From: Desulfonema limicola
Lineage (GTDB): Bacteria; Desulfobacterota; Desulfobacteria; Desulfobacterales; DYRC01
Direction of reading: 5' to 3'
Assembly (NCBI GenBank): GCA_020718925.1
Contig: DYRC01000004.1
Coordinates: 2,235 to 39,807 of the forward strand
Length of the DNA stretch: 37,573 bases
The notes beneath the pieces were generated by a model. That model had not been told where the DNA came from, made no database searches, and was given only the letters and a program-made list of their open reading frames with translations. This document shows positions 1-37,573 of this stretch, one piece after another. Made by a program: the position numbers and the translations under genes. Each line of letters starts with the position of its first letter. Position 1 is the stretch's first letter.

Positions 1-1051
1 TTTCAATTTCGGCAAATTTTCTTTGAATCAGGCTTGATAATTCATTCTCTGTTTCTTTTCGGCGATCAGCTATATCCTGATGAACCTTTCTTAAAAATTC
101 AGCCTGCCAATTGTCATCATGGTCTCTGCCTTCCTTTTTTTCATAATCAATATTGCTCACAAAGTCAGCAAATTTTTTTAAAACAGTAGTCAGATTACCT
201 AATTCATTATCAATTTGTCTGAAGCGGTCAGCAAATCCTTTTTTCATGTTTTCAATATCAGAGGCTTTTGCCCGCTCGTTCGCTTCATGGTTGTTTTTTT
301 CATCTTCAACCGAGGTCTCAACCCGGACAAATCTCTCATGGACAGTCCCTATCCATTCATTTTCTGCTTTTTTCTGATCTTCAACAGCGGTTTCAAAACG
401 TGTTTTCAAATTTTCAATATCTGATCTTGCATAAGTCTCAAGTTCTACAAGTTTTTTTTGAATAAGAAGCAACTCGCTTTCTATCTTCTGATGTTTTGTC
501 AGAGTTTCGGCATTCTTCTTTTTTAAGTCTTCGATATGGTTTTCAACTTCGGTAAATCGCTTCTGAATAAGACGTAATTCGCTGTCTGTTTCCTTCTGGC
601 GCTGAGTGATCTCCTGATGTTTTGTCTGAATTTCGGTGTTCTTTTTTCGTTCTCCCCCGATATGGCTTTCAATTTCAGCAAGCTTTTTTTGAATAAGGCG
701 CAGTTCGTTCTCTGTTTCCTTTTGCTGATTGGCAATATCCTGAGTTTTTGTCAGCGTTTCGGTGTTTTTCTTTCGTTCTCCCCCGATATAGCCCTCAACT
801 TCGGCAAATTTTTTTCGGATAAGATACATTTCGTTTTCAACATCTTTTTGAGAAACAGATGTTTTTTGCGGTTTTTTCAGATTTTTTTTTGCAATTTCAA
901 GCTTTTGTTTGTATTTTGCCAGAATATTGTCAGGCAACGGCAGCAGCATGGTATTGAGTGTCGGATCATTTTCAATGTCCCACGCACAATGACGACAAAA
1001 GGACGGTATGGGTTCTGAAAGTTCGGATTCGCAAACAGGACATCGTTTCAT
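1..1051 (-). CDS. Zinc-ribbon plus coiled-coil repeat protein, partial (C-terminus runs off the window)
   Basis: Minus-strand frame is open from ATG at 1049-1051 to the window edge. GGAGG (rc of 1063-1067) lies 11 nt upstream. N-terminus is MKRCPVCESEL..FCRHCAW (CxxC..CxxC). The rest is K/E/Q-rich repeats such as LRLIQKKLAEIESHIGGERKKNTE. It is absent from the ORF track because no stop falls in the window. Confidence 0.6.
   Translation of the reverse strand, partial: MKRCPVCESELSEPIPSFCRHCAWDIENDPTLNTMLLPLPDNILAKYKQKLEIAKKNLKKPQKTSVSQKDVENEMYLIRKKFAEVEGYIGGERKKNTETLTKTQDIANQQKETENELRLIQKKLAEIESHIGGERKKNTEIQTKHQEITQRQKETDSELRLIQKRFTEVENHIEDLKKKNAETLTKHQKIESELLLIQKKLVELETYARSDIENLKTRFETAVEDQKKAENEWIGTVHERFVRVETSVEDEKNNHEANERAKASDIENMKKGFADRFRQIDNELGNLTTVLKKFADFVSNIDYEKKEGRDHDDNWQAEFLRKVHQDIADRRKETENELSSLIQRKFAEIE
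434..850 (-). repeat. In-frame tandem coding repeats (126-bp and 105-bp units) inside the coiled-coil gene
   Basis: TTCTCCCCCGATAT recurs at about 650 and 776. The block GG(T/C)TTTCAA(C/T)TTC(G/A)G..TTCTGAATAAG recurs at about 539, 664 and 790 (period 125-126). A related shorter unit starts at about 434, and a related word occurs at 1-33. Confidence 0.7.
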
Positions 1052-1135
1052 TATGAAAAATTCCTCCGATTATAACAGGCGTTTTACAAGCAGATAAAGA
1101 GCGTAGCCTACGCCCCATGATACTGAAAAGATAAT

Positions 1136-1234
1136 TCAGGGCATACAAAATCCCGTACCTTTGAGTTTGATCATCAGCAGTGCTGCCGCCGCCGATCCGC
1201 CGATAATACCTGTCCCTATGGCAATAGCTTCCAT
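1136..1234 (-). CDS. Possible 32-aa hydrophobic small protein (MEAIAIGTGIIGGSAAAALLMIKLKGTGFCMP)
   Basis: ATG at 1232-1234 (rc) has GGAGA 6-7 nt upstream. It starts 10 nt after the stop of the upstream GTPase-like gene. One predicted TM-like segment. Too short for the ORF track. Confidence 0.3.
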   Translation of the reverse strand: MEAIAIGTGIIGGSAAAALLMIKLKGTGFCMP

Positions 1235-1243
1235 ATTTATCTC

Positions 1244-2563
1244 CTATTTCTTTTCCATGCGCCGAAGCAGAATATCTTTTAAAAACGGCTCACTGTGATC
1301 CTGATATTCATATCGTACCCTGAGCGTGGGTTTATCAACAGACACCAAACCGGGCAGAAAAATCGGCGTTGCAAACAATACCAAATCGCAATCTGCCTGA
1401 TCAAGCGTTTTCTGCAAATCCTGAATCTGCTGTTCACCATATCCCATAGCCGGAACAACATTTCCGATATGCGGATATTTCTGATACACATCTTTAAGCG
1501 ATCCTGCGGCATAAGGTCTGGGATCGATAATTTCCGCCGCTTCATATTGACGGGCTGCAATCACACCTGCCCCGAATGCCATTCCGCCGTGCGTGAGCGT
1601 GGGTCCGTCTTCCACCACCACCACCCGCTTCCCTTTGATCAGTTCGGGCTGGCTGACGATGAGCGAAGATTCGGCAAAAACAATCTCTGCTTTTTTGGCA
1701 TACGTTTCGATATTTTTGCGGACAATCTCAATATTTTCAGGACTTGCAGAATCCACTTTATTGATAATAGCAATGTCTGCCATGAGCATGTTGGTTTCAC
1801 CCGGATAATACAGCCGCTCATGCCCCGCACGATGCGGATCAAACAACACAATATGCAGATCCGAAAAATAAAACGGCGTGTCATTATTGCCCCCGTCCCA
1901 GATAATCACATCAGCCTCAGATTCGGCGGCTTTGAGAATCTGCCCGTAATCCACGCCCGCATAAACCACAATGCCCCGCTCCACGATTGGCTCGTATTCT
2001 TCCCGCTCCTCAATGGTGCAGTGATGCGTTTCAAAATCCTGATAAGACGAAAATCGCTGAACAATTTGTTGTTTCAAATCTCCGTAAGGCATGGGATGGC
2101 GCACCACCACCACCTTCCTGCCCTGCGCTTGCAGAATCTCTGCTACTTTCCGGGTGGTGGGAGATTTTCCGCATCCGGTTCGGACCGCGCATACAGATAT
2201 GACCGGCTTTGAGGATTTGAGCATGGTATAGGTTGCGCCGATCAGTGTGAAATCTGCGCCATGCGCCATGACCAATGCGGCTTTGTGCATCACTTCGATA
2301 TGAGAAATATCGCTGTATGAAAAAGCGACCAGATCAATTTTATGCAGGCGGATCAATTCCGCCAATTCTTCTTCCGGATAAACAGGAATGCCATCAGGAT
2401 ATAATTGTCCTGATAATTCAGGCGGATATAAGCGTCCTTCGATATTGGGAATTTGTGCGGCAGTAAATGCGATGACTTTATATCGCGGATTATCCCTGAA
2501 ATAAATATTGAAATTGTGAAAATCCCTGCCTGCCGCGCCCATGATGATAACTTTCTCAATCAT
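1244..2563 (-). CDS. COG2403-type predicted GTPase / cyclic 2,3-diphosphoglycerate synthetase-like protein
   Basis: ORF 1244..2647. I prefer the start MIEKVIIMGAAGRDFHNFN at 2563, which has GGAGAGAG upstream. P-loop-like VRTGCGKSPTT; NKVD motif (IINKVD). Overall layout is typical of this family. Confidence 0.8.
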   Translation of the reverse strand: MIEKVIIMGAAGRDFHNFNIYFRDNPRYKVIAFTAAQIPNIEGRLYPPELSGQLYPDGIPVYPEEELAELIRLHKIDLVAFSYSDISHIEVMHKAALVMAHGADFTLIGATYTMLKSSKPVISVCAVRTGCGKSPTTRKVAEILQAQGRKVVVVRHPMPYGDLKQQIVQRFSSYQDFETHHCTIEEREEYEPIVERGIVVYAGVDYGQILKAAESEADVIIWDGGNNDTPFYFSDLHIVLFDPHRAGHERLYYPGETNMLMADIAIINKVDSASPENIEIVRKNIETYAKKAEIVFAESSLIVSQPELIKGKRVVVVEDGPTLTHGGMAFGAGVIAARQYEAAEIIDPRPYAAGSLKDVYQKYPHIGNVVPAMGYGEQQIQDLQKTLDQADCDLVLFATPIFLPGLVSVDKPTLRVRYEYQDHSEPFLKDILLRRMEKK

Positions 2564-2709
2564 AAAAAGCTCTCTCCTTCTTCCGAATCGCTTTTCTGTT
2601 TTACAGATTTCGGAATATGTTTTATATTGTGTTTGCAGAAATATCAATAAAAAAACTGTCTTGATTCATAATCCTGAATCATGCTATCGTTCAATAAGGT
2701 TATACAAAA

Positions 2710-2826
2710 GCACCCCTCCCCCCGGCCCCTCCCCTGAAAGGAGAGGGGAGCAGTGATGATGTCTCCCCCTTCCCTTTCAGGGAAGGGGGACGGGGGGTTA
2801 GGTGGGTTTGAAAGCGATTTGGTATT
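2710..2826 (+). repeat. C/G-rich double-hairpin repeat, copy 1 (variant A)
   Basis: GCACCCCTCCCC..CCCCTCCCCTGAAAGGAGAGGGG..CCCCTTCCCTTTCAGGGAAGGGG..GGGGTTAGGTGGGTTTGAAAGCGATTTGGTAT. Nearly identical to 7944-8058. Lies between divergent genes, 22 nt upstream of the cbiK RBS. Confidence 0.85.
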
Positions 2827-2860
2827 AATATATCTTTTCAGACAGATAGGGAGGCTGATC

Positions 2861-3616
2861 ATGAATATTCCGATTGTGATGGCAGCATTCGGCACAGGTA
2901 CCCAAGCAAAAAAAACTTACGATATCATTGACCGGATTGCATCAGAAAAATTTTCGGGACATGAACTTGTATGGGCGTATACCTCCCGCACGGTCAAGCG
3001 GCGGTTTCAGGACTTGAAATCTCCCCGGCAGGTACTGAATGAGTTGAAAGACAAGGGGCATACATGGGCGGTGGTGCAGTCATTGCACGTTGTCTGCGGA
3101 CATGAATTTCACCGGCTGATGGAAGAAATCAGCGACGTTGACATCAGGCTGTCCATCGGGCTTCCGCTGTTGATCAGCCCTGAAGATTATGAGATGGTCA
3201 TCAGTGTGGTAACGCCGCTTCTGCCTTCGGACATGACACAGGAAGCCGCTGTTCTGATCGGACATGGCACGGATCATCCGTCATGGACCGCATATCCGGC
3301 ATTGGCATATCTGCTGCGGGAACGATTCGGGCAGAAAATTTATCTGGGGCTGGTGGAAGAAGGCTATCCTACGCGTGAATCGGTTATCGCATCGGTAAAA
3401 GCAGCCGGATTCACGCGCGTTAAGCTGATTCCCTTTATGCTGGTGGCGGGAATTCATTTTCAGCAAGACCTGATGGGACAGGAAGATTCATGGAAAACCG
3501 CCTTTGAAGCCCAAGGCATATCGGTGTCCGCAGACAACAGCGGGCTTGGCTGCTATGATGATATTATTCAGATTTACTGCCAGCATATCCGCGATGCCTT
3601 AAATGTGATTCCCTGA
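2861..3616 (+). CDS. cbiK: Sirohydrochlorin cobaltochelatase/ferrochelatase, CbiK type
   Basis: ATG at 2861 with AGGGAGG at 2848-2854. MNIPIVMAAFGT...VVQSLHVVCGHEF...IGHGTDHP...IPFMLVAGIHF matches the anaerobic CbiK layout. The 36-aa extension in the track (from 2753) is a translation of the repeat. Confidence 0.85.
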   Translation: MNIPIVMAAFGTGTQAKKTYDIIDRIASEKFSGHELVWAYTSRTVKRRFQDLKSPRQVLNELKDKGHTWAVVQSLHVVCGHEFHRLMEEISDVDIRLSIGLPLLISPEDYEMVISVVTPLLPSDMTQEAAVLIGHGTDHPSWTAYPALAYLLRERFGQKIYLGLVEEGYPTRESVIASVKAAGFTRVKLIPFMLVAGIHFQQDLMGQEDSWKTAFEAQGISVSADNSGLGCYDDIIQIYCQHIRDALNVIP

Positions 3617-3617
3617 T

Positions 3618-5306
3618 ATGACAGAACAAGACGACATAGCAGATAGCAAAGAAATTGCGGCCGCTGAAAAAATCATCTCCGCGCTGCTGATAGCGGTTAA
3701 AAATTCGGCACTTTATCCCGAACACCATGAGAGTTATCTTAAATCCGTTGAAAATCTCAGATTGCTGTTTGCCGAATTTTTCAAAGTTTGTGAGTATCTG
3801 AGATGGTATGTGGAAAAAGACCATCTGATATTCAAAGGTCAGGTCATCCGGCATGATGGGGAAAACCTCTCATCTGTCTTGTTTCGGGATGGCATCCGGT
3901 GGATAGAAATCAGAAAAGGCATCGAATCTGATGAAATCACGGGCTTTCTGAAAATTCTCAAAGACTACCGGGTGTTGAGCGATAACGCGGACGGCGATCT
4001 GGCAACCGCATTATGGGAGGCAAATTTTTCTCATATTCTGTATGAGGCAGAAGACGCTTTTCGGAATGCTGACCCGATTGATGCGGCGATGCTGATGGGG
4101 ATGCCAGAGGGTATGCCTGAAACAACGCCGGACAAAGAAAACCATGATCCCGAATACGTCCATGCGCCGCAAGAAGCCCCGACTCATGCGCCCCTGCCAT
4201 TATCCGCTGATCTGTGGCAGCTCAGTTCACAGGAAACGCTTGAACTTCAGCGAATGGTCATCAAAGAGGAAAATGACGTCAAAACCAAAGATGTGCTGGA
4301 TATACTGCTGATTATCCTTAAAGAACAGCATAGCGAACAGGAATTTTCAAACATTCTTGACTTTATCAAAGACGAATTTCGGCAAAGCCTGATGCAGTGC
4401 GAGTTTGAATTGGCGCATCTGATGCTCGGACGGATGCAGGAATTTAAGCGGGTCTGCCAATCTGAAAGTCAGTCAAAAGCGTCATTGCTTCAGAATTTTT
4501 TTACTGCGGTATCAGGCGTCGAAGTCTTGGGGGTGCTTTATAAAGTTCGTCCTGCGCTGGAGATTGCCAATCCCGAAAGGATCAGAGCATTTCGTAAAAT
4601 GTTCAATTTTTTACGCCCCGAAGCAACTATATCGCTCGCGCCCATGGTTGCTGTCATCAAAAATCCGCAACTGCGCCGTGCGGTCATGGAAATTATCGGG
4701 GCTTTGGCAAGCAAGGACATCCGCCCTTTGGAAAAACTTCTGGAAAGTTCGGAAGAAGAGCTGGTTCATCGTCTGGTGTTTATCATGGGAAAGCTCAAAG
4801 GTAAAAAAATCGGTGAGTTATTGCTGAAAATGATCGGGCATCCTTCGGAAGCTGTTCGCAGAGAAGCTTTAAATTCGCTGATGTCAGGAGACAATGAGTC
4901 TGTGAGCCTGCTGTTTACACTGCTTGACAATGACTCTGAAATGATTCGTGAGATGGTTTCAGAACATCTGTATCGGAAAAAATACCCGGATATTGAGGAG
5001 CAGATGTTGGATTATCTTGAACATCGCCGCTTCAGATATAAAGAGCAGAAGCATATTTCAGCCTGCTATAAGATATTGGGGCGAAGCGGTTCTTCAAAAT
5101 CCCTTGTTTTTTTGGAAAAAGTATTGTTTGATAAACCCTGGGCGTCTTTACTCGGCATTGAAAACGCTTATGAACGGGATGGCGCGGCAGCGGCATTAGC
5201 CGAAATGGGAACAGAAGAAGCCAACAGCCTTCTTGCCAGAGCTTCCCGAAATCCGTTCCCTGCTGTGCGGCGGGCATATAAAAAAGCAACTGAGGACATC
5301 GTATGA
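3618..5306 (+). CDS. HEAT-repeat protein whose N-terminal module is paralogous to that of the downstream HD-GYP protein
   Basis: Starts 1 nt after the cbiK stop. The C-terminal half has HEAT/PBS-lyase-like repeats (HPSEAVRREALNSL.., NDSEMIREMV.., NPFPAVRRAYKKA). Confidence 0.7.
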   Translation: MTEQDDIADSKEIAAAEKIISALLIAVKNSALYPEHHESYLKSVENLRLLFAEFFKVCEYLRWYVEKDHLIFKGQVIRHDGENLSSVLFRDGIRWIEIRKGIESDEITGFLKILKDYRVLSDNADGDLATALWEANFSHILYEAEDAFRNADPIDAAMLMGMPEGMPETTPDKENHDPEYVHAPQEAPTHAPLPLSADLWQLSSQETLELQRMVIKEENDVKTKDVLDILLIILKEQHSEQEFSNILDFIKDEFRQSLMQCEFELAHLMLGRMQEFKRVCQSESQSKASLLQNFFTAVSGVEVLGVLYKVRPALEIANPERIRAFRKMFNFLRPEATISLAPMVAVIKNPQLRRAVMEIIGALASKDIRPLEKLLESSEEELVHRLVFIMGKLKGKKIGELLLKMIGHPSEAVRREALNSLMSGDNESVSLLFTLLDNDSEMIREMVSEHLYRKKYPDIEEQMLDYLEHRRFRYKEQKHISACYKILGRSGSSKSLVFLEKVLFDKPWASLLGIENAYERDGAAAALAEMGTEEANSLLARASRNPFPAVRRAYKKATEDIV

Positions 5307-6742
5307 CAGATGAAAACATCAGCCTGAATACGGACGATCAGCTTCCCAGCCGGGAGCAGTTTGTCAGAGCATTTTACAAAATTCTTCAATCTCTGAGAAT
5401 TCATCGTGAAAACAACCAATTGCTCACAGAATCGGTTCATGATTTTATACGTCTGCTGCACCGGATAGGAGATGAGCAAGGTTCGCTGACGGTTCGCTTT
5501 ATTCGGGGAAGGCTGTATCTTCAGGAAGAAAGACTGCTCTATCGCCGGGAAACCGTCAATCTTTTTGACAATCTGATGAGCTATTTTGAAAAACGGGGAC
5601 TTCAGGGCATACGGTTTTATCCGCATATTGAAAATAAAGATATGACGGAAGTTTTAGTGTTGGCAGCGATTTTAAATCAGGCGGAACAAAAAAAAGAGCC
5701 GCTGGCTTGGCTGAGTCATGAAATTCAGGAAGAAGGATTTTCATGGGTTGAAATTATCAAATCAGACGCCAAATCTTTTGAATCCCGCAGGCACAAGAGT
5801 GAAAAAGCTCTTAAAACTTATGCTTACGCCTTGGAATCTGTTCAGGAGATTACACAGAAATTATCTGCCGGATCACGAGTCGGCATCGGGAGAACACTGC
5901 GGATCACTCAGAATATGGTGGACCTGATGATGGAAGATGAGCCGCTGTTTCTGGCACTCAGCACCATCAGGATGTATGATGACTATACATACCGGCATTC
6001 CCTCAACGTGGCAATTCTTTCAATGTGTATCGGCAAATACATAGGACTTTCCCGAAGATCGCTGGAACAACTCGGACTGTGCGGACTGCTGCATGATCTG
6101 GGGAAAATTATGGTTCCCAAGCATATTCTGAGCAAGCCCGGAAAACTGACGCAGGAAGAATTTGAAGAAATGAAAAAGCATGTATTGAACAGCGTCCGCC
6201 AGATTGTAAAAATTCACGGTTCATCAGAGCGCAAGGCAAAACTGCTGCTTCCTCCGTTTGAACATCATCTCAGATACGATTTGTCAGGATACCCCCAGAC
6301 GCATCGGCATGAACCGCTCACTCTTTTCGGGCGAATTATTGCGATTGCCGATGTATATGATGCCACGACCTCTCCCAGAGTGTATCGCCGCAACGCCATG
6401 CCGCCGGATCAGGCATTGGGCATGATGTCTGCCCACGCCGGAACGCATTTTGATCCGATTCTGCTCAAAGTGTTTATCAATATGGTCGGCGTTTATCCCA
6501 TCGGAACGCTGTTGGAATTGGACAGCAAAGAACTTGCCATCGTGGTTCGTGCCGCAGATAATCCGGATAAAACAAGACCCACCGTCATGCTGCTGTCTTC
6601 TGATGAAAACGGGGGATTTAAAAAGGGAAAAATTGCGGATTTGAACGAAAAAGACCCGCGCACCGGCGATCATAAGAGAAATATCGTCAGAAGCTTAGTT
6701 CCTTCGGATTACGCGATTCAACCTGCGGCATTTCTTCTGTGA
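5303..6742 (+). CDS. HD-GYP domain c-di-GMP phosphodiesterase
   Basis: ATGA start/stop overlap with the upstream gene; GAGGA RBS. Motifs: HSLNVA..; GLLHDLGK; FEHHLRYDLSGYPQ (HD..HHExxDGxGYP pattern); IADVYDA. Confidence 0.85.
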   Translation: MTDENISLNTDDQLPSREQFVRAFYKILQSLRIHRENNQLLTESVHDFIRLLHRIGDEQGSLTVRFIRGRLYLQEERLLYRRETVNLFDNLMSYFEKRGLQGIRFYPHIENKDMTEVLVLAAILNQAEQKKEPLAWLSHEIQEEGFSWVEIIKSDAKSFESRRHKSEKALKTYAYALESVQEITQKLSAGSRVGIGRTLRITQNMVDLMMEDEPLFLALSTIRMYDDYTYRHSLNVAILSMCIGKYIGLSRRSLEQLGLCGLLHDLGKIMVPKHILSKPGKLTQEEFEEMKKHVLNSVRQIVKIHGSSERKAKLLLPPFEHHLRYDLSGYPQTHRHEPLTLFGRIIAIADVYDATTSPRVYRRNAMPPDQALGMMSAHAGTHFDPILLKVFINMVGVYPIGTLLELDSKELAIVVRAADNPDKTRPTVMLLSSDENGGFKKGKIADLNEKDPRTGDHKRNIVRSLVPSDYAIQPAAFLL

Positions 6743-6745
6743 AGT

Positions 6746-7093
6746 TTAAAGGATTTCCCGTTCTCTGAGAAACGACATGGCTTGCTGGGCAATACTCGTA
6801 ACTTCGGTCAGCGCCTTGGTCAGATGAAAAACAGCATCCTGCGCCGCGCCGGAATGGAGCATGACCAATGCCGTATCCATAGAACGCTGTGCGTCTGCCC
6901 AACGATCATTCGGCGCCATACGCCGGGCAACAAGAAATTCAGTGGCAGTCATTTCCGCAAACAGAGTGATTATTTTTTCACCCCCCGGCAGGTCTTCCGG
7001 CTGAAGTGATAGGACAGCATTACTGACCCAGATCAGACCGGATTTGATTTTTTCGCTTTGAGAAAACGCAATCACAGCTTCCCGAACATTCAT
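6746..7093 (-). CDS. Hypothetical protein (115 aa)
   Basis: Clean ORF with AAGGA upstream of the ATG. No motif recognised. Convergent with the HD-GYP gene (3-nt gap). Confidence 0.5.
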   Translation of the reverse strand: MNVREAVIAFSQSEKIKSGLIWVSNAVLSLQPEDLPGGEKIITLFAEMTATEFLVARRMAPNDRWADAQRSMDTALVMLHSGAAQDAVFHLTKALTEVTSIAQQAMSFLREREIL

Positions 7094-7104
7094 TATAATT
7101 TTCC

Positions 7105-7139
7105 TTAAAAGGAGTGCAAAAGCAGAACCTTTGCACTCC
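7105..7139 (-). terminator. Rho-independent terminator after the ABM gene
   Basis: Perfect 10-bp stem GGAGTGCAAA/TTTGCACTCC (7111-7139) with a 9-nt loop. It is followed on the minus strand by TTTTAA. Lies 9 nt downstream of the stop at 7148. Confidence 0.6.
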
Positions 7140-7147
7140 GAAACCGG

Positions 7148-7432
7148 TTAATATTCATACAATTCGTACTCTGTTCCCGTACCCAGAAAAACATCTATTT
7201 TGGACTGAATTTCTTTGCGCTCACTGCTCATGACCCATTTGCGCCAATCTTCAACCGACTGCCATGTGCTGATGACCAGCGTCTCTTCAGGCTTATCCAG
7301 ACGTTTCAGGGTTTCGCCGGAAATATAGCCGGGCTGGTTCATGGTGTGCGTTCTTAATTGTCTCAGCAATTCAAGAAGCTTACTTTCCAGATTCTGCGGC
7401 ACTTTCCGTTTGATAAGAACTTTAACTGCCAT
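7148..7432 (-). CDS. Antibiotic-biosynthesis-monooxygenase (ABM) domain protein
   Basis: 94 aa with AAGGAG RBS. Pattern ..QPGYISGETL...ETLVISTWQSVEDWRKW...S.ER is typical of ABM/Dabb-fold proteins. Confidence 0.7.
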   Translation of the reverse strand: MAVKVLIKRKVPQNLESKLLELLRQLRTHTMNQPGYISGETLKRLDKPEETLVISTWQSVEDWRKWVMSSERKEIQSKIDVFLGTGTEYELYEY

Positions 7433-7448
7433 AATAAATCTCCTTTGA

Positions 7449-7733
7449 TCATAATGGGTTATTTAAAAACTCCCGCACTGCCGGCACAAGATAAACCTCT
7501 TCTATGGGCATCTGGCACAGACATGCGGCAATCTCCTGATTTTTTTTATGAAGCGGAATATGCTTATCCAGAATAAAGATATATTTTCCCCTGACTTTGC
7601 ACAATCCGCTTCTGATATTCATGCCTGCCTGCTGAAAGCTTCGCTCTGATACGGCTATGCCCAGTTTTTCAGCAGTTTCTTTTAATGCCTGATATAATTG
7701 ATCCGGCTTCATGGCGTTAGGATTATATTTCAC
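7449..7733 (-). CDS. Hypothetical protein (94 aa)
   Basis: Intact ORF directly upstream of the ABM gene. TTGCAA..TATAAT lies just upstream (rc of 7737-7767), so the start could be leaderless or the internal M8. Confidence 0.5.
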   Translation of the reverse strand: MKYNPNAMKPDQLYQALKETAEKLGIAVSERSFQQAGMNIRSGLCKVRGKYIFILDKHIPLHKKNQEIAACLCQMPIEEVYLVPAVREFLNNPL

Positions 7734-7797
7734 AGTTGTTCTGATTTTGCAAGCCTGAAAACAACATAAATTTTATGAATCAGGATGTAGGGCTGAT

Positions 7798-7847
7798 GAC
7801 GGATTGAAGGATCTGTAATTATCCTTATAAAATCCTTCAATCCTGAT
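7798..7847 (+). repeat. Small palindromic repeat, copy A (GACGGATTGAAGGAT..ATCCTTATAAAATCCTTCAATCCTGAT)
   Basis: Shares both arms with 8416-8481. The arms GGATTGAAGGA and TCCTTCAATCC are inverted complements. Confidence 0.75.
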
Positions 7848-7938
7848 AACCCTACAACGTCATTTACAGAAGTAACTCCTGTGATTTTCTTTTTCTATGT
7901 GAAAGATAGGCACGATGATTTCTCATACTGATTCGCTA

Positions 7939-8436
7939 TCAAAGCACCCCTCCCCCGGACCCTCCCCTGAAAGGAGAGGGGAGCGCTGATGATGTCTCCC
8001 CCTTCCCTTTCAGGGAAGGGGTCCGGGGGGTTAGGTGAGTTTGAAAGCGATTTGGTATCAGATGAATCTCTTTTACATTAGCCTGCTTCTGAGCTACCGG
8101 ATGACTCCCCTTGCCGCTAGAGTTTGGTGAATAGGTTACAGCGCTGTTTCCCGAATACCAACCTATCACATTCAGATTCGGATCAACAGGAGTGGAACTA
8201 GTATATGTAATTCCTCCGTTTGAAAATGCTGTTGCACTTCCGGCTCTTGCCGCATAATCGGTTGATTCAACCGACTTGTTTACAGGTAAAATGCTGTACA
8301 TACAAAGCAGGGTTCTCAGCCCCGCCACCACCTGCAATGCGTAAATTGCTTCTTCCAAGCCGATTTTGCCGTTGCAGTCAGCATCTCCGTCGGGAATCAG
8401 GATGAAAGGATGGTGGACGGATTGAAGGATAGACAT
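7939..8436 (-). pseudogene. Gene remnant (dockerin-like motif plus FGE-sulfatase-like fragment) capped at both ends by repeats
   Basis: The first ~7 aa (from 8436; MSILQSV) and about the last 38 aa (PNRFQTHLT..GGGVL) of the ORF translate repeat elements (8416-8481 and 7944-8058). The middle has DGDADCNGKIGLEEAIYALQVVAGL and GWYSGNS..GSHPVAQKQAN. The latter resembles the core of FGE-sulfatase/SUMF1 domains, but the fragment is far too short for that domain. Confidence 0.5.
7944..8058 (+). repeat. C/G-rich double-hairpin repeat, copy 2 (variant A)
   Basis: About 95% identical by eye to 2710-2826, including the tail GGTTAGGTGAGTTTGAAAGCGATTTGGTAT. Confidence 0.85.
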
Positions 8437-8481
8437 AATCCTTTAATCCTTATAAAATCCTTCAATCCTGATTCAGACAAT
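8416..8481 (+). repeat. Small palindromic repeat, copy B, with GATTCAGACAAT tail
   Basis: GACGGATTGAAGGAT..ATCCTTATAAAATCCTTCAATCCTGATTCAGACAAT. Same orientation as copy A. Confidence 0.75.
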
Positions 8482-8517
8482 AAAAAAAGCCGCCCCCGAA
8501 ACACTTCGGAAAGCGGC
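8482..8517 (-). terminator. Strong Rho-independent terminator (minus strand)
   Basis: Minus strand reads GCCGCTTTCCGAAGTGTTTCGGGGGCGGC followed by TTTTTTT (A7 on the plus strand at 8482-8488). Confidence 0.6.
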
Positions 8518-8604
8518 TTATCAAAACCTGTTGATGCGTATGATTGATGCGCCTTTAAAAAAGCGCAATTTAGAAACCCTGAATTTCATATATCATCCTG
8601 ATTT
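8482..8604 (-). ncRNA. Candidate ~120-nt small RNA (orphan promoter-terminator unit)
   Basis: TTGACA (rc 8635-8640), 18-nt spacer, TATTTT (rc 8611-8616), preceded by an A-tract. The terminator at 8482-8517 follows. No credible ORF lies between them (only an 8-codon ATG..TAA). Confidence 0.25.
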
Positions 8605-8697
8605 TTTAAAAAAATACTATGAATCAAGAAGGGTTGTCAAGATTTTTTTTGTTCATATCGGCTTGAATGGAAGGCATTTACTTTGATTAATGTCAAA

Positions 8698-8721
8698 AGC
8701 CCCGAAATGAATTTCAGGGCT
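8698..8721 (-). terminator. Weak hairpin 60 nt downstream of the helicase stop
   Basis: AGCCCCGAA/TTCAGGGCT stem with one mismatch. Only a short T-run follows on the minus strand. Confidence 0.3.
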
Positions 8722-8780
8722 TGAATTTCAGACCGTCTGACGCCTCAAATTAATAGGCGGGCGGTTTATCGCGCATGATC

Positions 8781-10265
8781 TCAGGCAGAGAGTCTTGACT
8801 CTCCTTTGCGATATCGGCTCTTTCTGCTGTTTTTATCCGGCGGAGCAGATTTTGTATCAAAACGCCTGCCGGTATTCTTTTCTTTAAAATACGTTTTCCG
8901 CTTGGGTTGTTTGGGACGCGCTTCGGATTTATGATATCCCATATCGGCATTGATGTCCTCAGAATTGTCATAATCCTTGAAAACCCGATTGAACTCCGCG
9001 GAAATAAACCGCCGAATCAGCTCTTCTTTATCAAACTCTTTCAGCGATTGATACACAGCCGGAAGATAAGCGGAAATGCTCTCATGGCTCATATCCGCCG
9101 TTACAATCTTTTCTACCAGCCCGAACACCTGCCGCTCGCAGATGGCGTTTCCATTGGGGATTTTGCCGAACTTGAACCGGATATTGCCCCGTTTTTCCAA
9201 CTCACTGATCCGGCGCATTTCTTTTTTGTTAATCAATACCATCGAATCGCCTGATTTTCCGGCGCGTGCGGTTCTGCCGCTCCGATGGGTATAGATATCC
9301 GCCTCATCCGGCAGCTTATAATGAATCACATGCGTAATATCAGCAACATCCAACCCTCTTGCAGCAACATCGGTTGCCACGAGAATCCGGGTTGTTCTTT
9401 GTCTGAATTTCCGCATCACATAATCCCGCTGCGCCTGAGACAAATCTCCGTGAATGGCTTCAGCCTGATACCCGTCCTGAATGAGCGATTCCGCAACCGT
9501 CTGGGTTTCTTTGCGGGTTCTGCAAAAAACCAGCGCGAACATATCAGGCATAAAATCTATGATTCTTTTCAGACACTCATATCTGTCTTTTTCCTGAATC
9601 ACATAACAGGTATGCGCGATATTTGCAGGCGAGTGATTTTTTGCGCCCACCGTTACTTCTATGGGATCGCTTAAGTAATTTTTTGCGATAGCCGCAACTC
9701 CGGCAGGCATGGTGGCGGAAAACAGCCAAATCCGCCGGTTATCAGGCATTTTACTCAGAATGCTGTCAATATCTTCCTGAAAGCCCATGTTCAGCATTTC
9801 ATCCGCTTCATCCAATACCGCATACGAAATTTTAGACAGCCTGACCGCTTTGCGCTCAAGAAGGTCAATCATTCGTCCGGGGGTTGCCACAATAATCTGC
9901 GCCCCGTTTTTAAGCTGCCGGGTCTGGTTTGAAATGCTGGCGCCGCCATATACTGCGACAACGCTGACATTGCTTAAATGTCTGGCAAATTTTTTCAAAT
10001 CGTCGGTAATCTGCAGGCATAACTCGCGGGTAGGACATATCACGATTCCCTGGGGCGCCAAAAGAGACGCGTCAATCTGCTGGAGCAGCGGCAGTCCGAA
10101 CGCGCCGGTCTTTCCGGTTCCGGTTTGTGCAAGCCCCACAAAATCTCTTTTGCCGGAAAGAAGCGTGGGGATCGCCTTTTCCTGAATCGGCATCGGCGTC
10201 TGAAATCCCAGACCCTCTACCGCTTTAATCAATTCTGCCCTAAGCCCTAATGTTTCAAAACTCAT
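8781..10265 (-). CDS. DEAD-box ATP-dependent RNA helicase with basic C-terminal extension
   Basis: Q-motif GFQTPMPIQ; AQTGTGKT; PTRELC; DEADEML; SAT; HRSGRTARAGKSG. The C-terminal region is DbpA/DeaD-like with an R/K-rich tail. Confidence 0.9.
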   Translation of the reverse strand: MSFETLGLRAELIKAVEGLGFQTPMPIQEKAIPTLLSGKRDFVGLAQTGTGKTGAFGLPLLQQIDASLLAPQGIVICPTRELCLQITDDLKKFARHLSNVSVVAVYGGASISNQTRQLKNGAQIIVATPGRMIDLLERKAVRLSKISYAVLDEADEMLNMGFQEDIDSILSKMPDNRRIWLFSATMPAGVAAIAKNYLSDPIEVTVGAKNHSPANIAHTCYVIQEKDRYECLKRIIDFMPDMFALVFCRTRKETQTVAESLIQDGYQAEAIHGDLSQAQRDYVMRKFRQRTTRILVATDVAARGLDVADITHVIHYKLPDEADIYTHRSGRTARAGKSGDSMVLINKKEMRRISELEKRGNIRFKFGKIPNGNAICERQVFGLVEKIVTADMSHESISAYLPAVYQSLKEFDKEELIRRFISAEFNRVFKDYDNSEDINADMGYHKSEARPKQPKRKTYFKEKNTGRRFDTKSAPPDKNSRKSRYRKGESRLSA

Positions 10266-10288
10266 TCAATTCTTTCTTTCAAAAAGCA

Positions 10289-10366
10289 GCCGGAAATACT
10301 ATTGCATATAGGTTCCGGCAGTGTTATCCATAAAAAAAGCCGCCCATGCAAAATCCGGACGGCGTT
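10289..10366 (-). promoter_or_regulatory. Two terminator-like hairpins in the helicase 5' leader
   Basis: On the minus strand, hairpin 1 is GCCGTCC..GGGCGGC followed by T7 (rc of 10332-10366). Hairpin 2 is GCCGGAA..TTCCGGC followed by TGCTTTTT (rc of 10281-10319). Both lie between the predicted promoter and the ATG at 10265. Confidence 0.4.
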
Positions 10367-10377
10367 ACATTCAATCT

Positions 10378-10406
10378 GTTATACTCCGGTTAATTTCTGA
10401 TTGCAA
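10378..10406 (-). promoter_or_regulatory. Predicted sigma70-type promoter of the helicase
   Basis: TTGCAA (10401-10406), 17-nt spacer, TATAAC (rc 10378-10383). Confidence 0.4.
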
Positions 10407-10445
10407 CCTTTATTTTTTATTTTCAGCAATTCTGTTTTAAAATCC

Positions 10446-10476
10446 TTGACTTTTCAACCTGAGATTTTTATATGAT
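10446..10476 (+). promoter_or_regulatory. Possible promoter giving a leaderless or near-leaderless ahb-like transcript
   Basis: TTGACT (10446-10451), then TATATG or TATGAT at 17-19 nt spacing, ending 5-8 nt before the ATG at 10482. No Shine-Dalgarno sequence precedes that ATG. Confidence 0.3.
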
Positions 10477-10481
10477 GTTTC

Positions 10482-10949
10482 ATGCTGACAGAACTTGAAA
10501 AAAAAGTGATTGCCTCAATTCAGGGCGATATTCCCATTGTTGAATGCCCTTTTTCAGAAATAGCTGAAAAAACAGGTATTTATGAAGAAACGCTGCTTGA
10601 AACATTGAAAAGCCTTTGCGAGCGGGGAGTGATTCGGCGATTCGGCGCGACATTGCGGCATCAGAAATCCGGCTTTGACGCAAATGCAATGGTGGCGTGG
10701 CAGGTAGAAGAGGAGCGCGTTGAGGAAGTGGGCATAAAAATGGCGTCTTCCGGCAATGTATCGCACTGTTATCGCCGCAATCCCACGACAGATTGGCAGT
10801 ATAACCTTTACACCATGATTCATGCCAAAGATGAAGACACCTGCCGGAAAATTGCCCGTGATTTGGCACAGAAAGCCTCGGTGGAGACTTATCTTTTGTT
10901 GTTCAGCCGACGGGAACTCAAAAAGACCTCAATGCAGTATTTTACATGA
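10482..10949 (+). CDS. Siroheme decarboxylase subunit-like protein (AhbA/AhbB, NirD/L/G/H family; Lrp/AsnC-like)
   Basis: MLTELEKKVIASIQGDIPIVECPFSEIAEKTG..VIRRFGATLRHQKSGFDANAMVAW..NVSHCYRR...YNLYTMIH matches the family hallmark layout. Confidence 0.75.
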   Translation: MLTELEKKVIASIQGDIPIVECPFSEIAEKTGIYEETLLETLKSLCERGVIRRFGATLRHQKSGFDANAMVAWQVEEERVEEVGIKMASSGNVSHCYRRNPTTDWQYNLYTMIHAKDEDTCRKIARDLAQKASVETYLLLFSRRELKKTSMQYFT

Positions 10950-12244
10950 AAACCGGAGAACCGCATATTCTGCTGATTAATCCGTGGATTCATGATTTTG
11001 CCGCGTATGATTTCTGGGCAAAACCTATCGGATTGCTGTATCTGGCGGCTATGTTGGAGCAGCACGGTGTTGACGTCAGTTTTATCAATTGCCTGAATCG
11101 TTTTCATCCCAAAGCGCGTCCGTCTGATCCTCATGCCCGGTACGGACGGGGACATTATCTGAAAACCCGAATCCCCAAACCCCAAGGATTAGATGATATT
11201 CCCCGATATTTTTCGCGCTACGGCATCAGAGAAGAATGGTTCAGGGAAGATTTGCAGGCTCTGCCGACACCGGATCTGATTCTTGTAACGTCTCTGATGA
11301 CATACTGGTATCCGGGAGTTCGGGATGTCATAAGCATTTTGCGCGAATATTTTCCGAATACGCCGGTCATTCTGGGCGGAATTTATGCCACGCTCTGCAC
11401 GGATCACGCCCGAAAATATTGCGGCGCGGATAAAGTCATTACCGGAGCCGGGGAAAAGCAGCTATTTGATGTTGTGGCAGAATACTGCGACTTTTCCATA
11501 ACGCCCCAGTATGACCCGGATGATTTGAATTGCCTTCCCTATCCGGCATTTCATCTTGAAAACGTCATATCATATATTCCGATTCTGACCTCAAGAGGCT
11601 GCCCGTTTTCCTGCGCGTATTGTGCTTCGCGGATATTGGAGCCGAAGCTCCGGCGCAGAAATCCTGAAAACGTGGCAGAGGAAATTCTCTTCTGGCATAA
11701 AAAACACGGCGTGAAGAATTTTGCATTTTATGACGATGCGCTGCTTACAGACCCGGAGCATCACGCAATTCCCCTGCTGGAAAAGATTATCGCTTCCGAC
11801 ATCAAAGTCTTTTTTCATACGCCGAATGCGCTGCATATCCGGGAAATATCGCCATACATTGCAAAGCTGATGTTTGACGCGGGATTTGAAACCATCCGGC
11901 TTGGGCTTGAAACCACCGAATTTGAAGACAGAAAAGAATTGGATAGAAAAGTAACCGAATCTCAATTCAGACAGGCGGTTTCATATCTTAAAGCCGCCGG
12001 TTTCAGAAAAGAGCAGATCGGCGCGTATCTGCTGACCGGTCTGCCGGGGCAGTCATTGGAATCTGTGGAAAGGTCTGTCAGAACCGTCAGAGAAAGCGGT
12101 ATCGAACCTGCGTTGGCGCAATATACGCCGATTCCTCATACCGCATTATGGAAAAAAGCTGTGGCGTGTTCGCGCTATGATCTTGAAGCTGATCCGATTT
12201 TTACCAATAATTCAATATTGCCATGCAGTTCTGTCATATCCTGA
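10946..12244 (+). CDS. Class B (B12-binding-domain-like) radical SAM protein
   Basis: ATGA overlap with the upstream gene. N-terminal Rossmann-like ILLINPW..PIGLLYLAAML; CxxxCxxC cluster motif SRGCPFSCAYCAS. Confidence 0.85.
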   Translation: MKTGEPHILLINPWIHDFAAYDFWAKPIGLLYLAAMLEQHGVDVSFINCLNRFHPKARPSDPHARYGRGHYLKTRIPKPQGLDDIPRYFSRYGIREEWFREDLQALPTPDLILVTSLMTYWYPGVRDVISILREYFPNTPVILGGIYATLCTDHARKYCGADKVITGAGEKQLFDVVAEYCDFSITPQYDPDDLNCLPYPAFHLENVISYIPILTSRGCPFSCAYCASRILEPKLRRRNPENVAEEILFWHKKHGVKNFAFYDDALLTDPEHHAIPLLEKIIASDIKVFFHTPNALHIREISPYIAKLMFDAGFETIRLGLETTEFEDRKELDRKVTESQFRQAVSYLKAAGFRKEQIGAYLLTGLPGQSLESVERSVRTVRESGIEPALAQYTPIPHTALWKKAVACSRYDLEADPIFTNNSILPCSSVIS

Positions 12245-12262
12245 AATCCCGATTCAGACAAT
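12238..12262 (+). repeat. Partial copy of the small-repeat right arm (ATCCTGAAATCCCGATTCAGACAAT)
   Basis: Compare ATCCTTCAATCCTGATTCAGACAAT at 8457-8481. The 12-mer GATTCAGACAAT is identical. This copy overlaps the radical SAM stop codon. Confidence 0.5.
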
Positions 12263-12422
12263 CAGTTAAGGGTAAGCACAGGGGCTTACCCCCATTGCCA
12301 TTAAGTTAAGACAGGAATCAGAAATTAAGGTCAATAACTATTTTCCTGCAAGCTTTTGAAAAATACATTATACTTATTTGATTAGATTTGCTTACACGTA
12401 GTTGTTTTCATAAAAACAGTTC

Positions 12423-12451
12423 TTGCATTTTTATAACGGCGGATATATAAA
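12423..12451 (+). promoter_or_regulatory. Predicted sigma70-type promoter for the island's first operon
   Basis: TTGCAT (12423-12428), 17-nt spacer, TATAAA (12446-12451). Confidence 0.35.
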
Positions 12452-12470
12452 CTGAACTATTTGATGAAGG

Positions 12471-12511
12471 TTTTCCGGCTATCATGTCAAAATCACATGA
12501 TAGCCGGAAAA
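12471..12511. promoter_or_regulatory. Perfect 17-bp inverted repeat (operator or 5'-UTR hairpin)
   Basis: TTTTCCGGCTATCATGT-caaaatc-ACATGATAGCCGGAAAA. It sits between the predicted promoter and the ATG at 12568. No downstream T-run on either strand, so it is not a canonical terminator. Confidence 0.5.
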
Positions 12512-12567
12512 AAACTGTTCAATCACTGGTTATGCCTCTTGGTCAATAATGCGCTTTAGGAAACACT

Positions 12568-13110
12568 ATGACAAAAGATAAGTTTGAAGAATTCATAAGC
12601 AAACAGAAGAAGAAATCGTCTTCTATTGAGATTGATTGGGATATACAACGATCTGAATGGCTTCAGCATTTAGACCTGTTCTATGAGTCAATTGAACTCT
12701 TTCTCAAACCATACACAGAGAACAAGACAATCGAACTCTCTTTTGGAACAAAGAAAATTATTGAGGAGTACATCGGCGAGTACGAAGCAAAAACGGCTCA
12801 AATTACGATTGGAATCAACAGGATAAAACTTGATCCTATTGGCACAAATCTGATCGGAGCCAAAGGACGAGTTGATTTAATTGGACCGAACGGGAAGATA
12901 AAGTTTGTTCTTGTGAACGAGTCTGCTTCAGCACCGAAAATATCCGGAAGAGTTTGGATTCAAGGAGAAGAACCGCCTACAAATGAAGAAGAGCAGCCTA
13001 AAGTTATTTCGTGGGTTTGGCGCATAGCAACCCCACCGCCAAAAATCAAGTATTTTCCTCTTGAGAAAGAATCCTTCCTTGACGCATTAATGGAAGTTTC
13101 AAATGGCTGA
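12568..13110 (+). CDS. Hypothetical 180-aa protein, upstream partner of the HEPN-like protein
   Basis: AGGAAA RBS 6 nt upstream. AT-rich: 35% GC in a 60-nt spot count at 12601-12660, versus 57% at 12001-12060. No TM segment and no motif recognised. Confidence 0.65.
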   Translation: MTKDKFEEFISKQKKKSSSIEIDWDIQRSEWLQHLDLFYESIELFLKPYTENKTIELSFGTKKIIEEYIGEYEAKTAQITIGINRIKLDPIGTNLIGAKGRVDLIGPNGKIKFVLVNESASAPKISGRVWIQGEEPPTNEEEQPKVISWVWRIATPPPKIKYFPLEKESFLDALMEVSNG

Positions 13111-13636
13111 AAAAGTCACCTTCTCAGGGCAGCATCTTGACTTATCCGAGATAACCGAGCATTACACAGATGTTGAACTGTCACTTCGACAACTATTTTC
13201 GTCTGCACTGGATAATGAAGAGCGATTTGCTGGGTATAGCCCGACTGAGGTTGCAGAAGAACTCGAATATAGACTAGCAGAAGAAGGAAATCTGGTAGCT
13301 CTTTCCATTTTGGCAGCGATAGAGGCGGCATTTAGGGTTGATTATCTTCAAAGAGTCTACGCAAAGAAGAAAGACCCTCTTTCAAGAGCTTTCCGCGAGC
13401 TACATGAGATCAAAGGATCTAGAGCATCGCTTGAAGACGAGATATTCAATACTTGGCTAAAATACACCAATGTACAGCCCCAGCTTATAGGCAATCTACG
13501 AGGCGCCTTCAAGTTTCGTCACTGGCTTGCTCATGGTCGCTACTGGAAACCTAAGCTTGGTCAGCGCTATGACTATCATGGCGTTTACACTTTAGCTGAA
13601 GGTGTATTCAGATCGCTGCCTTTGCTGACAAATTAG
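13103..13636 (+). CDS. HEPN-like putative RNase (Rx4H motif)
   Basis: 8-nt overlap (ATGGCTGA) with the upstream gene. All-helical-looking sequence with KFR139HWLAH144GRYW (nt 13517-13534), matching the HEPN R-x4-H catalytic signature. Size (177 aa) is typical of single-domain HEPN toxins. Confidence 0.55.
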   Translation: MAEKVTFSGQHLDLSEITEHYTDVELSLRQLFSSALDNEERFAGYSPTEVAEELEYRLAEEGNLVALSILAAIEAAFRVDYLQRVYAKKKDPLSRAFRELHEIKGSRASLEDEIFNTWLKYTNVQPQLIGNLRGAFKFRHWLAHGRYWKPKLGQRYDYHGVYTLAEGVFRSLPLLTN

Positions 13637-13705
13637 GCATAACCCATCATTCAACACGGACTGGCGCGATAAAGCCTCGCCAGCCGGTTAATTCAGACGT
13701 TAGGA
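13637..13705 (+). repeat. attC-like imperfect palindrome immediately after the HEPN-like gene
   Basis: GCATAAC...CGGACTGGCG-cgataaagcct-CGCCAGCCGG...GTTAGGA. The ends approximate RYYYAAC and GTTRRRY. The stem has bulged bases. 69 nt long. Confidence 0.3.
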
Positions 13706-13772
13706 TTTTAATAAATTCTGCTGACAACTTAACATACTGTTGCACCTGACAAAAACAGGTGAAGTAATATAG

Positions 13773-14237
13773 ATGGAATCGGTATATATTGAGACATCCG
13801 TTCTGAGCTATCTTACGGCACGACCGAGCCGGAATCTTATAGCGGCTGCAAGACAGAGAATTACAACAGAATGGTGGGATAAGCAGAACTATCGGATTTT
13901 CACCTCGAATGTTGTGATTGCCGAATCAGGTCAGGGTGATACGGAATGTTCACAGTTGAGACTGGGCATAATAAAGGATATTCCGAGACTTGCAATCACG
14001 CCTGAATGTCATCGGTTAGCCGAAAAACTCATTGCCGACTGTGTGCTGCCTGAAAATGCTCAGGATGACGCATTACATATTGCCGTATCAAGCTGTCATT
14101 ATACAGATTTTCTTCTGACTTGGAATTGCAGGCATCTGGCAAATGCACATATCATCCCGAAAATAAGGAAACTTATTGAGTCGGAAGGATATAAGTTTTC
14201 ACAGATATGCACACCGGAGGAGCTGATCGGAGAATAA
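13773..14237 (+). CDS. PIN-domain toxin (VapC-like)
   Basis: Acidic residues in PIN positions: YIETSVL (N-terminal), ..AESGQGD.., QDDALHIAV, LLTWNCRHLAN. 154 aa. Confidence 0.75.
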   Translation: MESVYIETSVLSYLTARPSRNLIAAARQRITTEWWDKQNYRIFTSNVVIAESGQGDTECSQLRLGIIKDIPRLAITPECHRLAEKLIADCVLPENAQDDALHIAVSSCHYTDFLLTWNCRHLANAHIIPKIRKLIESEGYKFSQICTPEELIGE

Positions 14238-14238
14238 T

Positions 14239-14457
14239 ATGGAAAACGTTATCAGAGATGAAATAATCGAAGAATTATGGCAGATAAAGGACAGGTTCTC
14301 ATTTTCCTGCAACAGAAATATCGGAGAGCTTATAAAAAAAATGAACGCCATAGCGGAAGAGTTGAATTTTGCAGAAAAAAAAATGACCGGGCAGTCTGAC
14401 CGGGTCGTTGTACCTGACGGAGTTGGATGCCAGCAGGTGAACTTGCCGTTAGGATAA
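14239..14457 (+). CDS. Small partner protein of the PIN toxin (putative antitoxin, downstream position)
   Basis: Starts 1 nt after the PIN stop. N-terminal RDEIIEELWQIKDRFSFSCNRNIGELIKKMN looks like the small helical partners often found beside this PIN subtype. The C-terminal tail may be non-native. Confidence 0.45.
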   Translation: MENVIRDEIIEELWQIKDRFSFSCNRNIGELIKKMNAIAEELNFAEKKMTGQSDRVVVPDGVGCQQVNLPLG

Positions 14458-14479
14458 GTGATACGGTATTTCACGGAAT

Positions 14480-14529
14480 TCCTAACCCTCAGTTGCAGCC
14501 GATTACAACGGCTGAACATTGTGTTATAA
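14480..14529 (+). repeat. Second attC-like imperfect palindrome
   Basis: TCCTAAC-CCTCAGTTGCAGCCG-attacaa-CGGCTGAACATTGT-GTTATAA, with a bulged G in the stem. An extra GTTAGGA sits at 14448-14454, at the stop codon of the small gene. Confidence 0.3.
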
Positions 14530-14690
14530 TTCCGATGTCCGATTCCGCGCTCTCGACAAACTGCCCGCCCCCCACGCCTTCTCAGACTCATTTATAATCA
14601 TCAGACATCATTGTTTTTCAGACAATTTCTTAACTTAATGACATTGGGGCTTACCCTACATATTATGCCGGAAAGTATATGATTGGGTAT

Positions 14691-15734
14691 TTACTCATTC
14701 CACGAAAACAGCACCGCAGCCAATGCCAGAAAAATAGCCGTTGTCAGCAGCATCGCCGTGATTTCAGGCATGAGATTCATCAGCCCCGCGCCATCGTTCA
14801 TGATTTTCCGAACAGATCGCGTCAGGTGAATCAGAGGGAAAAAATCAGCAACTGTTTTCACCCACTGAGGTGAACCCTCTAAAGAAAACCAGACTTCGGA
14901 TAAAAACATCATGGGCCACGAGATGAAATTGATCAGCCCGCTTGAAAATTCTTCGCTCGTGCCTCTGGCAGCCAGCATCAAGCCCATCGCGCACATGCTT
15001 AAACTTCCCAGAAAAAATACGAGGACAATATTGCCGTAAGACCCTTCGACCTTGAAATGGAAAATCGCATCACAGCCTATCCATACCACGATCACCATAA
15101 ACATCATCAGAACAATTCTGGAGAGCAGTTGTGCGCTTAAATATTCAAATGCCGTCAGAGGCGTGGCTTTGAGACGTTTTAAGACGCCGATTTTCCGATA
15201 CCGCACAATGATATAGCCCACGCCCCACAATGCCCCGAACATGATGTTCATGCCCAGAACGCCCGGAAAAAGCCATTCCACATAGCGGATCGGCACTGCC
15301 CGGATTTCCTGCTTCTGCGCGGGCGGCGGTTCGGAATACAGGCTGGCATGAAACAGCTTTTCCACAAGATAGCCTTTGGGCGAGGTATCGCTGACCCAAT
15401 AATCATTGGTCGGCGAATCTGCTTTAATCAGAAAATCAATCGCGTGATGCCGAAGCTTTTCCACGCCTTCGCTCAATGTTTTAACGCCGATGAACTGAAT
15501 CAGGCGGGTTTGTCTGAACGCTTTGGGAATACTGAGTTTTTCAACTATCACGATTTCCGTATCCGAAGGAAATACGCCGACCTTAAATTCATTATATTCC
15601 TTGCCCCCGAAAATAACCCCGAATCCGACAACGATCAGAAACGGAAACAGAAAATTCCAGCCCAATGCGCTGCTGTCTCTGAAAAACTCCTTGTTTCGGG
15701 CAACAAACATCACCCAGAATCGTTTGAAACTCAT
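14691..15734 (-). CDS. ABC-2 type transporter permease
   Basis: N-terminal RNKEFFRDSSALGWNFLFPFL, a large extracytoplasmic loop, then five C-terminal TM segments. Directly downstream of the ABC ATPase. Confidence 0.85.
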   Translation of the reverse strand: MSFKRFWVMFVARNKEFFRDSSALGWNFLFPFLIVVGFGVIFGGKEYNEFKVGVFPSDTEIVIVEKLSIPKAFRQTRLIQFIGVKTLSEGVEKLRHHAIDFLIKADSPTNDYWVSDTSPKGYLVEKLFHASLYSEPPPAQKQEIRAVPIRYVEWLFPGVLGMNIMFGALWGVGYIIVRYRKIGVLKRLKATPLTAFEYLSAQLLSRIVLMMFMVIVVWIGCDAIFHFKVEGSYGNIVLVFFLGSLSMCAMGLMLAARGTSEEFSSGLINFISWPMMFLSEVWFSLEGSPQWVKTVADFFPLIHLTRSVRKIMNDGAGLMNLMPEITAMLLTTAIFLALAAVLFSWNE

Positions 15735-15759
15735 AATTTCTCACTTCTCATTTCTCACT

Positions 15760-16500
15760 TCAATCCCTCAGTCCCCGTCCGGTCATCCGGATAAACACAT
15801 CTTCCAAGTTAGGTGCGCGCAATCCGTCTGTTACGCAGTCTGAGCAATAAGTATTTATCAGTTCTTGCGGCGTTCCCCGTGCAATCAGCTTGCCGTGATC
15901 CATAATCGCAATATCATCGCACAATTTTTGCGCTTCTTCCATATAATGGGTGGTTAAGACAATGGTTTTGCCTTGTTCCCTGATTTTCAAGATAATATCC
16001 CATAAATTATGCCGCGCCTGCGGATCCAATCCTGTGGACGGCTCATCCAAAAAGAGTAAATCCGGGTCATTGATCAATGCCAATGCCAAAAACAATCGCT
16101 GCCGCTGTCCGCCGGATACTTTGTCGTTATACTGCGCCCGAATCTCGTTGAGTTGGCACATTTCGATCACATCTTCAATCGCAGAGCTTTTATGATACAG
16201 GCTTTGAAAGGTTTTGAGCGTTTCCTCAATTGTAAGCCATGATAACAATTCGGTTTTCTGAAACTGAATGCCGACTTCTTCCCTGAAACTTGCCGCGCGC
16301 GGCTTTCCCTTGTATAAAATTTCGCCGGAGGTGGGAGAAATCACATCCTCAATAATTTCTATCGTGGTGGTTTTGCCCGCGCCATTAGGTCCCAGAAGCC
16401 CGAAGCATACGCCTTGGGGAATGGAAAAGCTGATATTATCCACTGCGGTCAGGGTTTTGTATTTTTTCACCAGATTCACAATCTCAAGCAATCCCGGCAT
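15760..16500 (-). CDS. ABC transporter ATP-binding protein
   Basis: Walker A GPNGAGKTT; signature VSGGQRQRL; Walker B LLFLDEPSTGLD; H-loop TTHYMEE. Confidence 0.9.
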   Translation of the reverse strand: MPGLLEIVNLVKKYKTLTAVDNISFSIPQGVCFGLLGPNGAGKTTTIEIIEDVISPTSGEILYKGKPRAASFREEVGIQFQKTELLSWLTIEETLKTFQSLYHKSSAIEDVIEMCQLNEIRAQYNDKVSGGQRQRLFLALALINDPDLLFLDEPSTGLDPQARHNLWDIILKIREQGKTIVLTTHYMEEAQKLCDDIAIMDHGKLIARGTPQELINTYCSDCVTDGLRAPNLEDVFIRMTGRGLRD

Positions 16501-16503
16501 GGG

Positions 16504-17088
16504 TCACCGGCTTTCAAGGGCTGCGACAAGCTCTTTTCCTGCGGCGAATGCTTCTTCAAGACATTCCGGGCTTTTCAGAATATCGCCTTCAAAATCGAAA
16601 TTTCGGTACAATAACGATTTCCATAATTCCATGTCCAGCACGTCAAAAAAATAGCGAATCGCAAGCAATACGCCGTCAAAGAGTTTTTTGCCTTTGGTTG
16701 CGCCGACAGAGATAAACAGCCCTTTTCGCTTGAATGGCTGCGAAGAAACCTTGTCAATCCAGTATTTTTTGACCCACAAGGATTGACATCGATCCATTAA
16801 AATTTTGGTGTGCGCGCTCACCGAGTAGAAAAAAATCGGCGAGGCAAGCATCAGTCCGTCAGAGGCAAGAATCGCGTCCCTGATTTTCTGAAAATCATCG
16901 GCAATCGCGCAGTTGCCGTCTTTTTTGCATCCATAGATTTCAAGGCATGGCGACATCTTCAAATCTCTTAACACAAATTCGTGAACTGTTGCGCCTGCCT
17001 GTTTTGCGCCCTCTACGGCTTGTCTGAGCAGCAACGCGGTGTTGCCTTTGCGCCTTGGGCTTCCGTATATTGCGGTGATAGTGGTCAT
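16504..17088 (-). CDS. Flavodoxin-like fold NADPH-dependent FMN reductase / iron-sulfur-flavoprotein-like protein
   Basis: I prefer the start MTTITAIYGSPRRKGNT at 17088, with AAGGAG 10 nt upstream. Has a Cys-rich stretch SPCLEIYGCKKDGNC and ASPIFFYSVS. Confidence 0.75.
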   Translation of the reverse strand: MTTITAIYGSPRRKGNTALLLRQAVEGAKQAGATVHEFVLRDLKMSPCLEIYGCKKDGNCAIADDFQKIRDAILASDGLMLASPIFFYSVSAHTKILMDRCQSLWVKKYWIDKVSSQPFKRKGLFISVGATKGKKLFDGVLLAIRYFFDVLDMELWKSLLYRNFDFEGDILKSPECLEEAFAAGKELVAALESR

Positions 17089-17114
17089 AGCAAATCCGCT
17101 CCTTGATAAATTGT

Positions 17115-18467
17115 TCAAATATCTTTCAACAGCCTATTCTCCGGCAGATTCCGAAGAGACAGCAGAAAGGCTTCCTGATACTGACTGAGTTTGTCATAGA
17201 CATCAGATGACGGAATTAAAAGATTTCCGCCATGATTTTCCATCATTTCAATAACAGACAGAATTGTGATTTTACTAATGTCTCTTGCAGGCTGATACGC
17301 ATACGCAGACGCATCACTGGTAACAACTTCCGAAATCATGCCGCAAGCCACCAAGTGATTGAGAATATCCGAAGTTAAAGATAACGGAATATTCAACCGA
17401 TCTGAAATTTCAGAAGACTTCGGCGATTTACGTCCTTGTGCAAAGCATCGGATAATAAAATGCGAGATCAGCAATGCAATACGTTTTCTGTTTTTAAGAC
17501 TTAATTCAATCGGTTCTGTAAAAAAATCATCTTTATCGCCATGCTGGTTTGCATAAGATATTTCAGTGCCGATCAGAACGATAATCCAACTCCAGTTGAG
17601 CCATATCATAAACAACGGCAATGCCGCAAAACTGCCGTAAATCGCGTTGTAACTCGACATGCCGATTTGAAACCGGATATAAATCCACTGCGCCATCTGA
17701 AAAACAGTTCCGGCAATAATTCCGGCAATAATTCCGGCGGTGAATTTTACCTGAGTATTGGGCATGACAATATACATCAGCGCGAACAGAAACCAGATAA
17801 TGATAAACGGCGTCAGCTTCATCACAAATATCGCAAATGGCGCAATATATCCGAATATCGCAAAATTTTCTCCGATAGAATGTATCTGATAGGTGATATA
17901 AACCGTAGCGGTGCTTTGAATGATAAATAATACCGGAACAAGTATCATCAGCGATATATATCCCGTCAGTTTTCGTGTCCATGTTCTTCCGGTTTTTATG
18001 CGCCATATTGCGTTAAATGATTCTTCTATATTTCCGAAAACTTCCACAATCGTCCAGAGCAGAAATGCCACGCCCACGCCTGCAATCAGTCCGCCTTTGG
18101 TTTCTTCAAGGCTGCCGAGAAAGGCATTGGCAAATTTCATCACCCAGTCCAATACCTGTTCCTGCCCTTTGAAATATTTCACCAATTCGGTTTTAAGATA
18201 CTGATCGAATCCGAACCCTTTGGCGATGCCGAACCCCATTGCCACAAAAGGAACAACCGACATCATGCTCAGAAAGGTCAGCGAAGAGGCTCTGAGGCGC
18301 AGATCATCTTCTTTGTATTTGCGAAAAGCGAACACAATGATATATAACTGCTTTACGATAAAAGACATAGACGGCGGAAATCTTTTATGAAAAAATTCCC
18401 CTGCACTTTTAGCGGTGATATTGCTGAGTTTTATGATAATCTCTTTGAGTTTCATTCTGATGAGCAT
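17115..18467 (-). CDS. YihY/BrkB family membrane protein with C-terminal winged-helix-like extension
   Basis: LRASSLTFLSMMSVVPF followed by six TM segments and ..YGSFAALPLFMIWLNWSW... (family hallmark). The start could be 18467 or 18455. Confidence 0.8.
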   Translation of the reverse strand: MLIRMKLKEIIIKLSNITAKSAGEFFHKRFPPSMSFIVKQLYIIVFAFRKYKEDDLRLRASSLTFLSMMSVVPFVAMGFGIAKGFGFDQYLKTELVKYFKGQEQVLDWVMKFANAFLGSLEETKGGLIAGVGVAFLLWTIVEVFGNIEESFNAIWRIKTGRTWTRKLTGYISLMILVPVLFIIQSTATVYITYQIHSIGENFAIFGYIAPFAIFVMKLTPFIIIWFLFALMYIVMPNTQVKFTAGIIAGIIAGTVFQMAQWIYIRFQIGMSSYNAIYGSFAALPLFMIWLNWSWIIVLIGTEISYANQHGDKDDFFTEPIELSLKNRKRIALLISHFIIRCFAQGRKSPKSSEISDRLNIPLSLTSDILNHLVACGMISEVVTSDASAYAYQPARDISKITILSVIEMMENHGGNLLIPSSDVYDKLSQYQEAFLLSLRNLPENRLLKDI

Positions 18468-18613
18468 ATTTAGCCTAAAGGCTTATAAATCGCAAGTGCA
18501 ATATTTTTACAGGGGCGTAATACTTTTTATTTCACCCGGCTTGCAGTTTTTTGCCGTTTGGAGTACATATAACGCCAAGCTTAAAATAATTGAAAGGTGA
18601 AAAATCAGACATT

Positions 18614-19666
18614 ATGCCCGGCAGCACATTCGGAACATTGTTGAAAATTACAACTTGGGGAGAATCTCACGGCAAAGGCGTGGGCGTTGTGATTGACGGA
18701 TGCCCGCCCAAAATTCCCTTAACCGAAGACATGATTCAGAAAATGATGGATCGCCGAAAACCCGGCAGTTCGATTGCCAGCACTTCGCGCCGGGAAGCGG
18801 ACAAAGCGGTTATCATGTCCGGCGTATTTGACGGCATGACCACCGGTACGCCGATTATGATTATGCTGTTCAATACAGATGCGGATTCTTCCTCATACAG
18901 CCCATTTTCGGAACTTTTCAGACCCGGACACGGCGACATCAGCTATCAGGCAAAATACGGCATCCGGGATTGGCGCGGCGGGGGACGTGCGTCTGCCAGA
19001 GAAACTGCGGCGCGGGTGGCTGCCGGAGCAGTGGCAAAAGCAATTTTGGACAAAGAGAATATCAGCGTTAAAGCTTACACAATTGAACTCGGCGGAATAG
19101 AAGCTAAAAAACGCGATGTTGATCTGATAAGCAAAAATCCTTTCTGCTGCCCGGATGCTGACGCTGCTCAGGACATGGAAAATCGGGTCATAGAAGTAAG
19201 AAAACAAGGCGATTCCGTAGGCGGCATTGTGGAAATTATTGCCAAAGGCGTTCCCGCAGGCTTAGGCGATCCGGTCTTTGACAAGTTAGATGCGGATTTG
19301 GCAAAGGCATTGATGAGCATTGGCGCGGTCAAAGGCGTTGAAATCGGCGCGGGGTTTGCAGCAGCGCGGATGACAGGTTCTCAGAACAATGATCCGATTT
19401 TACCACAGGGCTTTGCAACAAACAATTCCGGCGGTATTCTGGCAGGCATATCCAATGGCGATGATATTGTGGCACGGGTGGCGGTTAAGCCGATTCCTTC
19501 GATTTCTATTGAGCAAAAAACCATTGATAAGCAAGGAAATCCGCAGACGCTTTCAGTCAAAGGGCGGCATGATGTGTCTGCTATTCCCCGAATCAACGTG
19601 GTTTGTGAGGCAATGGTCTGTCTGGTGCTTGCCGATCATCTGCTACGGCAAAAGGCGATCTTATGA
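18614..19666 (+). CDS. aroC: Chorismate synthase
   Basis: MPGSTFGTLLKITTWGESHG..GVVIDGCPP...RPGHGD...GGGRASARETA. The ATG at 18614 is preferred over the TTG at 18590. Confidence 0.95.
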   Translation: MPGSTFGTLLKITTWGESHGKGVGVVIDGCPPKIPLTEDMIQKMMDRRKPGSSIASTSRREADKAVIMSGVFDGMTTGTPIMIMLFNTDADSSSYSPFSELFRPGHGDISYQAKYGIRDWRGGGRASARETAARVAAGAVAKAILDKENISVKAYTIELGGIEAKKRDVDLISKNPFCCPDADAAQDMENRVIEVRKQGDSVGGIVEIIAKGVPAGLGDPVFDKLDADLAKALMSIGAVKGVEIGAGFAAARMTGSQNNDPILPQGFATNNSGGILAGISNGDDIVARVAVKPIPSISIEQKTIDKQGNPQTLSVKGRHDVSAIPRINVVCEAMVCLVLADHLLRQKAIL

Positions 19667-20514
19667 ACAGCCGGATATGTGTCGGAATTATCGGCGGAAA
19701 AGGCGCAATGGGTCGCTGGTTTGAGCATTTTTTTACTCAGAGCGGGCATAAGGTTCTGATTTCGGATTTGCAGACGATGTTCACCCCGAAACTTCTCGCA
19801 AGGATTTGTGATATTGTTATTATCAGCGTTCCTTTGGATATTGCGCCTGAAATTGCAAAAGCCATCGGTCCCCGAATGAGCGGGAATCAATTATTGACCG
19901 ACATCTGCTCGCTCAAAGAAGATATTCTAAATGCCATGATGAATCATACAAAAGCCGAGGTGGTCGGAACTCATCCGCTTTTCGGTCCTTTTGTCGAATC
20001 TTTTCATGGGCAGAATATGGTGATTTGTCCGGGCAGGGGTGAAAGATGGCTCAGTTGGCTCAAAGATGAATTTGAAAAAAGCGGCGCAAACATCATCAGC
20101 ACGGACGCTGCGACACATGACAGAAATATGGCTATTTTTCAAGGGCTTACGCATATACTCAGCGTCAGTATCGGCAGAATGTTTCAAAAGATAAACATGC
20201 GCCCTGCTGAAGCAATTTCTCAATCCACGCCGGTATTCAGGGTTCATACGGATCTGGTGGGGCGGCTGTTTGCTCAGGATTTGGGGCTTTATGAGCGGCT
20301 TATCGGTCAGAATAAATATGTGGGCGAAGTTCTGAATATCTTTTTGTCTGCGTTGAATGAAAGCCGGGAAAATCTGCTTTCGGGTGAAATTGGAAAAAGC
20401 AGTGAATATTTGGAACAAATCCGCTCTTTTCTCGGTGATTTCTGCCAAAAAGGGCTTGAAGAAAGCAATGAGTTTCTGAATATATTTTATTCCAAAATGA
20501 AAGGATCGGCATAA
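19663..20514 (+). CDS. tyrA: Prephenate dehydrogenase
   Basis: ATGA overlap with aroC. NAD fold ICVGIIGGKGAMGRWF; ..VVGTHPLFGP..; HDRNMAIFQGLTH. Confidence 0.85.
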   Translation: MNSRICVGIIGGKGAMGRWFEHFFTQSGHKVLISDLQTMFTPKLLARICDIVIISVPLDIAPEIAKAIGPRMSGNQLLTDICSLKEDILNAMMNHTKAEVVGTHPLFGPFVESFHGQNMVICPGRGERWLSWLKDEFEKSGANIISTDAATHDRNMAIFQGLTHILSVSIGRMFQKINMRPAEAISQSTPVFRVHTDLVGRLFAQDLGLYERLIGQNKYVGEVLNIFLSALNESRENLLSGEIGKSSEYLEQIRSFLGDFCQKGLEESNEFLNIFYSKMKGSA

Positions 20515-21770
20515 TGGATAACAAACTCAATCTTTTTGCCTTAACCTTAAAGAACTATAAAAATATAGTTGCTGATGGGATCGGATTAAATAATCTGAAT
20601 GTCATTATCGGACCAAATGGTTCGGGGAAAAGTAATTTTATCGGTGTTCTTCGGTTTTTAAAAGATTGTCTGATTTCTACACCTGATAAAAGTGGGGGGA
20701 TTACCAGTTTTGAAGAAGCTATTGAAAAGCTCGGCGGTAAAAGGATATTAGACAAAACGGTTGCATCGCATGAATCTGTTAATTTAGGTTTTATCTTCAA
20801 ACTTTCTGAAGGAAAAATTTTATTTTTTGATTTGGATATTTGGGAAGATATTATATCTGAGGAGAGTCTTTATTCACCGGGTATTGCAGGAACAGACAAG
20901 TTCTGTTTTTATAAAGTTAATATTGATTTTGATAAAGGATGCGATGTATCAGTTTATAATGATTCTACTCAAAAGGAAAGTCATATTGAAACATTATCAG
21001 ATATTCCTAATAATCAACTAATGCTAAGTATGATTCCTGAACTGTTAGAGTCAAGTAAGTTTTCCCCTGAAAATACACCTGTTTACAAAGTGCGGCGAAA
21101 AATTATTGATTCGGTATCAGGATGGCGGTTTTATAATGCCAATGATATGAATGTAACTGCTATCCGTGTTTCAGAACCGAAAATCGGTCCCGGCGATATG
21201 TTTCTTGAGCCTTCAGGAGAAAATCTGCCTTTGGTCTTGGATAATCTGATTCAGAAAGATTTTGAATTTGAAGAAAGAATCAATAATGCCATGAAGCAGA
21301 TTTTGCCTCAGACAAGAAAAATCAGACCGATACGTTTAGGGCGATTAGCGTTGACGGTGGAATGGTATTTTGACGGCATGAAAGAGCCGTTTTACTTAGA
21401 TGAAATGTCAGACGGCACGGTGAGAATGTTATGCTGGGCAGTTATTCTGCATTCTCCTATTCCGCCTTCTCTGCTGGTTATTGACGAGCCGGAAATGGGT
21501 ATTCATCCGTCATGGTTGCCGATTTTGGCGGAATGGATAAAGACCGCTTCTGAAAGAACGCAGATTATTGTCAGCACACACAGCCCTGATTTGCTGGATC
21601 ATTTTACGGACAGAACAGAAGACGTGATTTGTTTTCGCTTTGACGGAAAAAATCATTTTACACCTGAGCATTTGTCAAGGGAAAAACTTTCGGCAATGTT
21701 TAATGAAGGATGGGAGTTGGGAGATTTATATCGTGTCGGTGATCCGGGAGTCGGAGGCTGGCCATGGTAG
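20514..21770 (+). CDS. ABC/SMC-type AAA ATPase (AAA_15/AAA_21-like), candidate defence ATPase
   Basis: TAATG overlap with the tyrA stop. Walker A GPNGSGKSN; ABC-signature-like MSDGTVRML; Walker B LLVIDEPEMGIHP; H-loop VSTHSPDLL. AT-rich: 30% GC in a spot count at 20521-20580, versus 48% at 19681-19740. Confidence 0.85.
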   Translation: MDNKLNLFALTLKNYKNIVADGIGLNNLNVIIGPNGSGKSNFIGVLRFLKDCLISTPDKSGGITSFEEAIEKLGGKRILDKTVASHESVNLGFIFKLSEGKILFFDLDIWEDIISEESLYSPGIAGTDKFCFYKVNIDFDKGCDVSVYNDSTQKESHIETLSDIPNNQLMLSMIPELLESSKFSPENTPVYKVRRKIIDSVSGWRFYNANDMNVTAIRVSEPKIGPGDMFLEPSGENLPLVLDNLIQKDFEFEERINNAMKQILPQTRKIRPIRLGRLALTVEWYFDGMKEPFYLDEMSDGTVRMLCWAVILHSPIPPSLLVIDEPEMGIHPSWLPILAEWIKTASERTQIIVSTHSPDLLDHFTDRTEDVICFRFDGKNHFTPEHLSREKLSAMFNEGWELGDLYRVGDPGVGGWPW

Positions 21771-22459
21771 TTTGGGTATTTGCAGGCGGCGGAGAATCTG
21801 AGATAAAAGGGCTTATTCTGTTTTTCCGAAAAAGTTTCTCTGATTGTCAGTTTGAGCGAAAGACTCCGATCAATAATAAAAAAGCCCCTAATCCCAAAAA
21901 AGCACTCGGCAAGACCGGAAAAAGTCTTGCCGACCAGATCAGTTGGCAATTGAATAACTCTCTGAGAGATAATGAAAAATGTGATTTAATCCTTGTCATT
22001 GACGATTTGGATTGCCGAGATGTAGAGCAGCAAAACCAACTATTTCTGAAAGCGATCAACATCGTGAAAGAAGCATCTGAGATAAAACAGATTATCGCCT
22101 TTGCCGCGCCGGAATTAGAATCATGGATTGTTGCAGATTGGCAGAATACTTTTGCAAAACATATTGATTTCAGAGGATTCCATCAAGGGATGCGGCATTG
22201 GCTGAGTACAAAAAATTTTCCTTTTGATGCGCCTGAATCCTTCAGCGAATATGATTCAGACAAAGATAGCTGCAAAGAAAAACTTTCCGAACTGATTATC
22301 GAAGCGGTATCTGAAAAAGCTCAGAAAAGATATTCAAAAGCAAGTCATACGCCGTTTCTGCTTCAACAAGTCAATCCTGAAAATGTTGTGGAAAAATGCC
22401 CTTTATTCAGAGAATTGTATCTGACTTTCAATAATTTATTCAAATCAGAGAGTTTATGA
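21764..22459 (+). CDS. Toprim-like protein resembling the DUF4276/RloB/DUF4435 group
   Basis: 7-nt overlap with the ATPase gene. N-terminal VFAGGGESEIKG (Toprim-type Glu); DLILVIDDLDCRD (DxD); AAPELESWIVADW (E.W motif). The assignment rests on the motif pattern only. Confidence 0.6.
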   Translation: MVVWVFAGGGESEIKGLILFFRKSFSDCQFERKTPINNKKAPNPKKALGKTGKSLADQISWQLNNSLRDNEKCDLILVIDDLDCRDVEQQNQLFLKAINIVKEASEIKQIIAFAAPELESWIVADWQNTFAKHIDFRGFHQGMRHWLSTKNFPFDAPESFSEYDSDKDSCKEKLSELIIEAVSEKAQKRYSKASHTPFLLQQVNPENVVEKCPLFRELYLTFNNLFKSESL

Positions 22460-23530
22460 ATGCGTCTTCTTCCAAAATCAGCAATTGAAAAAGCAGGCGG
22501 TTTTCTGTCTGTTGCCTCTGTGATATACGGCTGGGGCGTAAAACTCAGAACAATGCTGTATCAGCAAGGCATTCTGAAATCCCGGCGACTTCCCTGTCTG
22601 GTTATCTCAATCGGAAACATCACCGCAGGCGGGACCGGCAAAACACCCATGACGATTTATCTGACAAAGTTATTGAAAAATCTTGGTTATTCAGTTGCTA
22701 TTGTCAGTAGGGGATACCGGGGAAAAGCTGAAAAAAACGGCGGTATTGTCAGCAATGGACATGAAATTCTGATGACATCAGAAGAAGCAGGCGATGAGCC
22801 GTTTATGATGGCGCAAATCCTGAATGATGTGCCGGTCTTGGTCGGAGGAAACCGTTTTGCAAGCGGAATGCGGGCAATACAGCAATTCAAGCCGGATATC
22901 ATCGTGCTGGATGATGCGTTTCAGCATCTTCGGCTGCATCGGGATATTAATCTTGTGCTGTTAGACAGTCGAAATCCATTCGGAAACGGACATCTGCTGC
23001 CCAAAGGCAGATTAAGAGAGCCGCTATCCGCGCTGGAGCGGGCAGATGCGTTTATTCTGACCCGAAGCGACCTAACCCCCCTGCCCCCCTTCCCTGTAGG
23101 GCAGGGGGAGACACCCATCTCCGTTTCGGAGAGGGGCTGGGGGAGAGGTTACCCCGTGTTCCGCTCCGTCCATATTCCCCGCATTCGGAAAAATGAGATA
23201 AACAACCGCCGGGTATTTGCGTTTTCCGGCATTGCGGATAATCAGGATTTTTTACAGACTGTCAGGACATTGGGCGGTGAAATTGTCGGTTTCAAAGGAT
23301 TTGCCGATCATTATCCGTATTCTCTGCGTGATCTTGAGGATATTGCTGCGTATGCAAAGAATGCTCAGGCAGAAATGCTGGTTACAACAGAAAAAGATCA
23401 TGCGCGGATCGCTGATAATATCCGCGCATTACAGCCTGATCTTGCGGTCATCGGAATTGATATTTCTTTCAAAAGCGATGCACCGGAATTTGAAGCGTTT
23501 ATTCAACGCCGCATAGCGCAATACATTTAA
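22460..23530 (+). CDS. lpxK: Tetraacyldisaccharide 4'-kinase
   Basis: Starts at the nucleotide after the upstream stop. P-loop ISIGNITAGGTGKTP; VSRGY; DDAFQH; C-terminal FADHYPY..TTEKD. Contains a repeat-derived in-frame insert at 23070-23155. Confidence 0.9.
   Translation: MRLLPKSAIEKAGGFLSVASVIYGWGVKLRTMLYQQGILKSRRLPCLVISIGNITAGGTGKTPMTIYLTKLLKNLGYSVAIVSRGYRGKAEKNGGIVSNGHEILMTSEEAGDEPFMMAQILNDVPVLVGGNRFASGMRAIQQFKPDIIVLDDAFQHLRLHRDINLVLLDSRNPFGNGHLLPKGRLREPLSALERADAFILTRSDLTPLPPFPVGQGETPISVSERGWGRGYPVFRSVHIPRIRKNEINNRRVFAFSGIADNQDFLQTVRTLGGEIVGFKGFADHYPYSLRDLEDIAAYAKNAQAEMLVTTEKDHARIADNIRALQPDLAVIGIDISFKSDAPEFEAFIQRRIAQYI
23070..23155 (-). repeat. C/G-rich double-hairpin repeat, copy 3 (variant B), in frame inside lpxK
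   Basis: CCTAACCCCCCTGCCCCCCTTCCCTGTAGGGCAGGGGGAG..CTCCGTTTCGGAGAGGGGCTGGGGGAGAGGTTACCCC aligns with the reverse complement of 24473-24563. It is translated as LTPLPPFPVGQGETPISVSERGWGRGYP. Confidence 0.75.
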
Positions 23531-23891
23531 TCTCAACGCAACCGCCTTTGGGAAGTGCGTTGACGCCCACAACCGCCCTTGCGGGACGATGATCCGAGAA
23601 AAATTCCTTATAAATTTCGTTAAATTCTGCAAAATTGCCAATATCTGTCAGAAATACGTCCACAGAAAGAACGCTTTTCAGATCAGAGCCTCCGGCAACC
23701 ACGATTTGTCTCATATTTTCCAGTGCCTGACGCGCCTGTGATGCCAAATCAGGTCCCGCCATCTCGCCGGTTTTGGGATTCAGTCCCAACTGCCCGCTCA
23801 CAAAAAGCCAGTATCGGGCTGCAATCGCCTGAGAATAAGGTCCGATAGCCGCCGGAGCCTGACTGGTTTGAATTGCCTTGCATTTCATCAT
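23499..23891 (-). CDS. ridA: RidA/YjgF family reactive-intermediate deaminase
   Basis: APAAIGPYSQAI...FVSGQL..., ..ARAVVGVNALPKGGCVEI. AGGAGGAG RBS. Its 3' end overlaps the lpxK 3' end by 32 nt (convergent). Confidence 0.9.
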   Translation of the reverse strand: MMKCKAIQTSQAPAAIGPYSQAIAARYWLFVSGQLGLNPKTGEMAGPDLASQARQALENMRQIVVAGGSDLKSVLSVDVFLTDIGNFAEFNEIYKEFFSDHRPARAVVGVNALPKGGCVEIKCIALCGVE

Positions 23892-23918
23892 TATCTCTGT
23901 TCTCCTCCTAAAAAATAA

Positions 23919-24458
23919 TTATTCACCCAACAGGTTTTTAACCTGCATCAGACATTCTTTTGCGCCGGTTTTTTCCAGCGCGGCTTTGACGGATCGGAAA
24001 CATTCCCGGATAATGGCGGTTTTGGGCTTTGAAGAAAACAGTTGGGCGTCAACGGTTCTGATGTCAGCAACCAGTTCATTGAGCGTTTCAAAATTCAAGC
24101 CCGATTTTCCGATCTCAGCTTTCAAGCCGTTGATGACATTTTCCACCGCCTTGTGCGCCGCGTCATCCAAGATGAGCGCGTTGCCTAAACCTACCGCCGC
24201 CGCCGTCCCGCCGCTTGCGCCCATCTGCCGGGCTTTTTCAATGCCGTCATTGGTAATGGCAATGCCGCCGGAAAGTGTGCGGATTTCTATGAGATTCCAC
24301 CCCATGAGTTCTTCCGCTATATGTTTGGCATCCTGCTTTTCCATGCCCAAAGCCGCGCCGATGTCATACATGGACGCTTTTGCCGAAGTTTTGCCGTCTG
24401 TCTGTCTGAATAATTCCAAAAGGAAATTTTTTCCAGCCTCGTCAATCTGATCTGTCAT
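23919..24458 (-). CDS. Hypothetical protein with N-terminal winged-helix-like region (179 aa)
   Basis: Intact ORF downstream of mltG, separated from it only by repeat copy 4. No catalytic motif recognised. Confidence 0.55.
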   Translation of the reverse strand: MTDQIDEAGKNFLLELFRQTDGKTSAKASMYDIGAALGMEKQDAKHIAEELMGWNLIEIRTLSGGIAITNDGIEKARQMGASGGTAAAVGLGNALILDDAAHKAVENVINGLKAEIGKSGLNFETLNELVADIRTVDAQLFSSKPKTAIIRECFRSVKAALEKTGAKECLMQVKNLLGE

Positions 24459-24472
24459 GCTGCCTTCTTTCG

Positions 24473-24563
24473 TTACCCCTCCCCCAGCCCCTCCCCGGAA
24501 CGGAGAGGGGAGCAGTAGTTACTCCCACTTCCCTTTCAGGGAAGGGGGCTGGGGGGTTAGGTT
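24473..24563 (+). repeat. C/G-rich double-hairpin repeat, copy 4 (variant B)
   Basis: TTACCCCTCCCCCAGCCCCTCCCCGGAACGGAGAGGGG..CCCACTTCCCTTTCAGGGAAGGGGGCTGGGGGGTTAGGTT. It fills exactly the gap between the mltG stop (24564) and the next gene's start region. Confidence 0.8.
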
Positions 24564-25562
24564 TTATTTTCCAAGTATATATTTTCTTACCGCCTGCTGA
24601 TGTTCCGGGTATGTTGTTGAAAAATGATGGCTGCTGTCTCCTTTTGCCACAAAAAATAAAAACGCAGTATCTGCCGGATAAAGCGCGGCTTGGATTGATT
24701 TTGCGCCGGGGCTTGCAATGGGACCCGGAGGAAGCCCCTGAATTTTATAAGTATTATATGGCGTAACCCGTTCCAAATCTTTTCGGGTGATATGTCCGTT
24801 GAAATTTTCAACCCCGTAGCCTACGGTCGGATCGCTCTCAAGACGCATCATCCGCTTCAGACGGTTATGAAACACGGATGAGACTATCGGGCGCTCGCTG
24901 GCAAGTCCGGTTTCTTTTTCAATAATAGATGCCAATGTCAGGGTCTGATGCGGTGAAAACCCCATCTCTGTTGCTTTCTGCTTCCATTCGCCCCGAAATA
25001 CGGCACGATATCGTTTGAGCATGGCGGAAAGAATGGTCTGCGCTTTGACACCTTTGGGAAAATAGTAGGTATCCGGAAATAAATATCCTTCCAGACTCGG
25101 CGCGTCAATTCCCTGCTGCCGGATAAAGGCTTCGTCTGTGGCAGCTTTGATAAATTCTTCTTCTGCAATAAATCCCGAATTGGCAATTTCTGCCGCAATC
25201 TCGCGCATGGTGTAGCCTTCGGGAATGGTAAGCTTATGCAGATAAACTCTGCCGCTGCTCATCAGATCAAGCATATCTTTGGGAGACATGGACGGCGAAA
25301 GCTGATATTCTCCGGCTCTGATTTTTTTGTCATAACCTCTGATTCGAGCTAAAATTTTGAATTTCAATGAATTTTGAATCAATCCGGCTTGTCTGAGACT
25401 TTCAATAATTGCGCTGAATCCGCGTCCCGGAGCAATTTCTATGATTTTTTTATCATTCCCACTGCCGGACGGCGCGTCTTCATAGCGCAGAAATTCAAGC
25501 GCAGTGTATGTCAGCAGGACAAGAATGAGAATAAACATGAGAAATACTTTTTTCATTATCAT
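24564..25562 (-). CDS. mltG: Endolytic murein transglycosylase MltG (YceG-like)
   Basis: N-terminal TM; ..IPEGYTMREIA..; ASIIEKET; NTYKIQGLPPGPIASPG. Confidence 0.9.
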   Translation of the reverse strand: MIMKKVFLMFILILVLLTYTALEFLRYEDAPSGSGNDKKIIEIAPGRGFSAIIESLRQAGLIQNSLKFKILARIRGYDKKIRAGEYQLSPSMSPKDMLDLMSSGRVYLHKLTIPEGYTMREIAAEIANSGFIAEEEFIKAATDEAFIRQQGIDAPSLEGYLFPDTYYFPKGVKAQTILSAMLKRYRAVFRGEWKQKATEMGFSPHQTLTLASIIEKETGLASERPIVSSVFHNRLKRMMRLESDPTVGYGVENFNGHITRKDLERVTPYNTYKIQGLPPGPIASPGAKSIQAALYPADTAFLFFVAKGDSSHHFSTTYPEHQQAVRKYILGK

Positions 25563-25623
25563 ATATCCCGTATAATATTAGATCGTTGCGCCATTATTCT
25601 TTGATATGAAGACTTGTATTTTT

Positions 25624-26817
25624 TTAAGGAATCGGAACAAGAACGCCGTCTTTCCGGTATTTTGCCATGAAAATATATTCCTGCCCCAGCGCATCATGGT
25701 TTTCCGGCGTGAAGGGACGCTTTGTATTTATCGCAAGACCCTTATAGGCTCCGAGATTCTCAAGCGCGGTTCGGATGGCTGACCGATCCGTACTGCCTGC
25801 TTTTTCAATGGCAAGCGCAAGCAGATGTGTCAGATCATACGCATGACCTACGCCCACCGGCGCATTGATTTCTTCAAAGCGCTTTATCGGGTAAAGTTTG
25901 CTGACGACCGACATAAATCTGTCGCGTATCTGCGGATCCGCCTTGAAAAAGCTGAAGGTCTGAATCACCGAAAAATCCATCTTATTGATGATGCCGTTTG
26001 TGTTTTCAAAGAATCGTCCCCCGGTTACGCCCCAGTGAGACAGGATGGGCAGGTGTTTTTCTTTCGGCAGCCCTGAAATTTCATTGATCAGAATACCTGC
26101 TTCCCGATCATTGGCAATAAACAGAATCGCCTGAGATCCGGCTTTGAGCAAATCTTCATAGAGTTCTGACAGCGATGTATCTCCCCAATTATACCAGCGG
26201 GAGCGCACAATTCTGATAGACGGATTTGCCACAGTGAAAGATTCGACAGCCAGCGCATTGCTGCGCCCCCAAGCAGTATTCGGAAACAGAACGCCGATTC
26301 GGTTCAGCCCGCGCTTCTGAGCATGTCCGAGCATGGCGGGTATGGCAAAACTGTCTTTGAGCGCAAGGCGGAACACAAAATTCGGTTTCATGTCGTTGTT
26401 AGTGATATTATCCGCCGAAGCCCAGGGATCCAGAAGTATCATGCCGATTTCATGAACAATAGGCACCAATTCAATAAGAACCGGACTGAAACGTGCGCCG
26501 AAAACTGCCACCATATCTTTCATTTTATTAAATTCTTTTACATTTTCAATGCCTCTTGCCGGAACCGACCGATCATCTGAAACCTCAAGAATCAGCGGAC
26601 GTCCGCCAAGTACGCCGCCTTTGGCATTGATTTCATGCAGCGCAACACGGATTCCCATTTCAACTGCCTGTGCAGAAGTGCTGTTGGGAAGTCCGAATTC
26701 GGCAGACAGCCCGATTCTCACCGGATTTTTTTCCGATGCTGCTGAAACAAGCGGCATGATGATCACAAAGAGCATCAGAAAAAATATCTTATTAAGAGAT
26801 AAAGCATAAACTTTCAT
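25624..26817 (-). CDS. Periplasmic substrate-binding protein, LivK/type-1 PBP-like
   Basis: Signal peptide; VRIGLSAEFG...; overall Leu/Ile/Val-binding-protein layout. AAGGGA RBS. Confidence 0.8.
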   Translation of the reverse strand: MKVYALSLNKIFFLMLFVIIMPLVSAASEKNPVRIGLSAEFGLPNSTSAQAVEMGIRVALHEINAKGGVLGGRPLILEVSDDRSVPARGIENVKEFNKMKDMVAVFGARFSPVLIELVPIVHEIGMILLDPWASADNITNNDMKPNFVFRLALKDSFAIPAMLGHAQKRGLNRIGVLFPNTAWGRSNALAVESFTVANPSIRIVRSRWYNWGDTSLSELYEDLLKAGSQAILFIANDREAGILINEISGLPKEKHLPILSHWGVTGGRFFENTNGIINKMDFSVIQTFSFFKADPQIRDRFMSVVSKLYPIKRFEEINAPVGVGHAYDLTHLLALAIEKAGSTDRSAIRTALENLGAYKGLAINTKRPFTPENHDALGQEYIFMAKYRKDGVLVPIP

Positions 26818-26875
26818 AATATTCCCTTGAAAATTTTTATAAGCTTTTTCAGTCTGTTTTTCAAGCCAAAAGGAA

Positions 26876-28000
26876 TCAGGTCGGAAACAGAACTTTGATG
26901 GTCGTTCCAGCCCCCACCGTGCTGAAAACTTTGATTGCGCCCCGGTGCTGCTTTACAATACCCAGCACTGCCGGAAGTCCTAATCCCCGCCCCAAAAATT
27001 TTGTCGTAAAAAACGGATCAAAAATTTTGGCTTTTGTATCCTCGTCCATTCCGCATCCGGTATCGCTTATCTCAAGGACAACATATTTTCCCTGGGGCAG
27101 ATTCTCATCCAGATATGGTTCACAAAGAAATGCCCGATCCGCATCCGTGATCCCGGTACGGATCGTTATCATGCCTTCATTCTCTTCTAATGCTTCGGAG
27201 GCATTTGCGATCAGATTAAGCACGATCTGCCGGATTTGATTGAGATCAACATTGATTAGGGAAATTTTATCCATAAGATCATAACTGAGCGTTATTTTTT
27301 GGGATACGCTGATCTCGATAAGCGGCATCATATCCGTAATCAGCATTGACAGATGAACCTTTTCCGGTTTGCTTTGAATATGACCGGTATATTCAAGGAT
27401 TTGCCGGGTTATTTTTGAGGCGCGCATGGTTGCGGTGAGAATTTCCTGAATCATGGGCTGTGCCGGAGAAGCCGGCGGGAGTTCGATTTGCATCAGTTCC
27501 GCATATCCGAGAATCGTTGCCAGAATATTGTTGAAGTTATGCGCCACCGCGCCGGACATTCTGCCCAGGCTCTCTGCTTTCTGGGCGTACTGAATGTGCG
27601 CGGCTATCTGACGCTGCTGATTTTCAGACTTGTATTTATAAAGTGCCATTTCAATCGCCGCATAAAGTTCTCTGCCCTGAATCGGCTTGATGAGATAGCC
27701 GTAAGGCGCGGTGATTTTTGCCTGCTGCAATCGGGTATCGTCCGAATACGCTGTCAGATAAATCACAGGAATATCAGATTGTGCGCGAATCTGTTCAGCC
27801 GCTTCTATGCCGCTCATTTTTCCGATAAGCTCTATATCCATCAGTATCAATGCCGGAAGCGTTTCAGCAGCTTTCTGAATCGCCTGCTCTCCTGAATCTG
27901 CATGTCCGACCACCTCATATCCGAAATCTGTCAGCATCTTTTTGATACATAAGGCGATGATGGCATTATCCTCAACAATCAGAATCTGTTGTTTTTCCAT
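26876..28000 (-). CDS. Hybrid response-regulator/histidine kinase (REC-HisKA-HATPase)
   Basis: REC: ILIVEDN..LILMDIEL..K. H-box: GRMSGAVAHNFNN. N-box: LIANASEAL. G-boxes: DTGCGM, GRGLGL. Confidence 0.85.
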   Translation of the reverse strand: MEKQQILIVEDNAIIALCIKKMLTDFGYEVVGHADSGEQAIQKAAETLPALILMDIELIGKMSGIEAAEQIRAQSDIPVIYLTAYSDDTRLQQAKITAPYGYLIKPIQGRELYAAIEMALYKYKSENQQRQIAAHIQYAQKAESLGRMSGAVAHNFNNILATILGYAELMQIELPPASPAQPMIQEILTATMRASKITRQILEYTGHIQSKPEKVHLSMLITDMMPLIEISVSQKITLSYDLMDKISLINVDLNQIRQIVLNLIANASEALEENEGMITIRTGITDADRAFLCEPYLDENLPQGKYVVLEISDTGCGMDEDTKAKIFDPFFTTKFLGRGLGLPAVLGIVKQHRGAIKVFSTVGAGTTIKVLFPT

Positions 28001-28019
28001 AGCTTATCCTCTGTTTTTT

Positions 28020-29042
28020 TCAATTATGCCGATGGAAATCAGGAGATTTCTGTTCGGCAAATATCAGCTTGAACGTTGTTCCGTTATGAATATCTATGTT
28101 AAGTTCGGCTCGTATCTGACGGCTTAACATATTCACCAATTTAAGTCCCAGTGTTTCGGTATTGCGCCAATCCATATCCTGCGGCAGCCCCACGCCGTTA
28201 TCACGGATGATCAGCATAAATCTGTTATTTTCATAATGAACCAGCATGACGGAAATTTCACAGACGGATTCTAATCGGCAGGGTTTTCCGCCGGGAAATG
28301 CGTATTTCAGAGCATTGCTGATGATTTCATTGATAATCAGTCCGCAGGGAATCGCTGTGTCAATATTGAAAAAAACATTGCCGATCTCTGTTTTCAGCGA
28401 TATAGTCTGACCCGTTCCGAATATCTGAAACACATTGTTTATCAATTCTTTCAGATACTCTCCGAAACTTATTCTTGCCAGATTTTCAGCCTGATACAGA
28501 TTTTTATGAACCAAAGACATGGTCATAATCTGGGATTGAAGCTGCTTGAAAATTCGGATCGTCTCCGGATCATGGATATGAGCAATCTGCAATTCCGTCA
28601 GCGAAATCAGGGATGCCAGATTATTTTTGACCCGGTGATGAATTTCTCTTAACAATACTTCTTTTTCCGAAAGCGCATCTCTGATTTGCTTATCCGCTTC
28701 TCTGATTTCAGTAATAAGCTGACTGCGTTCATCCACGACGTTTTTTGTCGCATTTTTAAGGGAAAACAGAAGCGGCTCAATTCTGAGCAGTCCCACGACC
28801 ATAAACGCAGAGATGACAAGCGTAACCCAATCGTCTGCCGAGGAAAACTCCCTGTTTTCGGATAAATCTTTGAAAATTATCATAAACAGCGTGATGCACC
28901 GCCGGACTGCCATCATAAAAATTGCCGCGCAGATCAGTAGCCATCCCTTACGTCCCCCGGTAATCGGAATCATCCGCCATGCCAAAATCACCGCTGTAAA
29001 CTGAAGCATGATGGAAATTCCCAAAATGAAAATAATCAGCAT
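28020..29042 (-). CDS. Membrane sensor histidine kinase, HisKA_2/HWE-like
   Basis: I prefer the ATG at 29042, with GGAGG 10 nt upstream; the track start at 29138 is TTG. TM segments, then EIHHRVKNNLASLISL (H-box of HisKA_2), ISNALKYAFPGG, DNGVGLP. Confidence 0.8.
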   Translation of the reverse strand: MLIIFILGISIMLQFTAVILAWRMIPITGGRKGWLLICAAIFMMAVRRCITLFMIIFKDLSENREFSSADDWVTLVISAFMVVGLLRIEPLLFSLKNATKNVVDERSQLITEIREADKQIRDALSEKEVLLREIHHRVKNNLASLISLTELQIAHIHDPETIRIFKQLQSQIMTMSLVHKNLYQAENLARISFGEYLKELINNVFQIFGTGQTISLKTEIGNVFFNIDTAIPCGLIINEIISNALKYAFPGGKPCRLESVCEISVMLVHYENNRFMLIIRDNGVGLPQDMDWRNTETLGLKLVNMLSRQIRAELNIDIHNGTTFKLIFAEQKSPDFHRHN

Positions 29043-29163
29043 AGTTAATAGACCTCCTGCAAAACTCAATTTTTGCCTAATAAAATCAAGGGACAAATTC
29101 CAGTTTCGCAGGAAGTCTATTTTGCATCTTCCTTTCAAAAGAGGTATTTCAATATTTGAATTT

Positions 29164-29574
29164 TTACCTGCTTTTCAAGTCTATCCATATCGAAAGGACA
29201 GACTTCAGATTCTTAAAATGCGGATCGGTTGAAACAAATCGCTCACAAGCATGATGTTTTGCAATCGCTAAATGAACCGAATCCATTGCCTTCAAATTCT
29301 CAGTCTGAGAAAATTTTAAAGCATCTTTGAAAACATTAGGAAAACTTTTCAGAATTTTGGTTTGTTCAAACAACCTGTCATAAATTCTGACCAAGCGTTC
29401 ATTATTATCTTTGTGAGGTTTTGACAATACTTCAAGCACCACGGCATCGGAAGCACACAATAGCCATCCTGCATTCATAAGTTCCTGAAGACAGATATTA
29501 ACGTTTTTACGATAGTTTGGCAATCCCTCAATACGTGCTATCCAAACAGAAGAGTCAACATAAGCTAATTTCAT
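29164..29574 (-). CDS. vapC: PIN-domain toxin VapC
   Basis: MKLAYVDSSVWI..(Asp)...LEV...MDSVHLAIA...FVSTD. ATGA overlap with the upstream antitoxin gene. Confidence 0.8.
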   Translation of the reverse strand: MKLAYVDSSVWIARIEGLPNYRKNVNICLQELMNAGWLLCASDAVVLEVLSKPHKDNNERLVRIYDRLFEQTKILKSFPNVFKDALKFSQTENLKAMDSVHLAIAKHHACERFVSTDPHFKNLKSVLSIWIDLKSR

Positions 29575-29795
29575 TCTGTTTCCTTAAATGCCCGTAACTC
29601 TTTTAAAATTTCGGCATGGGTTCTTCTTGGAAAATCAAGCGCATCCGCTTGGTCAAATATTTCCGAAATTTGCTCCCAATTCGACTTTTCCGATGGTGGT
29701 TCTTTAATCGAAACCTTAACCTTCTTGCCCCATAACGATTTCGGAACTTTGGCAGTGAGTATGCCTCTTTTGCTGACCTCGGCTTGTAAAATCAT
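29571..29795 (-). CDS. Putative VapB-type antitoxin
   Basis: 74 aa, immediately upstream of and overlapping the PIN gene. The N-terminal beta-rich segment (AKVPKSLWGKKVKVSI) is AbrB/SpoVT-like. Confidence 0.6.
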   Translation of the reverse strand: MILQAEVSKRGILTAKVPKSLWGKKVKVSIKEPPSEKSNWEQISEIFDQADALDFPRRTHAEILKELRAFKETE

Positions 29796-30241
29796 AGCTT
29801 TTTCCTTTTCTTTTGGCTACGGAACTGATCCTGAACTTTGCGCCAGAAGACTACTTCGGGACAAAGGGCTTTCATCCACAGCCACCCGATGCCTGATCCG
29901 ATAAAATAATACGGAAAATCCCACCAGTCAAACGTAGTTCCCAAAATGGTTCTGCCGATAAAAAAGCTTCTGAGCCATTCCAACACCGGCGGATGCCATA
30001 ACTGAAGAAATTCAAGGCAGCAGGTAGCGAGCAGCACCGAAAGCGCAATGATTGTCGGGCGGATTCGGCTGAACAGAAATATCAGCAGACACCAGAAGAT
30101 TTCATAAAATACGCCGCCCGAAGATGCCCTGATCCACGATGCAAAAGGATAATTATACCATTTGGTGTAAAAGCCGACGGGAATCAGAATTATCAGTGAG
30201 ATAACGATTCTGATATGCCTTGAATACGCTGATATTATCAT
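29792..30241 (-). CDS. DUF2809-like four-TM membrane protein
   Basis: GGVFYEIFWCLLIFLF..CCLEFLQLW...GRTILGTTFDWWDFPYYFIG fits the DUF2809 pattern as I remember it. ATGA overlap with the antitoxin start. Confidence 0.6.
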   Translation of the reverse strand: MIISAYSRHIRIVISLIILIPVGFYTKWYNYPFASWIRASSGGVFYEIFWCLLIFLFSRIRPTIIALSVLLATCCLEFLQLWHPPVLEWLRSFFIGRTILGTTFDWWDFPYYFIGSGIGWLWMKALCPEVVFWRKVQDQFRSQKKRKKL

Positions 30242-30326
30242 AGTTCTGCCTGATTGAAAAATTCTTGTATAAAAGATTATTCCATGTTATCAGAAATAGT
30301 TAAAATTGTCTATAAATAGAAAGAGT

Positions 30327-30902
30327 ATGAGCATGTCTGTCGCGCCCAAAATTTATTTTACGTCTGAAGAATATTTAGCTATTGAACGCATGGCTGACTA
30401 TAAGAGCGAATATTTCAACGGTGAAATGTTTGCTATGGCAGGAGCGAGTCCGACCCATGCGCTGATTGTAACGAATGTTGTTTCCGAACTCAGAACACAG
30501 TTGAAAAAACGCCCATGCACCGTATATTCGACAGATTTAAGGCTCAGAGTCAGCCCGACAGGTCTTTATACCTATCCTGATGTGGCGGTTGTATGCGGAG
30601 AGCCTGAATACGACGATAAATATGAAGATACGCTCCTCAATCCGACGCTCATTATCGAAGTGCTTTCCGAATCCACCGAAAGCTATGACAGAGGCGCGAA
30701 ATTCAAACAATATCAAAGCGTAAAATCTGTAAAAGAATATGTGCTGATTGCTCAGAACACACCGCGCATAGAGCGTTTTACCCGGCAGAACCGCAGCCGG
30801 TGGTCGCCTTTGATGGCGAGTCATATCGGAGATGAAATTGAACTGAGTTCTGTCAATTGCGTTTTATCTCTGGCAGAGGTGTATGATAAGGTAAGGTTTT
30901 AA
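30327..30902 (+). CDS. Uma2 family (DUF820) restriction-endonuclease-like protein
   Basis: EEYLAIERMADYKSEYFNGEMFAMAG.., YTYPDVAVVCG, PTLIIEVLSESTESYDRGAKFKQY. Confidence 0.85.
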   Translation: MSMSVAPKIYFTSEEYLAIERMADYKSEYFNGEMFAMAGASPTHALIVTNVVSELRTQLKKRPCTVYSTDLRLRVSPTGLYTYPDVAVVCGEPEYDDKYEDTLLNPTLIIEVLSESTESYDRGAKFKQYQSVKSVKEYVLIAQNTPRIERFTRQNRSRWSPLMASHIGDEIELSSVNCVLSLAEVYDKVRF

Positions 30903-30979
30903 CCAAACAGGCTTTTGAATGAAAGGTTTTGATTTATGATTCTTACATCAGAACTTCCTGATGATAAAATACGGGCAAT

Positions 30980-31207
30980 TCATAGAATGACGGCAAAAAA
31001 AATATGATATTGTTGACGATCCGTTTCACTTGAAAAAACTCTGCAAGACTTTTCCCGGGCAGAATGCAGGGCATGAATCAGATTGACCGCAATTGTGTTC
31101 TGATTGAACGACACACCGCCCATAGCAAAAATTTCACCGTGATAATATTCGCTTTTATATTCGGCGAGATTTTCCAATTCCGGATATTCATCAGGGGGTA
31201 TAGAACT
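30980..31207 (-). pseudogene. Truncated Uma2-family gene (N-terminal ~60 aa only)
   Basis: PDEYPELENLAEYKSEYYHGEIFAMGGVS..NLIHALHSAREKSCRVFSSE parallels residues 10-75 of the intact copy, then terminates. The catalytic D..E.K region is missing. Confidence 0.6.
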
Positions 31208-31232
31208 TTTTCTCAACCTGCAACATAAATAC

Positions 31233-31889
31233 TTACTTCCATTTGATAATCTGACGCTCAAAATCTATGCTGTATTCAAGCCCCCTTAAAAAATTCATGC
31301 CCAGCAGCCCGTTATAATCCGAAGGCAGCCCTTTATAGCTGATAATTGCCGCATCAAGTTCTTTTTTTTTATACGGACCCAGTTTGACATAACTGAGTTT
31401 TACCATTTCCGTATCAATTTCTTTTCCGCCGGCAACCTGCGCCCTTGATTTTTCAGTATCATAAATAGACAGGCGTTTGGCAACATCTTTGTGCAACGTC
31501 ATAATAGATGCGCCCGTATCCAGCACCAGCAGCGTATCCACCTCTTTGCCGTGATAACCTATTGTAACCGGAACCAATACCTGATTTCCGTGAATCATCA
31601 CTTTGGTGCTGAATTGCTCCTGCGCCTGCTGCTCTTCGGCGGCTTTTTCGCTTTCAAGACGCTGAAGTTCCTGTTGACGATCTTTTTCCATAGTCGCGGC
31701 TTTTTCAGGGGCGGACATGTGGTCATATTTTTCTTTATAGACCTTTAACTCTTTGTATTCAGATGGTATTTTGCCCGGATCATCCACGAAATGCGTCTTT
31801 CCGTTTTTATCTATATACTTGTAGAACTCAGCGCGTGAATCACCTATGAAAAGAATCATTATACTTAATAAAAGCAGAAATTTATTCAT
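31233..31889 (-). CDS. Retropepsin-like clan AA aspartic protease (DTGA type) with DUF4124-like N-terminal region
   Basis: ATG at 31889 with AGGAAA RBS; the track start is TTG. Signal/TM segment, FYKYIDKNGKTHFVDDP, a coiled acidic linker, LVLDTGAS active-site motif, GLLGMNFL. Confidence 0.8.
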   Translation of the reverse strand: MNKFLLLLSIMILFIGDSRAEFYKYIDKNGKTHFVDDPGKIPSEYKELKVYKEKYDHMSAPEKAATMEKDRQQELQRLESEKAAEEQQAQEQFSTKVMIHGNQVLVPVTIGYHGKEVDTLLVLDTGASIMTLHKDVAKRLSIYDTEKSRAQVAGGKEIDTEMVKLSYVKLGPYKKKELDAAIISYKGLPSDYNGLLGMNFLRGLEYSIDFERQIIKWK

Positions 31890-31894
31890 ATTTC

Positions 31895-32605
31895 CTACCA
31901 AAATCGCCAGCTTGCGGTGAAAAGCACATAAATCCCTAAAAGAAAATTGGTGATGCCGTGCGCCAGAATGCAGTAATTGATATGTTTTGTTTTATACAGC
32001 AATGCGTTGTAGCATAAGCCCGCCATAATGCCCGCCAGCCAGAGGTAATGCTCCAGCCCGAATAAAACCGATGATATAAGAAAAGATGCCCAAGTGAACG
32101 CGCCGATATTGACGCGCAGAAAATCAGGATTGACGATATAGCGAAGGATAAAAGATCGCCAGAAAATCTCTTCAAATATCGGCACAATAACGGACGCGCC
32201 GAAAAGTCTTATCGCAGCAAACGCATAAAACCAATTCGGTGAAAGCTTATGCGGATCATAAATTGCCGGCGTTCCCATCGTGGCAAATTTCCAATCCATG
32301 TTGATCCACAATACAAACACAATAACGCCTGCGCCCAAAGCCCATAACAGCTTTGCCGGATCAATCTTGTCCATGCGGAGTTCGTCATAATCTTTCCGAA
32401 AATACATCAGAACGCCGATAACCGCCGCAATTTTAATCGCATAAATTACCGGCGTGAGCCATACTGACGCTATTGCTTCGGGAAGCAGCGGCGTGAGCAT
32501 ATCCTGTATCAGGATAAACAGCATATAGGCGGCAAAGGGAAAAGCGCGGCTCACCCACGGAGTTTCCAGCCATATCGTCAGTTTCCCTTTGTCCGCCATA
32601 GCCAT
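31895..32605 (-). CDS. CPBP (CAAX-like) intramembrane glutamic endopeptidase
   Basis: EEIFWRSF (EExxxR), FGLEH, and a C-terminal HxxxN-like AHGITNF. Multi-TM. TAATG overlap with the pspA stop. Confidence 0.85.
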   Translation of the reverse strand: MAMADKGKLTIWLETPWVSRAFPFAAYMLFILIQDMLTPLLPEAIASVWLTPVIYAIKIAAVIGVLMYFRKDYDELRMDKIDPAKLLWALGAGVIVFVLWINMDWKFATMGTPAIYDPHKLSPNWFYAFAAIRLFGASVIVPIFEEIFWRSFILRYIVNPDFLRVNIGAFTWASFLISSVLFGLEHYLWLAGIMAGLCYNALLYKTKHINYCILAHGITNFLLGIYVLFTASWRFW

Positions 32606-33315
32606 TACACAATCCCCATCTTTTTCTTGAGTTCTGCCAGTTGATCGGATGACGAAGGCGTTGTCTGCCCTTTGGCAATAGCGGAATTGATTTCATCGTC
32701 AACGCTCTTGTCCGCGTTGATAATTTCGCCATACGCCTGAGCAAGCGATTCATCCCGCTCTACTTTGGCTTTCATTTTTTCAAGCATGGCAATTGTTCCT
32801 GACGGATCAATCTGGGCAATCTGCTCGTTGATTTTTTTGGTAGATTGAGCGGTCGTAGCACGCGCTTTGAGCGTTGTCAGATCATTTTCATAGCCCGTGA
32901 TGGACGATTTGATTTTATTCACGTTTGTCTGAAGCTGATTTGCCATTGTTTCATGTCGTTCCGCTTCCTGAGACAAGCGGTTCGACTCTTTGGCAGCTTC
33001 TTCTTTTTTATTCAATGCCTCCATAGCCAGCCGGTCAGACTGAGCTTTATCCAGCCCGCCGCTTTGCGCCTGCTGAAGCAACTGCATGGCTTTGCGCTCA
33101 TAATCCGCTGCCTGAGTTCTTTTATCATCAGAGGCTTTACGGGTACGAATCGCAATGCCTTTGACTTCGGCAAGGCTTACCATTGCCTTCTGCAAATCTT
33201 CTTTTAAATCCCGAATGCCCTGCTCGGTCATTTTAATCGGATCTTCAAGTTTGTCTATCACCGCATGAGCTTCAGACTCGCCGATCTTGAAAATTCTTGA
33301 AAATATAGATGCCAT
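32605..33315 (-). CDS. pspA: PspA/IM30 family protein (possibly YjfJ-type paralog)
   Basis: MASIFSRIFKIGESEAHAVIDKLEDPIKMTEQGIRDLKEDL..., long coiled coil. AAGGAG RBS. Confidence 0.9.
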   Translation of the reverse strand: MASIFSRIFKIGESEAHAVIDKLEDPIKMTEQGIRDLKEDLQKAMVSLAEVKGIAIRTRKASDDKRTQAADYERKAMQLLQQAQSGGLDKAQSDRLAMEALNKKEEAAKESNRLSQEAERHETMANQLQTNVNKIKSSITGYENDLTTLKARATTAQSTKKINEQIAQIDPSGTIAMLEKMKAKVERDESLAQAYGEIINADKSVDDEINSAIAKGQTTPSSSDQLAELKKKMGIV

Positions 33316-33345
33316 AGCATATTCTCCTTATCAGGTTAAAAAAAA

Positions 33346-33738
33346 TTAAGCATACGTCAGCAGTTCTCTGCCGTATTCGGAAAGTGCAAGACTCAACGCA
33401 TTGACAGAACCTTCCAATTCGTTATAGTCAAGGTTTTCAAGTTCGAGCGTATCCCGGAACATCACCATTTCGGCTTTATCATCCAGCACAAACGCGCCGT
33501 GAACCAGATGCCGGTTCATCTGCAAGAGACGTTTGAAAAATTCCGCCGGATTTTTCTGCGGATTAAGCTTCATAATAATCTGTTCCATTGTCAGCGTGGG
33601 ATATTCGCAGTCAATGACAAGATGTCTGATGCCTCTTGCCGTGTTGTCCACCACCACGAGTTGTTTTTCCGTATCTTCGGTGACGATGGGCAATCCCATA
33701 TCGTGAAGATAAGATTTGACCAAATTGAATTTTTCCAT
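33346..33738 (-). CDS. YjfI/DUF2170-like (YbjN-superfamily-like) protein upstream of pspA
   Basis: 130 aa with GAGGAGG RBS. The pattern ..LLQMNRHLVHGAFVLDD..MVMFRDTLELENLDYNELEGSVNAL resembles my recollection of DUF2170, which precedes yjfJ in E. coli. Tentative. Confidence 0.45.
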   Translation of the reverse strand: MEKFNLVKSYLHDMGLPIVTEDTEKQLVVVDNTARGIRHLVIDCEYPTLTMEQIIMKLNPQKNPAEFFKRLLQMNRHLVHGAFVLDDKAEMVMFRDTLELENLDYNELEGSVNALSLALSEYGRELLTYA

Positions 33739-33812
33739 AAAAACAGCCTCCTCAAATACTCTTTTGCTTCATTATTTCAAAAAATAGCGGCAGTTCCTCA
33801 CATATAATTTAT

Positions 33813-33841
33813 ATTTTAACAGATAATTCAGAAATTTGCAA
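33813..33841 (-). promoter_or_regulatory. Predicted sigma70-type promoter of the yjfI-like/pspA operon
   Basis: TTGCAA (33836-33841), 17-nt spacer, TAAAAT (rc 33813-33818). Lies 75 nt upstream of the ATG at 33738. Confidence 0.4.
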
Positions 33842-33930
33842 CTGTAACTTTACATAATCAGTCTATCTGCGACCGCAAGAGATCAGTTATAGCCGTACGC
33901 TGATGCTCGGATATCGTATATGGAAAAACT

Positions 33931-33959
33931 AAAAAACCCGCTGCTGAACGCGCCGCGGG
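33931..33959 (-). terminator. Rho-independent terminator
   Basis: CCCGC..GCGGG hairpin (33937-33959) followed on the minus strand by T6. Lies 31 nt downstream of the stop at 33990. Confidence 0.6.
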
Positions 33960-33989
33960 TTATTAATAACAAATTACAGTCTTCAAATA

Positions 33990-34319
33990 TTATATTTTAA
34001 CAGTTTTGAAAGCCGATGAAATAATGATGTCAATCACTCCGTTGATAAAGCGATCCAGCGCGACTTTCGTAAGTCCTGCCTGTTTTAGCGCAGTTAATTC
34101 CGCCAAATCCTTTTTCCCCATGATGAGCCACTCAAAATCATCCCGATTCAATCCTCCGGATGCCAGGAGTTTCAGCCATCGCTCAAGATCGGCTTTGCTT
34201 TTTTCAATAAATAACCTGCCGTCTTTAACCGCCGCATCTTTGTATGTGTTCCAACTGTTTTTTGCAAACTCTGTCAGCGATTTACCCACTTCTTTCAAAA
34301 AATCATCAAAAGTTGCCAT
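33990..34319 (-). CDS. Hypothetical helical protein (109 aa)
   Basis: AGGAGA RBS. Begins 11 nt after the upstream lipoprotein gene. No motif recognised. Confidence 0.55.
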   Translation of the reverse strand: MATFDDFLKEVGKSLTEFAKNSWNTYKDAAVKDGRLFIEKSKADLERWLKLLASGGLNRDDFEWLIMGKKDLAELTALKQAGLTKVALDRFINGVIDIIISSAFKTVKI

Positions 34320-34330
34320 TGTATCATCTC

Positions 34331-34774
34331 CTATCTGTTGGAAATTTCTTCGGGTTTCCGTTTTCCGCTTTCAAGCTCAATAATGGTATCAAATCCGTCA
34401 CTGATCAGCTCTTTTGCGGCTTTGATAAAATTAGCCGATACCTGCGATGTTTTTTCCCAGCGTTTTAAAAAGCCGCCTAAAGAATGCCGCTCCGGGTCTT
34501 TCAGTATTTCCCACTGCTTGGCGGTAATTTCATTTTTAGGCAAACCTTTGGTATATTGATATGCCTTTTCAAGATTCAAACGAAGAGATTCCACTTCCGA
34601 ACGATATTCGGAATAAGGGTTTGTGGCTTTATCCATCAGCATCAACGCTTCTGCTTTCAATGATGTGGCTTGTTCATAAGCCCTTTGATTAAAAGGTGAA
34701 ATTGTTGTACATGCCATCACAGAGAAAAAAAGCATCAGCATAATGGCAAACCATCGTGTTTGTCGGATAATCAT
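34331..34774 (-). CDS. Putative lipoprotein (147 aa)
   Basis: ATG at 34774 with AAGGAG 5 nt upstream. Signal peptide ends in a lipobox-like SVMAC. Confidence 0.6.
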   Translation of the reverse strand: MIIRQTRWFAIMLMLFFSVMACTTISPFNQRAYEQATSLKAEALMLMDKATNPYSEYRSEVESLRLNLEKAYQYTKGLPKNEITAKQWEILKDPERHSLGGFLKRWEKTSQVSANFIKAAKELISDGFDTIIELESGKRKPEEISNR

Positions 34775-34954
34775 AGCGTCTCCTTTATGCAATCGGCGGT
34801 TGTTCATAATTTTTTGATATTATCCCAATATATATCATCTTCATTCGGAAAAGTAAATTATTTTAGGAAAGAGTATGAACCGGCAGGAAATAAGAGAGAA
34901 AAGAAATTTGCAGCGATAGTCAAAGAATAAACCCCCCCGCCCCAAAAAACTTCC

Positions 34955-34983
34955 TTGAACAAAACCGATAAGCAGGGTATAAA
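34955..34983 (+). promoter_or_regulatory. Predicted sigma70-type promoter of the ABC exporter gene
   Basis: TTGAAC (34955-34960), 17-nt spacer, TATAAA (34978-34983). AAGAGGA RBS at 35001-35007. Confidence 0.4.
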
Positions 34984-35012
34984 TTCACAACTTTGTATGA
35001 AAGAGGATTTGA

Positions 35013-36806
35013 ATGCACGCAGATTACGGCTATTCTGAGGAACAGGAACTGGGCAAACCTTATGATGTCAAGCTTTTGAAACGCTTATGGTTTTTTATGA
35101 AACCGTATCAGCGATGGTTATGGCTGTCTGTTTTTATGCTGATTTTCATAACGGTGATTGAGCTTGCTCTTCCGTATCTGACCCGGATTGCCATAGATAA
35201 CTATATCGTGCCGAAAGGACAGCCCCATCCCCTGCTTGAAGAAAAACTGTCCGGCATCACCCGGATTGCTGTTATTTTTCTGATTCTGACAGTTGCGGAT
35301 TTGATATTCAACTTTGTTCAGGTGATGGTGGTGGAATATGCAGGACAGATGATGATGCACGATTTACGGATTAAGATTTTTTCGCATCTTCAAAGTCTGT
35401 CTTTATCGTTTTTCAACCGCAATCCTGTGGGCAGATTGGTAACGCGGGTTACGAATGATGTTCAGAACATGCACGAATTGTTCACGTCTGTTACGGTATT
35501 TATGTTCAAAGATATAATGATGCTTGTCGGCATTGCCATCATGCTGCTGATATTGAATTGGCAGCTTGCGATAGTATCTTTCATGGTGATTCCGGTTGTA
35601 TATTACGCATCTGTCCGTTTTTCAAGCAAAGCCAGAGAACTTTTCCGAAAACTCAGGCTGCTGGTTGCCAAAATCAATATCCGTTTTTCCGAAACCATTG
35701 CCGGTATCAAGGTCATTCAACTGTTTATGCAGGAGATGAAAAATTACCAGAATTTCAAAAACTTGAACCATGAAAATTATACGACCATGCTTTCGCAAAT
35801 CAGCGTTTATGCTATCTTTATGCGGATCATCGGATTTTTGGGAACTTTTGTGATGGCTCTGGTGATTTTTTACGGCGGCGTCGGCGTTTTGGCAGAAAGC
35901 ATCACTCTGGGCGTGTTGGTAGCGTTTCTGTCTTATGTCAGGATGTTTTTCAGACCCATTCAGGACATTGCCGAAAAACACAATATCCTGCAAAATGCCA
36001 TGTCTTCTGCGGAAAGAATTTTTCTGATTTTAGATAATGATGAAAAACTGTCCCAGCCTGCTGATTCGCCGGTGCTGGATAAAATCGAAAGCATTGAGGT
36101 CAAAGAACTCTGTTTTGCTTATGCGCCCGGTGAGCCGATCTTAAATGACGTCTCTTTCAGCATCAAAGCCGGAGAAACCGTTGCGATTGTAGGACCCACC
36201 GGATCCGGCAAAACCTCTGTGATTCATCTGCTGATTCGGTTTTATGAGCCGGGTTCGGGTCAGATTCTTATCAACGGGCATGATATGAAATCGCTATCGC
36301 CATCCGTGCTTCGGAATAAAACCGCGCTGGTGAGCCAAGACCCGTTTCTGTTTTCCGAAAGCGTGTTTCACAATATTTTTCAGGACAGAACAGAAGTTTC
36401 CGAAGAAGAAATCAACGCTGTGCTGAATGCCTCGAATTGTAAAGAGATTGTTCAGAAACTGCCCAAAGGGATTCACAGCGAATTGTCCGAGGGCGGCGCA
36501 TCTGTATCCAGCGGGGAGCGGCAGTTGATTTCCATTGCCAGAGCCTTTGCCCGCAATCCTGATCTGATTATTTTAGATGAAGCCACGTCCTATATTGATT
36601 CTGAAACCGAAGCCAAAATTCAGGATGCGTTATCCAACCTTACCCGCAACCGCACGACTCTGATTATTGCTCACCGGCTCTCGACTGTGCGTCAGGCAGA
36701 TCGGATTATCGTGCTTCGCCGGGGACGGATTATCGAAATCGGAAACCATGAAGAATTGATGAAGCAGAAAGGCTTTTACTTTAAACTCAACCAGATGCAG
36801 CATTAA
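35013..36806 (+). CDS. ABC exporter, fused permease/ATPase (MsbA/multidrug type)
   Basis: Six-TM ABC_membrane domain. Walker A GPTGSGKTS; signature VSSGERQLISIARA; Walker B LIILDEATS; H-loop AHRLST. Confidence 0.9.
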   Translation: MHADYGYSEEQELGKPYDVKLLKRLWFFMKPYQRWLWLSVFMLIFITVIELALPYLTRIAIDNYIVPKGQPHPLLEEKLSGITRIAVIFLILTVADLIFNFVQVMVVEYAGQMMMHDLRIKIFSHLQSLSLSFFNRNPVGRLVTRVTNDVQNMHELFTSVTVFMFKDIMMLVGIAIMLLILNWQLAIVSFMVIPVVYYASVRFSSKARELFRKLRLLVAKINIRFSETIAGIKVIQLFMQEMKNYQNFKNLNHENYTTMLSQISVYAIFMRIIGFLGTFVMALVIFYGGVGVLAESITLGVLVAFLSYVRMFFRPIQDIAEKHNILQNAMSSAERIFLILDNDEKLSQPADSPVLDKIESIEVKELCFAYAPGEPILNDVSFSIKAGETVAIVGPTGSGKTSVIHLLIRFYEPGSGQILINGHDMKSLSPSVLRNKTALVSQDPFLFSESVFHNIFQDRTEVSEEEINAVLNASNCKEIVQKLPKGIHSELSEGGASVSSGERQLISIARAFARNPDLIILDEATSYIDSETEAKIQDALSNLTRNRTTLIIAHRLSTVRQADRIIVLRRGRIIEIGNHEELMKQKGFYFKLNQMQH

Positions 36807-36821
36807 AGAAAGGAGAAAATT

Positions 36822-37553
36822 ATGAATCGCTTACTTTTGACCATGATGTGTGTGGCGATGTCTTTTGGCGTCGCTTATGCCGAACCCTTTGAAAAGGATC
36901 TGATCAAAACATCCGGCGGGGATTTGGAAATCACGTTTATCGGGCATGGAACTCTGATGTTTGGCTTCGGAGGCAAGATTATCCATATTGATCCGGTCAG
37001 CCAGTATGCGGATTATGCCAAACTGCCCAAAGCAGACCTGATCTTAATCACGCATGAGCATAAAGACCATCTTGATGACAAAGCCATCGCGCCAATCCGC
37101 ACGGATAAAACATCGGTGGTGCTGACAGAAACCTGCGCCAAGCAGTTGACCGGCGGGATAGTGATGAAAAACGGGGATGTTAAAACTGTCGAAGGCTTGA
37201 AAATCGAAGCGTTGCCTGCATACAATCTTGTCCATACCCGAAGCCCCGGCACACCGTATCATCCCAAAGGCATCGGAAACAGCTATATCATCACATTCGG
37301 CGATAAACGGGTTTATATTGGCGGAGATACTGAAAATACACCGGAAATAAAAGCGCTTACCGGAATTGACATTGCGTTTCTGCCCATGAATCTGCCCTAT
37401 ACCATGACACCGGAAATGGTGGCGGATGCGGCAAAAGCGTTCAAACCGAAATTGCTGTATCCGTATCATTTCGGAGAAACAGACACATCAAAGCTCACCG
37501 CCCTGCTTAAAGACGCCAAAGAGATTGACGTGCGTATCCGCAAGATGAAATAG
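36822..37553 (+). CDS. Secreted MBL-fold metallo-hydrolase
   Basis: Signal peptide MNRLLLTMMCVAMSFGVAYA; ITHEHKDHLD (HxHxDH); GGDTE; AGGAGA RBS. Confidence 0.85.
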   Translation: MNRLLLTMMCVAMSFGVAYAEPFEKDLIKTSGGDLEITFIGHGTLMFGFGGKIIHIDPVSQYADYAKLPKADLILITHEHKDHLDDKAIAPIRTDKTSVVLTETCAKQLTGGIVMKNGDVKTVEGLKIEALPAYNLVHTRSPGTPYHPKGIGNSYIITFGDKRVYIGGDTENTPEIKALTGIDIAFLPMNLPYTMTPEMVADAAKAFKPKLLYPYHFGETDTSKLTALLKDAKEIDVRIRKMK

Positions 37554-37560
37554 GTCTCTT

Positions 37561-37573
37561 GCACCCCTCCCCC
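37561..37573 (+). repeat. Start of C/G-rich double-hairpin repeat, copy 5 (cut by window end)
   Basis: GCACCCCTCCCCC is identical to the first 13 nt of copies 1 and 2. Lies 8 nt after the MBL stop. Confidence 0.5.

What the first reader, a model, noticed from the sequence alone, without database searches (positions are those of the whole stretch)
12251..14656. Four accessory genes enclosed by 22-nt inverted repeats with flanking CTTAC / GGGGCTTACCC direct repeat, and no recombinase
**Seen in sequence**
- CCCCATTGCCATTAAGTTAAGA (12290-12311) and TCTTAACTTAATGACATTGGGG (14628-14649) are inverted repeats matching 20/22.
- CTTAC directly abuts both ends, as a 5-bp target-site duplication would.
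- Read another way, the 11-mer GGGGCTTACCC occurs at both junctions (12281-12291 and 14646-14656).
- The left copy of that 11-mer also forms a hairpin with GGGTAAGC (12270-12277).
- TTCAGACAAT occurs just before GTTAAG at the left (12253-12270) and just before its complement CTTAAC at the right (14617-14634).
- The segment lies between convergent core genes (radical SAM and ABC-2 permease).

**Inference, three alternatives**
- It may be a non-autonomous transposon- or MITE-like vehicle carrying toxin modules.
- It may be a segment delimited by site-specific recombination or inversion sites.
- It may be cargo inserted into a REP-like terminator palindrome.
Basis: seen in the sequence. Interest (0 to 1): 0.65.

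Follow-up and report, generated by a model that had tools for sequence, protein, structure and literature searches.

The report
Transposase-less insertion cassette carrying integron cassettes
The four genes sit in a 2.35-kb hitch-hiking transposon that keeps only the two ends of an IS4-family insertion sequence, and its payload is two swappable integron-type gene cassettes encoding toxin-like proteins, which points to a route by which such genes move without carrying their own enzymes.

Summary
A 19-22-nt inverted repeat (12293-12311 / 14628-14646) brackets four genes and is flanked by the direct 11-mer GGGGCTTACCC.

**Outer layer.** The repeat is the terminal inverted repeat of an IS4-family insertion sequence group with IS231-type ends.
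- The same 19-mer occurs as inward-facing pairs in many unrelated metagenomes.
- These pairs enclose 86-200-nt MITEs, 1.4-1.7-kb elements encoding an IS4-family DDE transposase, and cargo-carrying elements.
- Clear pairs have 9-10-bp target duplications.
- The 11-mer fits the published 11-bp GGGNNNNNCCC target duplication of IS231A.

The segment is therefore a transposase-less mobile insertion cassette (MIC), lodged in a repeated hairpin between convergent genes.

**Inner layer.** The payload is two integron-type gene cassettes, a HEPN pair and a PIN/VapC pair, each ending in an attC-like site.
- The same vehicle at another locus carries a restriction-modification system.
- A sister strain has a different second cassette at this locus.
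- Cassette 1 recurs elsewhere, bounded exactly at the G|TT cores.
- Its homologue lies in a complete integron beside intI.

No transposase or integrase is in the window. Action in trans is inferred, not shown.

The parts
12270..12291 (.). REP-like hairpin GGGTAAGC-ACAG-GGGCTTACCC in the spacer between convergent genes. This is the inferred insertion target.
   Evidence: Sequence. The stretch 12270-12311 is multi-copy, about 7-13x the single-copy depth. A homologous hairpin is split by the sister element in L125.
12281..12291 (.). Left copy of the target-site duplication GGGGCTTACCC. It is a 10-mer, GGGCTTACCC at 12282-12291, if the end is taken as C-A. One extra C at 12292 lies in a C-run whose length varies between strains.
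   Evidence: It fits the IS231A entry in PMC2577343 Table 1 (11 bp, GGGNNNNNCCC).
12293..12311 (+). Left terminal inverted repeat CATTGCCATTAAGTTAAGA.
   Evidence: It matches 8 of 8 consensus positions of the IS231-subgroup end CAT-------AA--TAA (PMC2266710 Table 1).
12312..12529 (+). Non-coding left arm of the vehicle. It holds a perfect 17-bp hairpin at 12471-12511 and ends in the core GTTATGC (12529-12535), where cargo begins.
   Evidence: It is conserved in L125 (77% over 12316-12532) and L149 (98%). Homology in three variants ends at 12532, after GTTA.
12530..13699 (+). Cassette 1, containing O1, O2 and attC1, delimited by the G|TT rule.
   Evidence: L148 shares 90.5% identity over exactly 12529-13701 and has another attC1-like copy immediately upstream. 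A homologous gene pair lies in a complete integron in Rubrivivax.
12568..13110 (+). O1, 180 aa, function unknown. It overlaps O2 by 8 nt and is the presumed partner of the HEPN protein.
   Evidence: No Pfam, NCBIfam or PADLOC hit. The family has 1082 representative clusters. The model is confident (pLDDT 92) but has no PDB fold match.
13103..13636 (+). O2, 177 aa, a HEPN-type protein with the Rx4H motif RHWLAH. Putative RNase toxin.
   Evidence: Sequence. It has 359 homologues, one of which a source names RiboL-PSP-HEPN and another DUF86.
13637..13705 (+). attC1-like site: GCATAAC ... imperfect palindrome with bulges ... GTTAGGA.
   Evidence: Copies recur in L148 (twice) and L149. Sequences of sister strains diverge right after GTTA at 13702. 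Loose ends cluster at 13640/41 and 13702/03.
13700..14523 (+). Cassette 2, containing O3, O4 and attC2.
   Evidence: It is missing or replaced in the sister strain. Depth there is about 0-5 against flanks of 43-72, and L149 diverges after attC1.
13773..14237 (+). O3, 154 aa, a PIN-domain (VapC-family) putative toxin.
   Evidence: Weak Pfam PIN match. It has 6173 homologues, many with PF01850 or named as VapC family toxin.
14239..14457 (+). O4, 72 aa, a small partner of the PIN protein and putative antitoxin.
   Evidence: A PIN gene followed by a 56-58-aa ORF is a conserved pair in L140 and L146. Function is inferred.
14480..14529 (+). attC2-like site ('R49'): TCCTAAC-CCTCA-GTTGCAGCC-loop-GGCTGAAC-ATTGT-GTTATAA. 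It is a very high-copy repeat.
   Evidence: It folds with an R-box stem, a 5/5 unpaired spacer, and an L stem with one extrahelical base (z = -5.3). Nominal depth is 156-274x single copy, and copy homology is limited to 14477/82-14526/27. L125 sites keep the same boxes around a different centre.
14524..14627 (+). Non-coding right arm of the vehicle.
   Evidence: It is 94.6% identical in L125 over 14511-14655. Depth is about 5-17x.
14628..14646 (-). Right terminal inverted repeat CAATGTCATTAAGTTAAGA, read on the - strand.
14646..14656 (.). Right copy of the target-site duplication GGGGCTTACCC. The 10-mer version is 14647-14656.
   Evidence: Depth returns to single copy just beyond 14656.

Best explanation
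Window 12293-14646 is a non-autonomous IS4-family element, a mobile insertion cassette (MIC).

**Anatomy**
- It keeps two 19-nt terminal inverted repeats of IS231 type, a 218-nt left arm and a 104-nt right arm. It has no transposase gene.
- It lies in the 3' arm of a repeated hairpin between the convergent radical-SAM and ABC-2 permease genes, flanked by a 10-11-bp duplication, GGGGCTTACCC.

**Movement of the whole unit (inferred)**
- It would move by cut-and-paste, using a cognate DDE transposase encoded elsewhere.

**Payload**
- The payload is a short integron-type cassette array without an integrase (a CALIN).
- Cassette 1 is the unknown protein O1 plus the HEPN protein O2. Cassette 2 is the PIN/VapC protein O3 plus the small partner O4. 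Each ends in an attC-like site.
- Cassettes are exchanged at the G|TT cores, presumably by an integron integrase acting in trans.

**Shown versus inferred**
- Shown: the anatomy, the family of the ends, the duplication, the same vehicle with other cargo at another site, and cassette-level differences with exact boundaries.
- Inferred: which transposase and which integrase act, that the element is still mobile, and that the gene pairs work as toxin-antitoxin or defence modules.
For: **1. The ends belong to an IS family.**
- The 19-mer CAATG[T/C]CATTAAGTTAAGA occurs in 39 metagenome loci. In 16 of these (L103, L104, L106, L109-L111, L114, L119, L120, L125, L126, L131, L133-L135, L138) it is present as an inward-facing pair.
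- Pairs 1400-1662 nt apart (L111, L120, L126) each enclose one ORF that matches PF01609 and NCBIfam NF033592, IS4 family transposase (E = 5e-42 to 2e-49). These ORFs carry the Y-2-R-3-E-6-K motif.
- Conservation starts sharply at C1-A2.
- The ends fit the IS231-subgroup signature and its 10-12-bp direct repeat.
- Annotated relatives have similar ends: an IS4-family IS on a Desulfosarcina BuS5 plasmid, and ISPa1635.

**2. Target duplications.**
- Duplications of 9-10 bp abut the ends in L109, L111, L114 and L126.
- Here the 11-mer GGGGCTTACCC fits the IS231A entry: 11 bp, GGGNNNNNCCC.

**3. No recombinase nearby.** No transposase or integrase lies in the element or in any large ORF of the window.

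**4. Same vehicle, other cargo, other site.**
- L125 shares the right arm at 94.6% and the left arm at 77%.
- It carries an HNH endonuclease, two C5 methylases and an FG-GAP protein.

**5. The cargo behaves as integron-type cassettes.**
- attC2 has an attC-type fold, matching the features described in PMC5027507.
- Its nominal copy number is 156-274x, with homology confined to the site itself.
- L148 shares only 12529-13701 and has an attC1-like copy just upstream.
- L149, a sister strain at the same locus, diverges right after attC1. This agrees with depths in the sister population: flanks 43-72, O1-O2 11-19, O3-O4 about 0-5.
- The O1-O2 homologue pair lies in a complete integron about 3 kb from an integron integrase (NF011946, 499 bits).
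- The O3-O4 homologue pair lies in a co-oriented array of small ORFs in Desulfonema limicola.
Against: - **No autonomous partner shown.** No IS with these ends was found in the same genome. Reads gave only a 402-nt contig at about genome depth, similar to the conserved catalytic part of a transposase gene.
- **No empty site.** None was found in any run or relative.
- **The flanking repeat is shared by most copies.** In this genome most copies of the end abut the same hairpin and GGGCTTACC. The direct repeat could therefore partly belong to a larger repeat unit, rather than reflect extreme target preference.
- **L125 has no duplication.** The sister element splits the hairpin without a visible duplication.
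- **One-base ambiguity.** The boundary between duplication and end is uncertain by one base.
- **The attC-like cores deviate from consensus.** TCCTAAC/GTTATAA differ from RYYYAAC/GTTRRRY, only one extrahelical base is predicted, and it is a C, not a G, on the bottom strand.
- **No curated attC model.** None could be run. My own crude scan was no better than shuffles in the window: 11 hits against 11.1 expected.
- **No intI shown.** None was found for this genome.
Confidence: 0.75

Rival explanations
1. The repeats are ordinary REP/BIME-like intergenic palindromes, with a terminator or structural role. They happen to flank resident genes, and nothing moves as a unit.
For: - The hairpin plus the 22-mer is multi-copy in the genome.
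- It sits between convergent genes.
- No recombinase is nearby.
Against: - The same 19-mer bounds transposase genes and MITEs with duplications in unrelated organisms.
- Conservation starts at C-A, as in IS4 ends.
- The same arms and repeats enclose different cargo at another locus.
- The two flanking 11-mers are identical.
Confidence: 0.05
2. Two independent solo ends or MITEs inserted on either side of pre-existing genes, making a fortuitous composite and not a single element.
For: - Many copies of the end exist in the genome.
- The left and right arms have different copy numbers, about 1x against 5-17x.
- L092 shows a contig that switches to another copy of the right end.
Against: - The ends face inward as one element should, and the identical 11-mer abuts both outer ends.
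- L125 has the same left-arm and right-arm combination around different genes at a different site.
- The interior consists wholly of vehicle arms plus cassettes. No core gene is enclosed.
Confidence: 0.08
3. The inverted repeats are crossover sites of a site-specific recombinase, so the segment inverts or excises, like an invertible or shufflon-type module.
For: The repeats are inverted and bracket a discrete segment.
Against: - Contigs of eight runs show no inversion or excision joint at the repeats.
- The repeats are IS4-type ends associated with DDE transposases elsewhere.
- Flanking direct repeats are not expected for inversion.
Confidence: 0.02
4. The outer MIC reading holds, but the inner modules are not integron cassettes. 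They are swapped by homologous recombination between dispersed structured repeats, such as REP-like or terminator hairpins that merely resemble attC.
For: - The cores deviate from the attC consensus, and no intI was found for this genome.
- My crude attC scan was unspecific.
- The Desulfonema limicola arrays examined show no intI within 10 kb.
Against: - Module limits fall at the G|TT(A) position in four independent comparisons.
- The site has an R stem, an unpaired spacer, and an L stem with a bulge around a variable centre.
- Copies keep the boxes but change the centre.
- The O1-O2 homologue is a cassette in a complete integron with intI.
- Genes are co-oriented, each followed by a site.
Confidence: 0.1

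Closest known systems
MIC231 / IS231 mobile insertion cassettes of the Bacillus cereus group (Chen 1999; De Palmenaer 2004; as summarised in PMC6199540 and PMC2266710)
   Same: - Two IS-type inverted repeats, no transposase, and one or more passenger genes.
- Size within 0.7-3 kb.
- Ends fit CAT-------AA--TAA.
- The direct repeat is 10-12 bp, and the target fits GGGNNNNNCCC.
- A conserved non-coding region lies next to the left end.
   Different: - The host is a Desulfobacterales bacterium, not a Firmicute.
- The cognate transposase is unidentified.
- Subgroup membership of the related transposases was not tested.
- The passenger DNA is organised as integron-type cassettes with attC-like sites. 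The sources read here do not report this for MIC231.
ISPa1635, and an unnamed IS4-family IS on the Desulfosarcina sp. BuS5 plasmid NZ_CP087953.1
   Same: - Their ends are close to the window's: CAATGTCATCAACTT... in ISPa1635 and CAATATCATTAACTTAAGG in the BuS5 IS.
- Each has a single DDE_Tnp_1 transposase, 38-50% identical to the transposase found between exact-match ends in L111.
   Different: These are autonomous elements of 1.5-1.6 kb without cargo. Their ends differ from the window's at 3-4 of 19 positions.
CALIN, a cluster of attC sites lacking an integron integrase, and integron gene cassettes (Cury 2016, PMC4889954)
   Same: - Co-oriented genes, each followed by an imperfect-palindrome site with AAC...GTT cores.
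- Cassette limits at G|TT.
- The same cassette appears in different arrays.
- Toxin-antitoxin cargo is typical of chromosomal integrons.
- No intI is nearby.
   Different: - The array is only two cassettes long.
- It sits inside a transposable vehicle with IS ends.
- The first cassette follows a vehicle arm ending in GTTATGC, not a recognised attI or attC.
- The cores are off-consensus.
MITE-flanked class 1 integrons and the integron mobilization unit (IMU) (Gillings 2009; Poirel 2009; reviewed in PMC3575428)
   Same: Cassette arrays are made transposable by flanking non-autonomous inverted-repeat elements that need a transposase in trans. A duplication flanks the whole structure.
   Different: - Those are composites of two complete MITE copies (288-439 bp) around an integron that still has an intI, intact or defective.
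- Here a single element has one pair of ends and no integrase.
- The cargo is toxin-like or defence genes, not resistance genes.

Membership tests
Mobile insertion cassette (MIC) | Two terminal inverted repeats of the kind carried by an insertion sequence family | tested here: met
   The same 19-mer bounds IS4-family transposase genes in L111, L120 and L126. It matches the window at 17/19 and 19/19 positions.
Mobile insertion cassette (MIC) | No transposase gene between the repeats; one or more unrelated coding sequences instead | tested here: met
   There are four ORFs. None has a transposase or recombinase match in Pfam, NCBIfam or PADLOC.
Mobile insertion cassette (MIC) | Target-site duplication of the length made by the parent IS family | tested here: met
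   A 10-11-bp direct repeat abuts both ends. IS4-family duplications are about 10 bp, and 10-12 bp in the IS231 subgroup. The boundary is ambiguous by 1 nt, and the repeat lies in a repeated hairpin.
Mobile insertion cassette (MIC) | Mobilised in trans by the transposase of a cognate IS present in the cell | tested here: inconclusive
   Reads of the same-strain metagenomes contain a contig at genome-like depth that resembles only the conserved catalytic part of such a gene. No full element was linked to this genome. Activity cannot be tested here.
IS231 subgroup of the IS4 family | End signature CAT-------AA--TAA--- and a direct repeat of 10-12 bp | tested here: met
   The left end matches 8/8 consensus positions and the right end 7/8. 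The direct repeat is 10-11 bp.
IS231 subgroup of the IS4 family | Target motif GGGNNNNNCCC (IS231A) | tested here: met
   GGGGCTTACCC reads as GGG-GCTTA-CCC. Other family members found here have other duplications, for example AGTAAGCAGT in L111.
IS231 subgroup of the IS4 family | Transposase clusters with IS231 transposases (YREK motif; many pairs above 50% identity within the subgroup) | not tested
   The YREK motif is present in the L111, L120 and L126 proteins, and they match NF033592. No IS231 protein was available for comparison, so only 'IS4 family with IS231-type ends' is claimed.
Integron gene cassette / CALIN | attC site at the 3' end: R''/R' cores (RYYYAAC / GTTRRRY), L''/L' stem with extrahelical base(s), unpaired central spacer, variable terminal structure | tested here: inconclusive
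   attC2 folds with all these parts (features as described in PMC5027507). However, the cores match only 5-6 of 7 positions and there is one bulged base. attC1 is weaker (z = -2.2). No curated attC covariance model was available, and my own scan was unspecific.
Integron gene cassette / CALIN | Cassette limits at the G|TT of the cores; the same cassette found in different arrays | tested here: met
   L148 shares exactly 12529-13701. L149 and L125 diverge after GTTA. Read joints fall at 12532 and 14526/27.
Integron gene cassette / CALIN | Relatives of the cargo occur as cassettes in complete integrons with intI | tested here: met
   In Rubrivivax benzoatilyticus L160/L161, the homologue pair lies in a co-oriented array divergent from an integron integrase (NF011946, 499 bits against a cut-off of 435).
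Integron gene cassette / CALIN | At least two attC sites close together with no intI nearby (CALIN, in the sense of Cury 2016) | tested here: met
   There are two sites 775 nt apart. No integrase lies in any large ORF of the 37.5-kb window. This depends on the sites being accepted as attC.
Tn3-family derived element (TIME), considered because of the 5-bp CTTAC reading | About 38-bp ends of the form GGGG...ACGYTAAG and a 5-bp duplication | tested here: not met
   The ends are 19 nt and start with CA. Family members have 9-10-bp duplications and DDE_Tnp_1 transposases. The Tn3 end consensus is recalled from memory.

The most novel reading that the evidence does not exclude
The vehicle is a transposable, enzyme-free cassette platform. 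Its left arm ends in an acceptor core (GTTATGC) that an integron integrase uses like an attI or attC site. Cassettes from a very large chromosomal pool (the R49-type site has well over 100 nominal copies) would be loaded onto IS231-type MICs. An IS4-family transposase would then scatter them into a repeated hairpin around the genome. This would be a two-enzyme, both-in-trans route that shuffles toxin-antitoxin, restriction-modification and other defence cassettes in large Desulfobacterales genomes.
Probability: 0.3. Interest if true: 0.7.

Novelty: new variant of a known kind. Interest (0 to 1): 0.55.

Why it matters
- **Extends a known class.** Mobile insertion cassettes are documented mainly for IS231 in the Bacillus cereus group and for a few resistance genes. 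Here the same type of end occurs widely in metagenomes and in a sulfate-reducer lineage.
- **A combination not found in the papers read here.** The passenger DNA is organised as exchangeable integron-type cassettes, without either enzyme on board.
- **A possible origin for CALINs.** If general, this gives a concrete origin for some clusters of attC sites that lack an integrase.
- **A route for accessory genes.** It would also be a way for toxin-antitoxin and restriction-modification cassettes to leave sedentary arrays and spread within and between genomes.
- **A practical annotation rule.** Pairs of CAATG[T/C]CATTAAGTTAAGA with 9-11-bp duplications mark such elements.

Tried and rejected
- **Rfam** on 12000-15000 at a permissive threshold gave only chance-level hits.
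- **PADLOC and NCBIfam** found nothing for the four proteins, and Pfam gave only a weak PIN match.
- **Genome collection scan** with the radical-SAM protein: the nearest species are only 55-64% identical, and synteny ends at that gene. No empty site could be compared.
- **Contig ends at the inner edge of the right repeat** (L087-L089) first looked like population heterogeneity. I rejected this once the repeat proved multi-copy, because assembly graphs break there anyway.
- **5-bp CTTAC duplication and a Tn3-like reading** were rejected on the end logo and on the duplications of other family members.
- **IHF-site reading of CATTAAGTTAAG** (a remembered similarity to the IS10 outside end) was not pursued. 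The paired-end evidence explains the conservation.
- **An 'attC0' in the left arm** (12440-12535): only the AAC/GTT triplets pair, so I do not claim it.
- **My own regular-expression attC scan** recovered the proposed sites, but its hit rate in the window equalled that of shuffles. It carries no weight.
- **Covariance model of the sites** was not built. Too few independent copies were in hand, and the Desulfonema limicola sites did not align convincingly.
- **Fold search of O1** against the PDB gave no significant match.
- **Sequence search of O1 and O2** against the PDB gave nothing.

Full report
**1. The observation**

- The 22-mer CCCCATTGCCATTAAGTTAAGA lies at 12290-12311. Its inverted partner lies at 14628-14649 with two mismatches. 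There is no other copy in the 37.5-kb window, and none is expected by chance.
- The repeat finder extends the arms to 29 nt at 83% complementarity.
- GGGGCTTACCC occurs only at 12281 and 14646.
- TTCAGACAAT occurs at 12253 and 14617, and also at 8472.
- Between the repeats lie four co-oriented ORFs: O1 12568-13110, O2 13103-13636, O3 13773-14237 and O4 14239-14457. The flanks are the 3' ends of a B12-binding radical-SAM gene and an ABC-2 permease gene, which converge.
- G+C in the segment is somewhat lower than in the flanks, 0.34-0.46 against 0.46-0.50.

**2. Where the window comes from**

- The radical-SAM protein is at most 64% identical to proteins of Desulfobacterales species representatives. 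Synteny with them stops at this gene, so they give no empty site.
- The identical locus, with all four genes, is present in three NCBI MAGs and two JGI metagenomes.
- It is also in public runs labelled biofilm, soil, cave and microbial-mat metagenome.
- The closest named relatives of the cargo proteins are Desulfobacteraceae and Desulfonema limicola.

**3. The inverted repeat is a multi-copy sequence**

- I laid the contigs of same-strain runs on the region. The stretch 12270-12311 (hairpin plus repeat) has about 7-13 times the single-copy depth.
- The stretch 14629-14655 has a nominal 15-24 times. Depth returns to single copy just beyond 14656.
- Summed contig depth overcounts where short contigs overlap, so these figures are orders of magnitude only.
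- This explains why three assemblies break exactly at the inner edge of the right repeat.

**4. What the repeat is**

- One scan of the metagenome collection used a degenerate pattern built on the repeat. It returned 39 loci from very different environments.
- Three bases that the pattern did not specify were nevertheless conserved.
- With up to three mismatches allowed, the 19-mer CAATG[T/C]CATTAAGTTAAGA occurs as inward-facing pairs in 16 of these loci.
- Spacings fall into classes:
  - 86-203 nt, which is MITE size;
  - 1400-1662 nt;
  - larger, including 1835 nt, 6017 nt, and 2354 nt in the window.
- Elements in L111, L120 and L126 each contain one ORF of 383-456 aa. A fourth element of this size, in L131, holds only a truncated 218-aa ORF with the same motif. 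The three full-length ORFs match Pfam DDE_Tnp_1 and NCBIfam NF033592 'IS4 family transposase' (E = 5e-42 to 2e-49) and carry the Y-2-R-3-E-6-K motif.
- A logo of 50 distinct copies shows conservation beginning abruptly at C1-A2, with variable sequence outside.
- Clear duplications of 9-10 bp abut the ends in L109, L111, L114 and L126.
- In the IS4-family survey of De Palmenaer et al. (PMC2266710, Table 1), the IS231 subgroup is defined by three features: ends CAT-------AA--TAA---, direct repeats of 10-12 bp, and a size range stretched to 5.4 kb by passenger DNA.
- The window's left end fits all eight consensus positions. The right end fits seven.
- Annotated relatives with similar ends are an IS4-family IS on a Desulfosarcina sp. 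BuS5 plasmid and ISPa1635.
- Desulfonema limicola carries a 460-aa DDE_Tnp_1 IS with ends CATACGTGTTAAGTTAAGA and a 10-bp duplication.

**5. The flanking direct repeat**

- If the end starts at C-A, the duplication is GGGCTTACCC (12282-12291 and 14647-14656).
- One extra C at 12292 lies in a C-run whose length differs between strains.
- A published table lists IS231A with an 11-bp duplication and the target motif GGGNNNNNCCC (PMC2577343, Table 1, citing Hallet 1994). The 11-mer reads as GGG-GCTTA-CCC.
- The 5-bp CTTAC reading is therefore rejected.
- The duplicated sequence is the 3' arm of the hairpin GGGTAAGC-ACAG-GGGCTTACCC.
- Caveat: most copies of the end in this genome abut the same hairpin. 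In L125, a homologous hairpin is split by the sister element without a visible duplication.
- I read this as strong preference for a repeated, REP-like target. I cannot exclude that part of the hairpin travels with the repeat.

**6. The element is a mobile insertion cassette**

- By the definition quoted in PMC6199540, a MIC has two inverted repeats, no transposase, one or more coding sequences, a size of 0.7-3 kb, a conserved region next to the left end, and mobilisation in trans by the IS231 transposase. The segment 12293-14646 fits this definition.
- No transposase or integrase is encoded in it, nor in any large ORF of the window.
- Decisive support comes from L125, a mat-metagenome contig:
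  - the same ends;
  - the same right arm, 94.6% identical over 14511-14655;
  - the same left arm, 77% identical over 12316-12532;
  - 5.4 kb of different genes: an HNH endonuclease with two C5 DNA methylases, and an FG-GAP repeat protein;
  - a different genomic site.
- A minor contig in same-strain runs joins 12532 directly to 14482. That is a vehicle-like copy without the four genes.

**7. The payload is organised as integron-type cassettes**

The intergenic pieces inside the element are themselves repeats with sharply defined limits.
- **attC2-like site (14480-14529).**
  - Nominal depth is 156-274 times single copy.
  - Copy homology begins at 14477-14483 and ends at 14526/27.
  - The flanks are diverse.
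  - Its sequence is TCCTAAC-CCTCA-GTTGCAGCC-loop-GGCTGAAC-ATTGT-GTTATAA.
  - As single-stranded DNA it folds into an outer stem including TAAC/GTTA, a 5/5 unpaired spacer, and an inner stem with one bulged base (z = -5.3).
  - This is the attC architecture described in PMC5027507: R boxes RYYYAAC/GTTRRRY, extrahelical bases near L'', an unpaired central spacer and a variable terminal structure.
  - The bulge lies on the arm expected for the bottom strand given the gene orientation, but the base is C, not G. The cores match the consensus at only 5-6 of 7 positions.
- **Sites in L125.** Two sites keep the same boxes around different central parts.
- **attC1-like site (13637-13705).** A second, more divergent site follows O2.
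- **Cassette limits by the G|TT rule.** Cassette 1 is 12530-13699 and cassette 2 is 13700-14523.

Comparative evidence for these limits:
- **L148.** This is an unrelated contig with a type IV CRISPR-Cas locus and no copy of the IS ends. It shares 90.5% identity with the window over exactly 12529-13701. It has another attC1-like copy immediately upstream, ending in the same GTTATGC.
- **L149.** This is a sister strain at the same chromosomal locus. Its flank is 94.8% identical, and its left arm and cassette 1 are 98.1% identical. It diverges immediately after the GTTA of attC1 into a different gene.
- **Depths in the sister population** agree with this: flanks 43-72, O1-O2 11-19, O3-O4 about 0-5.
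- **The left arm** ends at the same GTTA in the window, in L125 and in the joined contigs.
- **Rubrivivax benzoatilyticus.** A homologous O1-O2 pair (O2 54% identical) lies in a co-oriented array about 3 kb from a divergently transcribed integron integrase (NF011946, 499 bits against a cut-off of 435; TIGR02249, 451 bits). That is a complete integron.
- **Desulfonema limicola.** The O3-O4 homologue pair lies in one of at least five long co-oriented arrays. These hold small toxin-antitoxin, restriction-modification and immunity genes with repeated AAC...GTT sites, group II introns and IS4-family elements. No intI lies within 10 kb of the stretches seen.

**8. The cargo**

- **O3** is a PIN-domain protein of the VapC family, with 6173 homologues.
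- **O4** is its conserved small downstream partner.
- **O2** is a HEPN-type protein with an Rx4H motif. One source names a homologue RiboL-PSP-HEPN.
- **O1** belongs to an unannotated family of about 180-aa proteins with 1082 representative clusters. Its model is confident (pLDDT 92): two N-terminal helices, a beta sheet and a C-terminal helix. It has no significant PDB match.
- That these are toxin-antitoxin or defence pairs is inference from family membership and gene order.

**9. Mechanism, with what is shown and what is inferred**

- **Shown:**
  - the anatomy;
  - the IS family of the ends;
  - the duplication;
  - reuse of the same vehicle with other cargo at another site;
  - cassette replacement at this locus between close strains;
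  - recurrence of cassette 1 with exact limits;
  - the integron context of its homologue.
- **Inferred:**
  - a cognate IS4-family transposase encoded elsewhere moves the whole 2.35-kb unit by cut-and-paste into GGGN5CCC sites, preferentially a repeated hairpin;
  - an integron integrase encoded elsewhere exchanges cassettes at the G|TT cores;
  - transcription may start in the left arm, where TTGCAT-17-TATAAA at 12423-12451 is visible in the sequence but was not scored by the scan.
- The only hint of a partner transposase in the same samples is a 402-nt contig at about genome depth. It resembles the conserved catalytic region.

**10. Comparison with what is known, and novelty**

- The outer layer is a new member of a known kind, the MIC231-type mobile insertion cassette, in a new host lineage.
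- The combination with an integrase-less cassette array has known analogues: MITE-flanked class 1 integrons and the integron mobilization unit (PMC3575428), and CALINs (PMC4889954).
- It differs from these in three ways: it is a single element with one pair of ends, it has no intI at all, and it carries toxin-like or restriction-modification cassettes.
- A search of the library for Desulfonema together with integron found nothing relevant.
- I rate it a new variant of a known kind, of moderate interest.

Noticed in passing
window 20514-22459: A two-gene insertion lies between the prephenate dehydrogenase and lpxK genes. It encodes an AAA_21-type ATPase (418 aa) and a DUF4276 protein (231 aa). 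Both match the PADLOC candidate defence system HEC-01 (HEC-01A E = 1e-50; HEC-01B E = 4.5e-6).
   Followed up: partly
window 8464-8481 and 12245-12262; also 14617-14626: An 18-mer, AATCCYGATTCAGACAAT, occurs downstream of the DEAD-box helicase gene and again just after the radical-SAM stop codon (17/18 identical). Its last 10 nt also recur inside the right arm, next to the right end. This may be the relic of an older element end or a separate small repeat. It is unexplained.
   Followed up: partly
L092 (GCA_974336975.1 contig), 3835-3900: In this MAG the contig runs from the four genes through the right arm into a different, full copy of the end plus hairpin, and then into an alpha-amylase gene instead of ABC-2. 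The ABC-2 side is on another contig (L086). This is either an assembly switch through the repeated right arm or a real rearrangement between element copies.
   Followed up: partly
L149 135-273 and L125 6192-6384 (window equivalent 12318/12321): The mat-strain copies of the left arm carry an extra 139-190 nt with two small hairpins, just inside the left end. The window's copy lacks this. It may be a nested small insertion, or a deletion in the window's lineage.
   Followed up: no
L135 2469-4303: The same IS4-type ends enclose a 516-aa ORF with RRXRR and HNH domains (IscB-like), not a DDE transposase. No flanking duplication is visible.
   Followed up: no
L148 1-5200: The contig that carries cassette 1 without the IS ends also holds a type IV CRISPR-Cas locus (Csf1, Csf3, Cas6/Csf5, a DinG-like helicase, Cas1-like, Cas2). 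It includes a CRISPR array with the repeat GTCTTCCCCGCTCATTGCGGGGGTTGAAGG.
   Followed up: no
L146/L155-L159 (Desulfonema limicola CP061799.1): A 914-nt unit encoding an 89-aa and a 79-aa protein is repeated in tandem three or four times. It recurs at five or more chromosomal loci, inside co-oriented arrays of small genes. Group II introns and IS4-family elements are inserted next to structured repeats.
   Followed up: partly
window 14481-14527, in run X13: One contig of the sister-strain metagenome goes back 47 nt (14527 to 14481). This is two attC2-type sites in direct tandem with nothing between them.
   Followed up: no
window 12568-13110 (O1): O1 belongs to a sizeable unannotated protein family (invariant G70, P90, R101, W151). 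Its predicted fold is confident but has no significant match among solved structures.
   Followed up: partly

Follow-up and report, generated by a model that had tools for sequence, protein, structure and literature searches.

A co-inherited gene pair encoding a HEPN-like protein and an uncharacterised partner, carried as a cassette in an integrase-less attC array

Many toxin-antitoxin, abortive-infection and CRISPR-associated systems use HEPN RNases as effectors. To our knowledge, only a few ways of controlling these RNases have been described, namely MNT-mediated AMPylation, RnlB-type binding and cyclic-oligoadenylate sensing. The motif of HepT, the toxin of the type VII system HepT-MntA, has the spacing Rx4HxY, and the antitoxin gene of RnlA lies downstream of the toxin gene. 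HEPN proteins are all-alpha bundles, often with an insert between helices 2 and 3, and their defining Rx4-6H motif spans the end of core helix 3 and the start of the loop to helix 4 (PMC3710099). Members of the RiboL-PSP-HEPN family are either fused to L-PSP or share an operon with ParB (Anantharaman et al. 2013, PMC3710099). RnlA-RnlB and LsoA-LsoB are associated with phage defence and with carriage on plasmids (PMC3710099; bioRxiv 10.1101/2021.03.22.436500). A high content of toxin-antitoxin and defence genes has, in turn, been reported for integron cassettes (bioRxiv 10.1101/2024.07.02.601686).

Here we describe a gene pair, A-B, from a window of 37,573 nt (the whole stretch of DNA that was analysed). 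The pair is a widespread, undescribed module and a good candidate for a new toxin-antidote or anti-phage system.

Anatomy and co-inheritance of the gene pair

The pair and its main sequence features are as follows.
12568-13110, forward strand: gene A, an ORF of 180 aa from an uncharacterised family; proposed neutraliser or sensor partner.
13103-13636, forward strand: gene B, an ORF of 177 aa, all-alpha and HEPN-like; proposed RNase effector or toxin.
13103-13110, forward strand: 8-nt overlap of A and B, ATGGCTGA, where the last codons of A overlap the start of B.
13517-13543, forward strand: codons in gene B for the Rx4H motif and invariant tyrosine, R139-H-W-L-A-H144-G-R-Y147.

The 8-nt overlap noted in the initial annotation was verified in both its coordinates and its sequence (ATGGCTGA), and indicates translational coupling of B to A. 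A Shine-Dalgarno-like sequence for B, GGAAG, lies within the A codons for M-E-V. Upstream of A, AGGA is found at 12558-12561, within the 38-nt leader. An Rfam search of the region gave no match.

Profile matches amounted to 313 loci among 185,579 GTDB species genomes, a patchy distribution. Pairing was scored on the best 80 of the 313, of which 78 have A immediately 5' of B. The same order was found in all three IMG/VR contigs and on Klebsiella plasmids. The identical 8-nt overlap, with the pattern RTGNNTRR, was kept in 73 of 76 loci from many phyla. Thus the coupled pair proposed from a single genome holds across many, and homologues of the two genes co-occur in a fixed order. Both genes are under purifying selection, with a dN/dS of 0.12 for A (against the related locus L081) and 0.19 for B, and the A and B distance matrices are correlated (r = 0.79; 0/500 permutations as high). 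A-B is a strictly co-inherited, translationally coupled two-gene unit.

Exceptions to this pattern were few. One apparent A-B fusion was found (P0302), and at the sole locus without A (L072) B also lacks its first 40 residues. At a further locus (L042), A is apparently frameshifted and B is intact, which may reflect an assembly error or a B that is not strongly toxic. The idea of a conserved third gene was ruled out, as no such gene was found near A-B.

The two genes are small, co-directional, adjacent and jointly inherited, with the proposed neutraliser upstream, as in type II toxin-antitoxin systems. A DNA-binding antitoxin with its operator was not found, as A has no HTH, RHH or AbrB-type match in Pfam or NCBIfam. 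With no DNA-binding domain in A and no conservation of palindromes upstream, nothing points to autoregulation in the classical type II manner.

Protein B and its partner A

The motif of B, KFRHWLAHGRYW (R139-x4-H144), forms part of a full invariant stretch, RHWLAHGRY. H144 is invariant among 40 B homologues and R139 is present in 39/40. In a second homologue set, which includes a Klebsiella plasmid copy, both residues occur in 36/36. The motif named in the initial annotation is therefore present and conserved. The AlphaFold2 model of B (pLDDT 86.7) has six helices. R139 lies at the end of helix 126-143, H144 begins the loop that leads to the last helix (158-171), and a helical hairpin (92-107 / 110-121) separates the long helix 47-87 from the motif helix. 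Invariant acidic residues E74 and D80 both fall in this predicted long helix 2 (47-87). In this way, B has the motif, the predicted motif position and topology, and an acidic residue in helix 2 that characterise HEPN proteins. It matches the motif and predicted-topology definitions of an HEPN RNase and is likely to be one.

The names of two homologues refer to HEPN-related families. P0030, which is 54% identical to B, is called 'RiboL-PSP-HEPN domain-containing protein' in UniRef, and another homologue carries the JGI name 'YutE/DUF86'. B itself had no significant match in Pfam, NCBIfam, PADLOC, PHROGs or PDB, and PDB sequence searches with full-length and motif-region B profiles returned no HEPN entry. 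The earlier description of B as HEPN-like is consistent with its motif, predicted topology and acidic residues, but no Pfam HEPN-clan model matched B or its 40 homologues even at E = 1. In structure comparison, Foldseek matches to HepT or other HEPN proteins were weak (probability <= 0.44). The best non-trivial PDB matches were the HepT chains 5yep_C and 6m6w_G (probability 0.41-0.44, TM 0.33-0.43). Against BFVD, an 'HEPN domain-containing protein' appeared at rank 3 with a non-significant probability of 0.13, and nothing was found at E <= 0.001 in either database. Only two DUF86/HepT candidates were present among the loci.

For A, the AlphaFold2 model (pLDDT 86.2) has two N-terminal helices, seven beta strands and a C-terminal helix, with a variable acidic loop of low model confidence at about residues 118-148. 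The helical N-terminus, beta-rich C-terminus and acidic linker read from the sequence beforehand are all seen in this model, the linker as the low-confidence loop. Twelve residues are invariant (E66, G70, Y72, P90, T93, G100, R101, D103, G109, W151, T155 and P158), and one invariant loop, PIGTNLIGAKGRVD, is rich in glycine. In its good conservation and in a size equal to that of B, the protein is unlike a typical small, labile antitoxin.

A profile search of representatives (E <= 1e-3) placed 2057 clusters at 50% identity in the A family. The best 150 matches were family members of ~180 aa alone, with no distant annotated relatives among them. We found no match to A in Pfam, NCBIfam, PADLOC, PHROGs or PDB sequences, and no Foldseek match against PDB at E <= 0.001; neither Pfam nor NCBIfam gave the signature of a nucleotidyltransferase or of any other enzyme. 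Foldseek matches to PH domains had TM values of 0.15-0.23 and are only a hint of topology. The A family is uncharacterised and without a recognisable fold, in agreement with the initial annotation, which could assign it to no antitoxin, MNT or sensor family. No PADLOC-DB 2.0.0 model matches A, B or the Klebsiella copies.

The pair as a cassette in an attC array

In the window, A-B is carried as the first cassette of a two-cassette, integrase-less attC array (CALIN). The array and its flanking repeats consist of the following elements.
12253-12293 (left) and 14617-14656 (right), unstranded: direct repeat of about 40 nt, TTCAGACAAT...TTAA...GGGGCTTACCC, from a repeat search.
12431-12535, forward strand: attC0, an attC-like site upstream of the A-B cassette, with a proposed R'' TTATAAC at 12431-12437 and R' GTTATGC at 12529-12535.
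12530-13699, forward strand: cassette 1, bounded by the TT of the upstream R' and the G of the R' in its own attC, containing A and B alone.
13637-13705, forward strand: attC1, the 69-nt site of cassette 1, with R'' GCATAAC and R' GTTAGGA, from the fold and a rule-based scan.
13700-14523, forward strand: cassette 2 (context), with a 154-aa PIN-like ORF at 13773-14237 and a 72-aa ORF at 14239-14457.
14480-14529, forward strand: attC2, the 50-nt site of cassette 2, with R'' TCCTAAC and R' GTTATAA, from the fold and the scan.

The limits of cassette 1 were located by comparison with a related locus (L081). A 90.5% nucleotide match to L081 is confined to 12529-13701, amid unrelated L081 context; it begins exactly at GTTATGCC (12529) and ends in ...ACGTT (13701). 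Identical cassette ends were found at four further loci (L010, L032, L039 and L006). The first 8 nt of the cassette, GTTATGCC, are the exact complement (8/8) of GGCATAAC just 3' of the B stop, and 38 nt of the cassette precede the ATG of A. Cassette 2 is built in the same manner, its start GTTAGGA being the exact complement (7/7) of TCCTAAC (14480-14486) 3' of its ORFs.

The attC consensus is R'' RYYYAAC and R' GTTRRRY, with conserved AAC and GTT (PMC5027507). Each box of attC1 and attC2 has one mismatch to this degenerate consensus, with the AAC and GTT intact. A rule-based attC scan of the 37.5-kb window gave three hits, two of which are attC1 and attC2. The R'' of attC1 begins one base past the B stop codon. 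On the bottom strand, attC1 reads AAC-CGG-CTGGCG / CGCCAG-T-CCG-T-GTT, with two extrahelical T residues 4 nt apart, a 9-nt unpaired spacer on each side and AAC-CGG-CTGGCG as the inner stem. Its fold z-scores are modest (-1.7 and -2.0). Copies of attC1, 92% and about 85% identical, lie on both sides of the pair in L081. The fold of attC2 gave z = -3.2 for the top strand and -4.3 for the bottom strand, was equalled by none of the shuffles and has one extrahelical C. The L-box of attC2, CAGTTGCAGC...GCTGAAC, resembles the attC upstream of A-B in L032. In attC0, a 17-bp palindrome would serve as the terminal stem; its R'', assigned by reading the sequence, is the least certain of these boxes.

Comparison with a sister contig (L088) revealed cassette replacement at one site. 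The flank of L088 is 93% identical to that of the window; it shares 12321-12504, then reads ...ATCACTG followed across the junction by GTTA and a different cassette, which carries PARIS-like AriA/AriB genes in place of A-B. No truly empty site was recovered, and L088 represents replacement of the cassette, not its absence. The array thus has attC boxes, a folded bottom strand, boundaries between the G and the TT, and cassette exchange in a related genome. No integrase (IntI) was found, as there is no tyrosine recombinase among the called genes covering about 2-37 kb of the window, and the array is therefore an integrase-less attC cluster and not a complete integron. Xer/dif modules have 28-bp dif-like sites. 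A module of this kind was ruled out here because the flanking elements are structured, 50-100 nt long and end in AAC/GTT.

The array sits between a radical-SAM gene and an ABC-transporter gene, and its GC content is 35-44% compared with 46-50% in the flanks. No record exactly matched the radical-SAM neighbour. The initial annotation had described this region as an island bounded by inverted repeats, with a PIN toxin pair next to A-B. Repeats do bracket the region, including a 29-nt inverted repeat (83% complementary) at 12283-12311 / 14628-14656, but the region is better described as an attC array, which was missed at that stage. The direct-repeat copies bracket the whole array and overlap this inverted repeat. 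The left direct-repeat copy is also present in L088. The neighbour is indeed a two-ORF cassette, but the match of its 154-aa PIN-like ORF to Pfam PIN (E = 0.01, 16.9 bits) falls below the cut-off of 23.6 bits.

Two upstream features that had been attributed to the pair lie outside the cassette. The 17-bp palindrome (12471-12487 / 12495-12511) is perfect, and its DNA fold has z = -6.8, with no shuffle folding as well. It is not shared by the family, however: the best upstream inverted repeat averages 5.49 nt across 76 loci versus 5.22 nt in shuffles. A role as a conserved operator was ruled out by this comparison and by L088, which lacks 31 nt of the palindrome. It is also not an intrinsic terminator, since the scan gave no terminator-like site and no T-run follows the stem on either strand. 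The second feature, named as the pair's own promoter (12423-12451), reads TTGCAT-17-TATAAA and agrees with 8/12 consensus positions. It was not reported by our promoter scan, in which the total count equalled the shuffle expectation. It overlaps the 5' end of attC0, upstream of the cassette boundary at 12529/12530, within sequence common to L088, which carries a different cassette, and the promoter claim is not upheld. The promoter-like site and the palindrome are parts of the recombination platform, and neither is a component of the module. A promoter would not fit inside the cassette, so transcription must begin upstream of the cassette.

Most other copies of A-B are solitary insertions amid housekeeping genes. 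We sampled 150 immediate neighbours of A-B from 76 genomes, a sample without a control set from which no enrichment figure is claimed, and these were mostly housekeeping genes with a handful of defence genes. There is thus no general defence-island signal, and the residence of the pair in defence islands suggested by the initial annotation is not supported. Likewise, A-B is not generally integron-borne. An attC-like site directly follows B in 4/77 loci, compared with about 1.5% at control positions in the rule-based scan, and as judged from these sites the cassette state applies to a sub-lineage that includes the window. In Klebsiella, the pair is found on ColE1-type plasmids of 3.7-4.7 kb; the alleles from these plasmids include WP_044525166.1 and WP_040173808.1, the latter an allele of B. 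A copy 90% identical to that of the window adjoins a type IV CRISPR-Cas locus. A phage origin was rejected, with no match in 50,697 phage records and only three IMG/VR contigs.

Candidate mechanism and comparison with known systems

We lean towards reading A-B, from its sequences and predicted models, as a mobile candidate HEPN toxin with a novel protein neutraliser or sensor. Together, A and B would form a self-contained mobile conflict module, of either the toxin-antidote or the abortive-infection type. B would be a metal-independent endoribonuclease of the HEPN superfamily that acts as a dimer, with R139 and H144 as its active site by analogy with solved HEPN enzymes, and invariant E74 or D80 in long helix 2 may assist this site. 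A would be translated first from the shared mRNA and B by coupled re-initiation, giving matched amounts, and A would bind B directly and hold it inactive. A could be lost when the element is lost, or displaced upon a phage cue. In either event B would be freed to cut cellular or phage RNA, and growth would stop. Translational coupling, the correlated distance matrices, the possible fusion P0302 and the shortened B of L072 are indirect signs of such neutralisation. A selfish or defence setting is suggested by the type IV CRISPR-Cas locus beside one copy, the PARIS-like genes at the L088 junction, the small plasmids and the lower GC content of the array. The non-significant HEPN matches, the size of A, the mostly housekeeping neighbours and the scarcity of the pair in phage records speak against this reading.

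A less likely alternative is that A-B is a two-subunit defence effector, in which A is a required sensor or adaptor that switches B on and neither protein is toxic alone. The beta-domain protein A would then recognise a phage protein, a nucleic acid or a small molecule, and the pair would matter during infection only. The size and conservation of A are consistent with this, as is its PIGTNLIGAKGRVD loop, which resembles a binding or catalytic site more than it does an antitoxin tail, and A has neither a DNA-binding domain nor a conserved operator. The cassette is promoterless, like defence cassettes driven from an outside promoter; PARIS takes the place of A-B at the L088 junction; and integron cassettes often hold one- or two-gene defence systems. 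However, no defence-island enrichment was seen across the 76 genomes, an antidote would account no less well for the presence on small ColE1-type plasmids and for A being the upstream gene, and the sole locus without A also has a shortened B.

It is improbable that the pair has no part in conflict, either as an accessory RNA-processing or RNA-binding complex or as a non-catalytic helical B with a structural R/H motif that is passively carried. B has no significant match to any characterised RNase, most copies lie amid housekeeping genes, and L042 may keep B without an intact A, all of which would suit such a role. Against it, the distribution is patchy (313 loci in 185,579 species genomes), no housekeeping partner gene is conserved nearby, and the residues that make HEPN enzymes catalytic are invariant in B. 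The pair is also carried on a cassette and on plasmids, and the cassette is exchanged with a defence system at one site.

The site of nucleotidylation in MNT-associated HEPN toxins has been proposed to be a conserved tyrosine that follows the motif (PMC3710099). We consider it very improbable that A is an enzymatic regulator that covalently modifies B (for example at Tyr147) purely in analogy with the type VII system HepT-MntA. Invariant Y147 lies three residues past H144, and an active site could be made up of the invariant polar residues E66, T93, R101 and D103 of A. Against this, Pfam and NCBIfam gave no signature of a nucleotidyltransferase or of another enzyme for A, and Foldseek gave no structural match to any enzyme.

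The reading of A-B as a candidate toxin with a neutraliser or sensor also has a wider form, which we regard as doubtful but possible. In it, A would represent a new fold and a new means of HEPN control, or A-B would be a minimal phage sensor-effector; either way the family is uncatalogued. For new control, A could be an enzymatic or ligand-sensing regulator acting on the Rx4HxxY segment of B, and if it does act there, the pair would be a new toxin-antitoxin type. Should the new-control or sensor-effector reading be true, it would concern a family of >2,000 clusters in at least ten phyla that is absent from current catalogues. If A is a new neutraliser or sensor, it would add a mechanism of HEPN-toxin control and a new entry to the catalogue of defence and toxin-antitoxin systems. 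In any case, the family is large and uncatalogued, and couples an invariant HEPN-type motif, through an 8-nt overlap kept across phyla, to a partner without a recognisable fold. Given the copies on small Klebsiella ColE1-type plasmids, E. coli should offer a simple test of the hypothesis.

Among known systems, HepT-MntA (type VII) resembles A-B in being a dyad in which a neutraliser gene lies 5' of a small Rx4-6H HEPN toxin with a conserved tyrosine past the motif. However, MntA is a nucleotidyltransferase, whereas A has no MNT motif or Pfam match and consists of helices and a beta domain. At 177 aa, B is longer than HepT and has a helical hairpin insert, and its tyrosine is spaced as Rx4HxxY compared with Rx4HxY in HepT. 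Given a Foldseek probability of at most 0.44, a relationship of B to HepT is not established.

The RiboL-PSP-HEPN and AbiD-AbiF branch shares with B a standalone HEPN protein and a motif of the R-x-x-x-A-H-G type. The RiboL-PSP-HEPN Pfam models nevertheless miss B and its 40 homologues even at E = 1, and that family has an L-PSP fusion or a ParB operon where B has an A-type partner. With RnlA-RnlB and LsoA-LsoB the likeness is a functional analogy, in that an HEPN RNase would be restrained by a dedicated protein partner lacking a DNA-binding domain. RnlA differs from B in being much larger and multidomain, and no similarity in sequence or fold to A or B was detected.

The 'Integron cassette HEPN' protein (PDB 3jrt, Vpc_cass2) is, like B, a small HEPN protein on an integron gene cassette. 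It ranked 15th for B in Foldseek with a probability of 0.06, and the B profile did not match it at E <= 10. Both 3jrt and integron-borne defence or toxin-antitoxin cassettes such as Esos and Taranis are single-gene Vibrio cassettes without an A-type partner, in contrast to A-B. PARIS (AriA/AriB) occupies the same junction in L088, but its proteins, an ABC-type ATPase and a DUF4435 protein, are unrelated to A and B and the link is positional only. The PARIS-like pair at this junction places the A-B cassette in a slot that is also used by a known defence system. An HEPN module and a PARIS-like system thus alternate at one junction of an environmental integrase-less attC array, which fits recent reports of integron cassettes storing defence and addiction genes.

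Pairing of A and B across genomes

The initial annotation described an 8-nt overlap between the two genes, and this is present in the window as ATGGCTGA.

12568-13110, + strand: ORF A, 180 aa
13103-13636, + strand: ORF B, 177 aa

Searches revealed 359 detectable relatives of B and 140 of A, similar in length throughout and nearly all unnamed. With each species represented by a single genome, 313 loci encoding B were counted, from Proteobacteria, Acidobacteriota, Latescibacterota, Gemmatimonadota, Cyanobacteria, Spirochaetes, Chlorobium, Desulfobacterota, Bacteroidales and others. The genes had been proposed to form one module, and in the best 80 of the 313 loci A lies immediately 5' of B in 78. 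Of the two exceptions, one is truncated where its contig ends; the other (L072, 490-900) has no A upstream and encodes B without its first 40 residues. The identical 8-nt overlap, RTGNNTRR, occurs in 73 of 76 A-B pairs, preceded by GGAAG or GGAGG within the last codons of A. No gene besides these two is conserved at the loci. The distance matrices of A and B are correlated (r = 0.79; 0 of 500 permutations as high), and against a 90%-identical copy (locus L081) A has a dN/dS of 0.12 and B one of 0.19. All three IMG/VR contigs with A also carry B. A and B are an obligate two-gene unit.

An exhaustive profile search placed 2,057 clusters (50% identity) in the A family at E <= 1e-3; a cut-off of E <= 1e-30 leaves 371. 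In nearly every case the protein stands alone and is ~180 aa long. One database protein (P0302, 297 aa) is an apparent in-frame A-B fusion, in which residues 1-180 are followed by a B-family N-terminal part that ends at the contig end; a natural fusion and a sequencing frameshift are both possible. In a long-read MAG (L042, 7531-8005), A is split over two reading frames and B is intact, to be read either as an assembly error or as a caution that B toxicity is not strong.

Predicted structures of B and A

The Rx4H motif noted in B is present as KFRHWLAHGRYW, with R139 and H144. Across 40 homologues of B, H144 is invariant, R139 is found in 39 and the segment RHWLAHGRYW is almost wholly kept, as it also is in a Klebsiella plasmid copy 32% identical to B. 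HEPN domains have a core of four helices, commonly with helical sequence inserted after helix 2 and before helix 3, an Rx4-6H motif placed where helix 3 ends and the loop to helix 4 begins, and a conserved acidic residue in helix 2 (PMC3710099). The AlphaFold2 model of B (pLDDT 86.7) contains six helices.

Residues 14-35: helix 1
Residues 47-87: helix 2, carrying invariant E74 and D80
Residues 92-107 and 110-121: helical hairpin
Residues 126-143: motif helix, with R139-A143 at its end
From H144, its first residue: loop after the motif helix
Residues 158-171: last helix

Each defining feature of PMC3710099 is thus found in B, in line with the HEPN-like protein first proposed. Among the homologues, one is named 'RiboL-PSP-HEPN domain-containing' (UniRef) and another 'YutE/DUF86' (JGI). 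However, no Pfam HEPN-clan model matched B or the 40 homologues, even at E = 1, and profile searches with B found nothing among PDB sequences. Foldseek matched HepT only weakly (probability 0.41-0.44) and placed 3jrt, an integron HEPN, at rank 15; a phage entry named 'HEPN domain-containing protein' scored a probability of 0.13. Weighing the agreement with the definition and the homologue names against the missing profile match and weak Foldseek results, we consider B probably HEPN-like on its motif and predicted topology, short of a significant profile or fold match.

Protein A was called unrecognisable and remains so, with no match in Pfam, NCBIfam, PADLOC, PHROGs or PDB sequences. Its model (pLDDT 86.2) has two N-terminal helices, seven strands and a C-terminal helix, with a variable acidic loop of low confidence. 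PH domains and small beta barrels were the top Foldseek hits, none significant. Invariant residues are concentrated in EExIGxY and the glycine-rich hairpin PIGTNLIGAKGRVD, and WKIATPPP forms a further invariant patch. No DNA-binding domain was found in A, and an upstream palindrome was not found as a feature of the A-B family (best repeat mean 5.49 nt vs 5.22 nt in shuffles). The partner family and its fold appear to be undescribed.

Integron-type cassettes in the window and its relatives

The L081 copy of A-B lies in an unrelated place, near a type IV CRISPR-Cas locus. Its nucleotide homology with the window is confined to 12529-13701, starting with GTTATGCC and ending in ...ACGTT, and the 63 nt 3' of B are repeated on both flanks of A-B in L081.

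13637-13705, 3' of B: attC site of the A-B cassette, R'' GCATAAC, R' GTTAGGA
13700-14523, + strand: second cassette, PIN-like ORF and 72-aa ORF
L088 4244-6382 (JFJP01023046.1): PARIS-like cassette, same G|TT junction

The site after B has unpaired 9-nt spacers, one per side, and an inner stem whose bottom strand has two extrahelical T bases spaced 4 nt apart, features that agree with the attC definitions in PMC5027507. The cassette opens with the 8 nt GTTATGCC, to which GGCATAAC at the 3' end is exactly complementary, as expected for a unit circularising at G|TT. The second cassette begins GTTAGGA; TCCTAAC is found further 3', within a 50-nt hairpin site whose last bases are GTTATAA. A rule-based attC scan of the whole 37.5-kb window returned three sites, two of them exactly the two cassette attC sites. 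GC content is 35-44% in the array vs 46-50% in the flanks. The initial annotation saw an inverted-repeat-bounded island; the repeats exist (29 nt, 83%, 12283-12311 / 14628-14656), but the structure is better described as an attC array, and with no integrase seen in the window it is an integrase-less attC cluster. Its adjoining "PIN toxin pair" also stands in part: the 154-aa neighbour is there, but its PIN identity is sub-threshold (Pfam PIN E = 0.01, below the cut-off), and IETS replaces the usual D-containing start. The 72-aa ORF had no match, and a pair led by the putative toxin gene is not the usual VapBC arrangement.

Identity between the window and a sister contig, L088, is 93% across the radical-SAM gene and as far as 12504; L088 then passes the same ...ATCACTG|GTTA junction into a different cassette. 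This encodes AriA-like (frameshifted) and AriB/DUF4435-like proteins and is a PARIS-like system. The AriA-like ATPase is split into 277 + 93 aa, the AriB/DUF4435-like protein has 295 aa, and L088 carries a 140-nt insertion at window position 12319.

The putative promoter at 12423-12451 (TTGCAT-17-TATAAA), formerly assigned to A-B, sits in the platform shared with L088, outside the cassette. It is absent from promoter-scan output, and the site count of the region is no higher than in shuffles. Between its start and the ATG of A the cassette has only 38 nt (other cassette copies, 31-56 nt) and thus lacks a promoter of its own. The 17-bp perfect palindrome is real (12471-12487 / 12495-12511) but belongs to an attC-like site upstream of the cassette rather than to an A-B leader, and L088 lacks 31 nt of it. 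No RNA families were detected in the A-B region.

Direct repeats of ~40 nt (TTCAGACAAT..TTAA..GGGGCTTACCC) at 12253-12293 and 14617-14656 enclose the whole array and share positions with the 29-nt inverted repeat. In the left one, a GGGTAAGC/GCTTACCC hairpin follows directly on the stop codon of the radical-SAM gene. These direct repeats may show where the array was inserted.

The same cassette ends, GCATAAC and GTTATGC, are found on either side of A-B in L010 (a cyanobacterium), L032 (a Bacteroidales MAG), L039 and L006, and L032 has textbook attC sites on both sides. In L081, A-B lies 2.6 kb from the type IV locus (within 1-7000: Csf1, Csf3, Csf5, Cas1, Cas2 and a DinG-like helicase), whose repeat array (5800-6880) has a period of 62 nt. 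At 11825-12943, 1.3 kb downstream, a 372-aa protein weakly matches tyrosine recombinases (Pfam Phage_integrase E = 0.002).

Genomic settings, proposed mode of action and known systems

Across the family, an attC-like site directly follows B at 4 of 77 loci vs about 1.5% at control positions, and five loci have other flanking repeats, duplicated coding segments among them. Direct duplications flank A-B in a Thiotrichaceae MAG (L069, 7319-7493 / 8581-8765) and a Pseudomonadales MAG (L076, 7224-7336 / 8657-8775). These are 110-170 nt long and coding-like, one including a DegT-like gene start, which suggests another, target-duplicating insertion mechanism.

The pair, with the same overlap, is also carried by 18 Klebsiella or Raoultella plasmids, including ColE1-type replicons of 3.7-4.7 kb. 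The small plasmids are ColRNAI, Rop-encoding and hold A-B among very few genes (for example L086, NZ_CP114776.1, 4655 bp); in the smallest records the A homologue crosses the record origin and is left unannotated. On IncFIB plasmids of 135-177 kb, A-B lies near ccdAB and relE-type modules. No A-B was found in the phage records searched.

A general defence-island location was not borne out. Of the 150 genes sampled as nearest neighbours in 76 genomes, most are housekeeping genes (rotamases, enolase-family enzymes, tRNA synthetase, ribosomal protein S2) and only a handful are defence genes (PtuA, SduA, HEC-06, AAA_21); these are raw counts, from which we claim no enrichment figure. Because A-B is rare, patchy and singly scattered, also on cassettes and plasmids, it has a distribution typical of addiction or toxin-antitoxin modules, unlike defence-island residents.

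Other defence-type genes occur in the window. An AAA_21 ATPase (418 aa) and a DUF4276 protein (231 aa) at 20514-22459 (+), between prephenate dehydrogenase and LpxK, match the PADLOC candidate system HEC-01 (HEC-01A 1e-50, HEC-01B 4.5e-6); in another assembly of the organism (L171) the ATPase is truncated to 190 aa. At ~29164-29795 (-), a conventional VapBC-like pair, made up of a 74-aa ORF and then a 136-aa ORF clearly matched by Pfam PIN, adjoins a DUF2809 gene, with a Uma2-family endonuclease gene nearby (L171 gene table).

The best-supported reading, held with moderate confidence, is a mobile unit in which B is an HEPN endoRNase effector held inactive by A. A would be made first, with translation coupled to B, and would bind B and keep it inactive; loss or displacement of A would free B and cause growth arrest. 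The unit would spread via the cassette, plasmids and other insertions. This reading builds on the anatomy, co-inheritance, selection, motif with predicted topology, and mobility observed for A-B; we infer RNase activity, toxicity, A-B binding and the trigger. Set beside the few defence neighbours, a required sensor or activator role for A within a two-protein defence effector is possible but unlikely. A non-conflict RNA function of A-B, or a non-catalytic B, seems improbable next to the conserved R139 and H144. Least probable is that A, by analogy with MntA, is an enzyme modifying B, perhaps on invariant Y147.

On the best-supported reading, A-B would be an HEPN-based two-gene conflict module whose effector class and general logic are already familiar. 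PADLOC models did not match A-B, and full-text searches for four RefSeq accessions, two from A homologues and two from B homologues, returned nothing. The A family is a large one of unrecognised partners, and the Klebsiella plasmid alleles make A-B readily testable. Like HepT-MntA and RnlA-RnlB, A-B would pair an HEPN toxin with a dedicated protein partner, but the defining partner test of each places it in neither. Its vehicle is also that of the single-gene 'integron cassette HEPN' family (3jrt) and of integron defence cassettes described recently, to neither of which A-B has detectable homology.

Follow-up and report, generated by a model that had tools for sequence, protein, structure and literature searches.

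HEC-01 (Hma-embedded candidate 01) is a candidate defense system in PADLOC that combines an ABC ATPase (HEC-01A) with a TOPRIM-like protein (HEC-01B). A HEC-01 representative assayed by Payne et al. gave no defense, and for another representative, protection of E. coli B was observed with one or more of the phages T4, T5, and T7. DUF4276 domains or their homologs are also found as Mad4 of the MADS system and as some NsnC domains of Menshen (PMC12065111, PMC11464382). MADS3-4 and AbiL have since joined the list of ABC ATPase plus TOPRIM systems. The mechanism of PARIS (AriA/AriB) is established: its ATPase scaffold senses a trigger and frees the nuclease.

The window analyzed here is a stretch of 37,573 nucleotides from Desulfonema limicola (GCA_020718925.1, DYRC01000004.1:2235-39807). 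It contains a gene pair that probably represents a divergent two-gene module of the HEC-01 class, formed by an ABC ATPase and a DUF4276 (Toprim-like) protein; it is regarded as a candidate anti-phage system, and a mechanism and a history are proposed for it. An earlier note on this DNA had considered the partner family of the ATPase to have no demonstrated function. This view is outdated: an ABC ATPase with a DUF4276 protein is already the PADLOC candidate HEC-01, of which one representative protected E. coli B. The pair probably is a member of this catalogued candidate system and no new kind of system; new are its age at the site, a hypervariable insert, a derived zero spacer, and a 7-nt gene overlap kept out to the cyanobacteria.

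Layout, composition, and coupling of the gene pair

The pair is located in a co-directional block on the + strand that opens with aroC (chorismate synthase, 18590-19666; Pfam Chorismate_synt, E = 5e-138), which overlaps by 4 nt, according to the ORF coordinates, with tyrA (prephenate dehydrogenase, 19663-20514, stop codon TAA at 20512-20514; Pfam PDH_N and PDH_C). These are followed by the gene of an ABC/SMC-head-type ATPase of 418 aa (20514-21770; AAA_21/HEC-01A-like), the proposed sensor and regulator, the gene of a DUF4276-family protein of 231 aa (21764-22459; HEC-01B-like), the proposed metal-dependent nuclease effector, and lpxK (tetraacyldisaccharide 4'-kinase, 22460-23530; Pfam LpxK, 3.6e-92). 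The neighborhood consists of aroC, tyrA, lpxK, ridA, and mltG, and no defense island or mobile-element genes were found near the pair.

The junctions described in the earlier note were exact by coordinates: the tyrA stop and the ATPase start share one base (TAATG, with the ATPase ATG at 20514-20516), the ATPase and partner genes overlap by 7 nt (ATGGTAG), and the partner stop codon TGA (22457-22459) adjoins the lpxK ATG at 22460 with no gap. An in-frame stop immediately 5' of lpxK excludes an earlier start, and the TGA-ATG junction is common to the related loci L104 and L106. Spacers of zero or less are frequent in this genome (11 of 29 same-strand neighbor pairs within the window), and the tight packing of the pair therefore is not statistically unusual by itself. 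No + strand terminator-like site was found between aroC-tyrA, the pair, and lpxK; their co-transcription, and with it the suggestion that the pair rides on housekeeping transcription, thus is plausible. A 10-bp terminator-like hairpin on the minus strand (21906-21933) was taken as a chance occurrence, as it is not kept in L104 or L106.

The partner adjoins the ATPase in every locus examined. At the coupling junction (21753-21770, +), a GGAGG sequence (21753-21757), which encodes the two glycines of the GGWPW tail that ends the ATPase, precedes the partner ATG (21764) by 6 nt. The 7-nt overlap, the terminal GGWPW tail, and the Shine-Dalgarno-like purine run are kept from the Desulfobacterales to the cyanobacteria: the overlap arrangement was seen in L104, L090, L093, and L094, the latter three of which start with GTG, and the purine run is GGAGG in four loci and GGGGG in L094. 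Another Shine-Dalgarno-like sequence, AAAGGA (20500-20505, +), lies 8 nt before the ATPase ATG, inside the tyrA coding sequence; in L104 the corresponding AAAGGAG is situated at the 3' end of a non-coding spacer between tyrA and the ATPase gene.

The base composition of the pair is atypical of the host, as had been surmised from spot counts of about 30% GC in the ATPase gene and 48% in tyrA. Recomputation gave 0.30 (20521-20580) versus 0.483 (19681-19740). The whole pair has a GC content of 0.384 versus 0.451 and 0.449 in the flanking 10 kb on each side, and the GC3 values of its two genes (0.337 and 0.358) are about 2.4-2.8 standard deviations below those of the 32 other ORFs in the window (0.483 ± 0.053). 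In all six hosts examined, the pair lies 5-11 GC points below its flanks.

Motifs and family affiliation of the two proteins

The proposed ABC/SMC type of the ATPase was confirmed by matches to Pfam AAA_21 (133.5 bits, GA 27; E = 2e-38), AAA_15 (57.2 bits), and SMC_N (49.8 bits), and by a Foldseek search with its AF2 model (pLDDT 86.8), which retrieved PtuA, SMC/cohesin heads, and Ts OLD at E-values of 8e-14 to 4e-11 and TM scores of about 0.45-0.54. Five PADLOC HEC-01A models match the protein with E-values of 1e-50 to 3e-38; the best match is PDLC04175 (1e-50), and PDLC04178 (4e-49) spans residues 5-408, which is nearly the full length. The Walker A motif GPNGSGKSN (20610-20636, from residue 33), the Walker B motif LLVIDEPE (from 21471, residue 320), and the H-loop STHSP (from 21573, residue 354; the motif block ends at 21587) are present as had been noted, and an ABC signature-like MSDGT (from 21405, residue 298) occurs besides, all on the + strand. 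All of 38 homologs share G33, N35, G38, K39, S40, and N41, and S299, D300, G301, D324, E325, P326, E327, and H356 are invariant in the homolog alignment.

Codons 76-175 of the ATPase gene (20739-21038, +) form a hypervariable, AT-rich insert that is beta-rich in the AF2 model, with predicted strands at residues 89-162. Identity among relatives is 22-55% in this segment; residues 200-418 of the same relatives are 87-100% identical in each 40-residue block. Likewise, dN/dS is 0.59 and 0.90 for the insert versus 0.13 and 0.16 for codons 176-418. The insert is the most AT-rich part (GC 0.29) and shows indels and allele mosaicism among relatives.

The second gene had been described as DUF4276-like, and its product indeed matches Pfam DUF4276 (PF14103) with 35.2 bits (GA 30.2), as do 47 of 47 close homologs and 43 of 44 members of the wider family. 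Eight PADLOC HEC-01B models match the partner; these matches are weak and partial (about 50-80 residues), the best one reaching 4.5e-6 over just 54 residues, and HEC-01B was matched in all 47 close homologs. Together with the HEC-01A match at 1e-50, the PADLOC profiles agree with the earlier assignment of the pair to the ABC-ATPase plus Toprim-like class. A KAP_NTPase match of the partner was disregarded, as its 19.7 bits are under the GA of 20. No Zn or Fe-S site is proposed for the four cysteines that are invariant in close homologs and partly kept family-wide, with a conservation of at least 90% for C84 and C212.

The partner motifs GGGESE, VIDDLDCRD, and PELESW were all found. They follow predicted strands 1 (residues 2-7), 3 (75-81), and 4 (108-114) of the AF2 model (pLDDT 92), respectively: the codon of Glu13 (motif from residue 8) is at 21800-21802, those of D80-D81-L82-D83 (motif from residue 78) at 22001-22012, and those of P116-E117-L118-E119 at 22109-22120, all on the + strand. 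Residues E13, D80, D81, D83, E117, E119, D125, and E158 are the same in all of 44 sequences, even at identities as low as 26%. Toprim domains have a three-layer alpha/beta structure in which the sheet order is 2-1-3-4; the succession beta-alpha-beta-alpha-beta-alpha-beta of secondary-structure elements in the model fits this, and the Toprim hallmarks, a conserved Glu after strand 1 and a DxD after strand 3, are found in E13, D81, and D83. Such a placement has been described for Toprim and DUF4276 (PMC12065111), and the Toprim assignment is published (PMC12065111, 10.1101/2024.01.29.577857). Of the Toprim-style arrangement put forward previously, the placement of the invariant residues thus stood, whereas the fold gained no independent confirmation from Foldseek, hhalign, or profiles. 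Foldseek searches of PDB and BFVD with the partner model retrieved no Toprim domain, and none of the matches, which were generic Rossmann-like (best E = 0.011), attained E ≤ 1e-3; hmmsearch of PDB sequences with two partner-family profiles gave no relevant match. Comparison of these two profiles with P2 Old by hhalign yielded probabilities of 0.2-0.3%, values obtained with a weak, single-sequence target and compatible with a Toprim fold.

History of the locus and its interpretation

The pair is found at one and the same site in five or more genus-level lineages, which are separated by dS values of about 0.25-0.4, and is under purifying selection (dN/dS about 0.15-0.19). Both the partner (0.18-0.19) and ATPase codons 176-418 have dN/dS values similar to that of lpxK (0.17). 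The pair therefore is not recent at the site; it is fixed across genus-level lineages. This contradicts a recent insertion, whereas the horizontal origin proposed in the earlier note is supported by the atypical composition and the absence of the pair here in distant relatives. No pair adjoining lpxK was found in 80 Desulfobacterales species (GTDB), and neither tyrA, aroC, nor the pair was near lpxK in any of these 80 loci; in the best ten of the 80, lpxK often follows waaA/kdtA-like and lptF/G-like ORFs, labels based solely on the size of the ORFs and their N-terminal sequences. In the relative whose tyrA is 76% identical, the pair is missing after tyrA and a convergent ABC-2 gene is present there, and in a relative with 73% tyrA identity the contig stops 145 nt past tyrA. 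The exact pre-insertion site was not recovered among the 80 lpxK loci and these two tyrA relatives. The distribution of the pair is patchy.

The sister lineage L104 has a hairpin-bearing spacer of 147 nt between tyrA and the ATPase gene. Comparison with this spacer and with the C-termini of relatives shows that the last six codons of tyrA (KMKGSA, about 20494-20511) derive from a former ATPase leader, and that the zero spacer at tyrA is derived, an ancestral spacer of about 125-147 nt having been deleted. The spacerless insertion envisaged at first hence describes the junctions as they are now, which are seamless, but not the left seam at its origin, which is secondary given the spacer retained in L104.

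Where hosts of the subfamily are named, they are for the most part filamentous cyanobacteria, Desulfonema and its relatives, and Candidatus Parabeggiatoa. The subfamily forms a small branch of its own, which accounts for 287 clusters (at 50% identity) out of 1.84 billion representatives. Searches for the partner in IMG/VR viral contigs, PLSDB plasmids, and GenBank phages yielded no homologs.

By analogy with PARIS (AriA/AriB) and P2 OLD, a mechanism can be proposed in which translational coupling would supply ATPase and partner in a fixed proportion, and both proteins would form a complex that keeps the nuclease inactive through the ATPase. The hypervariable beta-rich insert would detect a trigger of phage origin in an ATP-dependent manner, and the DUF4276 protein would then be released or activated. 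Its acidic metal site (E13, D80/D81/D83, E117/E119) would cut nucleic acid, with tRNA as the substrate by the precedent of AriB and OLD, or possibly DNA, and the infection would be aborted. The module was probably acquired horizontally by an ancestor of a genus-level clade of the Desulfobacterales, 3' of aroC-tyrA and directly 5' of lpxK, and inherited vertically since under purifying selection. About 125 nt were deleted later, which removed the hairpin-bearing spacer 3' of tyrA and fused the tyrA frame into the ATPase leader, so that the pair probably is now co-transcribed with aroC-tyrA, and lpxK would be expressed through the pair. The negative assay by Payne et al., the weak HEC-01B match, and the lack of a Toprim match, a defense island, and viral or plasmid homologs in the searches described above count against this defense reading, and long vertical retention in a housekeeping operon is also expected of a non-defense cellular function.

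Such a function, for example RecF/OLD-like processing of damaged nucleic acid in DNA or RNA maintenance by a domesticated pair that is no longer or never was immune, is considered unlikely. It would explain the keeping of the pair in a housekeeping operon and is consistent with the single chromosomal site across genus-level divergence at a dN/dS as low as that of lpxK, with the absence of a defense island, integrase, or transposase nearby, with the negative searches for the subfamily in phage, viral, and plasmid collections, and with the occurrence of homologous cassettes also among metabolic genes. However, most Desulfobacterales lack the pair at this locus, the pair is AT-richer than the host in every one of the six genomes examined, the nearest profile families are all defense-associated, and an ATPase segment with a dN/dS of 0.6-0.9 and allele mosaicism typically characterizes immune sensors rather than repair enzymes. 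The same segment is hard to reconcile with a pure addiction module, in which a DUF4276 toxin would be checked by the ATPase, loss would be harmful without any host benefit, and the module would be tied to the essential lpxK by polar coupling. The probability of this toxin-antitoxin-like reading is judged to be low, too, although the coupling of the two genes is strict and conserved, Pfam names AAA_21 a 'putative AbiEii toxin, Type IV TA system' domain, there is no space for an lpxK promoter or RBS outside the partner gene, and the cassette stands alone in unrelated genomic contexts. AriB-type Toprim effectors are just mildly toxic alone and require activation; moreover, addiction and immunity are compatible, because abortive-infection systems often are TA-like.

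Decay of an old insertion, with both genes now inactive, is highly improbable and essentially refuted by the selection analysis: both ORFs are intact elsewhere, with dN/dS values of 0.13-0.19 and all catalytic motifs kept. Two observations had pointed to decay, but the 1-nt insertion that breaks the ATPase frame in the metagenome contig L098 follows a G6 run, i.e., a homopolymer in an old assembly, and the seemingly truncated ATPase of one MAG (GCA_020720265.1) is due to a run of N that represents a scaffold gap. In a further scenario, which as a whole is rather doubtful, the DUF4276 branch would be mechanistically distinct from HEC-01, PARIS, and MADS and be retained by entrenchment in an essential operon. 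The pair would depend on aroC-tyrA transcription since the spacer deletion, lpxK would need transcription, probably with termination-reinitiation, through the nuclease gene, and the host therefore could not easily lose the module; recombination-swapped hypervariable ATPase inserts would retune its specificity. This scenario cites that no detectable sequence or Foldseek link connects the branch to any solved nuclease.

With the HEC-01-class reading preferred here, a poorly characterized candidate defense family would gain a well-resolved natural history, comprising a single acquisition and long keeping under purifying selection, a fast-evolving presumed sensor insert, and the progressive welding of the module into an essential-gene operon. 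Residues and a variable segment are now defined for experiments on HEC-01-type systems. Defense-like cassettes may lie outside defense islands, and island-based discovery can therefore miss them.

Relationship to known systems

OLD, Gabija GajA, AbiL, and RloAB resemble the pair in that an ABC ATPase is coupled with a Toprim-type nuclease, which is putative here. The fold search with the ATPase retrieved Ts OLD, AbiLi matches the ATPase at 3.7e-26, and a weak RloB signal, the sole profile similarity to an established Toprim family, occurs in 2 of 47 and 5 of 44 partner-family members. In contrast, OLD and GajA are single polypeptides and not two ORFs, GajB is absent and no helicase adjoins the pair, the profile search found neither an RloB nor a Toprim_Old match in the partner encoded in the window, and the hhalign comparison with P2 Old was negative.

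MADS shares the combination of an AAA_15/21 ABC ATPase (Mad3) and a DUF4276-type protein (Mad4; PMC12065111, PMC11464382), and PADLOC mad3 matches the ATPase at 1.5e-21. However, the ATPase reaches only 97.8 bits against NCBIfam MAD3 (cutoff 420), the partner has no Mad4 match, and up to about 10 kb from the pair, none of the genes with a Pfam annotation encodes a methyltransferase or another recognizable restriction-modification or defense component.

PARIS also consists of two genes for an ABC ATPase and a small acidic-site nuclease (putative in the pair), and its AriA model matches the C-terminal part of the ATPase at 3e-36. It differs in its effector, since AriB belongs to DUF4435 and the partner to DUF4276 (no DUF4435 or AriB match at Pfam E ≤ 10 and PADLOC E ≤ 1), in that the similarity of the ATPase to solved AriA is not detectable beyond the ABC motifs (E = 8e-6 over 70 residues), and in its frequent location on phage satellites, whereas the subfamily of the pair was not found on the viral and plasmid records searched. 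PARIS is the best mechanistic template for the pair.

From HEC-01 the pair is set apart by the weak and partial partner matches (best 4.5e-6), by its fixation in a housekeeping operon outside an Hma system and defense island, and by its affiliation to a small separate branch. On the other hand, both consist of two same-strand genes of which the ATPase gene comes first, five HEC-01A models match the ATPase, the partner and its 47 homologs match HEC-01B, and the acidic metal-site residues reported for HEC-01B are kept in the partner.

Gene arrangement and composition

The pair consists of an ABC-type ATPase gene (20514–21770, + strand, 418 amino acids) and a DUF4276 partner gene (21764–22459, + strand, 231 amino acids, stop TGA), located between tyrA (19663–20514, + strand) and lpxK (22460–23530, + strand). 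As described in the earlier note, the tyrA stop (TAA at 20512–20514) shares one base with the ATPase start (ATG at 20514; TAATG at 20512–20516), the two genes overlap by 7 nt, and the lpxK ATG at 22460 is the first base after the partner's TGA, an earlier lpxK start being impossible on reading of the sequence because an in-frame stop lies immediately 5' of it. The spot G + C values reported there (0.30 and 0.483) were reproduced exactly, and every ATPase and partner motif was found. Spacers of zero or less occur in 11 of the 29 same-strand neighbor pairs of the window, and tight packing thus is the local norm.

The pair has a G + C content of 38.4% compared to about 45% in each flank, and its GC3 values (0.337 and 0.358) are below those of the other ORFs (0.483 ± 0.053, n = 32). 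A deficit of 5–11 points relative to the flanks was found in all six hosts compared (the window, sister lineage L104, relative L106, and the more distant cassette loci L090, L093, and L094), with extremes of 31% in a 36% host and 51% in a 62% host. A PIN-domain gene, which probably codes for a VapC-type toxin, is the sole further gene of the window whose GC3 is very low (0.343); it lies near a Uma2-family endonuclease gene (29164–29574 and 30306–30902 cover the PIN and Uma2 genes). A perfect 10-bp inverted repeat within the partner gene (21906–21933) resembles a minus-strand terminator, but was lost through synonymous changes in L104 and L106 and was rejected as a real element, being probably due to chance.

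Identity of the two proteins

The ATPase matches Pfam AAA_21 (2e-38), AAA_15, and SMC_N, and was identified by PADLOC as HEC-01A (1e-50), the ABC ATPase of a candidate anti-phage system. Its AlphaFold model (pLDDT 86.8) retrieved PtuA (Septu, retron systems), SMC/cohesin heads, and Thermus OLD in Foldseek (E 1e-13 to 1e-11); it lacks a coiled coil and contains a beta-rich insert at residues 89–162.

The partner had been called DUF4276-like and Toprim-like. The former holds, with a Pfam score of 35.2 bits against a threshold of 30.2, but the link to classical Toprim proteins was not reproduced. NCBIfam gave no match, and PADLOC matched only models of HEC-01B, the TOPRIM-like component of the same system, weakly (best 4.5e-6); all 47 close homologs matched both DUF4276 and HEC-01B. 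An exhaustive profile search among 1.84 billion representatives retrieved only 287 clusters (50% identity), and this branch of the DUF4276 family is thus small and separate. Its hosts, which we take to be mostly filamentous bacteria, include according to the sources Nostocales, Microcoleus, Desulfonema magnum, D. ishimotonii, Candidatus Parabeggiatoa, and also Gloeothece, a mix that may have come about through sharing of genes between them or simply through sampling. Down to 26% identity, E13, D80, D81, D83, E117, E119, D125, E158, K173, S175, and K192 are invariant. In the structural model (pLDDT 92; beta-alpha-beta-alpha-beta-alpha-beta core) acidic residues directly follow strands 1, 3, and 4, the predicted positions being those of the Toprim Glu and DxD. 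Foldseek searches of the model against PDB and BFVD gave no match at E ≤ 1e-3, no PDB sequence matched the partner-family profiles, hhalign of these profiles against P2 Old was negative, and a weak RloB signal appeared in a few family members. Support for the Toprim assignment therefore comes from where the motifs lie and from published analyses, which named DUF4276 and RloB as new Toprim members (PMC12065111) and described a TOPRIM-like structure with a conserved metal site for HEC-01B (Payne et al., 10.1101/2024.01.29.577857).

History of the locus and selection on the pair

The host belongs to an uncultured Desulfobacterales lineage whose lpxK has best identities of 40–66% to 80 GTDB species, and in none of these 80 loci was lpxK found close to tyrA, aroC, or the pair. 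ORFs were listed for the ten best-matching loci, where lpxK is often preceded by waaA/kdtA-like and lptF/G-like ORFs, labels based on ORF size and N-terminal sequence only. The pair is present in all same-species contigs (>98% nucleotide identity) and in L103 and L099 (tyrA amino acid identities of 93 and 88%), the sequences of which stop shortly past the ATPase start, as well as in L106 (ATPase 73%, partner 91%) and L104 (tyrA 87%, ATPase 84%, partner 90.5%), both with the complete order (aroC-)tyrA-ATPase-partner-lpxK-ridA. In a relative at 76% tyrA identity, tyrA is followed by a convergent ABC-2 gene and the pair is absent. This distribution indicates acquisition before the genus-level clade diversified (dS about 0.25–0.4) and vertical inheritance since. 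The comparison of tyrA–lpxK intervals suggested earlier showed absence in more distant relatives and revealed a pair fixed across lineages rather than a recent insertion. No homologs were found in IMG/VR, PLSDB, or GenBank phages.

Further differences concern the surroundings. Directly upstream of aroC, L104 carries a gene pair with DUF4258 and weak MqsA-antitoxin Pfam matches (1049–1710), possibly a toxin-antitoxin pair, where the window has a BrkB-family gene, so that synteny is lost immediately to the left of the operon. In all related contigs, ridA and mltG flank a conserved 179-aa ORF lacking a Pfam match (23919–24458, − strand). An internal lpxK segment varies by lineage, the window gene being 14 residues longer (about residues 205–237) than that of L104 (5736–6764).

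The tyrA–ATPase spacer of L104 comprises 147 nt with a terminator-like hairpin (CCCGGAAATGAATTTCCGGG) and is homologous to the region downstream of tyrA in outgroup L102, and therefore represents ancestral host sequence. Its final bases, AAAATGAAAGGAGCGGCATAATG, correspond to AAAATGAAAGGATCGGCATAATG in the window. The window, L099, and L103 have lost about 125 nt, and their tyrA reads into the former ATPase leader and ends with KMKGSA before the stop; in L106 the same deletion left a 12-nt spacer, with tyrA ending in FYSKL. The seamless left junction thus arose secondarily, through a deletion that took the hairpins with it, and is not a trace left by an insertion mechanism. The window, L104, and L106 share the same right junction, in which TGA is directly followed by the lpxK ATG. 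No plus-strand terminator-like site sets the pair apart from the aroC-tyrA block or from lpxK, and promoter-like matches do not exceed shuffled expectation. It is reasonable to infer that the pair is co-transcribed from aroC and that lpxK relies on transcription through it.

Cyanobacterial and other homologs (about 55% identity) retain the ATPase tail GDLYRVG[DN]PxxGGWPW before the stop and the 7-nt overlap. Also conserved, 6 nt upstream of the partner gene, is a Shine-Dalgarno-like purine run, which reads GGAGG, made by Gly-Gly codons of the tail, in four of five loci and GGGGG in L094. The cassette is found alone amid housekeeping or metabolic genes. In L094 (4662–13661) it lies inside a co-directional sugar/inositol-type catabolic operon, between KduI and PfkB on one side and AP_endonuc_2, adh_short, GFO_IDH, and TPP_enzyme on the other, with only 12 nt separating it from the following gene. 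A position inside an operon is thus found again in an unrelated host.

In alignments of the window with L104 and L106, dN/dS was 0.18 and 0.19 for the partner and 0.13 and 0.16 for ATPase codons 176–418 (lpxK, 0.17), but 0.59 and 0.90, plus indels, for ATPase codons 76–175. Identity per 40-residue block is 87–100% in ATPase residues 200–418 and only 22–55% in the insert; this variable segment coincides with the model's beta-rich insert, and no other part of the interval is as AT-rich (G + C 0.28–0.32). The first 175 ATPase codons of L106 have a dS of 0.56–0.63 versus 0.24 in the remaining gene, an approximately twofold difference suggesting allele replacement by recombination; around window positions 20739–21038 this contrast fits mosaic recombined alleles rather than in-place divergence alone. 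Within the species (>99% nucleotide identity; window versus L082, L083, L084–L087, and L096) the pair varies less than its flanks, with 0–2 differences across its 1946 nt compared to 6 in tyrA and 9 in the first 342 nt of lpxK. The ATPase ORF of the JGI contig L098 is split by one additional T that follows a run of six G (about position 1203; window about 20700), attributable either to a read error or to a genuine null allele carried by part of the population.

Proposed function and known systems

Family membership, motifs, coupling, and selection pattern are established. The best-supported reading of the pair is a PARIS/OLD-like abortive-infection module. ATPase and partner would be made via coupled translation, the ATPase would hold the DUF4276 nuclease in check, and its variable insert would sense a trigger, upon which the nuclease would be released or activated and cut tRNA or other nucleic acid. 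This mechanism is modeled on AriA/AriB, and the formation of a complex, its catalytic activity, the trigger, and an effect on phages are proposed by analogy; a preprint ("OLD sentinel: an abortive tRNase...", 2026) reports the same mechanism for P2 OLD. In the ABC-ATPase defense literature, a conserved effector combined with a fast-evolving ATPase insert has been proposed to reflect sensor specificity. Rivals to the abortive-infection reading are a domesticated maintenance function and a selfish addiction module, while decay of the pair into a relic is essentially excluded by the dN/dS values.

The view that the partner family is uncharted was not borne out, as the combination of ABC ATPase and DUF4276 is already the candidate system HEC-01. 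When tested in E. coli, this candidate gave no protection (10.1101/2024.01.29.577857), and a cold-seep representative conferred protection against one or more of the phages T4, T5, and T7 (PMC12881386). The DUF4276 domain is also present in some Menshen effectors. MADS was ruled out by a MAD3 score of 97.8 bits, far under the cutoff of 420, and by the lack of a methyltransferase among Pfam-annotated genes within about 10 kb. PARIS has a DUF4435 partner, whereas the DUF4276 partner found here has no DUF4435 match, and OLD and Gabija were ruled out by the two separate ORFs and the absence of GajB. The gene-pair description was correct, and a candidate defense family that was already known gains the pair as a new and divergent member; its locus history and hypervariable insert add useful details to that family rather than a new kind of system.
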